A stretch of 64,000 nucleotides of DNA from Marsupella aquatica. Taxonomy: Eukaryota; Plantae; Marchantiophyta. This document shows positions 1-64,000 of this stretch, piece by piece. A program made the position numbers and the translations under genes. The stretch lies in NCBI GenBank assembly GCA_973895155.1, contig OZ316891.1, positions 8,929,875 to 8,993,874 on the forward strand, written 5' to 3'. How positions within the stretch are numbered: the stretch's first letter is position 1; the number at the start of each line of letters is the position of its first letter. The notes beneath the pieces are model-generated. The model did not search any database. It was not told the DNA's origin and worked only from the letters and a program-made list of their open reading frames with translations.

Positions 1-79
1 TTAAAATTTGTCAAAAATACCTATTTTGGATCGCACGTGGTTCCTAAGATTTTTGATAGTCAACCCCCCGAGCCCGGGA

Positions 80-1230
80 GCAGAGATTGGAGTTGCGGGA
101 GGAAGGGAAGGCATTCGCGCATTGGTCTCACCGTTTAGACCTGCTTAGACCTGCTTAGACCTGCAGGAGCACAGGTTGGAGTTGCAGGAGGGGAGGAGTT
201 TCGACACTCTTCCGAGCACATGTTTGAGTTGCGGGAGGGAAGGGAAGGCATTCGAGCGTTGGGGACCCCAATCATTGTGGAAGGCAAAAATGGTGGAAGC
301 TCGTGGATCGAAGGCAGTGAAAGCAACTAGTCTCACCGTTCGTCAAGGAGCTATGGGAGCTGCAGGAGGTGTTACATCAGGAGCTGCGGAGCTGCGGGAG
401 GAGTTGCAGAGCTACGGGAGGAGCTGTGGAGCTGCGGGCTGCTACTTGCAAGTTCAAGGCGGAGGTCGCAGGTAATGCTCCAATACGCTACTATGATCCT
501 TTGCTTGCCACATTTTGTGCTATGTCGTTTGTCTGCTCCGCATTCGCTGCTACATTTCCGATTGTAGCTCAATTTTTTCCCAGAGGTCAGCTGAGCAGAG
601 GTGAGGTCTCGTTGCTAGGAGGTGGGGAGTTCAATGTATGGGAGTTATGCGCGCGGTCCCGAGTGCCTAGGTTATCATCATAAGCACATCCGTTTGTTCC
701 TTTTACTTGCGCATGCGCCTGCTCCCTCCCCTCTGTGCTTCCGTCAAGACTTGACGTTCAATGTTTGGCTTTCTTGGCACACCACGTTACTGAGCGCTCG
801 TTGCTTCATTGGCATTGGTGAGGGTTGTGCAGCGTCAATGGCCCCCTCACGCTGATTACATGGCCATTGCTCCTGGCTGCATTGTGCCTTGGTAGCTTGG
901 TCAGATGAGGTATGAGGCATGCTCAAGGCTTGGGTTGCGCAGCTAAGATTATCACTGAGCTGCCATCACGGAAGGAGCTACGGGAGTTCAAGGGCTCAAG
1001 GCAATCCATGACAACCTTCAATCGACAACAAGCTACTGGTGATTGAGGAGTGGGAGGAGTGGTGAGGAGCGGGTGAGGACGAGCTGCAATCGGCAATCAA
1101 CTATAGGAGGTTCCAGAGTGGAGGAGTTACGGGAGTTGAGGAGCTGCAGATGCCATATATGTCTGCAAGTTCCCAACATGGAAACAGATTCTGGGCCCCA
1201 AGGATAGAGGCACCAAGGAGCTGCGGTAGT
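80..1230 (+). repeat. GC-rich low-complexity repeats (GGAGCTGCGG/GGAGTTGCAG motifs; TTAGACCTGC x3)
   Basis: TTAGACCTGC repeated in tandem at 135-164; many GGAGCT(G/A)C(A/G)GG units at 348-440 and 970-1230; GAGTTGCGGGAGG...GAAGGCATTCG duplicated at ~90 and ~226. Confidence 0.55.
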
Positions 1231-3245
1231 TGTCCATTGTTGGAAGTGGGAGCTTCATTGCACTGTCTTTCCAGTGCAACAGCCATTGTCGGACGGTGGT
1301 GGGAGGAACTAAGGACTTCCATTTGTGGGAGCAAGTTCGGGCTTTAAGGGTAAGCGCATGATTGTGTGATCATGCGATGGTTGGAGTTTGGGTTTCTCTC
1401 TGTTTTTTTGTCTTAATCACAACCTGGACCCTCTTTCCGACCTTGTCTCAATGTTCATAGAGCTTTACATGTGCCTGCAATATATGTGTTGTCTTAAAGG
1501 ATCCAGACAGATTGAATGTAATCAGTCTTAAAAACTATTCGTGCGAGGACTGCTCTGCAGAACAATTGAACACCATACACCTCAAGCTTATAATTGCAAA
1601 AACAAAATAAAGCTTACTATCTCCAAATGACAGTGTTCCTTTCTGTCTGCTATTGATTTGCTGATTTGCTGATTTCTGATTTCTGATTTTGTTATAGTGG
1701 AACATTAAACTTCTGTTGTGGTCTGATGATCTCCCTTCCTTAGCAACCATGTCATCATTCCAATCAATATATTGCCTACAGTCCAAGCAAGAGAGATGAT
1801 TATACCTCATAGATCGCTAATGAGCACTTCAGGACCTGTGGAACATAATGTCATCGTACGAGAAGAGTAAACAAGGACCTGGGCCTCCATCTGGTAAAAT
1901 GTGCTCGTGATTAAATGTAGCCAACCAACCCATGGTGAATGCCATCCTACGGATGTAACTGCGCCCACTTTGTGTATGTCTCCTGTAGTTCCTCCTTAGC
2001 ATCAATTTTTTGTGTCTGAGCTGTGTTCAGTTTTGATAAGTTATTGTGTTGTCTTTTTGTCGTCTGGCAATTATTGCCTCAAATGCTGCTGTATCTTTTT
2101 CTATCTCTTCCAGTATTTCATCGTGTTAGCATTGGCAACATTTGGTGTTTATGCGGCTGATGCCAAAAGTTTTCGGCTCGACCCTGTTTAATGCTTGAGT
2201 GGGCCAGGATTGTTTCTGCCTGAGTGGAAGGCTGGTCTGTTTAATGCTGCCTAATTGAACATAAGAATCTAAGAATCTGCTAGTAAGTTCATGGAGTTTA
2301 GGCAAATCAAGATGCAGCACCCTTGTACCCAAAAATTCTTTTGGCAATGTTTGCTCTGTTTGTTGTGTTGAAAACTTTATTGGCAGTGTCTGACCATGAA
2401 AGTCAGCCTGATGTTTTGCCATCAAATGATTTCAGTCTTTTACTTGAAACAAATGAATTTTGTTACAGAGAATGATCCAGAAGAAGTCTTTTCACGTTAG
2501 AGGAGTACTAACCTTCCTAGACCTGACGCAACTTGGGATGGATCATCGCCTGGTTATCTCCCGCTTTAGACTCTGGGTAGAATTTCCCGATGCTATGCAA
2601 GGACAAGGTGAGAACTTTATTCACAGCCTTGACCTAGGTTTACTTCAGGGCCACTGCATTTTTCTCCTTTGCTAGTTGCTGCATTTATCATTTGTCATGA
2701 TTTGATTGTGTGATTGTTTTGAAGTCGTAGCCGTGGTCAAAAGCTGGTCTATAAAAAACGAATTTAGGTTGCTGCTGTATATAAAGCACAGCAGGATCCA
2801 GAACTGGAAAACTGTCCCAGCAAATTTAAATTTGTAGCTCTCACTACTTGAATATATAAATTTTCCCTGATCGGTCTTAGCCTGCTACGCACAAGGCAGG
2901 CAATGAAACAAGTCTGTCCATTTTAAAACTTGAGAACCAATGCTTTGTTGAAACTCAATTGCTATTTGTTCTGTGTTGCCCTTACAGATTTTAAAAAGGC
3001 AGGGTGAGTGAGCACTGCTGGACAGCAGGCGAAGGCATATAGGTTGCAATATTTGTGATTGCTTCCAATCATAGGCCAAGGTTGTTTGCGCTGCTCAGTC
3101 CTAGTGCTTTGCCATCCATTGGTTTATGCTGACCCTTGTGGTTACATGTCATATTTTATGCTGCACCCTCATTCTTTTGTGTCATGCTGCACCCTGTTAT
3201 TCCTTCGTGTTTCACAATCTGATGTAGGTCTGAGTGTGCAGGACC

Positions 3246-3905
3246 ATGGCTCGCAATAAGCAAAAGGCCATGAATCGTTGCAGAGGTGAATCCTCTCAAG
3301 CACCTCAATTGTCCTTATATTCAGACATTGAGATTAACCAGAATAGTCCACATGTATGTGCAATTTGTGATGAGGGAGGGGATCTCATTGTTTGTGATGG
3401 GCCTTGCCACCGACATTTTCATAAGAATGTTTCCTGTCCTTTAGGTCAGCAATGGCTATGCCCAACTATATCCCTGATTGATGGCCATGTTGGAGAATGG
3501 CTTTGTGTTGATTGCAAGAATGATGAACATTCTTGCTTTAAGTGCCATGTGTCTGGAAAAATTGGTGAAGAGGTAAGAAAATGTCCAGACCCTCTCTGTG
3601 CCCGGTTTTACTGTCGGTAGTGTTTGGTTCCTGGCACAACATCATGTGGACTCCATATTTGTCTTACTTGTGGACAGGGGCCCAATGATGGGGCTAATGG
3701 CTTTTTGGTTCAGTGCATGAGGTGTCCTAAGGCATGGCACAAGGACTGCCTGCTGTTTATCCAGCAGAGGGGATTTGCCCATGATTGAACAATTTGGGAT
3801 CACTCAGCGCATGGGCAGCCCAAGAAGGGGATGTTTTACTGTCCTGACCATGACATTGACCCTACACTAGGCACTCCTGCTAGGAGCCACATATCTTGGA
3901 TTTGA
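3246..3905 (+). pseudogene. EDM2-like (NSD-type) composite PHD finger cassette carried by CACTA-1, two in-frame stops
   Basis: Read-through in one frame: CAICDEGGDLIVCDGPCHRHFH...WLCVDCKNDEHSCFKC...CPDPLCARFYCR*CLVPGTTSCGLHICLTC...LVQCMRCPKAWHKDCL...HD*TIW...MFYCPDHDIDPTLGTPARSHISWI*. Stops at 3618-3620 (TAG) and 3786-3788 (TGA). The H-x-ID-x2-LGTP-x-R-x-HI tail is characteristic of plant EDM2 PHD regions. Confidence 0.8.
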
Positions 3906-4506
3906 TTGAGGCTGGATGGAACACAAACTTGAGATAGAGCTTTTTGATGGTTTCACGTGGACTTAAACAATTTTCAGAGTGCTACCACATGTGGACTATT
4001 TATATGCAGTTTGATGAACTCCTCATGTATACACACTCTACGACAATGCATTGCGGATTGAGGCAATTAATTTTGAGAAATCAACTTTATTATCTTTTCT
4101 AGGGTAGGATTCCGATTTTCAAGCATGTGCTTTGAGTTTGACTTTCCTCCATATTGATGTCTAAACTTCACTTGTAAATTTGTCACTGGTGTCACAAATG
4201 TTACTTATTCCAGACCTGTCTACTCACATTCCTAATAGGCAAACAAATACCTGGAAATGATGAAGGCACAAAGATTTATGTTCATAGTATCATTCTGATG
4301 ACACTGTATGTGATGCTCTATTTGTATGCAAGAAGGAGAAGGTGCCTGACTACAGTGGATTTGAGAAACTGGGCTCTGTGGGTTTGAGCAATTGGACTGT
4401 GGTTGGCATCAGTTGTACAACTGTGACGGTAGGCCCAATTTTGTATGCATGTCACACTGATTTAGTTTGAAAATCATAGTTTGAATACAATTTCAATCAA
4501 GCTAGC

Positions 4507-7500
4507 ATGGCACAATTGCCACAGAATATGTTAGGTGTGGGTAGAACTCCAAAGTTGCCGCTCTTCCATCCAGGTAGAGTACAACATCGTGATGATACTT
4601 TGTGGGTTTGAGAACAGAAGGCCTGCCACAAGAGTGGGGACCATAAGATGTACTGCCCTTGTGTGAACTGCAAAGGGAATTATAGGACTAATCGGAATAT
4701 TGCTAGAAGGCACCTTATTAAACATGGTCGGTACCCCGCATGTCGAGTGTGGGTGGGAGAGGGACAGGACTCTTCTGATGAAGAGTGGGGTGTTGACTAC
4801 ATGTCACAACATGGCCCTAAGGCATTGAGGGTAGCAAACCTTCAGCAGGCAACCTGTGCACAACAGCCAATTGTAGATGTTGAAGAACATTTATTTGTAG
4901 ATGTTCCAGAGTATCCAACTGCGGATGTTCAAGAACATCCAACTATAGATGTGGAAGAACATATCAAGGCTCTACTGGAAGAAACGTTGTTGAGAACCAA
5001 TGAAGAATCCCCTGAGCATGAACTAGATGATCAGGACCGTTTTGACTTGGATTTTGTACTTGGGGATGATGAGAGTGAAGGAGGTGCCCATCCTGTAAAC
5101 CCCCTTGAAACCTCTGAAACTCCTGTGGAGATTGATCCTGCACAGTTATCTTTAGATGCAGCAATGCAACCTTTGTTCCCAGGCAGCAAAATAGATGTTG
5201 TGTCATTCATGTTGCTTCTGCTAAACATCTGTCATGGCCATGGATTCTCAAACAAAGGAGTGAATGCATTGTTGTCTTTGATGGGGGAGCATGGTATGCC
5301 TGCAGAGCATAATCTGCCCAAGAACTTATATGCTACAAAGCAGCTATTGAGAAAGCTTGGCTTGGATTATGAGAGAATCCCTGTCTGTGAGAAAGGTTGC
5401 ATGCTCTTTAGGGGTGAGAATGCCAAGTTAGAAAATTGTTTAGTGTGTCAGCAGCCCAAGATGAAGAGAGTGGGGAATTCATTATAGGCAAGGAAGGTGG
5501 TGCGATATTTCCCTATAATTCCCAGGTTGAAGAGATTGTATGCCACTGCTGGTACATCTAAACTCATGACTTGGCATCATGAGAATAGAAGCACAAACAA
5601 CATGGTTTGGCACGCAGCAGATTCAAAGGCTTGGAAGCATGTGGATACAAATATTGATCGGAAATTTGCAGCTGAACCAAGGAATGTGCGATTTGGGTTG
5701 GCACTTGATGGGGTGAATCCCTTTGGGAATAATTCCACAGCTTGGTCTACCTGGCCAATACTGTTGTTGAATTACAATTTACCTCCTTGGCTTACCACCA
5801 AGAAGTTCTTTGTCATGCTAGCTATGTTGATTCCACGACCTGATTCAGTAACAGAGGAACAACTGGACATAATATTGGGCCCATTCTATGAGGAGCTGGA
5901 GCTGTTGTGGAAGAAAGGAGTGCCCTGCTTTGACAAATTGCCATGCCCAGGATTGTCTCAACACTTCAACCTTAGGGCTGTGCTATTGTGGACAATCAAT
6001 GATTACCCTGCATATGGTTTAATATCTGGACAACAACACTCTGGATACAAAGATGTGTCATCTGGGGGAATGTGTGGCACGTGGTTCTAAGCACTTGCAG
6101 AAATTAGAGTACAGTGGCCACCGTCGATGGTTAGCAACAAGGCATCTATTTCGTAGACCAGACAATGCACAATACTTTAATGGTGCAATTGAGAGTCGAC
6201 CTACACCATGTAGAATGACAAGCTCTGATAGAAAGAAGTGCGGAGACGAGACAACAGAATATATACAGAACGAGACAAGCTCTGATAGAAGAAGAAGGGA
6301 GGAACCAAGGTTGAGGATGAGAAATGCCCCATAAAGGTGCATGGAGTGAAGAGGGCTACTGGTCTGTACAAGTTGCCCTATTGGAATGTAAGACTCCATA
6401 CTACTACAATGAATTTCTGCAATCTCTTCATATGACATTGAAATATATTCTCTTCATATACTTCCTGTACCCCAGATTTTGTAATTGTTGTATTCAATGC
6501 ACTAATTTTTGAATTGTGTCCACTACACAAACTACTGCCCAGTGATGCCAAAAGTTGTATTCAATGCCCTAATTTCTGAATTGTGTGTCCACTGCAGAAA
6601 CTACTCATTAACCATTGTCTAGATCCCATGCACTGTGAAACAAATCTTGCACACAACATTGTGCACACTATCATTGGGACCAAGGACAGTCCTTCTATGA
6701 GAGAAAACATGAAGCTCTTATAGGTGCGCCAACACCTATGGCTTGTACCCAATCCAGCTCCCAAGCGTAACGATGACAAATTGTTGATGCCCCCAGCCCC
6801 ATATTGCCTGAGCAAGAAGGAAAGAACAAGGTTCTTGGAGGTTTTATTGACCTTGAAAGGGCCCACTGGTTTTTCAAGTTCTTTGGCAAAGTGTGTTACA
6901 AAATCCAAGAAACTCTTTGGGTTGAAATCACATGATTTCCACCAACTCATGCAACAGATTCTCCCTCTGGCAACAATGGGATTACTTGATGAAGGGGTTT
7001 GCTTGGCCATAGCTGGGGTGAGCAATATCTATCGCCAGATCTGTAAGAAGGTGTGGGACCCTTCAATGTATGAGAATTTGATGATGGATGTTGCATTCAC
7101 TCTCTACATTTTGGAAATCCATTTTCCACCAAGCTTCTTTGATGTCATGACCCATTTAATGATTCACCTAGTGGAGGAATTAGACTTGCGTGGCCCAGTT
7201 ACAGGCAGATGGATGTACCCAATAGAGAGGAACCTGAAGGTATTGAAGGGTTATGTACGAAACAAGGCACGTCCAGAGGCTTCTATGGCTGAAGGCTATG
7301 TATTAGCTAAGTCTTTGGGATTCCTTTCGGAATACATGATTGATGCAAAGGGAGAGGGAAAACGAACCTGGGAGTTGGAGGAGGATGCTGGCGTTGCAAG
7401 CATTGTTTTGGAAGGGGCTGCAAAGGCGATAACTTTGGATTGGTCTGAAATGATGGCCATGCATCATTATATATTGGAGAATGAAGAGACAGTGGCTCCA

Positions 7501-8446
7501 TGGCACTGCAGGTACATAAACCCTAAATTATGTTGCCCCATTGTGTTTGTATATTCATGGTGGATCATGCACTAATGTCTTCAGTGTTGTTGTTGCCATG
7601 CAGGATATATGATGCTACCAATGAGACTGTTACCAAACGAAGAGTGGATTTCCGGAAGGAATGGATGAGGAAGCCTGCCAATGGAAGAAAACCAGTGGAA
7701 TTTCCCGCTGACTTCCAAGAATTGCCACCTTTAGTCAATACCCATAATTTTGAGAAAGAGTCTGAGCGGTCATTACTATCTGCATACTCCACACCACCTA
7801 GTTTGAAGGCACGACTGTATAGGGCATGCAGAGCCTATGGGCACCATTGGAGGACTATTCTATCCTTGGGGTGTTTGAGTGATTGTGATTCTGGTGCTTT
7901 CAGCACTTTTGATTTTGGGATGGCTTCTACCCCACTGAGAAGCGAGTGGACAGGTCTGGTGCAACCATAGAAGAATCTATACACTATGTAGGGGCCTTGA
8001 CAGATATCTTGGTACTGAATTACGGCAGCTTGAGGAAAGAGGTGATTATTTTCAAAGGGAAATGGGCAGATCCATCATGGACTCCTAAATCCTCTGCCAG
8101 TATGAGGTATTCCGAGTCTGGTCTTTGGCAAGTGAATTTCCATAGAGAATTGGGTGTGTCCAAGAAAATGGATTACGTTTTCCCAAAGCAAGTGGAGCAG
8201 GTTTTCTTCCACCCCAATGAGAAGGGGATAGCATGGAGAACAATCCTCCACAAAGAATCCAGGTCCACAAGGGTGTTAGGTGATTACACAGACGTTCATT
8301 TCCATGCTACAATGGAAAACAATGCCAAATTACACATCGAATTGGCTAAGGCCTGTAGGTCCAGATCAAATCCAGGACCAAATACTGGTCCCAAACGAGG
8401 CAGAGATGCAGAGGGATCTGCAAGAAAGGGCAGGCCTAAGCAGTGA
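4507..8446 (+). pseudogene. CACTA TnpD-like transposase (transposase-associated Zn domain, Transposase_21, DUF4218, DUF4216), disrupted
   Basis: ATG at 4507 is in frame with YCPCVNC...HLIKHG. Motifs RYFPIIPRLKRLY, RNVRFGLALDGVNPF, YNLPPW, WTINDYPAYG, YKLPYW, HCLDPMHCETN, FPPSFFDVMTHLMIHL, RWMYPIER, QVEQVFF. Introns at ~6388-6597 and ~7512-7603. Premature stops (e.g. 5485, 6721) and frameshifts near 6050 and 7945. Confidence 0.93.
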
Positions 8447-8989
8447 ATAGGTTTTAGGTGTGTGAAGTCCATAGATGGACTACATGTATGGACTATATAT
8501 GAAATCAGACTAATGGTTTACCCATTTGTGCAGTTGGTGAATGCAGCCTGTGAAAGGAAGATTGCAGGGGTTGTCACATTCTGTGAATCCTTATGAGGAG
8601 GCCCGAAATTGGAACATAGAGCATAATGTCCAAATTATGCGTGATCTAGGACTGGGGCCAGATTGCAAGCTGATGTGTGTGTTAATATGTCTGTTGCAAA
8701 TTTGATTCAGTAGATGGAGTTGTCAAGTTCCTTTTTCGTTTTCATATTCCAGATTGGTCTCATACTAGTATGGATCCTGTACATAAGTACTAGTGTTACG
8801 GTGTTGTAGATTCATTTTGCATGTATGTTTGATCTGCATTGGTGTATGTTGATGATTGCTTTAATTGTTCCTTAGAGGCCCAACCACACATGTACAACGA
8901 GAGAGAGGAATGCCTGCTTTGGTGAAAGGTACTTCAACTAAAACATTGCCAAAGAGGAGGAGCTCTAGACTATCAGAAGTTACCAAGGT

Positions 8990-11695
8990 GAACATGGCAG
9001 AGTCTGGTGATGATGGCTGAGGATTGTGACATTGGAGGGTCAGAACCAGAGAGTGAACAACAGGTAATGCTTGAACTTCATCATCCTAATAGGAAGGGAT
9101 CCTTGTCCCTTTTTCAAATTATATGTTGATATGCTTACGTTGTCCATGATATAGGTACAGAAACAAAATTGTGGTCCTAAGAAGATTGGGCCTGGTGGAG
9201 GTGGGCTGGTGAGATGTTGGAAAGACCCAGACACTGGACTCTTATATGAAAGTGAGTGGATTGTACTGTTCTACTTTTCAAGTGTGTTTGGAAGTTGATA
9301 TTCTACTTGGAAATGAAATTAATTGAAGTGCTTTTGATGTTGTGTGTTTGTTTAGTGGTTCCATCAGCATCTGAAGGCAGATAAGGTCAATCTGATGTAC
9401 TACATTCCAGAGGATCTTCAAGTAATACACAATCTGCTCGTCATGCATATGCAAGTGCATTTGCTGTACTTTTCAATCATGTACATAGTTTTTGATTGAA
9501 TGCATGTGTGTGCATTGCAGGCGGGGCCTCTGAGATGCGCAGGGAACAAAGGCATGCTAAGAAGCAGTTTGATAATATTGCCAAACAATGAAGGGATTGC
9601 GGAGAGTTGCCCAAACACATTAAAGTGAGTATTGTACTTTTTTTGAATGTAGATTTAGACAAATCTGATCCTCTCTGTTGTTGTGTGTATAAAACCTGGA
9701 CTCTGCATAAATTCTAGAGTTATGATCTGACATTGTCTGTGAAATGCAGATTTATGACAATGATATTGATGATTTTGATGGCAACAAACAATACTGGCTG
9801 GAGGAACTTTGTGGCAACGTACTCAGAGTCTTTGATGTATCAAAGCCAAAATGGACTGATCATCCACAAGTTCATACAACCACAGTGTGGAATAACATGG
9901 CAGCTGAGTGGGAGTATGTGGGTGGGGAATTTATTAAGACCAAATTCTAGAGTCATTGTCGTGGCATATTGAAGAGAGAGCGCCATAAAATGCATGTTTA
10001 TTGGAAGAAAGTTTTCAATGAGGATCCAACCAAACCTGGGCCATCTGGTGTTGATCCAAAGAAATGGGCAGCTTTGGTATCTCATTTTACCAGTCTAGCA
10101 TTGATATCTTTGAGTAAACAGATGACTGATAAAAGAGCATGAGTGCAAGATACCTCTCACTTTGGAAGAGGAGGGCATGCTGCAGCAGCAAAGAGAATGG
10201 TAAATTGTGGCCTATATCATTTTCACTATCAATTCTGTCTTGTTTGTGAATCTTGATGAAAACAGACTCTATGATTCTCATTCATTGTGTGTTTGAACAG
10301 AAGCAGAAGAGAGGATCAAGCCCAGGTATATCTGACCTGAAAGAAAACCATGGTAGTCAGGGTTCATTGCCAAAGGTGACAATGAGCTCATCATTGGCAA
10401 GTGCAGAAGGTCAGACTGGTAGTTTTGTGGGAGCAAAGGTGAGCCAATCATTGGCAAGTGGGGAGGGTAAAAGTGCTAGCTTACTGGGGCGAGGAAACAA
10501 ACATGGATCAGCTGTGAGTATTGTCATACCAATTTGATTTGTACATCATTCTCCATTTGACAGAGCTAGTGTTGTGTCGTTTGTAAGTTTGACAGTGAGA
10601 ATGTTGTGTTGGTTGTGGTTCATTTACAGACCCCACATTCAAAAGAAGAGATCACTGCCATTGGGGCTATGAAATTGGATGTTGATGAGTTGAAAGGCAC
10701 TGTGAGAGACTTGACAAACATGATGACTATGTGGATGGCACATCACACCAGTAATGCACAAGTTCCAACAGTTGTACCTAGTCACAGTAAGTTGACTACA
10801 GCTACCAAACAAGGTAGTAAAAAGCGATCTCTTACTTTTTCAGGTGATAATGAAGGTAAAATTCTCTATCATGTATACACTGTCCATTCAATGTAATTAT
10901 TGTGATGTGTATATGTCATTGCATGTTTATAATGTTCTTGCATGTTTTTAGTGTGATTATATGTTGCTGGTGTATACATATTTGTTTATGCATTTCTTTT
11001 GTGTGTGTTTTATGACAGCATCTTTAGGGGAGCCTCCAGTGTCGCAGGGAAGACCAACTGACACAGCTAACAGTACTCTGAAGCAAACTGAATTGGAAGT
11101 GAACCTTTTGCCATCTAAGTTGCCCAAAGAAGCCATTTCAAATGCCTTTCAGTTGCCAGAGGATAAGTCAAATCAGTTGACACCAGATATAACCCCAGAA
11201 TCATTTGAGTTGCCAAAAGAAACTCCTGTTCCAAGTGAGCAGGATGACACTCCATCAACTAGAAAGGGAAAGAAGAAAAGGAAGAAAGGATCCTCAACAA
11301 ATGCATCACCTGCACAGAAGAAACCAATGCAATCTCCTAACCCCATTGCAAAGGTAAATGTGTGTTTGATTTGAGTGTTCTTCTATCTTTCAATTTTTGT
11401 TTATTGCATTTTTAACAAAATGTGTTGTTCATAGTTTGCAAGAGGAGATTTGGTGAAGATGAAGAGCGTTGTGGACAATTCCATGATAGTGGCAGAAGGT
11501 GAGGTGACAAGGTTGCCAGGAGAAGATAAGTTTCATTGTGCAGATTTTGAAAGCCCTTTCTTGCGAGTGCGTGTGATTGAAGTGTTTGTAGATGTGGCAT
11601 TGCCATTTGCCAATGCAGGGGAGAACAAGTCTAGATTATCTGATGTGAAAGGGATGAATGCCCTATGGAACTCTAGATTGCTTAAGAAGCAATAG
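8990..11695 (+). pseudogene. CACTA-1 second gene (TnpA-like), multi-exon, with C-terminal Tnp1/En/Spm-like domain; partly disrupted
   Basis: Series of short GT-AG-flanked exons (~9521-9624, 9750-10199, 10301-10513, 10630-10855, 11019-11353, 11435-11695). The last exon, IVAEGEV...FHCADF...RVRVIEVFVDVALPF...KGMNALWN, resembles the Transposase_23-type domain. Position downstream of TnpD is typical. Exon limits are approximate. Confidence 0.65.
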
Positions 11696-12049
11696 AAATA
11701 GCACTCTGTCAAGAAACACTAGACATGATAGAATGACACCTCTGTTTTTCTATAAACATGCAGAGTGATTGGTATGTCAGGTTGTAACAATTGACAATCT
11801 AATATTATTGATGTCAATGTAATTTTGTTTCATAAATTTGCATTGAGTTCAATAGTTACTGTGAGAGTTATGAAGGTATCTTGTATGAATGTCAATTGGA
11901 TTTGTGATATATATTGAATGTTTCTTTAAGTTTTCATTCAGCAAATCTATTGAATGGCTTTGTAATGTATGATTTTTGATTTATATGAAGTTTTATCTAT
12001 CATGATCACTTAAATTTGAATTTCTCCAAATCATTGAATACTTCACCTG

Positions 12050-12758
12050 AATGACTGGCTAGAATGACTGATATAATGGTCATTATCCACAACTATCTTT
12101 GTGACCAATATGACTCAACTCGGGTCATTAAAGACATTGACTAAATGATTCAAAGAATGACATATACAATGACCGTTCTCATGGTCATTATAAACAAGTC
12201 CACTATGACTCACTTTATGTCATTCAAGACATGTCATTAATGACTAATGTATATCTTTACGTGCCTCCTCCCAATTGAACCACGTGTCTCAATATGACTT
12301 GTTTATACTGTAGTCATTTTGGACACGTCTAAAATGACCCAAATATATTGCCAAATGGTGAATACTCTTTGAACCACGTGTCACTATTTGATTTATTATA
12401 TAATGTATGTCATTTTGGACAAGTCCAAAATGACCAATGTTATTTGTTTTTTGATTGCCACGTGTCATTGTGTGATTGGGTACAGGGACTGTCGACGCTC
12501 AACGGCAATTGACCATTGATGGTGATTTGTGTCGTCATTTTGGACCGTTCAATATTTATGACCATATCATAAAAATGGTCATTTAGGATAGCATGAAATG
12601 ACCACATGTTTTTAGCGTCATTTGTCCAAAAGGACCGTGACCAAAATGTCCGTTGTGACGCGTCTGGAAAGACGAGAATGATTGCGTCATTGTTTTGTTA
12701 AAAAAACCTGATTAATAGTCATTGTTTCCGTCATAAAATACATTGTTTTCTACTAGTG
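12050..12758. repeat. CACTA-1 right subterminal repeat array (ATGAC/GTCAT in both orientations) plus TIR
   Basis: Repeated AATGAC, GGTCAT, CCACGTGTC and GTCATTTTGGAC motifs packed up to the terminal TAGTG. Confidence 0.8.
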
Positions 12759-13881
12759 AATGTACCAGGAAATTTCACTGGTGTTTTTGATGCAAAGAAA
12801 GAATCACTGAGCATGGAGATTGTGTGCAAGAGTTTGGGCACAGAGATCGGTCAATTGATCGAGAACAATCTTCGCACAAAATTTTGTCTTGAGCTTTGTG
12901 AAACTGGCAACATTGACTACTACAAGTCAAAGTTGCAAGATAATGTTATGAAGATGAAAGCAAAGGAGAAAATGCCCATTCAATTAAACCGCGACTACTT
13001 CAGAGGTCAAGAAATACAAGGTGCAACTGTATGACAAGATGGAGAAGATCACAAGGCTCAAGAAATAACTTGCCTAAAAGGATGGTCAATATAGTCAAAT
13101 AATGCAAGTTCAAGAGGTAGATAAAGTCATTCTTGATTTAAAGAATCAAGTTGCATCACAAGAGGTGATCATAAGCAATCCGCAAGAGGAGATTGAGCAA
13201 ATGAACACTGCTGAGGTGGATGGTCAGTCTGACAAGAAAAAATCAAGATGCAGCAACTACAATTATATGAATTTGCACATGATTGATCCTACAGGACAAT
13301 CTAATCTTTTTCCGGATGTGGAAGTTGATCCAGAAGATGTTGATAAATTTTTTGAGAAATGAAAGAGCGATGAGAGTATGGCCCAATTTGTTCAAGAAAA
13401 TGATGGAAGATATACTTGGTGCTTCTATCCATGGGGTCCTGAATCTGTTTCCATTTTGGGAATATGCGGTCACTTATGGCATCATGCTTGCTTGTTTAGG
13501 TGGATGAAGAAGAGCCGGAAATGTTGATGCCGAAAACCATTTCATGAACGAGAGTATAAGCAACGGGGTTGGTTGAAACAAATGCCACCAATGGAGACAC
13601 AACAAGATAGTGAAGCAATGACTCAAGATAGTATTACAATGGCACACATTGATTCAAGGTCCATTGACAATTACGTAGTCAATGAATACAACTTGTCAAA
13701 TGGTAACTTTGACAATTTTTTATTCAGTGGTACATTCCAACAGTGGAAGGAATATGCAATGGCTAATCGACCAACAATAGATGAGCAAAACATGCAGCGA
13801 TCTATTCGTTGTCATCGCCGTCGTCAGCAACTGGCGGAAGTGAAAGCAGAAACGCAAGACAAGAAGAACCGGAATGACTAG
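12759..13881 (+). pseudogene. Decayed coiled-coil + RING-H2 finger gene, 5' part cut by the CACTA-1 end
   Basis: Reading the 13102 frame through stops gives ...GRYTWCFYPWGPESVSILGICGHLWHHACLFRWMKKSRKC*CRKPFHER. This is a C-x-H-x2-H-x2-C-x3-W RING-H2 core with the first Cys apparently mutated (TGT>TAT). Upstream segments are coiled-coil-like (12759-13200). The frame is already open at the TIR junction. Confidence 0.65.
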
Positions 13882-14969
13882 ATTGTATACACAATGTTTA
13901 GTATCGCAGATTTTATTACATAGTATTTCTTGCATAAGACATGCACAATCCGGTATAGTATATCACAGTTTATCGTATAGTATTAGCCTAAATATAATAC
14001 CTAAACAGAAGTCAAGATTGTGAGGAAAAGTGTTTTGTGTTATTGTTCTCATTTTCTTGCAACTGTCAATCGAATTGATATTGTCTTGTCATCCATTGGA
14101 CCAGATCTGCGCTATGATATTCTTCAAATGCACCAACACGAACATCTTTGTTTGATGTATATATGGATTTGTCATGTTTTGCCTTTTATACATATTTAGT
14201 GTTGGAGAAGCATGTTGTCCCCACTGTGCATCATCAGGTAAGTTGCGCAAACAAAGTTGGTGTTGTTATCTCCGGAAAAAGCTCTGATGCAACACCTCGT
14301 CGTTGAAATAAGTAGGAAGTACTTGCTTGGACATTATTTTGTAGATTCAATATTGGGTATGTGAAGGATGGGTTTGGTTGGGAAGGCATTACAAGTTTGC
14401 ATCAAATGAGTAGTCCTTGTCATCCTGAATTTGAGACTCATCGATTGTAGGAAACATCATCAAATCCATATCATCTTCTCATTCTTCGACATCACTCATT
14501 TCAGTATCTGGTGGAATATGAGCCAACATGTCACCATCATTGTGTAATGACAATCCTTGCAAAGCCTCATCTGCGTCATCAATTGTATAAAAATCCTCCA
14601 CATCATCCTCTCCAAGAACCGCACACCCTGGGCCCTCACTAAGGAAAATGTAATGAGATATACCTGTGACCAAAGCCTTCCCAAGTACCCCTTGTTACAT
14701 TTTGGAGTCTAAACATTTAAATCTATCTTGTTCGTTCTAAATAGAATTTCAGTCATATATAAAATCCTCCTAGGTTATTATAATCTTTGATATTTTAGGA
14801 TTTAAAATACCCTTCATTTGTTATAAAAACAAGGTTTAGAGGATGCATATAAGCGTCTTCTTCATCGTGCCATCCATTTTAGGGCAACCTCCCATTGAAC
14901 GACTTCAAGAGCCCAAAACCCAAGTTACACCCAAATAAAAGAGGGTCGGGGAGGGAGTTCACTACAACA

Positions 14970-15395
14970 CTACCTACACCTTTTGCGAACTTGAAAGCAT
15001 CGCAAACAACAAAGGAAATCAAAAAACAAAACTCGCCTTTGCGAAGTATCGCGCATCGCAATAGAATCGCAAACTGCGAAGCCCAAAGGTTCGCACCCGG
15101 TCTTTCGCAAGACCTTTGCAACGCCTTCGCAACTTGTGACACTAATAGAATCGCAAAGGACTCACATTTAAGCGACTCCGTGGGCGTCGCGAGAGGCTTG
15201 CGATAATAATCAAGCAGTTCAATATTTGCAATCCCAGGAGTTTGGTAATATGTTTGCGATATTAAGTGAATGGTAGTTATGCCATGAAGATCGCTTCGCA
15301 TTTTTGTGAACTTATGTGGTTTGCATAATGTTTGCGATACCTTTAGTATGGTAAATATGCGATTTGGGTTGTTTGCATAGGTTTCGCAAGATGTC
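14970..15395. repeat. CACTA-2 left subterminal repeats (TTGCGAA/TTCGCAA, ATCGCA)
   Basis: Many copies of TTGCGA/TCGCAA in both orientations directly inside the TIR. Confidence 0.8.
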
Positions 15396-15645
15396 TTAAG
15401 GCTAGGGTTTAGATTTAGAGTTTTGAATTATGGTTGGGGTCTTGTTGGCCAACACGGAGAATGAGGTCTGAATCAAAATTGCTTTATAGAAAATTGATAG
15501 GTACACAAAAATTAGGGTTTCCTAAACCCTAAACCCTAGATGGGTGTCATATGACAAGCTAGGTCCCTATAAGACTACCCATGATATCAAAACTATATAC
15601 TACACTAAGTAAATGGGCATCCCATAGGCACTACACCACCAAGCT

Positions 15646-17572
15646 CTAGAATGGGGTCCTCCTACTCCTTGTCGCCGGCCTCTTCCCCTTGTCTCTCTTG
15701 CGACGATCCGGACGTGGCACAGGAGGTGGTGCTGGCTGCTCCTCCACATCTGGTTCCTGCTCGTCCTCGTCCTCATCCTCTTCCTCCCCCTCCTGCTCGG
15801 AAACTCCTCCTACTGGTCCAGATCCACTACTCCCTCCTACCTTGGGCCCCTTTGTCGTGGTCCCCTCATTGTTCTCATCGGTGCTGCTGGTATCACTGGC
15901 ATCCTCATCATCCTGTTTGCACAGCACAACGCCAAATTGGTTTAGGTTTACGGAATGAAAAGATAAGTGGATTGGGTGGGAAAAACTGAAGGGGATACAT
16001 GCACTTACAGTCGCCAACTCTGCGTCAACCAAGTCAAAGAGATGTTTGGCTCCATGCGCAGCTCCTATCTCCATCTCTTTTGCTGTTATCTTCCTGCGGT
16101 ACCTCTTATACTACCACAACCAAACATTCCAAAACCAAAATCAATCGAGGTTAATATGCTATAAACCCAAGAAAAATGCATGGAGGTGCTAATAGGGTGC
16201 CCCCTAGAAGACAAAACTGGGCTCAATAACCCTTAGCAGTATTTTTTAAACATAATACACACTTGCGAAACTCCCCACTTTGCAAATTCAAATAAATTGG
16301 CTGCTTGCAAAGTAGTTTGCGAAGCGGGTTAGTTCGCAATAGCTTCGCATCTACAACTTTAAAAAATGCCATGATAGACTTTGCGAAACATTTGCGAAGC
16401 AACCCGCATCGCAAAAGCTTCGCAAACTCTATTTTTAAAAAATTCCAAGAAATCTCTAAGGCACGCAATGTGTCAGGGTGACCTAAAGTACAAGGCAGGC
16501 CGTAAGAAAGAAACAAGAGGTATGCAAGGGGGCATTCCAGGTTTGGATCGCAATTGAAAGCAAGGAAACAGAAGCAGGGGAGGAGAGGGCCCACTCACAA
16601 AGTGTGCTTTGAGGCCGGGAAGTCCACCTTGGCCCATCTTGTGCGTGGGCTTGGGCCGTTTGCTGACTCGCTCAGCTGCAAGGATGAATTTTTGGGGTGG
16701 TGCCCCCACTTCATCCACAATGTGCTGCATGTGAGACACCTTCTCAACCATTGCCTTGAGGTCTCGGTCGGACTTCCCGGCCTTCTGTGCCTTGGCTTCC
16801 ATCTCCTTCCAAAAGAGAAGGTTCCTGGCAGCTCTCATCTGCACCTCCACTTTGTAAAAGGCATTCCACACATCCTCAGTGAATTGCAGTGGCCTCCTCA
16901 CATTTCTGTACTCCTCCAAGTTTGTCAGGTAGGCCCTTACCTTCTTCCTATCATGGTACCGTGCTTGAGACATTGAATTGGAAATTCTATCTGCAAGCCA
17001 CTGTTCATCAATCTCTGCTCCATTTTGGAATGAATCTTTGATTTGACTCATTACTTTCTTCTGGTCTGCCTTGCTGAGTTTCCCCCACTCAACTCCTTGT
17101 GCAAAATTGGAGCGCACCATAAGCCTGATAGTGCTCTTTGCCCCGGTGTAGGCCAGTTCAGTAAGAATGCCTTCGATCAAGGCAATCATAGGCAGCTTCT
17201 TCTTCTCTTCCTCCTTCTTTCGCTGCTCCTCCCGCTGTGCTCTTACTCATCTCGTTCCTCTCTCCTCCTCTTCTTTTCTAGGGCAGCAGGTGAGACTACT
17301 CCTGCCTTGGCCCTCTCCTCCTTCTTACGCTTCTTCTCTCTTGCCTTCTGTTGAGCTGCACTCCTTTGCTCCTCCTCCCTTGCAATGTTCCCTGCATCTA
17401 CTCCCGTTTGCAAGGCTTGCCCTAGGATTGCACTCAAAGAAGCAATCCCTGCTGGTATAGTCAAATCTAAGTGGCTCAACTGTGCTGCATTGAGGTGCTC
17501 AGCCATCAAATCGGTCCATCGATTCCTCTCCTGCTCCCCATTACCTTCATTCCCATTGCCACTGTCACTCAC
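15646..17572 (-). CDS. CACTA-2 accessory (TnpA-like) gene, divergent from the transposase; one apparent frameshift
   Basis: ORF 17572-17243 joins, after a frameshift near 17245, to VRAQREEQRKKEEEKKKLPMIALIE...RRPLQFTEDVWNAF...KPTHKMGQGGLPGLKAHF. A GTGAGT donor follows near 16596, then further exons ending in an acidic/basic tail at 15646. The P-x5-W and H-x2-G-x-GG motifs resemble Ptta/Transposase_24-type proteins. Confidence 0.6.
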
Positions 17573-18915
17573 CCTGCCCCATCACCTCCATTTGCTCCAC
17601 TGGAATCCATAGCTAAGCCACCCCCCGAGCGCATGCGAGCTCCCTTCTCCCTCCCTACGCTTGAAATTTGTCAAATGCCGCTGACTACGCCACGGCCGAG
17701 TGCAAAAGTACAAGCGGGAAAGACTTTCGAAGCAACCTGTTTTGCAAGTTGCGATCCTTCTAGTTTCACATGTAGTTTCTCAATTTTGCGAAACCATTGC
17801 GACGTGAAAGGCTTCGCAACACCTTCGCTCTCTCGCAGAAATGCTCTTGGGCTCTGTTTTTCTGAAGGTCGTGCGAAAGCAGCAGCTTCGCAAAACTCAA
17901 TTCTAATTTGTGATGGTATTTGCGAAGGAAGCGGCTTCGCAAGACATTGGCAACTCGTCCCGGGGGGAATGTTGGTTTCATTTGAAAGGGTTTTTTTCAA
18001 AGGTGAAGTGGATCCCTCTATACTCATATTTGGAATGCTTTTTGGCCATGTTTTGGGTGTTAGATAATAGTTGAAGGCGGGTTTGAAGGGTTAGGCAGAT
18101 TTCAAGTTAATGGGTTATGTATGGTGTTGGTTTAGGCTAAGGTTTGGGTTTACATTAGTTTAGAAGAAACAATAAAGGTGTGGGATTTGGTTTACAAGAA
18201 ATAAGTAAGGTTTAGGTTTAGGGTTTTAGGGTTTGGGGTTTTTAAATAGAAAGGTCTCTAGGGTTGAAGAAAGGTTTGGGTTTGTGTGTAAGTCAGATTT
18301 AGGTTTAATAGGTAGTATGCGGTTTGGGGTTGAAGGTTTGGATAAGACAAAGCAAGGTTTCATGAGATTTATATTGCAGCCTTTTGGGTTTAAGAGAGGT
18401 TCATTGGGTTTATGAATCAAAAAGGGATTGGCATGGGTTTTGCTAACAAAGGAGGGGAATATATGATAGCTTGCAGGGTGCGGCACTTTTTGATGATTTG
18501 ATACTAATGCATATGCATTGTGAGAGCCCGAGCATCTGAAAGGTAAACATTGCATGATCGGCTCAAGTGTTCCTTTCATGTACTTAACACTTTTGGTTGC
18601 CACTATGTATAAAGGGGACATGTATATAGGGTTTTTTGTTCTTGTCTGGTCCAGATTATTGTGCTTACATATACATGGAATGGTTGCAGCTTTTCCCTCA
18701 TACTTTCAGATTGGGTTCATTAATTATCTTAGAGCCACAAGACCTATTGGCACTGCTGAGCCCGGGTCTCATAATTAAAGGTACCTTTTTTTATTGTTAT
18801 GGTCATTTTGGTTTGGGTTTCTTGTCATCATTATTTGGGAACTTTGATTTATATCATTTTGTGGTATGTTTTGGTCATAACATGCCCATTTTAATTATAT
18901 CTTGTTACAGGGGAT

Positions 18916-20068
18916 ATGTCTTCATCTTCTGAAATCTCCACCACAAACTCATCCTCCTCTGATGAAGATACACCACCTCCACCTCAACATCACACGACCG
19001 CACCTCCTCCACGTGGTCCACCCCGTCAACTTTGTGAATGTTCCAGATGTGTGGGTCAGGTTTCCCAAAAATCTTACATATGTGCCCAACATATTGAGAG
19101 ATATGGGCGTTGTGGACGTCATATGGCAGGGGCTTCTTCATCTCATATGGTAAGTGTTATGCCTTAGTTTTCCTACCCTATTCCCATTACTCAATGGTTG
19201 AAGGTTTTTAATTTCACACCTACTTTTGTTTGTTTTGGTTTCGGTGGAATAGGTATCCAATAGGCCTAGACCTGCGGCACAAGCACCCTATGTCCCATCA
19301 CAAGGTGTTCTAGATGCTATAGGCAATGCATTCTCAAAAGCCTTGGGTCTAGCGGCAAGGCCCACCAGTCCTAGGGAAGTTGGGGCTGAGGCTATTGTCC
19401 CAAGAGGGAGAAAGCGTTCCAAGAGGCGGGCCCGAGGGGATACTGATTTGTACAAGGCAGTGGTTACGGGTAGGTGGGGTGATTGTGAGTTCAGTGGCAG
19501 ATGTGTCCCTATCATCAAGGACTGGGATCCTGAGACTCTTGGTTTGCCACAACAGCTTTCCTACGGTGCGGAGGTAGAGGTTTGGGGTAGACGTTGGGTT
19601 ATCAAACCTTCCACACTTGGGGATAGACATGGCTATGGAGTTTTTGCCTGTGAGGACATCATTGTGGACGCCGAGAGTGGTAGAGGTGGACGCGGCCGAG
19701 AGGGGCCTACTTTGTTTCCTTATGGTGGACCCATCTACAAGAGAAGACATTGGAACATGATCCTTGCACAACACCCTGAGTGGAAGACTTATGCATTGGA
19801 CATGGATACTTTTGATGGAAACACTAGAAGGTATAGTGAGAAGCGTGTCATAGATGGGGACCCCATACGGACTGGGAATATTGTTGGTTTCATAAACAGT
19901 ACCGTGGGGATTCGCCCTAAGCGTAGGCAAAATTGTGAGTGGGTTTTCATTGAGGGTCCTCCGCCAGCACCTTATGGCCAGACATATCATCATGACCATT
20001 GCCTAGTTGTAGCGACGAGGACCATTAACTCGGGGGATGAGTTATTTACTCACTATGAGTGGGATTAG
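18916..20068 (+). CDS. Two-exon gene inside CACTA-2: transposase-associated Zn domain + SET domain (~349 aa), intact
   Basis: Exon 1 18916-19149 (LCECSRC...CAQHIERYG) ends at ATG|GTAAGT. Exon 2 19253-20068 follows a T-rich ...AATAG acceptor; both are phase 0. SET motifs: IKPSTLGDRHGYGVFACEDI, FPYGGPI, TYALD, IDG...GNIVGFINS, NCEW, LVVATRTINSGDELFTHY. Confidence 0.85.
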
Positions 20069-20244
20069 GGTTAAGTTAAGGGTCATAGGTGGTATGTTGC
20101 ATATCAAAGGACACTACATATGGCCTTTGGCCACATTTTGTATTTGCACCACAACCAATATTATTTCATTTTTTCACACCCCTAGCCCATTTTTGTGTGT
20201 GTTCTCTTTGCAATATAACTTTCAATTGTTTGCTTTGTTTTTAG

Positions 20245-23200
20245 AATGTGCGACCCTCTCCAAATATGTTACCATGGAGATTGAGAGCAACATATCGAGA
20301 AATGGGTATGCCAGAAGAAGGACATGGATCAGAGTCGTGCACTCCTCATCAAGTGCTAGTGGAAGCAGTAACCCTGATGAAGAGGTACCTCGGACGGATG
20401 AACAAGTAACTGATGACCAGGATAGAGCCATGGATGACTTCATGGTTGATTGCTTTGGTGCCGACAACCCTGGTGATGACCTTCCCAATGAAGGGCAGGT
20501 GCCCCCCAATGATCCACGCCCAAGACATACCCCTGAGGGACAACACCAATGGGAAGAAGCAGAGGAACATGCGCGAACACCTATCTATGAGGGTGCTCGT
20601 TTGAGTCGTCTTTCAGCCATCTTGGGGTTGATGAACCTACAGGCCAAACACAAGGCAAGCAATGCCTTGTTATCTGATATGTTTGCACTTTGCCATGACC
20701 TTATGTTACCCACTGAGAATGTGTTGCCAGCAACTTGGAAGGAGGCAAAGAGTGTTCTCTCATCTATTGGCATGGAATATCATATTGTTCATGCATGTGT
20801 GAATGATTGCATGTTATTTCATGGGGCCAATGCAAACATGACACAATGTACAACATGTGATGAGCCTCGCTATGACCCCAACATGCTAACAAAGAAGGTG
20901 CCAAGGAAGGCTGTTCGTTGGTTTCCCATCATTCCTCGGTTGTTGCACATGTATCGGTGTTCTGACTTGGCAGAGTTGATGGTATGGCATAAGACTCATT
21001 GATCAGAGTCTGGTGTCATGCGGTTGCCAGTTGACTCCCCTGCTCACAAACATATTGAGGCAACATGGCCAGACTTTGCACATGATCCTCGCCATGTGAG
21101 GTTAGGATTGGCATCTGATGGAGTTAGCCCTCATTCACTTGGAGGAAAGGGGCAACCTACATCAGTTTGGCCTGTGGTTGTCATGAATTATAACCTCCCA
21201 CCATGGCTATCCATGAAGAAGGGGTTCCTTTTATTGTCTTTGATTATCCCAGGTCCAAAAAAGGTGAAGAACTTTGACACTTACTTGGCACTATTGGTTG
21301 GAGAACTTCAAAAATTATGGAATGGAGTGTGGGCATATGATGGCAGGAAAATTACAGGAGGTTTTCCACGTGTCTTTCAATTGAGAGGGATCATTTGCTG
21401 GACAATGCATGACTATCCTGGTAAGATGACTTCCATGCCATTTGCAACCCTTCAATAATGTGTAGTTCCTATTGTTGTTTCTCATGTGACAACCCTAACA
21501 TAAAGTTTGCATGGTTTGATTTCTTCTATGTAAGCAGGGTTTGGTTTTGTCTCTGGATTGCAAACTCAGGGGTACAAAGCTTGCTCTACTTGTGGCCCAA
21601 GCTTAGAGGACATGGCCACATATTGTTCATGGATTAGAAAGATTGTTTATATTGGGCATACAAAGTTTCTTCCCATGGGGCATGAGATGAGGTTTGACCC
21701 ACTTCTATTCTCCTCCTTTGACATGCCATTTGGTGATGAGCGTGAAATTCCTGATGCAACAAGTTTTGCACATTGGAAGTCACTAGCTGATAGGGTGGCA
21801 GACCCAAATGATTCCTTCACCTTTGATAGGACAGGTTTGACCAGGTGGAGTATACTAGCCACTTTGCCCTATTGGTTTGAGTTGAAGATCCGCCATCTTT
21901 TAGACCCCATGCACATAGAGGGAAATGGGGGGAAGGCTTTGATAAAGCATTTTTATGGGGAGAAGGACACTAATTTTAGGGAGGCATGCGAGGAGATGGA
22001 AATGCATCCAGATGGAAATGCATCCAGATGTTTGGGTGACAACTGATCCTATCATAGGTGTGGAGAATCGTCCTTCTGCTCCTTGGGTGTTGAGTGTTGG
22101 CCAAAGACGTCAATTTTGGAACCGTATAGGAGAGATGCGGTTTCCTACAGGCTATGGTGCCAACCTTCGAAAAGCTTTTGGGATGGAGGACAATCACAAG
22201 TGGCCACGATATCTGAAGACACATGACTATTATCGCCTATTGCAGCATATATTGTCAGTGGCAATTATAGGTATAGGGAGTGAAGAAGTGCAAGATGCCA
22301 TCTGGTCATTGGGTCGTTTTTTGAGATGGATATGCTCAAAGGAGATATATGTAGAAGAGATCCCTAGGATGGAGGTATTGGCAGCTGAGGTGGTATGCAA
22401 GTTGGAGAAAGCCCTTCCTCCTTCCTTCTTTGATTGTCAGGTTCATTTACTTGTGCATCTTGTGCGGGAGGTTGCCATTGCAGGTCCAGTGCATTGTAGA
22501 TGGATGTATTGGCTTGAGCGTTACATGGCGGTGTTGAAGGCTTATGTACGTAACCGTGCACGGGTGGAGGGAAGCATAGCTACAGGATACTTGGCAGCAG
22601 AGAGTATGTTTTATTGTAGTAACATCTTGGCCACCATTGATCCTACTTGTCCACGTACTTGGATGGAGGAAAGAGAAGAGGAGGAGGACCGTTTAACAGG
22701 TGCCACAAAAACACGCATGTTGACATCAACAGAGTGGTCACAGTTGACAACATTTATGTTGAGTAATAGTAATATCATGGAGAAATGGAGAGAGTTTTAT
22801 GAGAATGCCAAGAGAACAAGTCAAAGAGCAAGAATTTTTCCTAAGATGCATGAGTATATGAAGCAAAAGTTGCTTGAGTTGGATGACATGGTGACACAAG
22901 GAGGAGATGTGTCCCACTTTCCTACCATCACAGATGACATTCGGACCATTGTTCATGGCCCTTTGAGAGTGGTGACATCCAAGACGGCTATGTGGACACA
23001 AGGGAGACACTTCAGGTCCACTAGTACCTAACCTTTCTTCCTCTATTAATTCATGTAGACCTTATTTTGATTAGTTATTTCTATTGTTTAAAAACTTTCT
23101 ATTATCATTAATGACATCCATAACTGTAATGTTGGCTTCTATATTTATGCCATAGGCCATGTGGGTTTTGGCTATTTAGGGATGGGTGTCATATTTTGAT

Positions 23201-23750
23201 GATTATTACATTAATGGTATCTTTTGTGTAATAAAAATTTATGGGTTTTGTTAATTTCAGGGTTTCTTCCCTTGATGAGAAGAGGGGTCGTACTTTTGAT
23301 TGTGGAGTTCAAGGGGAATTTTCTCAAGACTCCAGAAGCAGCCGCCATGACAGGAACATTGTTAGAGATGTTGTGCCACACTATGGGAAGATAGAGGAGA
23401 TCTTGGTGGTATCATATGACAACCATTCAAAGTTTGAGGAATATGTCTTCAAGTGCAAGTGGTTCAAAGTGAACCTTGTTGGTCAAAATTGCACTGTACT
23501 TCAAGATGAGAGTGGGTTTACACGGTTGAAGACAAGTGCCACTAGTGTTCAAGCATCTCATTGGCAAACGTCAGAACCATTTGCTTTCCCATCACACTTG
23601 GAGCAATGTTTCTACATTCCATACCCCTTAGACACCGAGTGGTCAATTGTCATCACCTATGTGCCACGTTCTCGTTCCATTGTTTTTGAGAAGCCAGATG
23701 TTATTGTATCAGACCTAGATGACCTTGAGGCCGATGAGGACCAAGTGTAA
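20245..23750 (+). pseudogene. CACTA-2 TnpD-like transposase (Transposase_21, DUF4218, DUF4216), lightly disrupted
   Basis: Motifs HACVNDCMLF, RWFPIIPRL, RHVRLGLASDGVSP, YNLPPW, WTMHDYPG, LPYW, RHLLDPMHIEGN, LPPSFFDCQVHLLVHL, RWMYWLERYM, FKCKWF, EPFAFPSHLEQCFY. Introns 21421-~21537 and 23016-23260. Stop TGA at 21000-21002; a 16-bp tandem duplication at 21995-22026 causes a frameshift. Confidence 0.95.
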
Positions 23751-24204
23751 AACATATTTATATGCACTTGGGTCCAGCCTAGACATTTGTTCATGTTATA
23801 TTTGATTTGTTCATATTTGGTGATATAAAAAAAGTATTGTCTATATTTATATTTGCCATTCACTTTTGAATGAGTCATACTCATGACATATGTATTGTAT
23901 TGTTTTATTGTGATCACTTGTGAATTTTACATGCAACTTTCTATCTAACCTCTGTTGCTCAATATAACTTTATTTCCTACTTATTCCATAATTTTCATTC
24001 TCACCCTCGTGTTTCCCTCCTCCGTGGTACGTTTGTCCCTCCTCCTCCCTTCCTCTTTCTCCTCCCTCCTTCCTCTTCCATTGTACTCCCTCCCTTTTCC
24101 ATCCTTCATTGTACCTCCCTCCATCCTCCCTTCCTCTTCCCTCCTGCCCCATCCATATATTGGACCATCCACCCTCTTCATTGTCTCACCTCACAATAAT
24201 CTTA

Positions 24205-24696
24205 ATTTTAGTTTGCGAACAATTTGCGAAGCTCCCAAACTCTCACCGGACTCGCAATTTCTATGAAGCTTCTCGTTTCTCAATATTTCCATACTATACT
24301 CTTCGCAAACTTGTGATGCAAATCAATCAAAAATTTCATATTCTCACCGTTTCGCAAATCTTCCATCCTCCGACATTCTTAAACTTGTCAAACAACTACT
24401 ATCGCAAAACATTTTCAATCCAACCTTCTTCGCAAATATTTACATGAGTTAGTTTTGGAGTCGGCGAGCAATTTTCCCGTCTTCAGAAGGCGCCTTTCCA
24501 TTCGGCGCGTTTCGGTAAATCTTGCAAAACCACTTACTTCGCAACGTATTAGCGATATAATGCGCTTCAAGTATTATATTTGCGATAGGGATAGAATCAC
24601 AAATTGCGATGCGGGTTGATTCGCAAATTATGCAAAGCGCCGCCCATCGGAAATACAAGAGCGTCGACAAAAATACCTTCGCAAAAGTGTCAAATA
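24205..24696. repeat. CACTA-2 right subterminal repeats (TTCGCAA/TTGCGAA)
   Basis: Dense TTCGCAAA/TTTGCGAA copies (e.g. 24212, 24301, 24351, 24429, 24678), preceded by a C/T-rich tract at 24000-24180. Confidence 0.8.
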
Positions 24697-24932
24697 TGTT
24701 GTAGTGGTTTAGGGTTTAGGCTTCTCGTGTGAGAACCGATAACTACGAGAGACTTATCTTGTCACATACCCTAAACCAATGATACTACGATAAGTGGACC
24801 AATCAAAAGTTGACATCTATCATAGAGTATTTACATACCCCACCAGCTAATGTAATGGCAACCAAATTTACAATAGTATGAATCCATTCCTTCTAACTAG
24901 ACTATGCATATATGGTGCCCTAGTAATTCATT

Positions 24933-27292
24933 CTAACCTTGTTCTAATATTATTTTCAAAAACATATTATAAATACCCATTAGACGTTTGCACGTATGTT
25001 TTGTTATTTCATAAGTTGAGGGCCCATGGGCCGCACATTCTACACCATGTTGTTCATTGTGACCTCCTTCTATGGAAGTAGGCCTCGGGCCATCATTTGT
25101 TATTGTTCTTTCATCATATTGTTTGTACATAGACGTATGAGGGTTTCTCAACTTTGTGAGCCCTTTTTGCACCCTCAAATTTTTGAATACAAAAACCAAG
25201 TCCTTTTCCCGATTATTGGTCAACTTGTTACGGCTTTTTGAATGGATAAAGTCGTACGAACTCCAATTTCGTTCGCATGAAGATGCACACATTTGTTGAT
25301 GCGTGATTCTTCTGGCCATTAATCTTAGCTCCGCGTAATCAGCCCCATACAAATGCCATCACTCCCCCAAACATAATTTTCCAATATTGGATGATGCTCC
25401 TCTGATTGCAACCGATGAATTTGGCAAAAAAAAATTTGCCTCAAATGCTTGCATTTGGATGTCATAAATAAGTGTCATCACATCTTGATCATGGTTGATT
25501 TCTGCCTTCACCTTGTGTTCTGCATATCTACAAACGTAATCATTGAAGCCTCTATACAGTTCTGCATCTCCTGCCACATCTTCATCTTCATCGAAGAAAA
25601 ATTGAGGATTCAGGTATGCTGCTGCTAACATGAAATTGATAGTAAGTGATTTTTGTCGATCCATATACACTTTCATTATCTTTGGTTTTAAGTAATCCGT
25701 TACTAATGTACACCCCTCCATGCTCGCCTGTAGTTTAGCTATTCCTTTTTTCAAGCTCCAATATAGCCAAGGAGACTGTGGTGAAACTCCATCAAATTCC
25801 CGCAACATCTTCACCAACGGCAGGAAAAAAGTGACTGTAGATTTTACTTGAGCCCATAATGTATCTTGTTGTATCCACGATTTAAGTTCGTCTGTCTTTG
25901 CCCTCGTCATATGCCCTGTGACTTTGGTCGAACTGGCAGTCGATCACGATAGGATTGCCATTTATCATCAATGACCATTTTTTGTAAAGCTCCTCTTAGC
26001 TCCAATGCTCTCTGCACCACTAAAAAAATTGTTGCAAATCTCATCGCATTTGGATTTAACAACTTCCTGTAACCAGATTTCCTCAAAAATATTGTAGACA
26101 ACTTTTGTGATGATGTAACTGCTTTAACTATCCATCTCAAGTGCTTAAAAATCACTTTGAATGGATTTTTTTCCGCTCATCTAGCACTACATTCTTGTGG
26201 CCATACATGTCTTCTAGCAACAAATTAAACACGTGGGCAACACACCAACTCCACGTCACATGCGGATATTTTTTCATGACTATCTCTTCACCTGCTAAAC
26301 GATTTGCAGGCGCCCCATCAGTAACAATTTGTATGATGTGATCGGCGCCAATGTCATCTATGTATTTTAACCACATGTCACCAAGATACTTTCCATCTTT
26401 CTTGTCAGCTTGTGCAGCGTTCCAACTATCCAAAAAGAAGTCTCCTTTTGAACTCAACAACATGACATTCATCAAAGGTTCTCTTCGGATATTTTCCCAT
26501 TCATCGGATGAAAGGGAATATCCAAAGGATTTTATCTCCTTCATTGTTTTTGTCATGTCCTTTGTAAGATCAACTCTAGCTTCTTCCAATAATTTCATTC
26601 GCAAATTTTGCATACCCGGAAGAGAATATCCATTTACAATCCCCGGTTATAATCCCTTTTGAGGTTTCTGTGACTGCTTCATGGAAGAAAGGATTCTCCG
26701 ATACATTGAACGAAATACCACTTGAATAAAAAGCTTTTGCCCATAGCTTATTCAAATGAGCTCTATTTGGAATTTGATAAGCATCCATGATTGGGTTTGC
26801 AAAATTTGATGCCCTACTTCAATGACTCATATTTCCATCCTCATTGAGGTCAACAAAATTTGAGTCTCGAGTTGATGCTTGCGAATTGGAAGATGGGTTA
26901 TATGACCTACGACCTCTCATTCAGAACATGACTTCCATCACTTCGTTTGTACTTTATGGATGGGTCAAATTTTATGACATTGTACATTCTATTGATGTCA
27001 TCTAAGTCAACAACTCCATACAAGCCTGTGCAAGGTGGCGCATCTCCTTTGTTTATGTTTTCCATCAATGTGCTTTTGCTCGTGTTGCATGATGCGTTGT
27101 ATATTTCTTGCAAAATTTGCATCTTCGATATATACGATTAATATCATTACATGCTGATGGCGTATCACATCATTCAAAATATTTCCACACTGGGGAAAAT
27201 TTTGCACTACGATCTCGATTGTGATTTCCACCGTGCCTAACAGGAGTAGAATGAGTTGATGAGTTGCCCGACTCATCTTCTTCGGAAGACAT
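24933..27292 (-). pseudogene. hAT-superfamily transposase with N-terminal BED zinc finger, DUF659-type core and C-terminal dimerisation motif; decayed
   Basis: From ATG 27292: SPVWKYFE*...RCKFCKK...ATRAKAH (BED). Then KAFYSSGISFNVSENPFF, SLSSDEWENIRREPLMNV, IIQIVTDGA, WSWCVAHVFNLLLED, NAMRFAT, AAAYLNP, SSCERNWSSYDFIHSKSRNKL. Multiple stops and frameshifts. Confidence 0.92.
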
Positions 27293-27919
27293 GATCGAAA
27301 ACAAGAACTTTACACAAAAAGTGTCTTCTTATACATCGCTAAACATAGTCACTTAATAAAATTTCAATGATTATTTGTTAGTCTTTTGAAGTAACAACAA
27401 GAAAACAAGAAAACATACTATGAAATATCACCGCCGGTTCTCTTTTGTTTTTTGGTTGTTAACATTCCTATCCGACGTATGTGATATCTATAATTTAATG
27501 AGCATTTGCAGATATAGTGAAAACATATCAGACAATTTGTGATAATCATGCAAAATATCACACGTCAAGCCTTAGCTCCAAACATGTGTACATGAATGTC
27601 AACATTGTCAAAATTTGTTTCACAATACCCACAAGTACCACTAAATTGTTAAAAGATAACAAGAAAATTATTATGCGGATTACCACATGCCGAGTAAAAC
27701 CTCCAAGCACGCGCGCACAAAACTCTTCTCTATCCCTCCTTACATAGAGTGCTCTACTTTTGGTGAAGTGTGTCTAATAAAAAAACTCAAGGTTATATAC
27801 AATTTAGAATGGAGACACGTTCTATATTTAGCGGGGTTGACCTACTAGATAAGCAAGAAATCCAGACCACCCCAAATTAGCAGATATCGCTTACCCCACT
27901 CGGGTTTATCCACAACTTT

Positions 27920-28293
27920 AAAACCCGGGCCTCCCTTCACCCGGGCTGGGCTCCCTCCTCCCTCCACCCGGGCCTCCCTCCTCCCGGGCCTCCCTTCACC
28001 CGGGCCGGGCCTCCCTCCACCCGGGCCGGGCCTCCCTCCTCACCCGAGCCGGGCCGGGATGTAAAGCCGGGGCCGGGGCCAGGATGGCAGCAGGCAGGCC
28101 AGGTCCGGGTGACGAGAGGTAGGGGAGGGGCCGGGCCGGTAGCCGGGAAAGGAAGCGCGGTACAGTCCGGGAAGAGGCCGGGAGAAGTTCAGGCTGGGCC
28201 GGGGAATAACAGCGAATATGCGTCAAATGAGGGCACTTCAGGCCGGCAAATGACGAGTTTACGTGTCGGGCAACTCGCCGAGTTGCCCGTCAC
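27920..28293. repeat. hAT subterminal GC-rich repeats (CCCGGGCC(GGGCC)TCCCT) and terminal hairpin
   Basis: Tandem CCCGGGCCTCCCT units at 27924-28050 with inverse-oriented copies to ~28200; perfect inverted repeat CGGGCAACTCG-C-CGAGTTGCCCG at 28267-28289. Confidence 0.8.
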
Positions 28294-29453
28294 ATCAAAC
28301 CGGGCTGTTGGCCTCCCAAATTTAAATTCAGAAAAAGGTACAGTGCCAACGTCTCCTAAACATGATAGGTCCAATATCTTATTCTGAGTAGATAGCACTC
28401 AATTCTGACTGATGAATTGAACCACGTCTAGGATTCACAACGAGAAACGTTCCTCCACCAACCTTGTTCATTTTTAATGACTAAGGAACTGAGAATACCA
28501 CAGGGTAAATTTGAGATTCAGAGGCCTCCAACAGGTAAAAACCAATTGAGATCGTCAGTAGACAAAAGAGAAAGTCGATTGATCGGTGAATGACAAGGGA
28601 CTTGATAATTGAGTTAGAGAATTGTAACTGATTACAAAGAGGATTATCTGAGCACTGCACCCAAAAGCTTGTCCTAGAGCAAAAGAAAAGAGCAATTAGA
28701 GTGGAAACATAGAAGATTAATCAGCCAGTCTGACTAAATTTTCTTCTATATGCCTCAGGTTAGCTATTTTGAATTCGGCAGTACAAATTTGTGGCCTCAC
28801 GATAGAAAAAGAAACTGATTTGACGCTTTGATGTCAAAGTTCAGCGTTTTAGGGTTGGAGTGTTCAACCGATCTGCTACCGAATTCAACGCAATCTGTAA
28901 GGCAAAACTTCAGCAAAACTTTAGGATTATCGGTTATGAAGGCATACCAGGCCAATTGGTTTACAGACTTCTCTTGCAGAAATCACGTGGCACAAGACGA
29001 GCTGTTGCCGAAGAAGTCATGCAGAACCCTAACCAGGACTGGGCGGGACAATTGAGTGAAAATCACAGGTTGTCAACTCACAAGTATCCGAGACAAGGGG
29101 AACTAGTAAGTCCAAAAGCAGAGGAATGATGTAGAGCCGTGACCAGAATTGTGCAGGACCATTGAGTGATATTCACAGGGTGTCAACTCACCAGTATCAA
29201 ACTATGTCAACTGGAAAATTCTCTTGTATTTATAGAAGGCACACCAAAAGCAGTGGTCACTGCCGGATGTCAAAATTTACAGGCGATTGTTGCAATCATC
29301 AGAGGATTCCTAAGCTCATTTAAATCAAATTTCAGTATACCTCAATCAAGTCCTGAAATTCGTAGCTCTAAGCAACGACTTTGTATGGTGAAATGGCCCT
29401 CCTGCAGTTGAGCATTTGCATGCCCATTTCTCTCACTGTACATCTATCTTGCT

Positions 29454-30434
29454 CTACACCTTCGCCTTGGTCATCCAATCTGCGGCCTTTTCCTTCCACT
29501 CAGGCCTCCAGCGGGTCAATGGAGGACGACCCTCCACAATATCTCCCACGCTCCACAACATTCTCTTCTTGTCCACCTCCTCAGTGACATCATTGTCTGG
29601 ACAGATGATCCAGAACTGCTCCTCTGCCATTTTCTTCTCTAGATAATCCACTACTTGCTCCGGAGCCCAGGCTCCTTCTGGCTTAGTACTGGGAGTGCTG
29701 GCTCCCCCAATGCCTGTGTACGTCCAGCCAGGTACTAGGAAATGCACGTTGATCGGAGCTTTCTCCTCGCCGTCCTTCGCCCTCAAGTCATATGAGAGGT
29801 GCTCCGCAATCGTTTTGACAGCTGCTTTCGAGGCGTTGTATGCAGGGTTTCCGGGCGGGTTTGTGATGCCCTGCTTCGATCCGGTGATGATGATTGCAGC
29901 AGGGTTGGAAGCGGATGCCTTAGCTTGGATGGAGGGCAAGAAGGTCGTGATCCCGTGGATGACGCCAAATAGGTTGGTGTCAATTATCTTGTGGAAGTAC
30001 GCCGTATCGGTCCACGAGCCCTTTCCACCAATGCCAGCGTTGAGCGCGAGGAGGTCAATGCGTCCTGTTGCTCGATCCCTTAATTAGTTCACATTAAATT
30101 GAAAATAGAACGACACGACAACTAGTTTTCACTATGGGAAGGAAAAGAGAATAGAGCAAGAAAGAGAAGCGGAAGCCAGAAAGTGCATACCAAAGTCCTT
30201 CTCGACGCTTTTCCTCAGCTCGCTCCATTCGTCGATCTTGGACACATCCACTACAAACGTGCTGGTCCTTTCCCCGAGGCTCGTCTTCGCTTTATCCAGG
30301 TTCTCCTTGTTGACGTCGACGATGGCAACACGCATTCCGTAACTGTGACATTTCTGGGCGAGTGCAAGACCGATTCCAGATGCTCCGCCAGTGATGAGGG
30401 CATTGTTACCAGCTTTGAAGACACTCACTGCCAT
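29454..30434 (-). CDS. Classical short-chain dehydrogenase/reductase, fungal-like, 2 exons (~284 aa), intact
   Basis: Exon 1 30434-30191, intron 30190-30065 (GTATGC...AACTAAT...CAG), exon 2 30064-29454; 855 nt, in frame. Motifs TGGASGIG, LNAG, TGSKQG, YNASK, LVPGWTYTG. Confidence 0.93.
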
Positions 30435-30996
30435 GATTGTTGCTTTGCGTGAGGACTGCTGGAGTGGGGTACGAACTCAGGATAATCCGAAAGCTCTTGG
30501 GGAAGAGTCAACGAGAGGAGGAACCAGACCAACACTCAATTTTCCAGAATGGAGAGAAAGGGCGAGAGCCAATTTGGATGTGGAGCTCCGTGAGACTCTT
30601 TGTCGAGAGGACTGAAATGAAAATCTCTCAACGAAACTTTGGGAAGGTAGCCAAAGAGAGTAGCTTCCAGGCCAACATCCAGTTTTCCAGATTGGAGAGA
30701 AAGGGCAGATTGCGAATTACAGTACGAAGATTACTGGAGCTTTGGACAATCTCAACGAAGCACTTGCGAATAGAATTTAGTACAGATCTTTCCAGAAAAA
30801 GGGCAGATTGTGACGAGCACTGTAGGGCTGCGGCTTGAAGACCCTTTTGTTGGGAGGACTGAAATGCGAATCGTCGATGAATGTTGTCCACAATTGTCAG
30901 TCGCCAAGCAGGACGCGTGGCAAAATCTGTTGAATCAGTGATCGCCACATCATGTGAACGGACCCCTGCACGGCCTATAGAAGGAAATACAATTAA

Positions 30997-31141
30997 TTCT
31001 CTCTAAGTGCACACTCTGGTGAAGAGAGATCCAGCATGCACTTAATCAGGTGTTGCATTCTCTAACTAGGTGTTGCATTCTCTAAGTGCACACTCCAGGG
31101 AAGAGGGGATCCAGCATGCACTTAACCAGGTGTTGCATTCC
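30997..31141. repeat. Short tandem duplication (~80 bp period)
   Basis: TCTCTAAGTGCACACTC...GATCCAGCATGCACTTAA(T/C)CAGGTGTTGCATTC occurs twice, with an extra partial AGGTGTTGCATTCTCTAA. Confidence 0.75.
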
Positions 31142-31457
31142 TTGATAATCAGCACCCCCCCAAAGTGCACTTATTAATAAATGTATATGATTTACATCCC
31201 TTTTGTTAAATGTATAATGGCCCCTCAGTTAGTGAACAGCCTCGTACCTGGTAGCACTGCTCTAAATTCTGTTAGTGCATTTTTGACTAAGAATGTGCAT
31301 GCATGTGACTGTACATGCAATTTTAGGGGATTGTGCGTGTACCAATAAGTAGGGATACATGCTTATCAAAGGTACTTGCTCATAAAGTTATCATTTAACT
31401 AAATGATTCCAGCGTTCTGTTCTGTGTAAATAAAGGAAAAGAGCCTTTTCACAACTC

Positions 31458-31798
31458 TTTTTTTTTTTGCCTTAAACCTAAAGTAGACCCAGACCCATCC
31501 AACAGAATATAGAATACACCTAAAGTAGACCCATCCAACACAATATAGAAGTTCTATTTTGGAGTATGCACCACTCTAGGGTAACTCACAAGGGGGACAC
31601 AACAAGAACCCAAACCAGGAGGGAGAGAGGGTTGAACCAGGGTTCCAAAACAGGCTTAACAAGGGCCCAAGAGGAAAAACCAGGTCTCCCACCACTATTT
31701 CCCACCCAAGGATACACTTCACACCCATGTGTATGAAGGGATTGAACCTGGGACCTCTGGGTTCTCATCCCCTGGCCAACTGACCAAAGCCAGCTGGT
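31458..31798 (-). mobile_element. tRNA-derived SINE-like element
   Basis: Minus strand: A-box-like TGGCTTTGGTCAGTTGG (31792-31776), B-box GGTTCAATCCC (31748-31738) in the tRNA-like context GAGGTCCCAGGTTCAATCCC, and an A11 tail at 31468-31458. TSD not clear. Confidence 0.55.
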
Positions 31799-31954
31799 TC
31801 ACTTCTTATGGCTCTCCCCTGTTTAGTGCTTGGCTGAAGGGGAACCTGAGCTTCTAACTGAAGGGAAAGTGAAATTTTCTTTGAAATTCTCATCAGTTAC
31901 CATTAGGCCAAAATCAATCTTTTTTTGGATTGACGGGGGTTAATCGAAGGTTCC

Positions 31955-32251
31955 TTAAACCACACCTGCCCTAAAAAGGGCTACGAGTAACCCGTAGCTC
32001 TCATTTTAAGGAGTAGAAATTCAGAAATGGACTTTGAGCTCCACAAAAGGTGCTGACTGCAAAACCTTTTTTTGGCAAGTACTCCGAAATTCAGAAATGG
32101 GCTTTGAGTTCCACAAAAGGTGTGCAAAACCTTTTTTTGACAAGTACTCCACAAAAAATGGTAGTGTTACACCTTTTATGTTAGTGTTACACCTGTTATG
32201 GTGAGTAGTGTGACATGGAATGAGACTTTTATAGTGGCAGGTGTGGTTTAA
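31955..32251. mobile_element. MITE (~290 bp) flanked by TA/TTAA
   Basis: TTAAACCACACCTGCC (31955-31970) and GGCAGGTGTGGTTTAA (32236-32251) are perfect inverted repeats; internal duplication of GAAATTCAGAAATGG.CTTTGAG.TCCACAAAAGGTG. Confidence 0.8.
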
Positions 32252-33928
32252 CTTTGTTTCGTCCTAAAGCGCCCGTGTTTAATCTCTAAAACCTGGATCC
32301 ACCACGTTTCTAATACAGGAGAAGTTTCATAGTGATGTCAAACTGTACAAGCTTCCTAACTTCACCCAACAGAAGCTTTCTAACTAATACAGAATGAGAA
32401 TCGCCCAGAGTGAGGGAGAATCGAGTAGGAGAGAAAGTGTAAAGCGAAGACTAAAAGAGCCGTGCACAAGAGCTGCATAACTCCTATTGAGAATTCAGAA
32501 TTGGTAGACATTGATGAGCCACATGCCATCAGGCATCAGGCTGGGCTTGAGATAGAATTGCTGCGGTGACGTTGGAAACAACTCACAGAAGCAGTTGCGT
32601 GAGCAAATTTGGTGAGCAAATTCATGACCAAATGGCCAAATTCTTAAGCAAGTTTGCCGTCGAGCACAGGTGATTGTGGTCAGATGTGGTTGCTCCAGCC
32701 TCGACCCGTGAGATATCTTCAAGAGGGGATATGAATTTTGAAGCCTGCCGCTGCTGGAGCCGTCCAAGATGAGACCAGGACAGAGGGCTCTCCCTTTTCT
32801 TTCTACAGCTGTGAATGTGTCCGTAGATCCAGGCAGATTTCAGGCAGGGGTGCAACATTGATTGGGGGCGAATTATGGAAAACTTCTGGGTTTTCTCGAG
32901 CACGGCTGGGCGATTAGAGACGAAGAATGCATACATTGGAAAATTGGGGGAGCACAGGATCTCGATCAGCAGTCAGCACTCGTATCCAAACGAGAAGGAA
33001 AATAATGGTTTGATTTTATATCTGTATCTATCGTAATCGATCCTCTCTTGCGAGGGTCTTTCGTCTGTACAGAATGTACGTCATCGGTAAGTTTTAAGGC
33101 TGTCGGCTTCTACAGATCTTACTAGTAATTGCTCACTAGGATTGAAGCAGTAACCAAACTGGGATACACTGTCATTAATTCTATCGGGGCTCTTGTCCAT
33201 TCCTGCCCAAGAATGCTTCTGCGTTAACATATGCAAAATCAATGTACATCATCCAAAGCTCTAATCCCAAAAGGCAGACCTTCATTTTGAAGGTGTGTCC
33301 AACAGGACTTCCTATTTGAATTTGTGCAAAGGATCATTGGGCAGTAATCTCATAGTTTACCAGAATGGAATCCTATCAGGCCAACGCCTCTTCTTTGCTG
33401 CAATTCCTCCCAGAGCTGCAATTCATACGATTTCTCTTGGTATGAAAGCCAAGCCAAGCCAAGCCAAGCCTAGCAAGCTATATGATCTGTAGGTCTCGGC
33501 ATGCCATGGGTGACTTACAGTCCTCACCCCGTTCGATTGCCATGGAGTCCCTGTCATGTCTATATGTCATACTTCTTATTCATCAGGTGCTACGTGCATG
33601 CGTCAGCTGCAGTATTCAGCCGAGGCCAAAGAATTCGCACCATTTCGATCAGTGCATGATTTAGTATCTCGCTGATATCTCAGATATGCTTCGTATCGAA
33701 AGTCTTCTAGTTTTAAAAACTGGTGATAATCTGAAATTCAACGATCTTTATATCTAGGGAACTAAATGGAACCTCGCACCGATATTCCCAAGGACTCAAC
33801 ACAAGCCTAGGTTGCTCCACATACTTCAAATTTCTGTGGAGTGTAGGAAGGCTGAATTCGAATTGTGATCTATTGAGGAAAAATGGCGAGATCGAGAAAG
33901 ATATGATGAGTGGCTTTTGATGTCCCTA

Positions 33929-36900
33929 TCAAGGAAACTGGAAGCTGCTGCTGCCAAGGCCACTGGAGTCAGATGGAGGGTTAATGGTAACCCACAACAG
34001 AGAGATGACAATGGACAGAAGACCAGCCCAAACAAACACAATCGTGGGAGTTCTTCCTTTCCTTCCCATGAGACCCTTGGCGAACGGGTAAAGATGAACA
34101 AGTACCCAGAGACTGAAAAACACACCCCCCACCAGCTTACTCCATTGTGGGATGGTGCTATACACTGTGCGAGACACGGCCACAGCGATGGCGATGATGT
34201 TCACCAGCATGATCGTGATAGGAGGGATCATGAGTGCAGTCCACTTGACCACGTATAGATCTGCGTACAGATCATCCTCATCTTCTCCTCCAGCTTTCGA
34301 GGTGAGTGTGAAAGAAATGTCCACTCCTGCAATGACCTTGAGCAGACCCTGAAATACAGCAGCCAGATGAGCGCTGGTACCACCAATCACCCAAAATTGC
34401 TCATTTCTCCACCATTCCTCTAGCGTGATGCCGGACCACTTGACTTCGAGAATGGCCAGCAAGCAGAGAGTGATGGAGATGGTGAGCAAGTAGACAAGGA
34501 ATGTAATGTTCAGGGTTGCCACAATAAACTGCCCGGAGAAGAGCGACAACGCAGGCAGAAAGCAGTACACCACGAGGAAAATCGAGGTGAATGGGTAGAC
34601 ACCGACGTTCAAGTAGGCAACTCTTTGCAGTAACTTCATGTGAGAATTGGCAAAGATGGCATTGTTCTTGGAGAAGAAAATTTCGACTGACCCAGTGGCC
34701 CATCGAAGCACTTGATGCAGACGATCAGTCAAATTGATGGGAGCAGTTCCTCGGAAAGCATCTCGTTTTGTGGCGCAGTAGACTGATCTCCACCCACGGT
34801 TGTGCATCCTGAAACCAGTCACCACATCCTCCGTAACTGACCCATAAATCCATCCCACTCGCTGGCCCCACTCGGTCTTGTCTTCGTAGAAACACGAGAT
34901 GACGCTGATGGCTTCAGCGACGGTGGCAGCATCGAGAGGCTCACGAGGTCCAGTAAGAGCCCCTACTGGCCTCCCAATGAGCACACCCTGGTCGTCAAGA
35001 GGACGTCCTTGAAATTCCGCCACTGGAATTGAAGCAATGAAAGTAATGGAACTACCGAATTGCTTGGGCAGGAGGCCTTGAGTTTCATCGTCCATTTCCT
35101 CGTCAGGAACGACCATGTCATTCAAAGTTGAGACCTCCACCTCTCTGTCAACGTTAGACTCCCTTCTCTTGTACTTCATCTCTTCTCGGGATCCACCACA
35201 GCAGCACAAATCCCAGCAAGAATATTCCTTATCATTTCGGGGAGGGTCGAATCCATAGAGTGCCAGTCTCCTGAAGACACATCCTGTTCCCACGTACACA
35301 GGGCCCTGAAGACCATCTAGAGCAATCATATTAATATCAAAGAAAACGGTGTTCCGATTCGCGTATCGATCGCTGGGATCCACGCCTTCGAACCTCTGGG
35401 GAAATTGCACATAGCAAATTCGGTCGCCGCCGCGGCCCATCATGAAGCACATGGCCTCTCGCATGGCCAGAGAGTTGTATATGTAATGATCACAATCGAG
35501 ATTGAGCATGAATGGCCCGTTGGACATGATAGCACTGGTTCGCACCAAAGCATTCATGGCTCCGGCCTTCTTGTTGTGATCGTACCCTGGCCTCTTCTCT
35601 CTAGAGACGTACACCAGCATGGGCAGGCGAATGTCGATGTCAGTAGTGTCGATCAAGTTCTCTTCATCTGTATTGCCGGTTATTGGATCGTGGCTTGGTG
35701 GCGCCAACATCACCTGCATAAATTGCAGCCAGTTCCCCAAATTCCCACAAACGATCATCAGAAATTGAACTGGCAATACCAGAATTAAAGAAATCGCCAA
35801 CTTAAACGGATTGTCTTCAGGTTTCAACCACTTAATTCTGGAGCTGGCCTTCATACCATGATCGCGTCCACTATGCTCTAGAACAATTGAGGGGTCATGG
35901 GCACGGAAATGTGCTACTAAATGGAGCTCTGTTTGGTCCTAGCTAGCTGGAAAGGTCACAGGCTGCTTTATTCCTTGTAGAGAGAGGGCAAGACTTCCAT
36001 GATTGGCAAATAGTTTGAAGGTCTACAGTAGCACTGGAGCCACAGTTGACAAGACTGCAAGTATTTCACGGATTGCAATGGTATTTAACACGATTAGACA
36101 TCGCCTGACTTAGAGAAATCAAATAGATTACAAACCTTTTGACATAAGAATATATATTTCAAAACCAAACGTCCATACATTTCTCAGAAGAATGTCATGG
36201 ATGAGACCAAAAAACTTGCATCCTCCTGAGAAAGTAGCAATCAAAATTAATTTGTGTGCAGCTTAAGTTTCAAAACCTCTTGAGATTTATGAGTGTCAGG
36301 ATGATTCTATGAATTGCCTGACAGAGCAGAGTTCGATCGTGATGGAATTTACCTGGATAATGCCTGCATGATCACCACGACCGTGCTCCTTGCCCGGAAT
36401 CACCCACGTACCGGGCCAATGCGTGCCGTCAGCCATCCAAGTAGCCTTGGCTACTCTTAGAGGCTCCGAAAGATCGACCCCCGACTCCATCTGAGTTCTC
36501 CTGGCTCGAATTTCCTCGTGAGCATTGTAAGCATCAGAACGTCGCCTGATTGAATCTGGCAGTCCATTAATCCTGACCTTGAACTCATCATATTCTCGCT
36601 TCACCCTCCTCCGATCTTTGACGAAGTCTAGACGAACTTTGCCCCTGGTGGGGTCGCCACGCATCATGAAATAGGTCTCAGGATTCCGGGGTTCGATGTT
36701 GTGCTTGCGGCAGAACGGAACCCACACCCTGGCCAAACTGGCGCCTTCGGCGAGTGCCTCAAAGGTGAGGAGAGCACCTCCATCGTCAGAAAGATAGCAA
36801 GAGAGCTTCTGGACCGGGTAGTCTGATGCCAGAATGGAAAGAATTGTGTTGGCAGTGACGAGAGGGGGCTCTTTCTCTGGATCTGCGGTCGACACGAACA

Positions 36901-38320
36901 CATCTATGCCTGGCAAATCGGAATAACCCCGTGGATTTTCGAGAGTCGTTCTCTCGAACATATCTTTAAGCACTTGAAGGTCAGTTTGGCGATTGACGGG
37001 GAACAGCTTGGGCAGTTGATCCAGAAGCCAAGAAAATGCAAACCAAAGCTCACAGGTGACTGACATTCCCCACAACCACATAGCATCTCTGTTTGGGTTC
37101 TGAACTCGCCAAGCCAAGAAGAAACCCAGTACCACGAACCTCAACAATGCAAGGAACCTGTCACAAACAAAATGAGCTCTTAGCACCATCCTGAAATTTT
37201 CCTATTCAGCGGGCTTGAGTAAATTCCATGTTTCCTGGATACTGCTCAAGATCAATGAGCCTGCATAAATTTGAGCTTCATGAGCTGCCCTAGTCTTCAA
37301 GAAATCTCAGATAATGCAAGAGAAGATAGTCAACCTGTATGGACTGATGACGCCAGGTGCAATTCTTAATTTGCGGGAAAGGGGACGTCGCCCTTTTTCG
37401 CCGAAGTTAGGGAGAGCACCCCCGCCCACAGCAGGGCCTCCACCCCCATCACCTCCCATGTAGGAGTCGTCTTTGGGCCACACAGCATTGCCATAACCGT
37501 ATGTGCCCTTTGTCTCATACAGCCATCGGGCGTGCTCGAAAGCCTCCCCATTCGTCTGGTGTTGCTGGCTCATCAACAGTGGGGGCTTGCTACTATTCAT
37601 AACGGAGAGTCTCCTTTCCATAGCTGAATGCTCATCCATGGGGGAAGGAAGAGCTCTGCGGTCATTTAAGTAGTGATCGCGGCGGTTGTCTTCATCGTGA
37701 TCGCCATTCGGATCCGGAACATCGGCATCTTTGAACTCATCCTTGCAGCCGGGGCATTTGCCACCAGCTGCGAGAGCATCCAGGTGACAATCACGACAGA
37801 TTTTGAATTTGCACTCACAAGGGTGATGATCTTCACCTCTGTCGTCTTTGATAACCTTTGAATCACACCCGTCTACTTGACAACGAGAGACTCCATCCGG
37901 GCTCGTGTGACGCGCATCCTTTTCTGTCATCTTCTCCATCACCTGGCCTCGTGTAACAGAATTGAATCCCCCAGTAAACATGGTGCTGGAGACGAATTGT
38001 GGTTGCTCTCCCGATCGAGGAGACATGGGTTGGTGATCTGGAGTGGGGGGAATGTGCACGTGGTATGGGAAGTCTGAGCTCATGTCTCCCGTCATATCTA
38101 TGGAGTTCTCAGTTGTATCGTCGCGAGAGATGGGCACATACCTCCCGGGAGGAGGCGGTAGTGCAGCACCACCTTGCTGCTGCTGCTGTTGCTGCTGCTG
38201 CGGGTGCTTCAAGATACCTTTCGGGGGAACCATTCCTGCTGCTCCTCCTGCCCTTCCTCCCACATTCCTGTGCTGATCTTTGTTGCCCCCGGAGCCTAGA
38301 CCGTTTCCAGGGGCAGACAT
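33929..38320 (-). CDS. CSLD: Cellulose synthase-like D protein, 3 exons (~1191 aa)
   Basis: Exons 38320-37335, 37157-36353, 35713-33929 (3576 nt, in frame, GT-AG). N-terminal Zn finger [11 protein letters not shown]...CPGCK; CSLD-typical [11 protein letters not shown] and [16 protein letters not shown]; catalytic DDG, DCD, TED, QVLRW. Confidence 0.97.
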
Positions 38321-39492
38321 ATCGCCTTAACTACTTCAAACCTGGGCAATTGAATCTGGTGAACTCAACTACGACGTACCAGTCTGCAGCTTCACTCGGC
38401 CCTGATCGAGCTTCAATGTTTCGAGTGAAATCTGCCAGATTCGAGCTCCTCAGAGCTCATGGTTGAGTGAGCCTCCCACAGGTACAAACCCTACGGTCCT
38501 CACGACTGTTTTTGTCAAGGAGGTGAATCACCAGCATTCTTGTTTGAATTCCCTTGAGCACTGACTTTACTGTAATTTCCTTGTCCGTCTACGACAGCAA
38601 TAAGTAAGAATTGAGGCTCACCGCCAATGTTTCTTATTGCTGCGGTCTCTGCAAAGATGTGCTGAGTGGCCAACTCGCCTACAAAGCTCTTATGCACCAG
38701 TGTAACCATTTGTTTTTTGAGACTGAGTGAAACTGCTGAATTGGAAAGGCCCCAGGCATCCAGGCTTTTCGGTCTCGTAAACAGTATGCCCCTCACAGCA
38801 TGCAGTGAACTAGATACCTCCTCTGCCATCCTGGAGGTAACATCATGATCGGCCAGCAGCGGAATACCTATATTACCATGATGGAGCTCCTCTTCGGTTA
38901 CAGCCAGGAATTTCTCGGATGTGCACTGTTCGAGTCTGATTCAGCTAGATTCCCAAATTGTGCAAACGCTCTCCCTCGTGCTTGAATTCCTGGAGAACGA
39001 CCATCATGAACTCTTACTCGGTTGATCATGGCGACTCGCTTCGAATGCAGCGGTGATCTGTGAGCAAGTCCAGGAAAAGAGCAGCTGTTCGAGAGGTCAA
39101 GGTAGCAACAGTGCATGAAAATGGCATAAATCCCAGGCAGTGTTTGAGGCTTAAATTCAGCAAGCATCACTCATGTACGTCCGTCTATTTTACTCTTTCT
39201 GACTTTGAGAACAGTGGTTGATTCTGGATACGCTACATAGTATGCACACAAAACTCCGACGAAGCAAGGCATCCTCCGCGAGAATCGAAGTTGCAAAACC
39301 AGCTGCTGCTGCTGCGGCTGGCATGCTTTGAGGCACCGACCTAAGTTGCGATCTATATGCATTTTGCAGATAAATCATCACCTCCCCATCAAGAGAGGAT
39401 ATGATCGTAGTACTCGTCTCCGTCCGATTGATCTGGGCGTGTCTTCCTGTTCACTGATGGACCGGAAGCTTTCTGTCGTGTATCATGCAGTA

Positions 39493-39520
39493 CACAACAA
39501 CAACAACAACAACAACAACA
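39493..39520. repeat. (CAA)n microsatellite
   Basis: Direct reading of the CAACAACAA run. Confidence 0.9.
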
Positions 39521-40294
39521 GTGCCTGTCAAAGACACGGAATTGCTAATTGCATGCATCCGTGCAGGATTCTCGCTTTTACTTCCTATTTGTCATGGACA
39601 ACGCTAAGATTGCTGTTGTTGTGGGGTGGGCTAGATTAAAGTGCATAATGAAAGCTGGCGTGGGACCTACCGGATCTGTCACTCACGTTCGTCCTTCTGT
39701 TTAAGCAGAAATTTTGAAAATAACGAATCGGAAATTTTGTCTTATCAGAGGCGAATTTGAACAGATCCGAATCGGTCACCCTCTCGACCAGTTGTGCGAG
39801 AAAAGAGGGGTTTAGCAGGGGAGATTTAATGACGGTCATCTTTGGCAACAAAGGAAGGTACTTAAATTTAGCAGGAACTGTTACCGAAGAGCAGCCCAGG
39901 CAACAATGGAAGTTACAAATTTCGCAGGATTGTTCGGAGTGGTTTTCGTCAGAAGGGAATATACATGCGTGCAAGTTTCCCTGGTTAGGCTCATTATTTC
40001 TGCTCAAAGGCAAAAATAATGAGAATCGAGTGGAAGAACTAAATGTCCGAGTGAGACAAATCCGAACAGACCAAATGGAAGAAATCAGAATCTAAACAGT
40101 GCTAAAAGAAGCCTAAAGAAAATTTAACATAACCAATCAAAGAGACTGACCGGGCACCGGGCCGGGAAGAAAGTAGGAAGGAATTGAGCAGCAAAGCGAA
40201 GAAGCGATATAGTTTCTTGCTGCGAGAATCAACACTAGGCAAAGATGCGAGTGATCGACTCGACTAATAGTTAAGGATCGAAACCCATTCTCAT

Positions 40295-40299
<5 letters not shown>

Positions 40300-40377
<78 letters not shown>
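40300..40377. repeat. (CT)n/(GA)n microsatellite upstream of CSLD
   Basis: Perfect TC dinucleotide run of ~78 bp. Confidence 0.97.
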
Positions 40378-40381
<4 letters not shown>

Positions 40382-41574
40382 TTTCGCTTCACTGAGCTGT
40401 TAGTAGACTGATTAGGGGGAAGAAGACAGAATGATCGTGGTTGCCCTCGTCCATGAGTTTCATCAAATTTTAACCGACACTCGAGAATACATACCCAGCT
40501 TGACATCAATAGCTCTTGTATGAATGGCCGTCTCCGTGTAAACTACTGTCGTCTAGGGTCTGCCGATCCTGGCCTATTGCCTATTTCTACAAGCATAAAA
40601 TTTATATGCTGTCCCAAGCAATTTCTCATGATCAGTCTTAGCCAGACCTTGAATGTAAGGATGTTAAATTTTGAGCTGAAAATCATATCACTCCCTGGTC
40701 AAGACTTGCACAGCTAGACAAAAACGAAGCTGTTGAACGCTTATCCTAGCGGCTTGCCTTGGAGATACCAATTCGTTGAGAAAGGATAGGCTTGTGCACT
40801 AAGTGTGTTTAGTGGATGTGATGGGATTTTTCGGGGATGTGACATCTGGGATTCCATGCCTCTGCATCGACTCGGTGATTCTGTTTGTTCTTCAAAGCAT
40901 GGACATTGAGGAACCTTGCTTCATGGAAGATGCATTAATTTACCACAAGTATAGGCGATGGCATTTGGCCATGTCACATTGAATTAATGAAAGTTGAACG
41001 CCAGCCTACGTCCAAGCAAATTAAGACCAGGCACCAATCCTTCTGTGGAATGGAAAGTTATGTGCATAGTGCAGTTACCAGCTTCAATCCCAAGAGTATT
41101 AAACACTAAGACCATTGCTTGCCACATATTCAAGATAGTGATTAAGGGGTTCAAATGTCTTCACACAGTAAACAAATCAATGGAATTATTACCACGGTAT
41201 TCACCTGTTGGCGACTTGTCGTCAGAACAGAAATCGTAAAATAAAATCTCCACCTCGTTCGATCGTAACGCACCTTAAGAAGAACCGTTTTCTAATATAA
41301 TGCCAGAAGCTTAGTTTCTATATAGACAGGCTAGCTCGAACGTTTCGTGGAGTTTTATCATCTACAGCTCTAACCACTTAAATATAGCCTACTTCTTTCT
41401 CCCTTAACTGTGTAAACAATTACCTGGACGTCAGAGTTGAAATCTGTGGTCCTCGTGACTGGACTCACAAAATGAGTCAAGATGCACAACACTTCGGTTC
41501 TACCATTATAATACCAGGAATGCGCAAAAGTTGATTTATTTAACAAATTGTTGTGCACAACACCCAGCTCAAAA

Positions 41575-41995
41575 ATGTGGCATTCCGGAATGGTAGGCTG
41601 GAAATGTGATGTTCGGAAAAGGTGGCTGGAAAATTGTCTGGACCATTCCTGGATATGGTGGGGGGAACCCAAAAGTGAGGCTGGAAATGTGATGTTAGGA
41701 AAAAGGTGGGCTGGGAAAGTTTGAGAGCATTTCCGGAAATGGGGAGGAAGACATAAAATTGAGGCTGGACATGTGATGTTCGGACAAAGGCGGGTTGGAG
41801 AAGCGTGGGCCATTTCCAGAATGGGGAACGAAAGCGCAAAAAGGTGACGTTCCTAAATGATAGGCTAAAAATGTGTTGTTTGGAAAGGTGGGCAAGAAAA
41901 TGTGTGGGCCATTTTCGGAAATGGGGAGGAAATCAAACTCAAGTTAATCTCAGGTCTGGAGAAATATGTGGGCCGTGGGAAATAGGGAGGGAAAC
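41575..41995. repeat. Degenerate ~83-bp tandem repeat
   Basis: GCTGGAAATGTGATGTT(C/A)GGA..AAGG.GG recurs at ~41597, 41680 and 41764, and more divergently at ~41863, each followed by CATTTCCGGAAATGGGG-like text. Confidence 0.7.
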
Positions 41996-42705
41996 TAAAT
42001 TCAGGTTACTCTTAAGGCAAAATGCCCAAGAAAAGTGATTCCGGACATGGCTATCCAAGCTACTACTACGGTGCTCCATGGCGTGGTAGCTGGTTCAATA
42101 TAACAGTCTCGTTTTTGCAAGGGGTCTTAAATTGTAGACTTTTGATTCTTGATTTCGGTGCCTTGCCAATCGGAAGAGGATTTTCGCTCCGATTGAATTC
42201 CTTCCCTGTTCCTGGGGCTCGGTCGCTGATAGCAGGGACTGTGGAATTGCAAACTAAGATGATTTGACAATCAAGTTCCTAAATCAATTTTCAGAACGAA
42301 CCAGAATATGAGTGGAGAGCAGGAGAGGAGATCGAGGACCGCTGTAGTTGTAGGAAGAAAAGTGTACTTCCGTTTGCCCTTTCTTCCCTCAGCCAAAATC
42401 CCATCCAGCCACATATACTTATTTCTCTGGAGGGTGCGAGCCAACTCCGGCCACACTATTCAGAACATGCATCCAACTTGAGCTACAACATTAAATTCAT
42501 TTAAAATTAGGTGGAAATATATGTACTATACACTCTCGGTTGTTGGGGTTGTTTGGTTGAAAAGTTGGCAAATCGAAGCCATGCCGCTTCATGCTGTCCA
42601 AACAGCTCAAATCACTGTTGGTACAGGAACGGACGTGCATCAGAAAGGAGATTCGGCAAAACTACGATGAAATGAATGTGACCATCTGAACCACCTCAAT
42701 GCCAC

Positions 42706-44212
42706 CTAGTTCTCAGTCGAAAGATGCGACAGGGTTCGGAGCCTCTGCCATAGATCTCCTGTCGCTGTGTCAAGAACTGTGCTGCTGCAAGCAACTATGT
42801 CCCACCATTCGAATGCGCACACCTCTGCAAAAAATATCGAGGGCTTCCATTCCATCTGACCTATATACAGATTCAGCTCCTGCACAGATGCTTTCCCGTC
42901 AGCGACGCTGGTCATCAAGCCTTGGACGGCAGCATCTCCTCCAACAAACAGACCTGGCAACACGGTGCTGAATCCCCGTGAGCCCCCGTTTTTGCTTAAA
43001 ACGTGAATTTTGGAAGCCGAAACTAAATCGCCTCCAACATACTTTGGGCAACCAGCCAAGTCGAGCAATGCGCTTTGATTGACGCCTTTCAGCCCGTACG
43101 GCGAAAACGGCATTCGCTTATTCAGGATGATCCCGTAGTAGTGATCGTCACCACATCCCAGCAACAACACCACAGCTTCCTTGAGGAAGGCGTGGCGTCG
43201 CAGCTTATTCGTTGCAACTAGAACGCAACCCACTTCTGGCGTTGAAATTAGATGAGCCCAGTGCTTGGTATTGGAGAGCGGAGTGCCAACGCCGGGACCC
43301 ATCGATTCGTGCTCTGCACTCATTGTTCCCATCTCAGACGAACACAGCCGCGCTCGAAAATCCCGCCAGTGCGTTGTGTCGGGGGGCGAGAGAGGAGCTC
43401 CCACTGTCGCCGCGGCAGAATTTTCGGCGGATTCGCCCACTTTTACCCTCGCATAGAAATCTGCAATCCATGATTCATCGTCTGCCGGGCGTTCATCCTC
43501 AGCCCTCCGCCCTACGCAGAAACACTGAAAGCTTCGATCCGCTGCATGTCACGTGTACAGCGAACCAACAAAATCAGATGATCTGCTGCTAGACAGCTAG
43601 ATAACGGTGACCGTGTTTCGATCCACTTCATGATTCACAAATCTGGTGCGCTCACAGTGGGACCTGCAGGATACACTCGTTTCTAAGGAGCAAAAGCATG
43701 TGGCATGTTTCTCGCGAGGAACACTATCCAACACTATCTCTACCGAGAATACCGCATTCTAAGAAGTTGCACAACGCAAGATAATTAACTCCCTATGTAT
43801 GGAAATAGAGCAACTGTCTGGGTCCGTTGTTCAAGCTGTAGGAGCATAAATCGTTGGCGCAGACACCATGATCCATCGAGCGTCAGCAGATCTCAATACT
43901 GTAGGGGTTTCGGTAATAAAATTCCATTCAAATTCTGAAAATCGTTTCACAACACAAGCGGTGAAATGTGAACCGCTACAATTTCTTGCACAATGTGATG
44001 AGCGCGAGAGAGGACGTACCACGATCAGATTTAGGAGGAGCGGATGATGCTGCCAGTGCTGCTGCCCCATTAAAACTCGAGCCAAGTCCAAAGGAAACCG
44101 CACTCCTCCCACGGTTGCACGCTGAAATGAATTGCGACTCAAAAGAAGCACCACCCCACTGTTTCCCTGCTCGTGGAAAACTAAACCTACCCGACACCAC
44201 GCCACATGCCAT
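42706..44212 (-). CDS. DUF179 (YqgE/AlgH-like) protein with probable plastid transit peptide, 2 exons (~342 aa), divergent
   Basis: Exon 1 44212-44020 (Ser/Ala/Arg-rich, ends G|GTACGT) and exon 2 43541-42706 (after CATGCAG) total 1029 nt, in frame. Motifs WRDFRARL, WAHLISTPEVGCVLVAT, VVLLL, GIILNK, VGG, WWDIVACS. Confidence 0.82.
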
Positions 44213-44954
44213 TTCTACCAGCGCAAGAACCTCATCTTGCGGCCAAGATTGTTATCGGGTAGATTCACCACTTTGTACAACGGTAGGCCTAAACCCCTTA
44301 GATTTGCACTTTGCGCCGTCGACACAGTCCATAAAGATGACTACATTTGAAAGTCACAACACCACTTCCAGTGGGAGTCGGACTTGGCATCAAAGCAAGC
44401 AAGCCACGAGTCGTCACGAGAGGCTACCACTAGAATGCAAGGCAAAGCCCCGGAAGATTCATGTGAACACGATTTCCAGAGAAAAGCTGAGGGGCACTAC
44501 GTACTCGACCAGAACTCTTCTTGTCAAACCCTCCAACATCCGCGAAACTTACGACTAGCCCACCACCAAACTGACAGAAACCTGATGATATCTCGAGCTT
44601 GCACTGTGGACAACGGTGGCACCAAGCGCTCCGCCTAATTCTCGCCCCAAGTTATGCAGAGATTGGGTCACATGTCGTTCGCAGCCGGGAAACGACATTT
44701 AGAAACCACAGTGATCGACAAAAATAATCATCAATCCGGAACAAAAGTTCACCCAACTAGTGAGTCTGACGCAGCTGATCAGGCGCCCCGTCGGCAAGAG
44801 AGAGAAAATTCGCCGCCACGATTTAGAAACTTCGGGCGACCTCCACGACGACGAAAGGACAGCCGCCAGTGAATGCTTCGTTGCAAGACCCAGTCAACGA
44901 GCAAGATCCAGTGAATTCCGCTCGACAGCAACGAAAGGACACAGCCCAGCGATT

Positions 44955-45210
44955 TATTTCAATCGACGATGAAGCGTCGACACTCTAGAGAAACCTGTCT
45001 ATACTGTCGTCAAATCAGAGCAATTGGATGATGACTTCGAATCTATTCAATCGGCAATAGAGCTTCGACACTAGAGAGAAACCAGTCGATCGTATTATCA
45101 AATTAGTTAAATTGGATGACGACTTCGAATTGCAGTCAATCGACAATGAAGCGTCGACACTCGAGAGAGACTTGTCGATTGTATAGTCAATTTTGATGAC
45201 GACCTCGAAC
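44955..45210. repeat. Degenerate tandem repeats (~85-90 bp units)
   Basis: CAATCGAC(G/A)ATGAAGCGTCGACACTC.AGAGA at ~44960 and ~45137, with a diverged middle copy at ~45048; ATTGGATGA.GACTTCGAAT occurs twice. Confidence 0.7.
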
Positions 45211-45473
45211 GTGATGGTAATACTAGCACTTTAGCAGGCTTCTTGTAATCCACAAATTGAGGCGGCTGCGGCATCGGTTGGGTTGTCGGGCGGCGTGCAC
45301 AGGATAATGGGGTGATAAGTAATGTACAGTACATGCTATCAAATGTGACGAATGTCAGAATGTGGTTGCAAAGGATGCTTCCCACTTATCCGCGACAGAA
45401 ACTTCCAATGGGAGATATGGATCAGTCTCTGCCAGTGCTCTTTATAGTTTTCCCTTTTCAGCCAGTGTGTGAA

Positions 45474-46205
45474 CGAGAAGATCGCTAATAACATTCTTTA
45501 TTCGATTTTCCTGAAGTATTTTCTGGCCACTACATCTCCCTAGATTTAAGAATTATTTTCTGGTCACTAGATCTCCCTATACTTAAGGATTACCTTTAGA
45601 TTTTGAGTAATGGGGCAGAGAAGATTGCTAATAACATTCTTTATTCTATTTTCCTGAATTATTTTCTGGCCACTACATCTCCCTAGATTTAAGAATTCTT
45701 TTCTGGTCACTAGATCTCCCTATATTTAAGGATTACCGTTAGATTTTGAGTAATGGGGCCTGTGATTAGATGGGTGTGAATTTTCTGTCCAGTAAATCTC
45801 CCTAGATTTAAGGATGCTCGTTAGATTTTGACTAACGGGGCCTGTGACTAGATGTGAATTTTCTGGCCAGTAGATCTTTTTAGATGTAAGGATGATCGTT
45901 AGATTTTGACTAACTAATGGGGCCTATGACATGAGTATTTTCTGGCCAGTAGATCTCCTTAGATTTAAGGATGCTCGTTAGATTTTGACTAATGGGGCCT
46001 GTGGCTAGATGTGAATTTTCTGGCCAGTAGATCGTTTTAGATGTAAGGATGATTGTTAGATTTTGACTAACTAATGGGGCCTATGACTAGATGAGTATTT
46101 TCTGGCCAGTAGATCTCCTTAGATTTAAGGATGCTCGTTAGATTTTGACTAAGGGAGCCTGTGACCAGATGAGAAATTAGATAGTAGTAATGGGGCCTTT
46201 GATTA
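45474..46205. repeat. Minisatellite with higher-order structure
   Basis: Core TTTTCTGGCCA(G/C)TA(G/C)ATCTCC.TAGATTTAAG repeats throughout. It is arranged first as a ~144-bp duplication (45476/45620), then as alternating ~58/62-bp units forming ~120-bp dimers (45780-46170). Confidence 0.9.
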
Positions 46206-47546
46206 GGTGGTAAAATCACTGTAGCTAGTCGGACACGTTAAGGATAGTGGGGTGATTTTTATAGTAGCTAGTCTACCAGATCTTGCCATGTAAGCAGATT
46301 TATATTCTATAAATTTGCACTGTATTTTTGGGGGTATTTATACACAGGTATAGGATGACAAGGCAGCAGGCGCGCGTACCCTAACTAATCTCAGCCATTG
46401 AAATTGACGGTCGGATATTAGGCGCGGGGAGCTGTCGATCTGGTCCATTTGATTGAGTCAATTAATGGCCACAATCCTTAACATATGTTTAGGGCCGCCC
46501 CCTGCTCCTTAATGGGGTATTCAAGCTTCCGTATGCCTCCCCGCATACACAGGTCGACATACTGTCACTCTAATATCCCATTAAGAAGCAGGACGAGACA
46601 GTAAACATATACGTAAAACCTAGCCAATTGTTGCCAAAAGTGACAGAATTATTGGCGATGGAAACATCATCCTGTGCACCCGCACTCCTACTTTTGGGAG
46701 GTAGCCGAAGTGGTCTACACTAAGTTGCCTGATCATAGCTTCCAAACTGCAAGTGCCAAAGAACAAAAAAGGAAAACCTGAGACATGATTTCAAAGTGGG
46801 ATGGGGAAATTACAGGGGGGAGCAGCTTCTGATGAAACTGGTTGCAAGTTTCCTTTCTAAGTGGCAATGACTACAGTCCTACTGTAGTGATTTTCTTCGC
46901 TTTTGAATACATCATATGGCAATTTCATATAATCATATGGCGATTTCATCCCACAATAAAATACAGAGGAACAAAATAAACAAAGTGGGTGTAAGGGGGG
47001 ATGGCAAAGGCAGCACAGATCAGCCAAAAGGTCCGTTAAATTGTCAGCGTTGAGACACCCATCCGAATGATGGATTTTGCTTTCAACCAGCTCCATTTTC
47101 CACTCATGAAACAGAGTGACTGTTCGATCACCAGATAGAAAGACATTCTTTGAGATAGCCTAATGATGGATTTTGGCTTCATTGAAGCTCCACTCCATTA
47201 ATCAAACAGAGTGACTGTTTGATCGCCAGCTAGAAAGACATTCATTGGTCAGGCAGGAGTAACGACACCTAGCACATGCTATTCCCATCAGCACTCACGT
47301 TCTACACAATCATGGACCTCAATCAATTCACTGAAATCGACTTTACTAAAATTTGCTTTCGAGTTGCAGCAGTGCAGAATTTTCCCAGCTGCAAGCCTCT
47401 ATCCATCAAAAACTATAACAAGACTTTGCGCCAAAATATCCAGTGGTCGTATTTAAATTTACAGGGCCGTTCTGGGTGTAAGAAATTGATATGGAAAAAA
47501 TTGAAGGAATATGACCCAATAAATGAGACTCTTTGAATGCAGCTAC

Positions 47547-48350
47547 TGTAGGCCCCGCACACTGCTACCGACGAGCTCGATCGGCCCGGCGAAATGCCTG
47601 CCTTGTGTGCGGAGCAATGACCCTAATCGACAAGCTCACCGTGCCTGGCCCAGACACCGACTCAGCCACGCCCTCGCATCCGACTTGCCCTCACAGCCAT
47701 CGCTCGACTCAAGGCCGCGCCCGACTCCCCTACTCGCCCTACTCACCGCCACGTCAACTCGCCCTCCCCTCTCGACTCCCTCTGGACTCTTGAGTCCCCT
47801 CCCTCCTGTCCCTAAAAACCCCTCCCTGCGCGATCCCTCCGTGCGCAGCACGTCCGCCCCCCCCCCCCCCCTCCCTTCGCGACTCGAATGGACCAGCGCA
47901 AGGCCAGACGAGCAAGGCCAGACGAGCGAGGCCCAAGCAAGGCCGGACCAGCGAGGCCCCATGACGAGCGGGGCCAAGCAAGGCCCGACCACTGAAACAT
48001 AGCAAGTGTGCTCCACGATGAAGGCCTCGCTCAATATATATATCAGAGTGCACAAAAGCAAAAAATGCCAAACCGGGAGAAATAATACAAAAGGCAAAGC
48101 AACCCATTGAAAGGGAGAGAGTAAAAGAGGGGAGTCCAGAGGGAGCAGAGAGGGGAGCTGTCCCTGAAGGCCCGAGTGACCAAGGCCCGACCGCATCACG
48201 TATAGGGTAATGGTCTTGGGATGGACCATTACTGCATATAAAGGTCGACCTTATGTCGACCCGCGTATGCAGGGAGGCATACAGGAGATAGTATACGCGT
48301 AATGGTCCATCACAAGCCCATTGGCCAACATTAAGGGCATGTCTGCCACA
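47547..48350 (-). mobile_element. Possible solo or partial LTR
   Basis: GC-rich ~800-bp block bounded by TGTAGGCC...TGCCACA with an internal TATATATA on the minus strand. No matching TSD, PBS or PPT was identified. Confidence 0.3.
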
Positions 48351-48363
48351 AACAGGCCAGAAA

Positions 48364-48603
48364 CTCGGGGGGGTCACTATATGAAGGGTCATACATCACG
48401 TGCGACGGTTTGGGTCATTTATAATCCCCCTAAGTCACTTTCTATAAAGTTGTACGACATCAATCATGTGATGACAAGTATGCATTTTGCAATTAAACAA
48501 CCCTATGTTTCCATTGAAGACTTAATAAGTCTTCCACCAAAACCATTTAAATGGCCCTATACTTCGTCACACGTGATATGGAAGTGACCCCCCCCCCCCC
48601 GAG
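48364..48603. mobile_element. MITE, 240 bp, with 8-bp TSD
   Basis: TIRs CTC(G)nTCACT and AGTGA(C)nGAG; direct repeat GCCAGAAA at 48356-48363 and 48604-48611. A related left end starts at 49210 (CTCAGGGGGGTCACTTCCA...ACATCATGTGCGAC). Confidence 0.85.
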
Positions 48604-48965
48604 GCCAGAAATGTTCTGGCACAGACAATAGACAAGACCCTTGTCGTCTGACACACACCATGACTATACCTCTTTGCATATTCCAGAAAATTATGACTTA
48701 CAAATATCTCAAAACTTTACAAATCACATTATAAGACATAAAGTGATGATGTGGCACATTCTGATTAGCCCAAATGCTCTTATAGTCAACCAATGCCCTT
48801 AATGACCAAGAGACGAGCGACTAACGACTGACGACTGACCAGCAAGCAAAGACTGGCCAAGTGTGGCCTGACCAAGTGCTTGACAACAGAGGCGGCGACT
48901 CCCAGCCACGTCTGGACCCGGGATCCCAAGGTGGGATGAAACCTGAGACAGCGACCTAAGACGTA

Positions 48966-49209
48966 CTCTGAGTCCAAACTCCTGCCCTAACTTATCCCCA
49001 TGGCCATGGCACCAACTCCCCCTGCCAAGCCCTTGGTTGCGCTATGTCTTGACACTAGATTCCGCACTCAACTACGCATGGGTTGGGGGCCAAAATATTG
49101 GGACCAAAGTTGGCCCAAGACTCTGGGTCCAAACTCCTGCCCTAACTTAACCCCATGCCATGGCACCAACCTCCCCATCAATCACTTGGTTGTTGTTACG
49201 TCTTGACAC
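48966..49209. repeat. ~90-bp direct repeat, two copies
   Basis: CTCTG.GTCCAAACTCCTGCCCTAACTTA.CCCCATG...CTTGGTTG...GTCTTGACAC at ~48966-49055 and ~49121-49209. Confidence 0.8.
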
Positions 49210-50679
49210 CTCAGGGGGGTCACTTCCACGGAAGTGGCACATCATGTGCGACAAAGTATAGGCCCACGGTACATGTGGAACACAAACATATGTTCTTTGT
49301 GTTCCACATGTTCACGGACAAAGTATAGGCTCACGGATATTGGTTCACAACCCATTTTTTATTGGTTCACAACCCCAAGGCATATGGAACACAAAGAACA
49401 TATGTTAAGGTGTTTTTGACATGGTCAGGTACGGTCATGCAGAGGGGTGTATTTGGATTTAGGGAACACACTTGGAAATGTGTTGTGTGTGTGGGGGGGG
49501 GGGGCAGGTCTTGGGATTTAGGTGGCACTCAACCATATAACGAGCGGGATCACAAGCCACCCATTTCTAGGATGCCCTGGGTTGGACAGTCTTTAGGTTT
49601 TGGCAATGGATGGAGGAGCCCAACCACCAAGGAGGGAAGGCTGCTGGGAGGTGACAAATTTCTTTGTCATTTTCCTCGAGAGTTAAGGGTGAGGCTGCTT
49701 TGCAATAGTTTTACTCATATTTTTATAGCATATAAAACCCAAATGTGTTTCCAAATTGGGATCTACTACACTACCTGGAGGGCTTTGTAAGCTCTAAACT
49801 AGGTCCTTAAACTATTGTACGTAACCGGTTTTTTAGTGTACCAAAAGAACACTGAAGGGTCTTAGGGGCAAGGCCGGCACTAACAGGTGATTCTAGTTTT
49901 TCTTTCCACTGAGGGCTTAGGCTGTGAGGAATTGATCTAAATTCAATAGTATGGATTACAGTAGACCCAACAAACAAAATTAGGTGTCAATAGAGTTCTT
50001 TAACAATAGACCTGTCCCATAAAGGTTGTGATTGTTTTGTGCAACGTTTACAGAATGTCTTCAAACTATTAAAGAACTTTTCCGTAAACTTATCTGACCA
50101 TGCATGGCAGCGGAGTGCTTTTTGACAGCAAGTGGCATGAAATGAAGAAAGCCGGGCAAAAGAAAGATTTGGATGAAAACTGTTTTGGGAAACCAATCTA
50201 TCTAAAAAAGATTTTCTAATACAAGCACCAACACATTGGCTTCATGAGCTTCCAGAGCATTATGCCAATTACAGCCCCTCAAAACTCATGCTAATGCTCT
50301 CATTTTGGGGGGCATTACAAACCACAATGCAATGTGAACAAGACATTGGTAGATACATAAATGTCATTCATGAACTCCCATGCCAGGAGTCAAACCCCAA
50401 ATGGGTCAAAACACTTGGAATCACAAAACAATATGATTTTTTGAGTTGGTACTGTCGTCTCCAAAATTAGGTTACATGAAGATTCCATCACCTTGTAAAG
50501 CCCCCACTACTCATCCCCATACTCATCAAGGTAAGTCTGAGATCCCTTTATATGCAAATAACCTATGTTCTGGTTGTGCTTAAGATAACAAAACCTAGGT
50601 CCCTGACCCAAATGTTAAGCGCATTTCCAAGAAAGGAGACTTAAGTTCTACTGGGATATTTTACAGTAATGTGTAAAGT

Positions 50680-52100
50680 ATCATTCAAGAATGATCTCCA
50701 GTGTAGAACAAAGGCGATGGGTGTTGTTATTGCTAAGGTTGTTTTGAACTCTAAAGGGTGCACAAAACGTCTCACCAAAAAGGAGTTGAATATACCATCC
50801 TCGCAGGTCCCAGCGAGTAGGTTCAATTGAACTTTAGATGCTGGAAAACTTGGGTGCAATAAATGCAGGATGTAGCACTCAAGAATGATATCACATTAAA
50901 GATGATGGGTGTTGTTATTGTTAAGGTTGTATTGAACTCGTAAGGGTGCTCAAAACATCCCACCCGAAAAGAGTTCAACATACCATCCTCTCCTCCCTGG
51001 TAGCCATTTCCGCGTCTGATTCTCACGTGCTTTGCAGCAACCCTGGTCCGCCATGAAACCTGGCTCGTGCCACTGGGAGTGGAACAGTTAGGCCCTCACT
51101 CCCACATAATGTCAATGGAACCTCCAAAAATGACGATATTGGTGGAGAAGCAAGGTGCCAAAAGTTGATCCTGGATCTTCATACTCCCGCTTCAGCACTC
51201 GGACCAGTGAGTGAGCCATGAGCCTTTTGCCCACCGTGCATCAGAAATTGTAATTATATATATAATTTTCCGACACAAAACCAAGCAGGTCCCAGCGAGT
51301 AGGTTCAATTGGGCTTTAGATAGTGCACAACTTGAGCGTCGTCAAAGCAGGATGGCATTCAGGTAACACTCAAGAACGAACTGACGTTTAGAATAAAGAT
51401 GATGGGTGTTGTTGATGCTAAGGCAGTATTGAACTCTCGAGGTTCCCAGGTTTTTTCATGTTATTGTTTGGAGTGGTGTTCCCAACTACGATAATGGCAT
51501 TGAAGGAAACATGGTTGGTGTTGATGCAAATTTTGAGTGCGTCTCCGATATAGTTTAGGGTTTAGGGTTTCTTTTGCATCGCTTGCATTCACGAAGGCGA
51601 CTCCCTAATTGTGATAACGATGATGGGGTTGTTGATACAAAAGATCGAGTTCAAGGTCAGATGCCCTTCTCAATTATGATTGTCAAAATGCAGTGATAGC
51701 ATTCACGAAATCATGGAGGCTCAAATTCTGACTGAAGTAGATCTCTGTCGTTGTTAGCAAGATTGGCCTCAACTCTTGCGGGTCACGTTCTTCATTGAAC
51801 AGCTTTCGACAATTGAGATCTTAAACTGTGATCTGACGTTCTGAGAGTCACGGAGCGGTGGCATTCATGAAGGATGATGGTTGTTGTTGATAATGTGATT
51901 GAAATTATCTGTTGACGCCACATTGTGTTGGGCACTTTGTTCTTGAACCGATGGCATGTCAAGGACAGAACTCTCAACATTATCCATGAATCGGATCCTG
52001 TGTCTGCCACATCCCGTCCACACACGTCCATGAAGCAAAGATAATGTCTTGCCTTCCCTTTCTTCAAGCCGAATTGCAGGTCTAGAATTCTGTCCTCAGA
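50680..52100 (-). pseudogene. Highly decayed repeat-protein remnant (possibly LRR) with internal ~190-bp duplications
   Basis: GATGGGTGTTGTT...AAGG..GT.TTGAACTC at ~50716, 50903 and 51401; GCAGGTCCCAGCGAGTAGGTTCAATTG at 50802 and 51285. Minus-strand fragments such as LRVLSLTC and STTPSSLSQL...REC suggest leucine-rich repeats. The repeats are certain; the product is a guess. Confidence 0.3.
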
Positions 52101-53218
52101 CTTTGAATCAAATCAATGGAGTTTCTTTAGGTAGAGAGCATCACGAGATAGCCAAGGCATTTCTTGTACTCAAGAGGCTTAGAGAAACACACCGAAATTA
52201 GAAGTCCTTCCAAAGGTTAGCTGTCTTCGTCCATTTATAATGACTGTCAAGCACCACGACTGTTCATGAGATGACGTTACGTAGCTCTGTATCGGTCATC
52301 TATCATCGTCAATCTGGCCAAACGACTTTTCAATTTGTGACTCATGGTGAAGGTCGATCCTTGTGCCCCAAGAGCGTCCAATGAATAATTGTGCTAATAC
52401 GTTGTGCTACTCCTGGTGTCCCTGCAATTCTTGTACAGGTTCTTAGGTGCTACATTGAGTCGTAGAGACGTATAATTGTGTTTTTTTTCTACTTTTCGTT
52501 TTTTGGCATACATTTCTCTCCCGGACACACACAAACCGATGATACTCCACTCCATGCCTCGCTTAACTTTAGCAAGATTGCCCTGATCTTGCTTTGATAC
52601 CCCCCAACATACACAAACCGCTGATACTCCACTCCATGCCTCACTTAAAATTAGCAAGATTGTCCTGATCTTGCTTCGGATCAGCCGTAGTTCGTTCCAG
52701 AACTCTAGACAACAAAGCTGATCACCTCCCATAGGCGAACCAGTTTGTGATCTCAAGTTCAGCTACACGTGGTTGTGGTACCGAAATTGCCTGCTTAACT
52801 CGCACCCGGATGCACAGGATGTTTTACTTCCACAGGCCATCATTCCGCCTCCATCGTCGTCTGGATATTTGAGTGTGTGAGCAACTCGTGAAGGATCAAC
52901 CTTTATCCCTGGTACGCCGACTCCTCTCCATCAACGACAGCACTCCATTATTTCAATTTCGAGTCTCGTACGATTCGACAACGTCTGGCGTTGCGCGAGG
53001 AAAGTGTACAGCTCCAGAGTAGCCGGTACCTTCGGCCACGAGAGCAAAATTGCAAAATCATAGTAATTGAAGGTCTCGTCTTACATTGAATGCTTTGGGT
53101 AAACGCTGCGTTCGAAAAACACGGAGGGTATGTTCTGAGCTGCCCACGTTCAAATTATTTCGCAATGACACGACCAACTGATCTCGCAAGTGAAAATACA
53201 ATATTCGAACTTTTTCTT

Positions 53219-56200
53219 TTAGGTTCTCTTCATAATTTTTTCTGGGACATAGATACTTCTGACTAATCCGTCACCACATGCTTCCAAGTCTCTGAACAAG
53301 GATACTAAGCTAGACTGTCCATTTTCAATTTTCTTTCTCTTCGCCTTTCTCGCGTCTGGTTTAAGAGGATTGGACATCGTGAGACCCATCGCATCACTAC
53401 CTATAGTGTCATACCATATGGTACAAGAATCTCTGAGCCGCGGCTTCAGCTCCTCTACAAATGAGGTGATTGGATCAAAACCAATGAGCAAGTGATTTCT
53501 TGCAGCTCTAATACCCCTCTTCAGTATTCTCTCTGGAACTAGAGAAAGCACGTCATTTGGTGCATCCATTGTCCTGACAGGGTTGTCATGGACAACACCT
53601 GGAAACAATACACGACTAGGATGAGGTAGGCTCTCTTGATGCAGAAGGATCACTACGTCATAGTTTTCTAAAGAAGTTCGGAACAACGACTGCCATCTTG
53701 TTTCATCGCCATCACCTCTAATCAGTAGATTAAGCAGAGTAGCCGAGCTTCTAGCATAGGCCACCAAGCGCTTCAGAGAGTTGCCTGTTGGTGAGGCCCT
53801 AGTCCAGCTTTCCGATCCCATGTCATAAGCTGTGGCGATGTACATAGCTGGAACTGTGTCATCCTGCTGCTTGTTAAACTCTGAGTGTATTTGTTCCTTA
53901 TCTGCCGCTGTGAGCTCTCCATTGATGTCAACAATGAACGGTGTTAAAGACCAGTCATGTTTGAACAATAGCTGCAGAAATCTGCCAAATAAAGCGATTT
54001 CCCATCAGTATTCGGCCCAACTAATTCTATCATATTTGGAAAGTCAGGAACCAGATACACAGACCACTCAGACAACGAGTTTAACACCGCATTGTCCAGC
54101 CCTACGGTGAGGCAGGTATGGACTAGAGAAAAATGTATTATCATCATTGTGGTCTTCGAAGACTTCCTACCCAATGCCTTGCAAGATAAAACAAGCTTAA
54201 GAACGACTCCACTCTGGCATCAAATACCTCTGGAAACCTGTGATTCTTGAAGAAGGCGGCCTGTTGGGTGCTGGGCTCACAAACAAGTGTGCAACAATGA
54301 GCTCGACTGCTTCCTCGGCAATCATACCAGAAAGAAGGTGCGACGCAAGCCATCGCTTTGCTAACCTGCACATTGGCCGAAGTGGATCAGCCAAAAAATC
54401 TCAAGAAACCCCAAACATCCAGGATATCATTGTGAGTCCAGATCATATACCATTTGACACGTTAGAAATCGATTACCTTACGGTTGGGCTGTAGGCAGAA
54501 TAAGTTCCGTGCAAGCCATAGAGTGCACTGGCGTGCAAACTGCGAAGAAGTAGGTCACTTTGAGGTTCAGGGATTTGATGCTTTGACGCTGTTGCTGTTG
54601 AAACAAACTTGGCGGACAGATTCCCTGCTACCAAAGACGAGCTGATTCTTTCCTTCTTGAGATGAGTGGGGTCTTTGTCATAGAGGATACTGAGTCTGAA
54701 CACAAAACCTTGCATCAACAAGTCTACTGCATCCTCAGCGGCAACACAAGATACTCCCCACTTTTCCTGCATAGTGTCGGCGATTTTAAGACAGAAAGCA
54801 ACTTTTGTCTTTTGAATGGCAACAGGATCATCTGGCCATCTTCCGGACCCTTCGAGTTGCAGGACGACTTGCAGCGGATCTGGACAAGCACCGATAACTT
54901 GAGGGGTCCTCTGTGGGGCACTCTCGTCAGCTAAAGGATGGGGTTGTGGGTAATACACTGCAGTCTGTCTGAACGCTGCACTCAAAGGCTGGACACTGAC
55001 AACCTTGAGGGGTAAATTCTCTATTGCTCGGAGCTTCTTAGACAAAGTTTCAAAAGCGTCCAATAACTTTGGCATGACAGCAACTTGGTCTTTATCTCTA
55101 ATAAGGAGGGCAAAATCAAGCTGTCCAGCAGTAACTTTGATGGCTGATGATGACAAAGATAGGTGTTTGCCAAGAATGTGATGGACAACTTGGCTGATGA
55201 TGAGATGCCGCTTCCACGGCTCAATTTCCCAAACGGCCGTCTCGCAAATCTTTCCGTCCTTAAACCGCCGCAACTCGGACCTCTCACCCCAGAATGCTCT
55301 GAACTTTTTGGCCTCGACTTTGTTATCTGCATCAGGGCCGATATCCGCCATCCGCAATGCAACATCCGTGCTATTCAGAACAATTCCAATGTAGATTGGA
55401 GAAGATCCAACGCATTCCAGGCCTTTGCAAGGATTCCATCCAGAAGGTAGACTACGTTGAATGACCCGAACAAGGGCTGCTCTATCACCAAGAGCCCTCG
55501 AAAGGAGGTCTTCTACATGTTTCTCATAGACTGTACTCCTTTCCTGGTCCAAACACCACGAAATCGCTGTCGAGACTGGTGATGATACATCAAGTCTGAT
55601 TAAAATCAACCCACAAACAGGACACCTTTACATTAAATCTGAGCACATGAGAACCCCAAAAACATAATCAAAACAAACCCAAAGGTTGCATAAATTTCAA
55701 AACTCATCAACGCCAGCTGTTTAAGGTCACAAGTTTTTCATATCCGTCCAATACTAGGTCATAGCTGTGGGATGACACTACTCAAAGACCCAATAAGGAT
55801 AGGCTGCGAGAGGTGTGTGCCATCATTTAATTTACTTTGCTCTAGGCGATTTTCAGCGCTTAATGTGCCACTGTCTTGGCGCACAAGTGACTCTAATCAA
55901 TTCGCCATATCCCAGACGTACATAAAATCAAAGCGGGTACGTCAATCGAAAGGTTTAGTACTTCTCACGAACAACTTTGAAAAACTACAATTCCGCACGT
56001 CAATAAGGAATGAGCGACGTCATGAGCAATACTAGATATCTGTAAGTGACCACCACCCCTTAAACACATCCACATCACGGAAATCCTATCGATCAGATTA
56101 CGTAATGGTAAGACGAAGGAGTATACACGACATCGAGATTCACACCTCACATGATGATCAAATTTCGAGGCAAAGTCAACAGGGGTCATGAATACACAGT

Positions 56201-59200
56201 CGAATCCTCCATCCCTTGTATCCTTCAGAGCTTCCAAGCTACGAATAGCATCCTCCTTCAACTGCGTAGACAACACGGTAGAAGACTGAGAATCAAAAAA
56301 TGGCCAAGACCACGCATTGAGTTTACGAGAAGCCTACGCAAATAGAATTATCACTACCAGATCAGCGAGGCAGCGTCCACGGCAGCGTGTCATTGACTCA
56401 ATCCGAGAACGTACAAGGAGCATCAACGAGAGGATTACCTCGAGCAGAGAACTCTTCGTCATTCGATGAGCTAGATTCAAAATCCCCGATGGATCACTCA
56501 TAACCGCATCAAACGACGTCTTCATCATTTGCTTGGCCTGAATACAACATTTATCGGACACAGGTAAATGACGTGAAGTACTGCCAAAGACAACCGATCT
56601 CAGACATGGCTCCAAAGAAGCCCTGTGATACAATGAAAGGGTCAGAGAAGACACAATCCTAGAATCGGAGACAGTTGCGACTGAAACTCACATCTGAAGT
56701 CCGGGCGATGGAATCCACTTTCTGCAGGTAAATCCCTTTACCAAGGACATCGGCGTTACCTGGACCAGGAGACATCTCACAATGAGACAACTCACAACAA
56801 TAGAGGGAAAAGGAGACCACTCTACATCATATACGAATAGCAGGGACAACTATTTAAGAGTCTCTCAGTACTTCTTAGAGGGTTGTGATTCCCACACAAG
56901 GACGAATCCTTTCAGCACAAGGGTAGTCATCATCGAGACCGTACTCCATTATAGCAATAAGATATACATAATCCTGGTGTAGACTAAATCAAGACGTACA
57001 GGAAAGAGGAGTTAAGTAACAAAATAGGCTTACCAATGGCTTCCAATGTCACTCGAAAAGCCTGCAGACAGGTCATGTGCTCCGTTATTCGAGTTTTTCC
57101 CGCAGGAGAACTCAAATACACCACCAGCGCGGACAACAAGAATCCACTTAGTTTCTCCCTCTGCCCCCATTCCGGGCTCCTCTGCCTCAACCACACCTGG
57201 CCAACAAAGAATGTCAACAAAGCGACTTCCCATTCAACCTCCCCACCTTCTACAGGCAAATCTATTAGTGAGTCGACACCAAGACCGTCACACTGCTGTC
57301 AGACGCATCAAGACTCCATTGCAATCACAACCGCGTCAGGTATTGAGGTCCCTTAAATACTCACTACGATACTCGAGCACACCAAGTACTTGGCTAGGAA
57401 CAAGTACTGTTCTATTATAATCACGTGTCACAATGACGTCTGGAGGACAAACAATGGCCCGAAAAGCTTGACGCCGGTGCGGGATGTAGAATCTCACCTT
57501 GGCCAGGGAGACAGCGTCTCGGAGGACATTGGACTTCGAGAGCCCGTTCTGCAACCACGCTGAAACGTCCTCAATAAGCATATCCTCCATAATTCCTGAG
57601 TTGTAGAAAGGGGTGGGCTTTGCGGTCCCTTCTGTCCTGGCAACCACATGCATGAACTATGGTGAGCTCGATAGGACGAAAGTTACCGCGACGACCAGCC
57701 GTAAAGAAGGCAAATTAGCCGAAATCTACAACTGATGTGGGTTTCGGAAAAATCTGAATAGCAAAGGGACAGCCTGGGACTCCAAAACAATCAAAGAACG
57801 ACCGATCAATTAGCACACTAACTACAAGACTTGTTACGACCCCAACCTTCTATGACTCTACCAGCAACAACAGAAGATTGAATATTCGTATGTCTGCAGC
57901 TTCAGTCGAAAGATGGTGATTTTTTGACAACATGGTTGTTCAGTAGTTTTCGGATTTTATTTTGCATCATTAGCTGCAGACTCCGAGACAATCGCATCAC
58001 TCGTAATGACCTCACAAACTGCATCTAATAATACTTTTCTCCAAGCATCTACTAGTAAGCCACTGGGCACAGACCTAGCAAAACCTCCAAGTCGATACAT
58101 TAACACACCTCACAGAAAGGACTCAAGTTCAAAACAATCCATCTCACCTTCGTCTTTGGCATCCCGGACATTGTTCCTCCCCAATGCAAGCTTGGAAATG
58201 TCGAACACATCCGTCAAAATAGATGGCAGGATCCTGATGAAGAATTTACTCGTTGCCCCAGTCTCATCTGGGCCAGGCCTCAAAACCAAAATGGGTTTCC
58301 GAGAGTCATAACAGAATGACGACCACTCTATACTGGAGATGGCAGAACACTTCCGAAGCTTTCGCTCTAGCAATGCTAAATACAGTATCCGCTTCCCATA
58401 GTATCGATGATTTAAGAAGTCTTTCTCATGAAAGCATGCCTGAGAAGTAGATAGATGAAACCGGCTCAGTCAAAGGTTGGAAATAAATCGGACAAACAAT
58501 TCAGAATACTAATACAAACAATCAACTAGGACGTAGGTAGACGATATCGGCTTAAACCAGACGTTACGAGTAAAGCAACAAAAAATTACGAGAAGCTACC
58601 GGAACATATAATAGTGACATTGAACAGAGCTGTAAACAATCAACTAGAAACGACAAAGGCCACTTGAATGCTGCAGCTTCAGTCGAAAGATGGTGATTAT
58701 TTTACAACACTGGTAATTCAGTAGTTTTCGGATTTTTTTACATCATAAGCTGCAGAATCGGCGATGACAGAAAGTCCCGACTCAAAAGCCTAGAAATTTA
58801 GAGTATTCCCCCAAAGAAGAGAACACTCACAAACTCGCAAACTTCTTCTAAACTAAGGCAAATTCGGATATGAAGACTCTGGAACAGAGAACAGGGCAGG
58901 GTGGTACCTTGGGCATCCGCACAGCCAAATCAATACTCTGAAGTGGTTTTGTCACAGTTTGAGAAGCGTAACTCCCGACGACTTCAACAGAATCTGGCTT
59001 CTGAAATTTGAATTGTGCTTTCTCTTCAGGAACACCCAACTCCTTGAGCGTTGCAGAGGCTAGGGCGGGAGACACCTGATCGATAATACAGGGTAAAACG
59101 TTCAGAATGAACACTTCCAGGACCTAGTTCACTGACACCACTTTCCCATCTGGACTGTAAACTAGTGCGAGTCAACGGACAGACTGAAAGCACGAAACAC

Positions 59201-59727
59201 GACCTCACTCGAGACTAAACACATCCAATGAAAATTTCCTGTACCCAGCTACCTTGAAAAATAAAGTACAACCCCGTAAATGGAAGAGAACCACAGTGTT
59301 TTAGTTCACCTTGCAAGAGACTAACCCGCTATCCAACAACTCCCAAGAACTACCACTCCAGCACCTCCATCAAGCCTAAACAGCCTCAAAATTAACCTCA
59401 ACGATATGACAAGGTGTCCCTCAGAGATCAAAACCATATCCCCCGATGTCACCGCCATGGGCAAGAAATGCTTTCAGAACCGGTACATTACAGCATCACG
59501 GAGAGACATCCCAGAAGCCATACGACACAGTTTTGCTTCAAAAATGGCAAACAGCACGTACAGAAGGTGAGAGATCGATGACATACCTCAGCAACATCAA
59601 GGCCCAGAAGGATCTCGCGCACCGCTCGGACTGCTGACTCCACAACTTTGGTCCGTCCATGGTAGTCCACCCTGACTTCTTTCAAGAGCTCCTCCACCTT
59701 GGCCGCGGCCAGGGGACTCGCCGCCAT
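53219..59727 (-). CDS. NOL6: Nucleolar protein 6 / Utp22 / Nrap (90S pre-ribosome), ~11 exons
   Basis: Exons include 59727-59587, 59075-58908, 58439-58148, ~57631-57499, ~57198-57033, three small exons between 56760 and 56147, ~55544-54479, ~54388-54227 and ~53982-53219. Motifs VVGSY...IDLAVRMPK, HEKDFLNHRYYGKRILYL, PTPFYNS, FRAFWGERSELRRFKDGKICETAVW, QLEGSGRWPDD, RLAKRWLASHL, HDWSLTPFIVDIN. Confidence 0.95.
57892..57981 (-). ncRNA. Intronic box C/D snoRNA (snR39/snR59-U51-like guide for the 25S rRNA A807-equivalent), copy in NOL6 intron 3
   Basis: 10-bp terminal stem GTCTGCAGCT/AGCTGCAGAC, box C ATGATGC, D' CTGA, D CTGA. Guide TCACCATCTTTCG is complementary to the conserved 25S sequence CGAAAGAUGGUGA. 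Confidence 0.85.
58671..58755 (-). ncRNA. Intronic box C/D snoRNA, paralogous copy in NOL6 intron 2
   Basis: Stem CTGCAGCT/AGCTGCAG, box C ATGATGT, and the same D guide (TCACCATCTTTCGA-CTGA) and D' guide (AAAATCCGAAAACTA-CTGA) as the copy at 57892. Confidence 0.85.
59413..59510 (-). ncRNA. Candidate orphan box C/D snoRNA in NOL6 intron 1
   Basis: Minus strand GATGTCTCTCC-GTGATGC...CTGA...GTGACA...CTGA-GGGACACC, with an imperfect terminal stem. No target recognised. Confidence 0.35.
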
Positions 59728-59841
59728 CGCTACGAGAAGGAGCCACTGCTGAGAATGGGGTTTGAAATCGATGCGCAGCAGCTATAATGGAGAAGTGACG
59801 GACCATCGACAGAAGTGAAGGAGTCCGGTCGAAGGAGGGAG

Positions 59842-59860
59842 AACCCTAAACCCTAAACCC
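59842..59860 (+). promoter_or_regulatory. Tandem telo-boxes upstream of NOL6
   Basis: AACCCTAAACCCTAAACCC ~115 bp upstream of the start codon; telo-boxes are typical of plant ribosome-biogenesis gene promoters. Confidence 0.7.
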
Positions 59861-60139
59861 GGAGCGAGAGCTTTTAGGTATCCGAGCCATAGACGAGGGC
59901 GCCCATACTACTACTCTGGTTCCATGAGGCTCGCCCTCACTCTCGTATCGTCAGAATCATAAAGCTGGGATCGGATATCTACTCAACCATTTAAAGCTTG
60001 GATAGCATCTAAAAAGTTCTTTGCATGAAAGTAGCTTTTTTCATCATAAGTCCATGCTATCCTGGTTGACAATACATGTTTTCATCAATCCCATGTGAAC
60101 TCACTTTGATTCACTAGTAAACTTTGGAGTTAGGGACAA

Positions 60140-63060
60140 CTCTTATAGGGTGTCTCAAAGCCTCAAATTTGATGGACCTTAAGTAGGTGGTCAAGGTTAC
60201 CGACAGACAAATTTATGGACTACCAAATACACGTTCCATAACTTTTTGCCATTACAATCGGCCATATACTATGACAAAGGCTAGTGAAAGTAAAAAAATT
60301 ATATAACCCTATGAAGTACTTATGGTGAATTGTTTATGACCAAAAGCCATTGTCCACACTTTTGAAGCTTTGAGACACGCTTATACTTCATGTAAACTTG
60401 TCCTGCACTTATGAATCTCAAAGCCAACTTGCATGTGGACGACCCTTAGATTTCTGGCACTCAACTTCATGGCAGCATAGTATTCATTGAGAATATAGTG
60501 GGAAAACCTCCTCATCCTGCAGGTTTAGTGGGGAAGGTATGGCAAGGGGCGGAAACTCCCCGCCCTTGAAGTCCCATACTTTGAAAAGAGAATAAGACAA
60601 CCAAGTACTCTTTTCACCCTATCATTTACCCATGTTGTCTGTGGATTTACTATGCACCTTTCTGTCAGCCACTCGCTCCATGCCCCTCTTATTCCCCTAA
60701 CTTGCAATTGGCTCTTGCATATGTCTTTTGTGAGGAGAGAGTTCAAAGCTCTTTGACTCCCAACAAGTTGCAGTGAGTTCAAAATTTGGCAAGATTTCAA
60801 TTATAGAAAAGAGGAGGTTTGCTTTGGGCTCTCAGTGAAAGTGTTGTCAATTGCAAATTTGGCAGCATTTCAATCTCAAAGAGTTGTCTACTTCTGGCTC
60901 CAAATGAAAGAGTCAACAGCTGCAATTTGGCTTCCCTTTCCAATTGGGTCTTAGCTTCCCCATTGAATGCTTTATTAGTTCAGTCGTTGTCATGTAATTC
61001 TACTGCAGTTGCTCCTGGAATGGAGGAGTGTTTCCCTTTCCAACTGGGTCCCAATTTTCTAGTGAATGCTTTAAAGTTGTATTTATCATTGTAAATTTGT
61101 TGTAGCCATTGCCATGGCTGGGAACAAGGGAGTCTATCCAACTGCGTCCTAGTACTTTGAACTTGCCTCGTGCCATGACATGTTATGTTACGTTCAAAAG
61201 CTGGACATTTGGCCCACAAGCCAAAACATTTTGCTTCAATCGCCGCCTTCTAGAGGAATGAGAACTTCAAAGTGGTTTTTGTCAATTGGAGGTGAGCACA
61301 AGTGAGCAGGAGTCATTAGTAGGAGAACTGGAGCAAGAGTGCATGTTAACCAACCTCCACATTTTGTAGCTCCAATTCCCTGCATTAAGGCCTGCATATT
61401 CTATACTGTGAAACGACAAAACATAGACACTTGAGTGGGAAACTACAATCAAGGACACAAAGATGCTTGTAGGGTTCACATGTAGCAAGGAAGTAGATCC
61501 CCTGGAACATCAAAATCTGAAAAAGGAGAAACTAACACTTAAACAAATAGGGCAAATGAAAATCCCCAAAAACCTAACAAGAGAAAAACAGATCCAGTAG
61601 TACAATAGTGCAATGATCTAATAGTCCATAGTAACAACATTAGTAGGGTGCTACTCATGCCATCAAATAATGTGATGATCTGCATACTAGGGGGATCAGT
61701 ACCCCTTGAATGACCCTCTCTATTCTAAAGTCAAATCTCTCCATTCTAACAAAATACAAGGCTCAGATTTTATCTTTGTGTGGAAGAAAACTGAATTACC
61801 CAAGGCCATCCTCATGTAAGCCACCCTTACATCCTAGTATCAACTGTGTGTAAGTGCAAGATAGGGGCTCTTTCTTGACAAAGGCGAACGACATTGCAAA
61901 GATTTCCGGGTGAGCATTGGGCAAGATGAGAGAATTCTAATTTAGACACCATAATATCCAATCACACTCTTTTTGCTCATAGTCTCTTTATAAATTGTCA
62001 TTGTGGTGTAAAAACCTCCTTGGCCAATCAATTGTGGCATGGTGACATTGTCTCTACTAAGGTATGAGATGGGTCTAAATGTGTCATTGTGCACATTTCC
62101 CTGCCTGCCCAACAATATCACTCTCCCCATAGCTCACACACCAAGTTGCACACTCTTTGAAATCCAGTTGCTAAGCTGATGTGTTGACTCCTCGCAATAT
62201 CTGATTGACTGGCCAACTCAATTGTGCTTGACAACACTTTTGCAAAGTTAGCACTCATGCTCAACAACACTTTTGGAAAACTAACTGCACTTACTACCCA
62301 CAATATATATTTTGGAAGGTTGACGTCAATTACCAAGTAGATTCAAGTTATCCGCAATGTATAAGATTAAGGGCTACTATCTCATTTACGAGTTATAGGG
62401 CAACCGTATGTCAACCTGTGTATGTGGGGAGAAATATGGAAGACCATATACTTGTAAAGGAAACCATACAAACATAATTGTACTTTCAGGTTCTGTTTTT
62501 AGTTAAGATTGGTCCACATTGACCCTATGAGGATTTTTGTACCTTCTCCAAAGCACAGCTTTGCAGAGAGATAGTAGAGCTTGTAATGAGACATTAAAAG
62601 ATATATGTGGAGAGGAATCAATAGGCAAGGACTGTAACAACTCAACACATGACCTAGTAGTGAGTGATAAGGGCAAGTGTTTGGGGGGACAGATTGAGAA
62701 TAATGATCAGTTTGGGGGACAAGGTAGTAAAAAACTCCCGAAAAAACTGTAACTTTAATAGGAGGTCTGAAAATTAGATGGACCTTCCTTCCCTAGTTAA
62801 GGTTTATAGACTCACAAAGTTACCCACAATGAAATTAGTACTTCATAACTTTTTGCCATAAGGATTGATCTTATGCCACTACCATCTCTATAAATTCTTC
62901 CTTCATAACTTTTTGCCATAGGGCTTGGTCTTATGCCATTACCATCTCTATTAGAGGCACAAGAAAACCAAAAAAACCTTTTACAAAAGTTAGTACCATT
63001 CCTTTATGGTCAAATGCCATTAATTTCGAAGCTTTGATTACCCACAAGTTAAGCTTGCAA
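60140..63060. repeat. Two diverged direct copies of a ~270-bp dispersed repeat (~60140-60400 and ~62760-63060) around decayed TE-like sequence
   Basis: Shared motifs in the same order: GATGGACCTT, AAGGTT, CATAACTTTTTGCCAT (60237; 62844 and 62904), TTTATG..CAAA.GCCATT, GAAGCTTTGA. Confidence 0.5.
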
Positions 63061-64000
63061 CTTTAACAACACTATCAAGAATTATAATACAAGGTTGCGC
63101 CTTTTTTATGCAGTGGTCGTCATTCAAAAATACAGTGCCTAGAAAAGAAGTAATCAATACAGAGAAGGATAAAACCAAAATGAAATTAAATATAGAGTGA
63201 ACCAAAAAGTACAAGAAATATTTTCACACAAAAAGTAATCAATTGGTGGACACATAAAACAAAAAACGTAACTAACCCTGTTGCATGCACTTTTCACACA
63301 AAAAAGAATCTAATGGTGGAAACAAAAGACAAAAAAGGTACCTACCCGTGTTGTATTCAAGAGTATCATAAGTCACTATATACCATATCCTAAAAAAATG
63401 GATATGGTATTAAGTATAAAATCAAGAAAAATGGATATGATATTATTTATAAAATCAAGAAAAAATGGGAACAATCTTAAGTCTTAAGTAAAAATTTGTT
63501 TTTCTACAACTATAGGAATCATCCATATCTCTATTAATCTCAATTATCTCTGCCCAAGCTACCCATAGCCTACCCAAACCCAACCAAGATAAAATTAATT
63601 AATTGAAAATTGATCAAAAACTAATTATTAAAATTGAGACTTATTAAAAACTAATTATTATAATTGAGACTTATTTAATAACTTTAAAGTTTTGAAAAAA
63701 CTTGAGTAAAAATAATATATATGTATGATATTAATTTCTCTAAAAATTTAGAATAAAAAACATTTTTTTTGGTCACTTGGTTGTGCTTGGACTCTATGTT
63801 GCGGTGACTATTATCTCAGTCAGTCTCCAATTTCTATGTGCAGCGCACGAGTTGTTGCACACCACCGCAACAACTCTACCTTGCCTTGACATATTTTTCT
63901 CATCTCGCCATTTTTTCTCACATTGACATCTTTATCTCACGACATTTGTTTTCACCCTCAACATTGTTTAGGTCCTTGATTTTTGTTTCTCTCCTCGATA

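Follow-up and report, generated by a model that had tools for sequence, protein, structure and literature searches.

Does a CACTA transposon of the liverwort Marsupella aquatica carry a chromatin-reader gene of its own and, if so, is that gene a working part of the element or a scrap of host sequence swept along with it? The question arises from a short reading frame near the left edge of the 64,000-nucleotide stretch analysed here (the window), which an earlier note, made from the letters alone, had described as a composite PHD cassette of the EDM2 type standing upstream of a CACTA transposase. We find that this triple-PHD gene is real, borne by the element and kept by selection, and apparently undescribed; the copy in the window is dead.

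Translation of 3246-3905 reproduced the frame as it had been read from the sequence: 219 codons and a terminal stop without introns, three Cys/His fingers, the quoted motif at the C-terminal end, and two premature stops on the way. The open-reading-frame list covers only the first half of the gene, as had been seen, with 3234-3620 as its sole entry there, and TnpD, which had been placed about 600 bp downstream on the same strand, starts with an ATG at 4507, 601 bp beyond the stop. In the read-through translation, with the stops entered as X, PHD-1st_NSD, PHD_NSD and PHDvar_NSD all score above their curated Pfam cut-offs, in that order, and 24 of 24 aligned Cys/His ligands are kept. NSD3 appears as a match over residues 36-167 (E 2e-10), and the alignments of NSD2 and NSD3 alike stop at residue 167 of the 219, whereas a Marchantia protein of 1628 aa from the EDM2 group (36% identity) aligns right through the C-terminal motif. 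Because only the plant EDM2 group extends to that motif, 'EDM2-type', the label already proposed and compared here with both EDM2 and NSD, is the right one. The finger count stands in a qualified form: we count three units of eight ligands, whereas the literature credits EDM2 with two and a half atypical repeats (PMC7529245, excerpt).

Table 1. Features of the triple-PHD gene and of the CACTA element around it, in window coordinates
Feature	Position	Strand	Remarks
Putative left arm of element	1..3245	+	1-440 at high depth; 441-2640 much lower and variable between copies; without left TIR
Stand-alone EDM2/NSD-type triple-PHD gene	3246..3905	+	219 codons; dead copy (two premature stops)
N-terminal basic peptide	3246..3275	+	H3-mimic pattern M-small-R-x-K; predicted disordered
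Finger 1 (C38-C90)	3357..3515	+	Closest solved sequences AIRE PHD1, TRIM24, CHD4; without Asp three residues before C1
Finger 2 (C97-H137)	3534..3656	+	Family-specific His-to-Cys ligand swap; 7-residue linker
Premature TAG, codon 125	3618..3620	+	Private to window copy
Finger 3 (C139-H202) and EDM2-type C-terminal motif	3660..3902	+	Motif beyond reach of NSD alignments
Premature TGA, codon 181	3786..3788	+	Private to window copy
TnpD transposase gene	4507..8446	+	Transpos_assoc, Transposase_21, DUF4218, DUF4216; broken by stops and frame changes in window copy
Multi-exon coding region in TnpA position	8865..11695	+	Inferred from position and exon-like frames
Right subterminal repeats ATGAC/GTCAT	12051..12734	.	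26 copies in 12001-13000 against 0-3 per 500 bp elsewhere in 1-13500
Right terminal inverted repeat	12745..12758	-	Starts CACTAGTAG; followed by AAT (expected target-site duplication)

Several lines of observation support the placement of this gene inside a CACTA (En/Spm) element. A terminus of the CACTA/CACTG type lies at 12758, accompanied by subterminal repeats, and TnpD combines Transposase_21 with DUF4218 and DUF4216; four pieces of the region in the TnpA position, scanned against Pfam, gave no matches. The earlier note had recognised that a left TIR between the PHD gene and TnpD would put the gene outside the element, and the interval from 3906 to 4506 holds neither a TIR nor subterminal repeats. 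Plus-strand CACTA pentamers occur in 1-4600 only at 2842 and 3865, neither resembling the right TIR, and BLAST of the right end against the same stretch returned matches of 19 bp or less. The left TIR is absent from the window, which begins within the left arm; an inverted 10-mer at position 34 resembles the right-end repeats and, because it recurs at 6078, is given little weight.

Contigs from public sequencing runs, chosen by matches to 2900-5500 (the PHD gene and the start of TnpD) and aligned to window positions 1-13200, agree with this placement. Their depth, which is not equivalent to copy number, is 72.6k over the PHD gene against a TnpD median of 86.9k in run X1 (0.84) and 9.2k against 12.3k in X3 (0.75), close in both runs to that of the element's 3' third, and just beyond the right end it falls to 6.2k and 2.3k, respectively. 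The stretch 441-2640 is far lower in depth, and contig joints (198 to 1061, 1091 to 1758, 2169 to 2660 and 3109 to 3207) step from 198 to 3207 as expected of a variable left arm. In X5 and X7 the depth over conserved parts of TnpD greatly exceeds that over the PHD gene, pointing to many related CACTA elements that either lack the gene or carry a version too distant to align. Among the contig pieces listed, none bridges the PHD gene and TnpD as one record, and it is for the close copies that the CACTA setting is established; none of the distant members could be linked to a CACTA. A 69-bp inverted pair (1149-1217 and 13415-13483, 84% complementary) has one arm in the left arm of the element and the other past its right end; many contigs have loose ends at 1149, and the pair is probably a small separate repeat.

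The stops themselves had been explained as single C>T changes, and the sister copies bear this out: intact relatives have Q and R at the two codons, and the run contigs read C at 3618 in 37783 of 37888 depth in X1 and at all depth in X2, X5 and X6, and C at 3786 at all depth in the same four runs. One X2 contig covers the entire gene, with 12 differences from the window copy. X2-type and X6-type alleles differ by 11 silent changes, 7 replacements and no stops, a pN/pS of 0.17-0.24 under transition weights of 1-4 (binomial p 0.0003-0.003). This estimate compares, codon by codon, the majority alleles in collapsed contigs of two runs whose organisms are coded differently, and it involves 18 changes with inferred phase. 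Between the window copy and the X2 type there are 4 silent changes, 5 replacements and 2 stops, and the difference between the two patterns is non-significant (p 0.26). The selection check proposed for family copies, run here as pN/pS, thus gives about 0.2, which supports purifying selection on the frame as judged from these alleles and, with sense codons at both stop positions in sister copies, disposes of the worry that the cassette is a single-copy, neutrally decaying piece of host EDM2.

A wider family extends this picture. Three intact relatives of 213-225 aa (81, 71 and 52% identity) share the window protein's last five residues, and all 24 ligands are retained in each of the four rows, at identities down to 52%; further searches enlarged the family by about twenty members, some partial or broken, with identities as low as about 35%. 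Intact members are 213-226 aa long, with PHD-type families as their sole Pfam matches and a conserved stop, which falls 180-194 residues after C1 in most full-length members. In a careful tree, built from 49 rows selected by hand after two others had been dropped for want of the finger-1 pattern, the 16 family rows form one clade (support 100/99, stem 0.95), and a quick tree of 146 of 159 proteins (7 removed by hand, the remainder too short) agrees on a separate family clade. In the careful tree the family's placement among EDM2-group proteins is not firm, and a position as sister to short liverwort relatives is not rejected (p-AU 0.6). Identity to the nearest host proteins is just 30-36% (30% to the named EDM2-like protein, 32-36% to liverwort relatives), and liverworts supply five of the eight nearest named long relatives; short PHD-only EDM2 relatives also occur in grasses and Marchantia.

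Family relatives were found in none of 55 candidate stretches from viral contigs and none of 40 from prokaryote genomes. A metagenome scan of 175 stretches yielded 20 loci, including a 46%-identical member with one early stop (L001, 529-1200) on a 1867-bp contig with about 670 bp downstream of the gene; tblastn of the window's TnpD pieces against the 20 loci returned no match, the L001 contig stopping about where TnpD would start. Open frames in sister copies, the excess of silent changes and the separate clade argue for an old, selected accessory gene rather than a decaying piece of EDM2, and the family itself is old and not a fresh capture.

Within this clade the PHD module has been remodelled, as a residue comparison of 16 family rows (some near-duplicates) with 57 others reveals. 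Finger 2 has Cys as its third ligand in 15 of the 16 and His in 55 of the 57, and the linker after this swap is 7 residues long in 15 of 16 family rows against 12-35 in 56 of 57 others. An Asp three residues before the first Cys is present in 35 of 57 others and in 0 of the 14 family rows covering the site; in its place, every family row has a Gln before finger 1 and nearly every one a His. In PHD structures an acidic residue in this region holds unmethylated K4, and with the Asp missing, H3 binding may be altered or lost. Finger 1 retains acidic residues and a strand resembling those of AIRE, TRIM24 and CHD4; before Phe-His, at a position that we take to be that of the cage Trp in H3K4me3 readers, 14 of 14 family rows have His or Gln, and the aromatic cage of such readers is absent. 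Since the diagnostic changes fall at or near the predicted histone-binding finger, EDM2's preference for H3K9me2 cannot be assumed: the reading of this mark on which the earlier note drew is reported for Arabidopsis EDM2 (PMC7472560, excerpt), and its transfer to a cassette with a changed finger-1 region, ligand and linker does not follow. The family protein likely still binds chromatin, with a preference that may differ from EDM2's.

Structure prediction is compatible with a reader fold. The model of an intact member (P0002), built on a 73-row alignment, reached pLDDT 86 and pTM 0.81, against pLDDT 32 from a 4-row alignment, and its residues 1-27 are predicted to be disordered and undocked in the monomer. 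In fold searches the model came nearest to multi-PHD chromatin readers, and it matched the tandem fingers of PZP and NSD in part only (Foldseek query TM no higher than 0.29, top VIA Z 5.5); an EDM2 structure was absent among the fold-search matches. With the 28 N-terminal residues as query, the PDB yielded no sequence match; modelling of the N-terminal peptide in complex with the PHD module of the same protein returned no usable answer (score 0.02, mark 0.34), and an Atlas search gave leads under 0.9 throughout.

What might such a protein do for its element? Our tentative preference, held with a little less than even confidence, is for a chromatin-reading adaptor, predicted to bind H3 tails in the chromatin of the element itself and so to keep the CACTA transcribed despite silencing; we infer that the protein is nuclear, that finger 1 binds H3 and that silencing is countered. 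The PHD module would dock on H3 tails of the element's chromatin, and the adaptor would sustain transcription through chromatin silenced by the host. Because the PHD protein contains neither a catalytic nor a DNA-binding domain, its specificity would have to come from a partner, and the protein encoded in the TnpA position would be the simplest one. Precedents for the model come from EDM2, whose PHDs bind H3K9me2 and whose complex, the AAE complex (PMC7472560), favours full-length transcripts through heterochromatin (excerpts of PMC7472560, PMC7529245, PMC9292364 and PMC10241880), and from VANC, an anti-silencing protein encoded by a transposable element (PMC13317346, excerpt). In Arabidopsis Spm, TnpA activates elements while H3K9 methylation stays (bioRxiv 10.64898/2026.08.24.746577, excerpt), so that a CACTA must be transcribed through this mark and would have a reason to retain a reader. 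Besides the missing Asp before finger 1, three points count against the adaptor: in EDM2, read-through depends on parts and partners that are missing here (PMC7529245 and PMC7472560, excerpts), EDM2 represses some DNA transposons, Mu1 for example (PMC3632883, excerpt), and TnpA by itself is already anti-silencing in Arabidopsis Spm (same bioRxiv excerpt).

The module could instead serve transposition, reading the histone state so as to guide or stabilise TnpD/TnpA on donor or target chromatin and thereby shaping insertion, not expression. Chromodomain integrases and RAG2 are analogues of such a tether. The gene immediately precedes TnpD and shares its strand, which would suit this role, as would the PHD finger listed inside the transposase of Rehavkus elements (PMC6446971, excerpt). 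Yet the PHD protein is read in a frame of its own that ends at a conserved stop, and among the eight longer relatives that a length-extended search (1708 candidates) brought up, not one has a transposase domain in its precomputed Pfam list; we think the tether unlikely.

A further possibility starts from the protein's N terminus. The window protein begins M-A-R-N-K-Q and matches H3(1-9) (reference sequence from PMC9677696, excerpt) at 5 of 9 positions, and P0002 matches at 7 of 9. The published pattern for H3 N-terminal mimics (H3TMs), iM-Z-R-X-K with Z small, occurs in 48 of about 21,000 human proteins, and tested human H3TM proteins bind H3K4 readers in vitro (PMC8166343, excerpt). A usable leader is present in 21 of the 25 family sequences that include finger 1, and 9 of the 21, the window protein among them, start M-[ATS]-R-x-K, in line with the sequence definition of an H3TM. 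Matches to H3(1-9) add up to 46, whereas composition shuffles yield 21.8 +/- 4.1 and in none of 20000 cases attain 46, although the shuffles overstate significance because the family rows are related; positions 3-9 alone give 27 matches against 13.8, and 0.34% of permuted motifs equal the H3 score. The pattern is missing at the first Met in 12 of 21, several members carrying the motif a few residues inside, and L001 has a basic leader with A-R-x-K two residues inside. T3, Q5 and T6 are poorly conserved and position 6 is mostly Lys, which fits a plain nuclear signal.

Outside the family (166 relatives), the same start is found in 7 of 44 short proteins and 0 of 122 long ones. These seven (P0091, P0092, P0114, P0162, P0189, P0191 and P0193) are EDM2-derived PHD proteins of 320-386 aa; six come from grasses, and those placed in the tree fall within seed-plant EDM2, suggesting one independent origin. 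Several long EDM2-group proteins outside the seed-plant clade (P0012-P0016, P0021, P0032, P0069 and P0082) start M-A-R, most with Ala-7, and the long Marchantia protein shares 5 of 9 positions with H3(1-9). Possibly the EDM2 of non-seed hosts already starts like H3, and part of the family's match may be inherited. We consider real H3 mimicry by the family N terminus doubtful.

In the adaptor model the H3-like tail would bait host H3K4/K9 readers, writers or erasers, or act merely as a nuclear signal. Were it, or the PHD surface, to act on its own as a decoy in trans, soaking up H3K4/K9 enzymes, readers and EDM2 partners nucleus-wide and without targeting, then the frequency of the pattern in the family, its enrichment over shuffles, its presence in short and not long outside relatives, and the in vitro behaviour of human proteins with the same start (PMC8166343, excerpt) would all find a place. 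Against this stand the 12 members without the pattern at the first Met, the weak positions that fit a nuclear signal, the M-A-R start of long host relatives and the retention of every zinc ligand, which is beyond what bait needs, and we judge an untargeted decoy improbable. More improbable still is self-restraint, in which the module would read silent chromatin and dampen the element, limiting harm to the host, as the repression of Mu1 by EDM2 might suggest (PMC3632883, excerpt), but the PHD gene rides in a family found at high depth in some runs. A captured Pack-CACTA-type EDM2 fragment, amplified with the element and decaying neutrally, might account for the two stops and near-neutral changes of the window copy, and such capture is known (PMC13317346, excerpt), but this passenger is very improbable and largely ruled out by sister copies free of the stops, with an open frame and a pN/pS of about 0.2, by host identity of only 30-36%, and by a clade of its own with conserved start, end and ligands.

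A second CACTA lies nearby at 14960-24706, with both ends present and a GTT duplication. Between its TnpD and a small Cys/His exon (18916-19149) stands an uninterrupted SET-domain frame (19253-20068, plus strand), which scores above the Pfam SET cut-off and 0.97 in the Atlas against a streptophyte SET cluster; this is possibly a transposon-borne histone methyltransferase in the same position as the PHD gene. Exon-like frames at 15650-17580 (minus), on the strand opposite its TnpD, are probably its TnpA-position gene; the largest piece gave no Pfam match. The rest of the window holds broken hAT-type transposase pieces with DUF659 (25359-26646, minus), an uninterrupted short-chain dehydrogenase frame with a GC content of about 49% (29454-30083, minus), three host genes on the minus strand (a cellulose-synthase-family gene with an N-terminal RING-like finger, 33929-38326; a DUF179 gene, 42706-43548; and an Nrap-family gene, 53219-58469), and, at 45475-46210, about seven units of 78-88 bp arrayed in tandem, together with a 142-bp duplication.

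These elements invite a more speculative synthesis, to which we give limited credence: plant CACTAs may have captured an EDM2 reader long ago and made of it a two-part tool, the PHD cassette sitting on the element's nucleosomes and the H3 mimic recruiting or diverting H3K4/K9 machinery, with the SET-bearing neighbour as a second case. If true, this would be a transposon-encoded histone mimic in plants.

Searches of the full-text literature, a corpus that leaves aside subscription journals and Repbase reports, found no description of a CACTA-borne EDM2-type PHD gene or of an H3 mimic in a plant transposon, and excerpts of PMC11738798 and PMC11982613 hold nothing on transposon mimics or EDM2. 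Known anti-silencing by plant transposons (VANC, TnpA) works through DNA motifs and DNA methylation; a selected histone reader borrowed from the host pathway for transcription through heterochromatin would open another route, one that works on histones. The protein is small (about 220 aa) and confidently modelled, so that reader function, H3 mimicry and any effect on the transposon are directly testable, and the family offers a natural variant for mapping the EDM2 residues that set histone specificity.

Set beside known systems, the protein most resembles EDM2 and ELP1, which share its series of atypical PHD fingers and its C-terminal motif. It differs in its size of about 220 aa, in its His-to-Cys swap, 7-residue linker, missing Asp before finger 1 and separate clade, and in lacking the replication-foci, acidic, ELP methyltransferase-like and proline-rich parts, whose absence means that the transposon protein is not itself an EDM2. 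PHD1-3 of NSD1/2/3 show the same three Pfam families in the same order and are the best PDB sequence matches, but their alignment ends at 167 of 219 and the transposon protein has no SET or PWWP domain. Like VANC of VANDAL (MuDR) elements (PMC13317346, excerpt) and TnpA of Spm/CACTA, it is an accessory protein of a plant DNA transposon that plausibly works against silencing; those proteins recognise short DNA motifs and cause DNA hypomethylation (excerpts of PMC13317346 and bioRxiv 10.64898/2026.08.24.746577), whereas the PHD protein is a host-derived histone-reader fold in which no DNA-binding domain was found. With H3TMs (PMC8166343, excerpt) and viral histone mimics it shares a start of Met, small residue, Arg, any residue, Lys and predicted disorder, and differs from H3TMs in being encoded by a plant transposon, in its union with a PHD module in the same chain and in having the pattern at the first Met in only 9 of 21 members. 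Finally, it resembles Pack-CACTA and Pack-MULE fragments, and the Ulp1 capture in KIU VANC genes, as host-derived coding sequence within a TIR element; unlike most such passengers, and like the KIU case, it has been kept, a whole old frame under purifying selection in a TnpD-bearing element.

Follow-up and report, generated by a model that had tools for sequence, protein, structure and literature searches.

The window analysed here, a stretch of 64,000 nucleotides from Marsupella aquatica, contains two unrelated and broken CACTA elements, termed E1 and E2. With moderate confidence we propose that each of the two lineages has its own chromatin-type accessory gene: in E2 a SET exon that is predicted to be spliced to a zinc-finger exon, and in E1 probably a stand-alone EDM2-type PHD gene whose product has an H3-like N-terminus. 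This proposal builds on the ends of E2, a gene order that recurs in its relatives, the purifying selection acting on SET, a structural model with a SET fold, and the EDM2 affinity and conserved start motif of the PHD protein. The features of E2 are the following:

14960..24706, plus strand: E2, a full-length CACTA element with 10-bp identical terminal inverted repeats (TIRs) and the 3-bp target duplication GTT
15646..17581, minus strand: E2 accessory gene, head-to-head with the transposase unit and conserved in relatives
18916..19149, plus strand: E2 exon 1, with a Ser-rich start, a C-x-C-x2-C...H zinc finger and the phase-0 donor GTAAGT
19253..20068, plus strand: E2 SET exon, an open frame with a phase-0 acceptor and a conserved stop at its end
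20245..23750, plus strand: E2 TnpD body, starting at a conserved phase-0 acceptor

CACTA (En/Spm) elements are described as being defined by CACTA...TAGTG ends together with a 3-bp target duplication (PMC4158355). Both are found in E2, in which CACTACAACA is present at the two ends (14960 and 24706) and GTT is duplicated at 14957-14959 and 24707-24709. The element also encodes a Tnp2-family transposase (PF02992, PF13960, PF13952) and, as second gene, the conserved accessory gene. The domains Transposase_21, DUF4218 and DUF4216 span 21003-23750 of the TnpD body, in which at least one stop codon and two frameshifts interrupt the frame, and TCGCAA-type words are clustered at 15001, 16001, 17501 and 24001-24700. 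The resulting order is accessory gene, zinc-finger exon 1, SET exon and TnpD body; hence, SET forms an exon with its own terminal stop rather than cargo placed upstream of a transposase gene.

The SET gene is a family trait of the E2 lineage and is under purifying selection. Among 1821 candidates we found 42 homologues, the best of them in Calypogeia fissa (72%), and the homologue clusters have up to 360 members; a scan of viral contigs for SET gave no matches. In a comparison of 54 metagenome SET loci, TnpD was located downstream of SET in 21 of the 26 close loci having at least 400 bp of downstream sequence, exon 1 upstream in 16/18 and the opposite-strand accessory gene upstream in 8/12 close loci; TnpD followed in only 2/9 distant loci. 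The close loci also keep a GT directly after exon 1 (18/18), an AG directly before the TnpD exon (21/23) and a stop codon after SET (21/21); they are not independent, however, since they seem to represent numerous degraded copies from a small number of host species. At one locus with a SET identity of 32% (L042), the same succession recurs, from the finger exon and its phase-0 donor through the SET exon to a phase-0 acceptor and TnpD. Median dN/dS values among the E2 relatives were 0.23 for the SET core, 0.09 for the finger, 0.17 for the 24 codons after the TnpD acceptor and 0.12-0.16 for TnpD, and the accessory gene showed 0.27-0.35. A lack of conservation of the cargo within its family had been named beforehand as the refuting outcome; it did not occur for SET, which is kept in place.

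The modelled product of the SET exon has a SET fold. The domain was detected at 19253-20068 (PF00856, E 1.7e-5, above the cut-off), and the model (pLDDT 67) gave a Foldseek E of 3.5e-6 and aligned to known structures with a Z of 10.3 (rmsd 2.7, 122 residues aligned). The top Z scores, 10.3-9.4, are tied between COMPASS, SET8, EZH2, PRC2, SET7/9 and SUVH6, and NSD structures rank 10 and 18, behind other subclasses. The cofactor and catalytic motifs of SET methyltransferases are G-x-G, N-H and a terminal Tyr. G-x-G is kept in 36/42, F-[IM]-N in 34/42 and a terminal E-L-x-x-x-Y in 33/42 homologues, the misses including truncated proteins; Asn and Tyr are kept, but the His of the usual N-H motif was found in 0/42. 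The protein ends three residues past the last Tyr and has no post-SET cysteines.

The absence of the N-H motif in all 42 homologues, the tie across subclasses and a PDB search with the SET sequence that gave no sequence match would all fit a non-catalytic or non-histone module, e.g. one that binds or methylates proteins of the element itself; this alternative includes that the N-terminal arm of the PHD protein described below is a basic nuclear-targeting tail. The three conserved SET motifs, however, argue against it, and we regard it as possible but not probable.

Since the splice sites are conserved and in phase 0, two E2 products with a common finger are predicted, finger-SET and finger-TnpD; an in-frame ATG eight codons past the TnpD acceptor is a possible TnpD start without exon 1. 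According to the explanation we prefer, a single promoter would give rise either to finger-SET, from a short transcript ending past the SET stop, or to finger-TnpD, when the SET exon is skipped. Through the common finger, the SET domain could be recruited to the element or its transpososome, where it may methylate a lysine on a histone or an element protein, which would help to keep the element expressed or mobile.

Alternative splicing has been described for maize En/Spm and Arabidopsis EN/SPM3 and EN/SPM7, which produce TnpA and TnpD from one gene (PMC13547354; bioRxiv 10.64898/2026.08.24.746577). Going by these descriptions, the likeness comprises CACTA ends, the 3-bp duplication, TnpD domains, clustered short internal motifs and a second, here predicted, product from the transposase unit. 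In contrast, the second product predicted here has a SET fold, and the TnpA-like accessory gene is separate, in E2 on the opposite strand. Transposon-borne SET genes are already published, namely in Phytophthora HarbingerS and MuDR elements (PMC12730594) and as PAG2 of the red-algal Plavaka, from the EnSpm lineage, which occurs with an adenine-methylase domain (bioRxiv 10.1101/2025.02.11.637652). These are likewise DNA transposons keeping a SET-domain gene, whose activity is presumed. Judged from the descriptions, their SET genes are accessory genes, whereas the one reported here lies between finger exon and transposase body.

The PHD gene and the features of E1 are located upstream of E2:

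3246..3905, plus strand: EDM2-type PHD mini-gene, a single exon of 219 codons with in-frame stops at codons 125 and 181
4507..8446, plus strand: broken E1 TnpD transposase, with a putative start codon at 4507
9726..11695, plus strand: E1 accessory gene, in pieces, TnpA-like by position and downstream of TnpD
12001..12758, no strand assigned: E1 subterminal ATGAC/GTCAT array and right TIR, which ends at 12758

The two elements were described as distinct families by the sequence-only reading, and this holds in every respect named. The transposases are only 35-41% identical. The right end of E1 at 12758 reads CACTAGTAGAAAAC on the minus strand and differs from the E2 ends, and 26 ATGAC/GTCAT matches within 12001-13000 stand against the TCGCAA-type clusters of E2. 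The accessory gene is on the plus strand behind TnpD in E1 and on the minus strand, head-to-head, in E2. Both accessory genes have an H-x-G-x-GG motif in common; a Pfam search of the E1 gene gave no match. The E1 TnpD has a Transpos_assoc zinc finger near 4630-4760, followed by Transposase_21, DUF4218 and DUF4216 at 5488-8446; scans of viral contigs and genome contigs with it gave no matches.

The PHD cassette at 3246-3905 matches NSD-like PHD models of Pfam with E 1.6e-8 to 4e-4, and PHD and SET had been linked as domains co-occurring in NSD-family methyltransferases. This link did not hold on either side. The PHD protein scores 104-132 bits against EDM2-type plant proteins versus 55 against an NSD-like protein, among longer proteins it is closest to EDM2 and EDM2-like proteins of liverworts, and the SET model shows no NSD preference. 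Pfam gave no match to AWS or PWWP domains. A shared NSD origin of PHD and SET was therefore rejected; by sequence, the PHD gene is derived from an EDM2-type cassette.

Arabidopsis EDM2 is described to have 2.5 atypical PHD fingers, to bind H3K9me2 and to promote full-length transcripts over intronic transposons (PMC7529245, PMC4980392). The whole cassette including its C-terminal part aligns to the PHD protein of the window at 33-36%. The latter, however, has neither the RFD nor the methyltransferase-like part; it is only about 220 residues long and carries an H3-like N-terminal arm. Its frame ends where those of intact relatives with 213-226 residues end, and intact relatives were found at 81, 71 and 52% identity. 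In a quick tree, which comprised the 45 best long matches and a few selected sequences but no short fragments, a branch with an SH-aLRT of 99 sets 22 short PHD proteins apart from the rest, which points to an unannotated clade of stand-alone proteins of about 220 residues. In an AlphaFold model of P0044, an intact PHD protein, the cassette folds well (mean pLDDT 88), and residues 1-30 have a pLDDT of 50-60 and no strand, so that the position of the arm is not placed by the model; Foldseek gave only partial PHD matches with it.

The PHD frame starts with M-A-R-N-K-Q, which resembles the tip of histone H3. A corresponding [AST]-R-x-K motif is present in 18/25 clade members, and in 23/30 arms versus a mean of 2.0 after shuffling. 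H3 N-terminal mimicry has been described as a Met-small-R-X-K start, occurring in 48 of 20,996 human proteins (PMC8166343). This pattern is found at the called start of the window frame and of 8 others among the 25 clade members, and in 2 further members after a short in-frame extension; it differs from the described cases in that mimic and PHD reader are combined in one small protein beside a transposase. The likeness is short, with Thr3 of H3 kept in 3/18 and Thr6 in 0/18 motif-bearing arms, and 7/18 motifs do not directly follow Met. A comparison of the 25-residue arm with PDB gave no match, and we found no description of a PHD mini-protein with an H3-like start in the literature searched. 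The Lys/Arg-rich composition of the arm would suit the nuclear-targeting tail mentioned above, but only 2/25 arms contain a classical K-[KR]-x-[KR] signal, and Ala7, which is outside the search pattern, matches H3 in 11/18. According to the explanation we prefer, the PHD protein would represent only the histone-reading part of EDM2. It may sit on element chromatin methylated at H3K9 or act as a competitor of host EDM2, and its A-R-x-K start could be a decoy H3 tip or an internal switch.

E1 probably includes the PHD gene. The window does not place it between the two ends of E1, whose left TIR lies outside; none was found within the 64 kb, and the left ATGAC array is absent from 1-3245. An inverted 69-bp match (1149/13415) was ruled out as left end, as it lies outside the right TIR. 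Moreover, PHD and TnpD are 600 bp apart with unassigned sequence in between, their linkage was seen at one locus only, E1, and PHD-locus scans of metagenome and prokaryote-genome contigs found nothing and gave no relative with flanking DNA. All this could mean that the PHD gene is outside E1, as a decayed host gene or part of another mobile element, and that only SET is true CACTA equipment. Nevertheless, we consider this unlikely. The PHD gene matches E1 in strand and CpG depletion: the CpG value is 0.17 in the PHD frame, with medians of 0.23 in E1 and 0.64 in the rest of the window, where 4/109 windows are as low as the PHD frame, and the drop begins near 2800. Each of the two stops differs from the residue of the closest relative by one C-to-T change, as in methylated repeats. 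Furthermore, none of the clade members with shown sources carries a genome-annotation name, unlike the EDM2-type proteins of Marchantia, Riccia, Calypogeia and Selaginella.

A more general view was that one interchangeable slot 5' of TnpD is repeatedly filled with NSD-like reader/writer modules, which cooperate in trans against H3K9me/H3K27me. In its favor, the two dissimilar TnpDs (35-41%) each have a chromatin-type frame about 1 kb or less from the TnpD body, and the PHD start codon is directly preceded by an acceptor-like AG, so that both PHD and SET could be alternative terminal exons. Both domains are indeed real according to Pfam, but the claimed position immediately 5' of the transposase does not apply to SET, which follows the zinc-finger exon, whereas PHD precedes the E1 zinc finger. 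In addition, the two have no common NSD origin, and SET is an old, fixed component of its lineage rather than a swapped one, the PHD query matching 0/54 SET loci. With only two elements of different layout, a general slot is not supported, and we judge it to be quite improbable. In our preferred reading of two lineage-specific genes, SET and PHD would have been acquired independently, and the adjacency of E1 and E2 would reflect an accumulation of transposons in this region, where a hAT remnant abuts E2.

If true, a SET exon fixed in a moss/liverwort transposase unit and an EDM2-type reader with an H3-like start would represent element-encoded tools at the histone level, and these elements may bring their own means for handling host silencing. 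VANC of VANDAL and TnpA of Arabidopsis Spm are described as sequence-specific anti-silencing proteins; they resemble our case as element-encoded factors proposed to act against silencing, with motif clusters inside the element, but they are DNA binders, and the accounts at hand mention no SET or PHD for them. As a speculation that we hold to be doubtful, bryophyte CACTAs could generally be in a histone-level contest with their host, using a finger-methyltransferase splice, a cut-down EDM2 reader with an H3-tip decoy of H3K4 readers/writers and, in further lineages, other modules heading the transposase unit. CACTA elements are reported to make up 6.8% of a Sphagnum genome (PMC9946827). The SET and PHD products are short and directly assayable. 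As a lead only, a SET atlas search returned SET clusters from streptophytes and haptophytes at 0.95-0.97.

The features below concern E1 and E2, the two neighbouring CACTA elements, and their surroundings.

3246-3905 (+): PHD gene beside E1, reading frame with two stops
12758: right end of E1, preceded by an ATGAC/GTCAT array
14960-24706: E2, ten terminal bases identical at both ends, GTT on each flank
18916-19149: E2 exon 1, with a C-x-C-x2-C...H zinc finger
19253-20068 (+): SET exon of E2
20245-23750: body of the E2 transposase TnpD
24933-26818 (-): hAT transposase remnant with DUF659 and hAT dimerisation domain (Pfam)
29454-30083 (-): host gene, short-chain dehydrogenase
33929-38326 (-): host gene, cellulose synthase family with RING finger
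42706-43548 (-): host gene, DUF179 protein
53219-56687 (-): host gene, Nrap-family protein

The differences between E1 and E2 listed by the sequence-only reading were correct when ends, motifs and transposases were compared. Both transposases are broken, share 35-41% identity and contain Transposase_21, DUF4218 and DUF4216 according to Pfam. A left end of E1 was not found within the 64-kb window. The TCGCAA-type motif clusters of E2 (15001-15400, 16250-16430, 17750-17950 and 24200-24690) are not confined to its ends and also occur within and upstream of the accessory gene, the second gene of the element; three metagenome loci (L005, L007, L028) have such clusters at matching places. The hAT remnant directly adjoins the right end of E2, which fits a local pile-up of DNA transposons. 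Furthermore, an inverted 69-bp match (84%) links 1149-1217, left of the PHD gene, with 13415-13483, right of E1; a Pfam search of it gave no match, and it probably represents two pieces of another repeat.

The sequence-only reading also proposed that both elements carry a chromatin domain in a slot 5' of TnpD. The observation mostly stands, whereas its generalisation to many CACTAs is not yet borne out. Within one old CACTA lineage the SET gene is an established component, and the splicing predicted for it is unusual. A protein search yielded 42 SET relatives among 1821 candidates, the named ones belonging to Calypogeia, several Sphagnum species and Riccia (best: Calypogeia fissa, 72%), and some clusters of relatives exceed 100 members. 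Judged by such best matches, the window is eukaryotic and probably derives from a liverwort or moss. A metagenome scan added 54 SET loci, 41 close and 13 distant. At close loci with enough flank, TnpD lies downstream of SET in 21/26, the other five all having a truncated SET, exon 1 lies upstream in 16/18 and the opposite-strand accessory gene in 8/12; the left end CACTACAACA is identical to that of E2 in five SET loci. Compared pairwise with the metagenome loci, E2 has a median dN/dS of 0.23 in the SET core, 0.09 in the finger and 0.12-0.16 in TnpD. The close loci have the look of decayed copies that stem from a small number of hosts, and they are not independent.

TnpD follows SET in two of nine distant loci with flank. 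The finger exon is retained at L042 and L043; at L043 a CACTA end is present too, and the accessory gene finds a weak match there (E 0.009). Two distant loci without TnpD (L047:3459, L053:3381) have an H-x-x-G-x-GG-Y motif about 1.4 kb downstream of SET on the same strand; it resembles an accessory-gene motif, Pfam gave no match in these regions, and the loci may belong to this superfamily in a different arrangement. Upstream of another distant SET gene, both strands carry long degenerate TAGGGT/TAGTGG arrays (L044:6400-8850).

SET is indeed adjacent to the transposase body as proposed, but it lies inside the transposase unit, between the finger exon and the TnpD body. By eye, the exon 1 finger resembles the Transpos_assoc finger heading E1 TnpD, although Pfam scores no match; in the E2 TnpD body, Pfam found no Transpos_assoc finger. 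A phase-0 GT closes exon 1 in 18/18 loci, a stop ends SET in 21/21, and in 21/23 the TnpD body starts behind a phase-0 AG; all three phase-0 sites are also present in L042. The 24 codons after the TnpD acceptor, including residues ahead of the first in-frame ATG, are under purifying selection. From the conserved sites, the SET stop and this selection we infer two predicted products, finger-SET and finger-TnpD; an ATG near the acceptor also allows a finger-less TnpD.

The SET model (pLDDT 67) matches SET domains by Foldseek and VIA-align (Z 10.3), with no subclass ahead of others, and a profile search up to E 1 found no related PDB sequences. The relatives retain G-x-G, Asn and the terminal Tyr, and in 42/42 the usual N-H motif lacks its His. 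Since active PR/SET proteins likewise lack this His, methyltransferase activity is plausible; no particular target mark can be assigned.

SET genes have been reported on Phytophthora HarbingerS and MuDR elements, on red-algal Plavaka of the EnSpm lineage and on Helitrons (PMC12730594, bioRxiv 10.1101/2025.02.11.637652), as have TnpA/TnpD alternative splicing and TnpA anti-silencing (PMC13547354, bioRxiv 10.64898/2026.08.24.746577). Listed open-access titles and abstract starts gave no match to a SET gene in bryophyte CACTAs, to CACTA elements with PHD or EDM2, or to histone mimics of transposons; Repbase Reports or supplements could describe these families.

The PHD mini-gene is a new lead, less secure than SET. 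It probably lies inside E1, judging indirectly from the shared TnpD strand, the 600 bp to the inferred TnpD start, a CpG ratio of 0.17 (E1 median 0.23; median at 27.5-64 kb 0.64, with 4/109 windows as low) and the lack of genome-annotation names among clade members with sources shown. Scans of metagenome and prokaryote-genome contigs for PHD loci gave no match. Its frame has intact relatives at 81, 71 and 52%. A PHD profile search returned 516 matches among 1.84 billion representatives, headed by five proteins of 166-245 residues; next come long proteins that either bear the name EDM2 or are unnamed and from liverworts. The earlier assignment to NSD stems from Pfam model names and was not upheld: pairwise, the window protein scores 132, 132 and 124 bits with liverwort EDM2-like proteins, 118 with Selaginella EDM2 and 104 with an angiosperm EDM2-like protein, against 79 with an oomycete multi-PHD and 55 with an NSD-like protein. 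The profile scores 116 bits against Selaginella EDM2 (positions 31-214) and 45 against human NSD2 (20-164). In a quick tree (73 rows), a long branch with SH-aLRT 99 separates the 22 short PHD proteins from the rest. Hence, bit scores and grouping identify the cassette as EDM2-type. EDM2 reportedly binds H3K9me2 and, where introns contain transposons, favours transcripts that run full length (PMC7529245, PMC4980392).

The most surprising feature of the PHD mini-gene is its H3-like start. The window frame begins M-A-R-N-K-Q, that of its closest relative M-A-R-T-K-Q-K-A-Y-K, and H3 itself ARTKQTARKS (PMC4225485). [AST]-R-x-K occurs in 23/30 arms, the N-terminal stretches before the cassette (three arm-less proteins left out; 5000 shuffles: mean 2.0, maximum 8), and within the first 15 residues of 3/136 other search matches. 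After removal of five near-duplicates, 18/25 arms have it, at 44% median identity among the 18, of which 11 match H3 Ala7 (outside the pattern), three Thr3 and none Thr6; a classical nuclear signal occurs in 2/25. Because members were picked by eye from the search output, the motif was noticed before testing and all share one ancestor, these statistics indicate conservation, not function. The definition Met-small-R-X-K, which fits 48 of 20,996 human proteins (PMC8166343), applies at the called start of 9/25 PHD proteins. Three short EDM2-like proteins of 320-386 residues outside the tested clade (P0132, P0133, P0155) also start with M-A-R-x-K.
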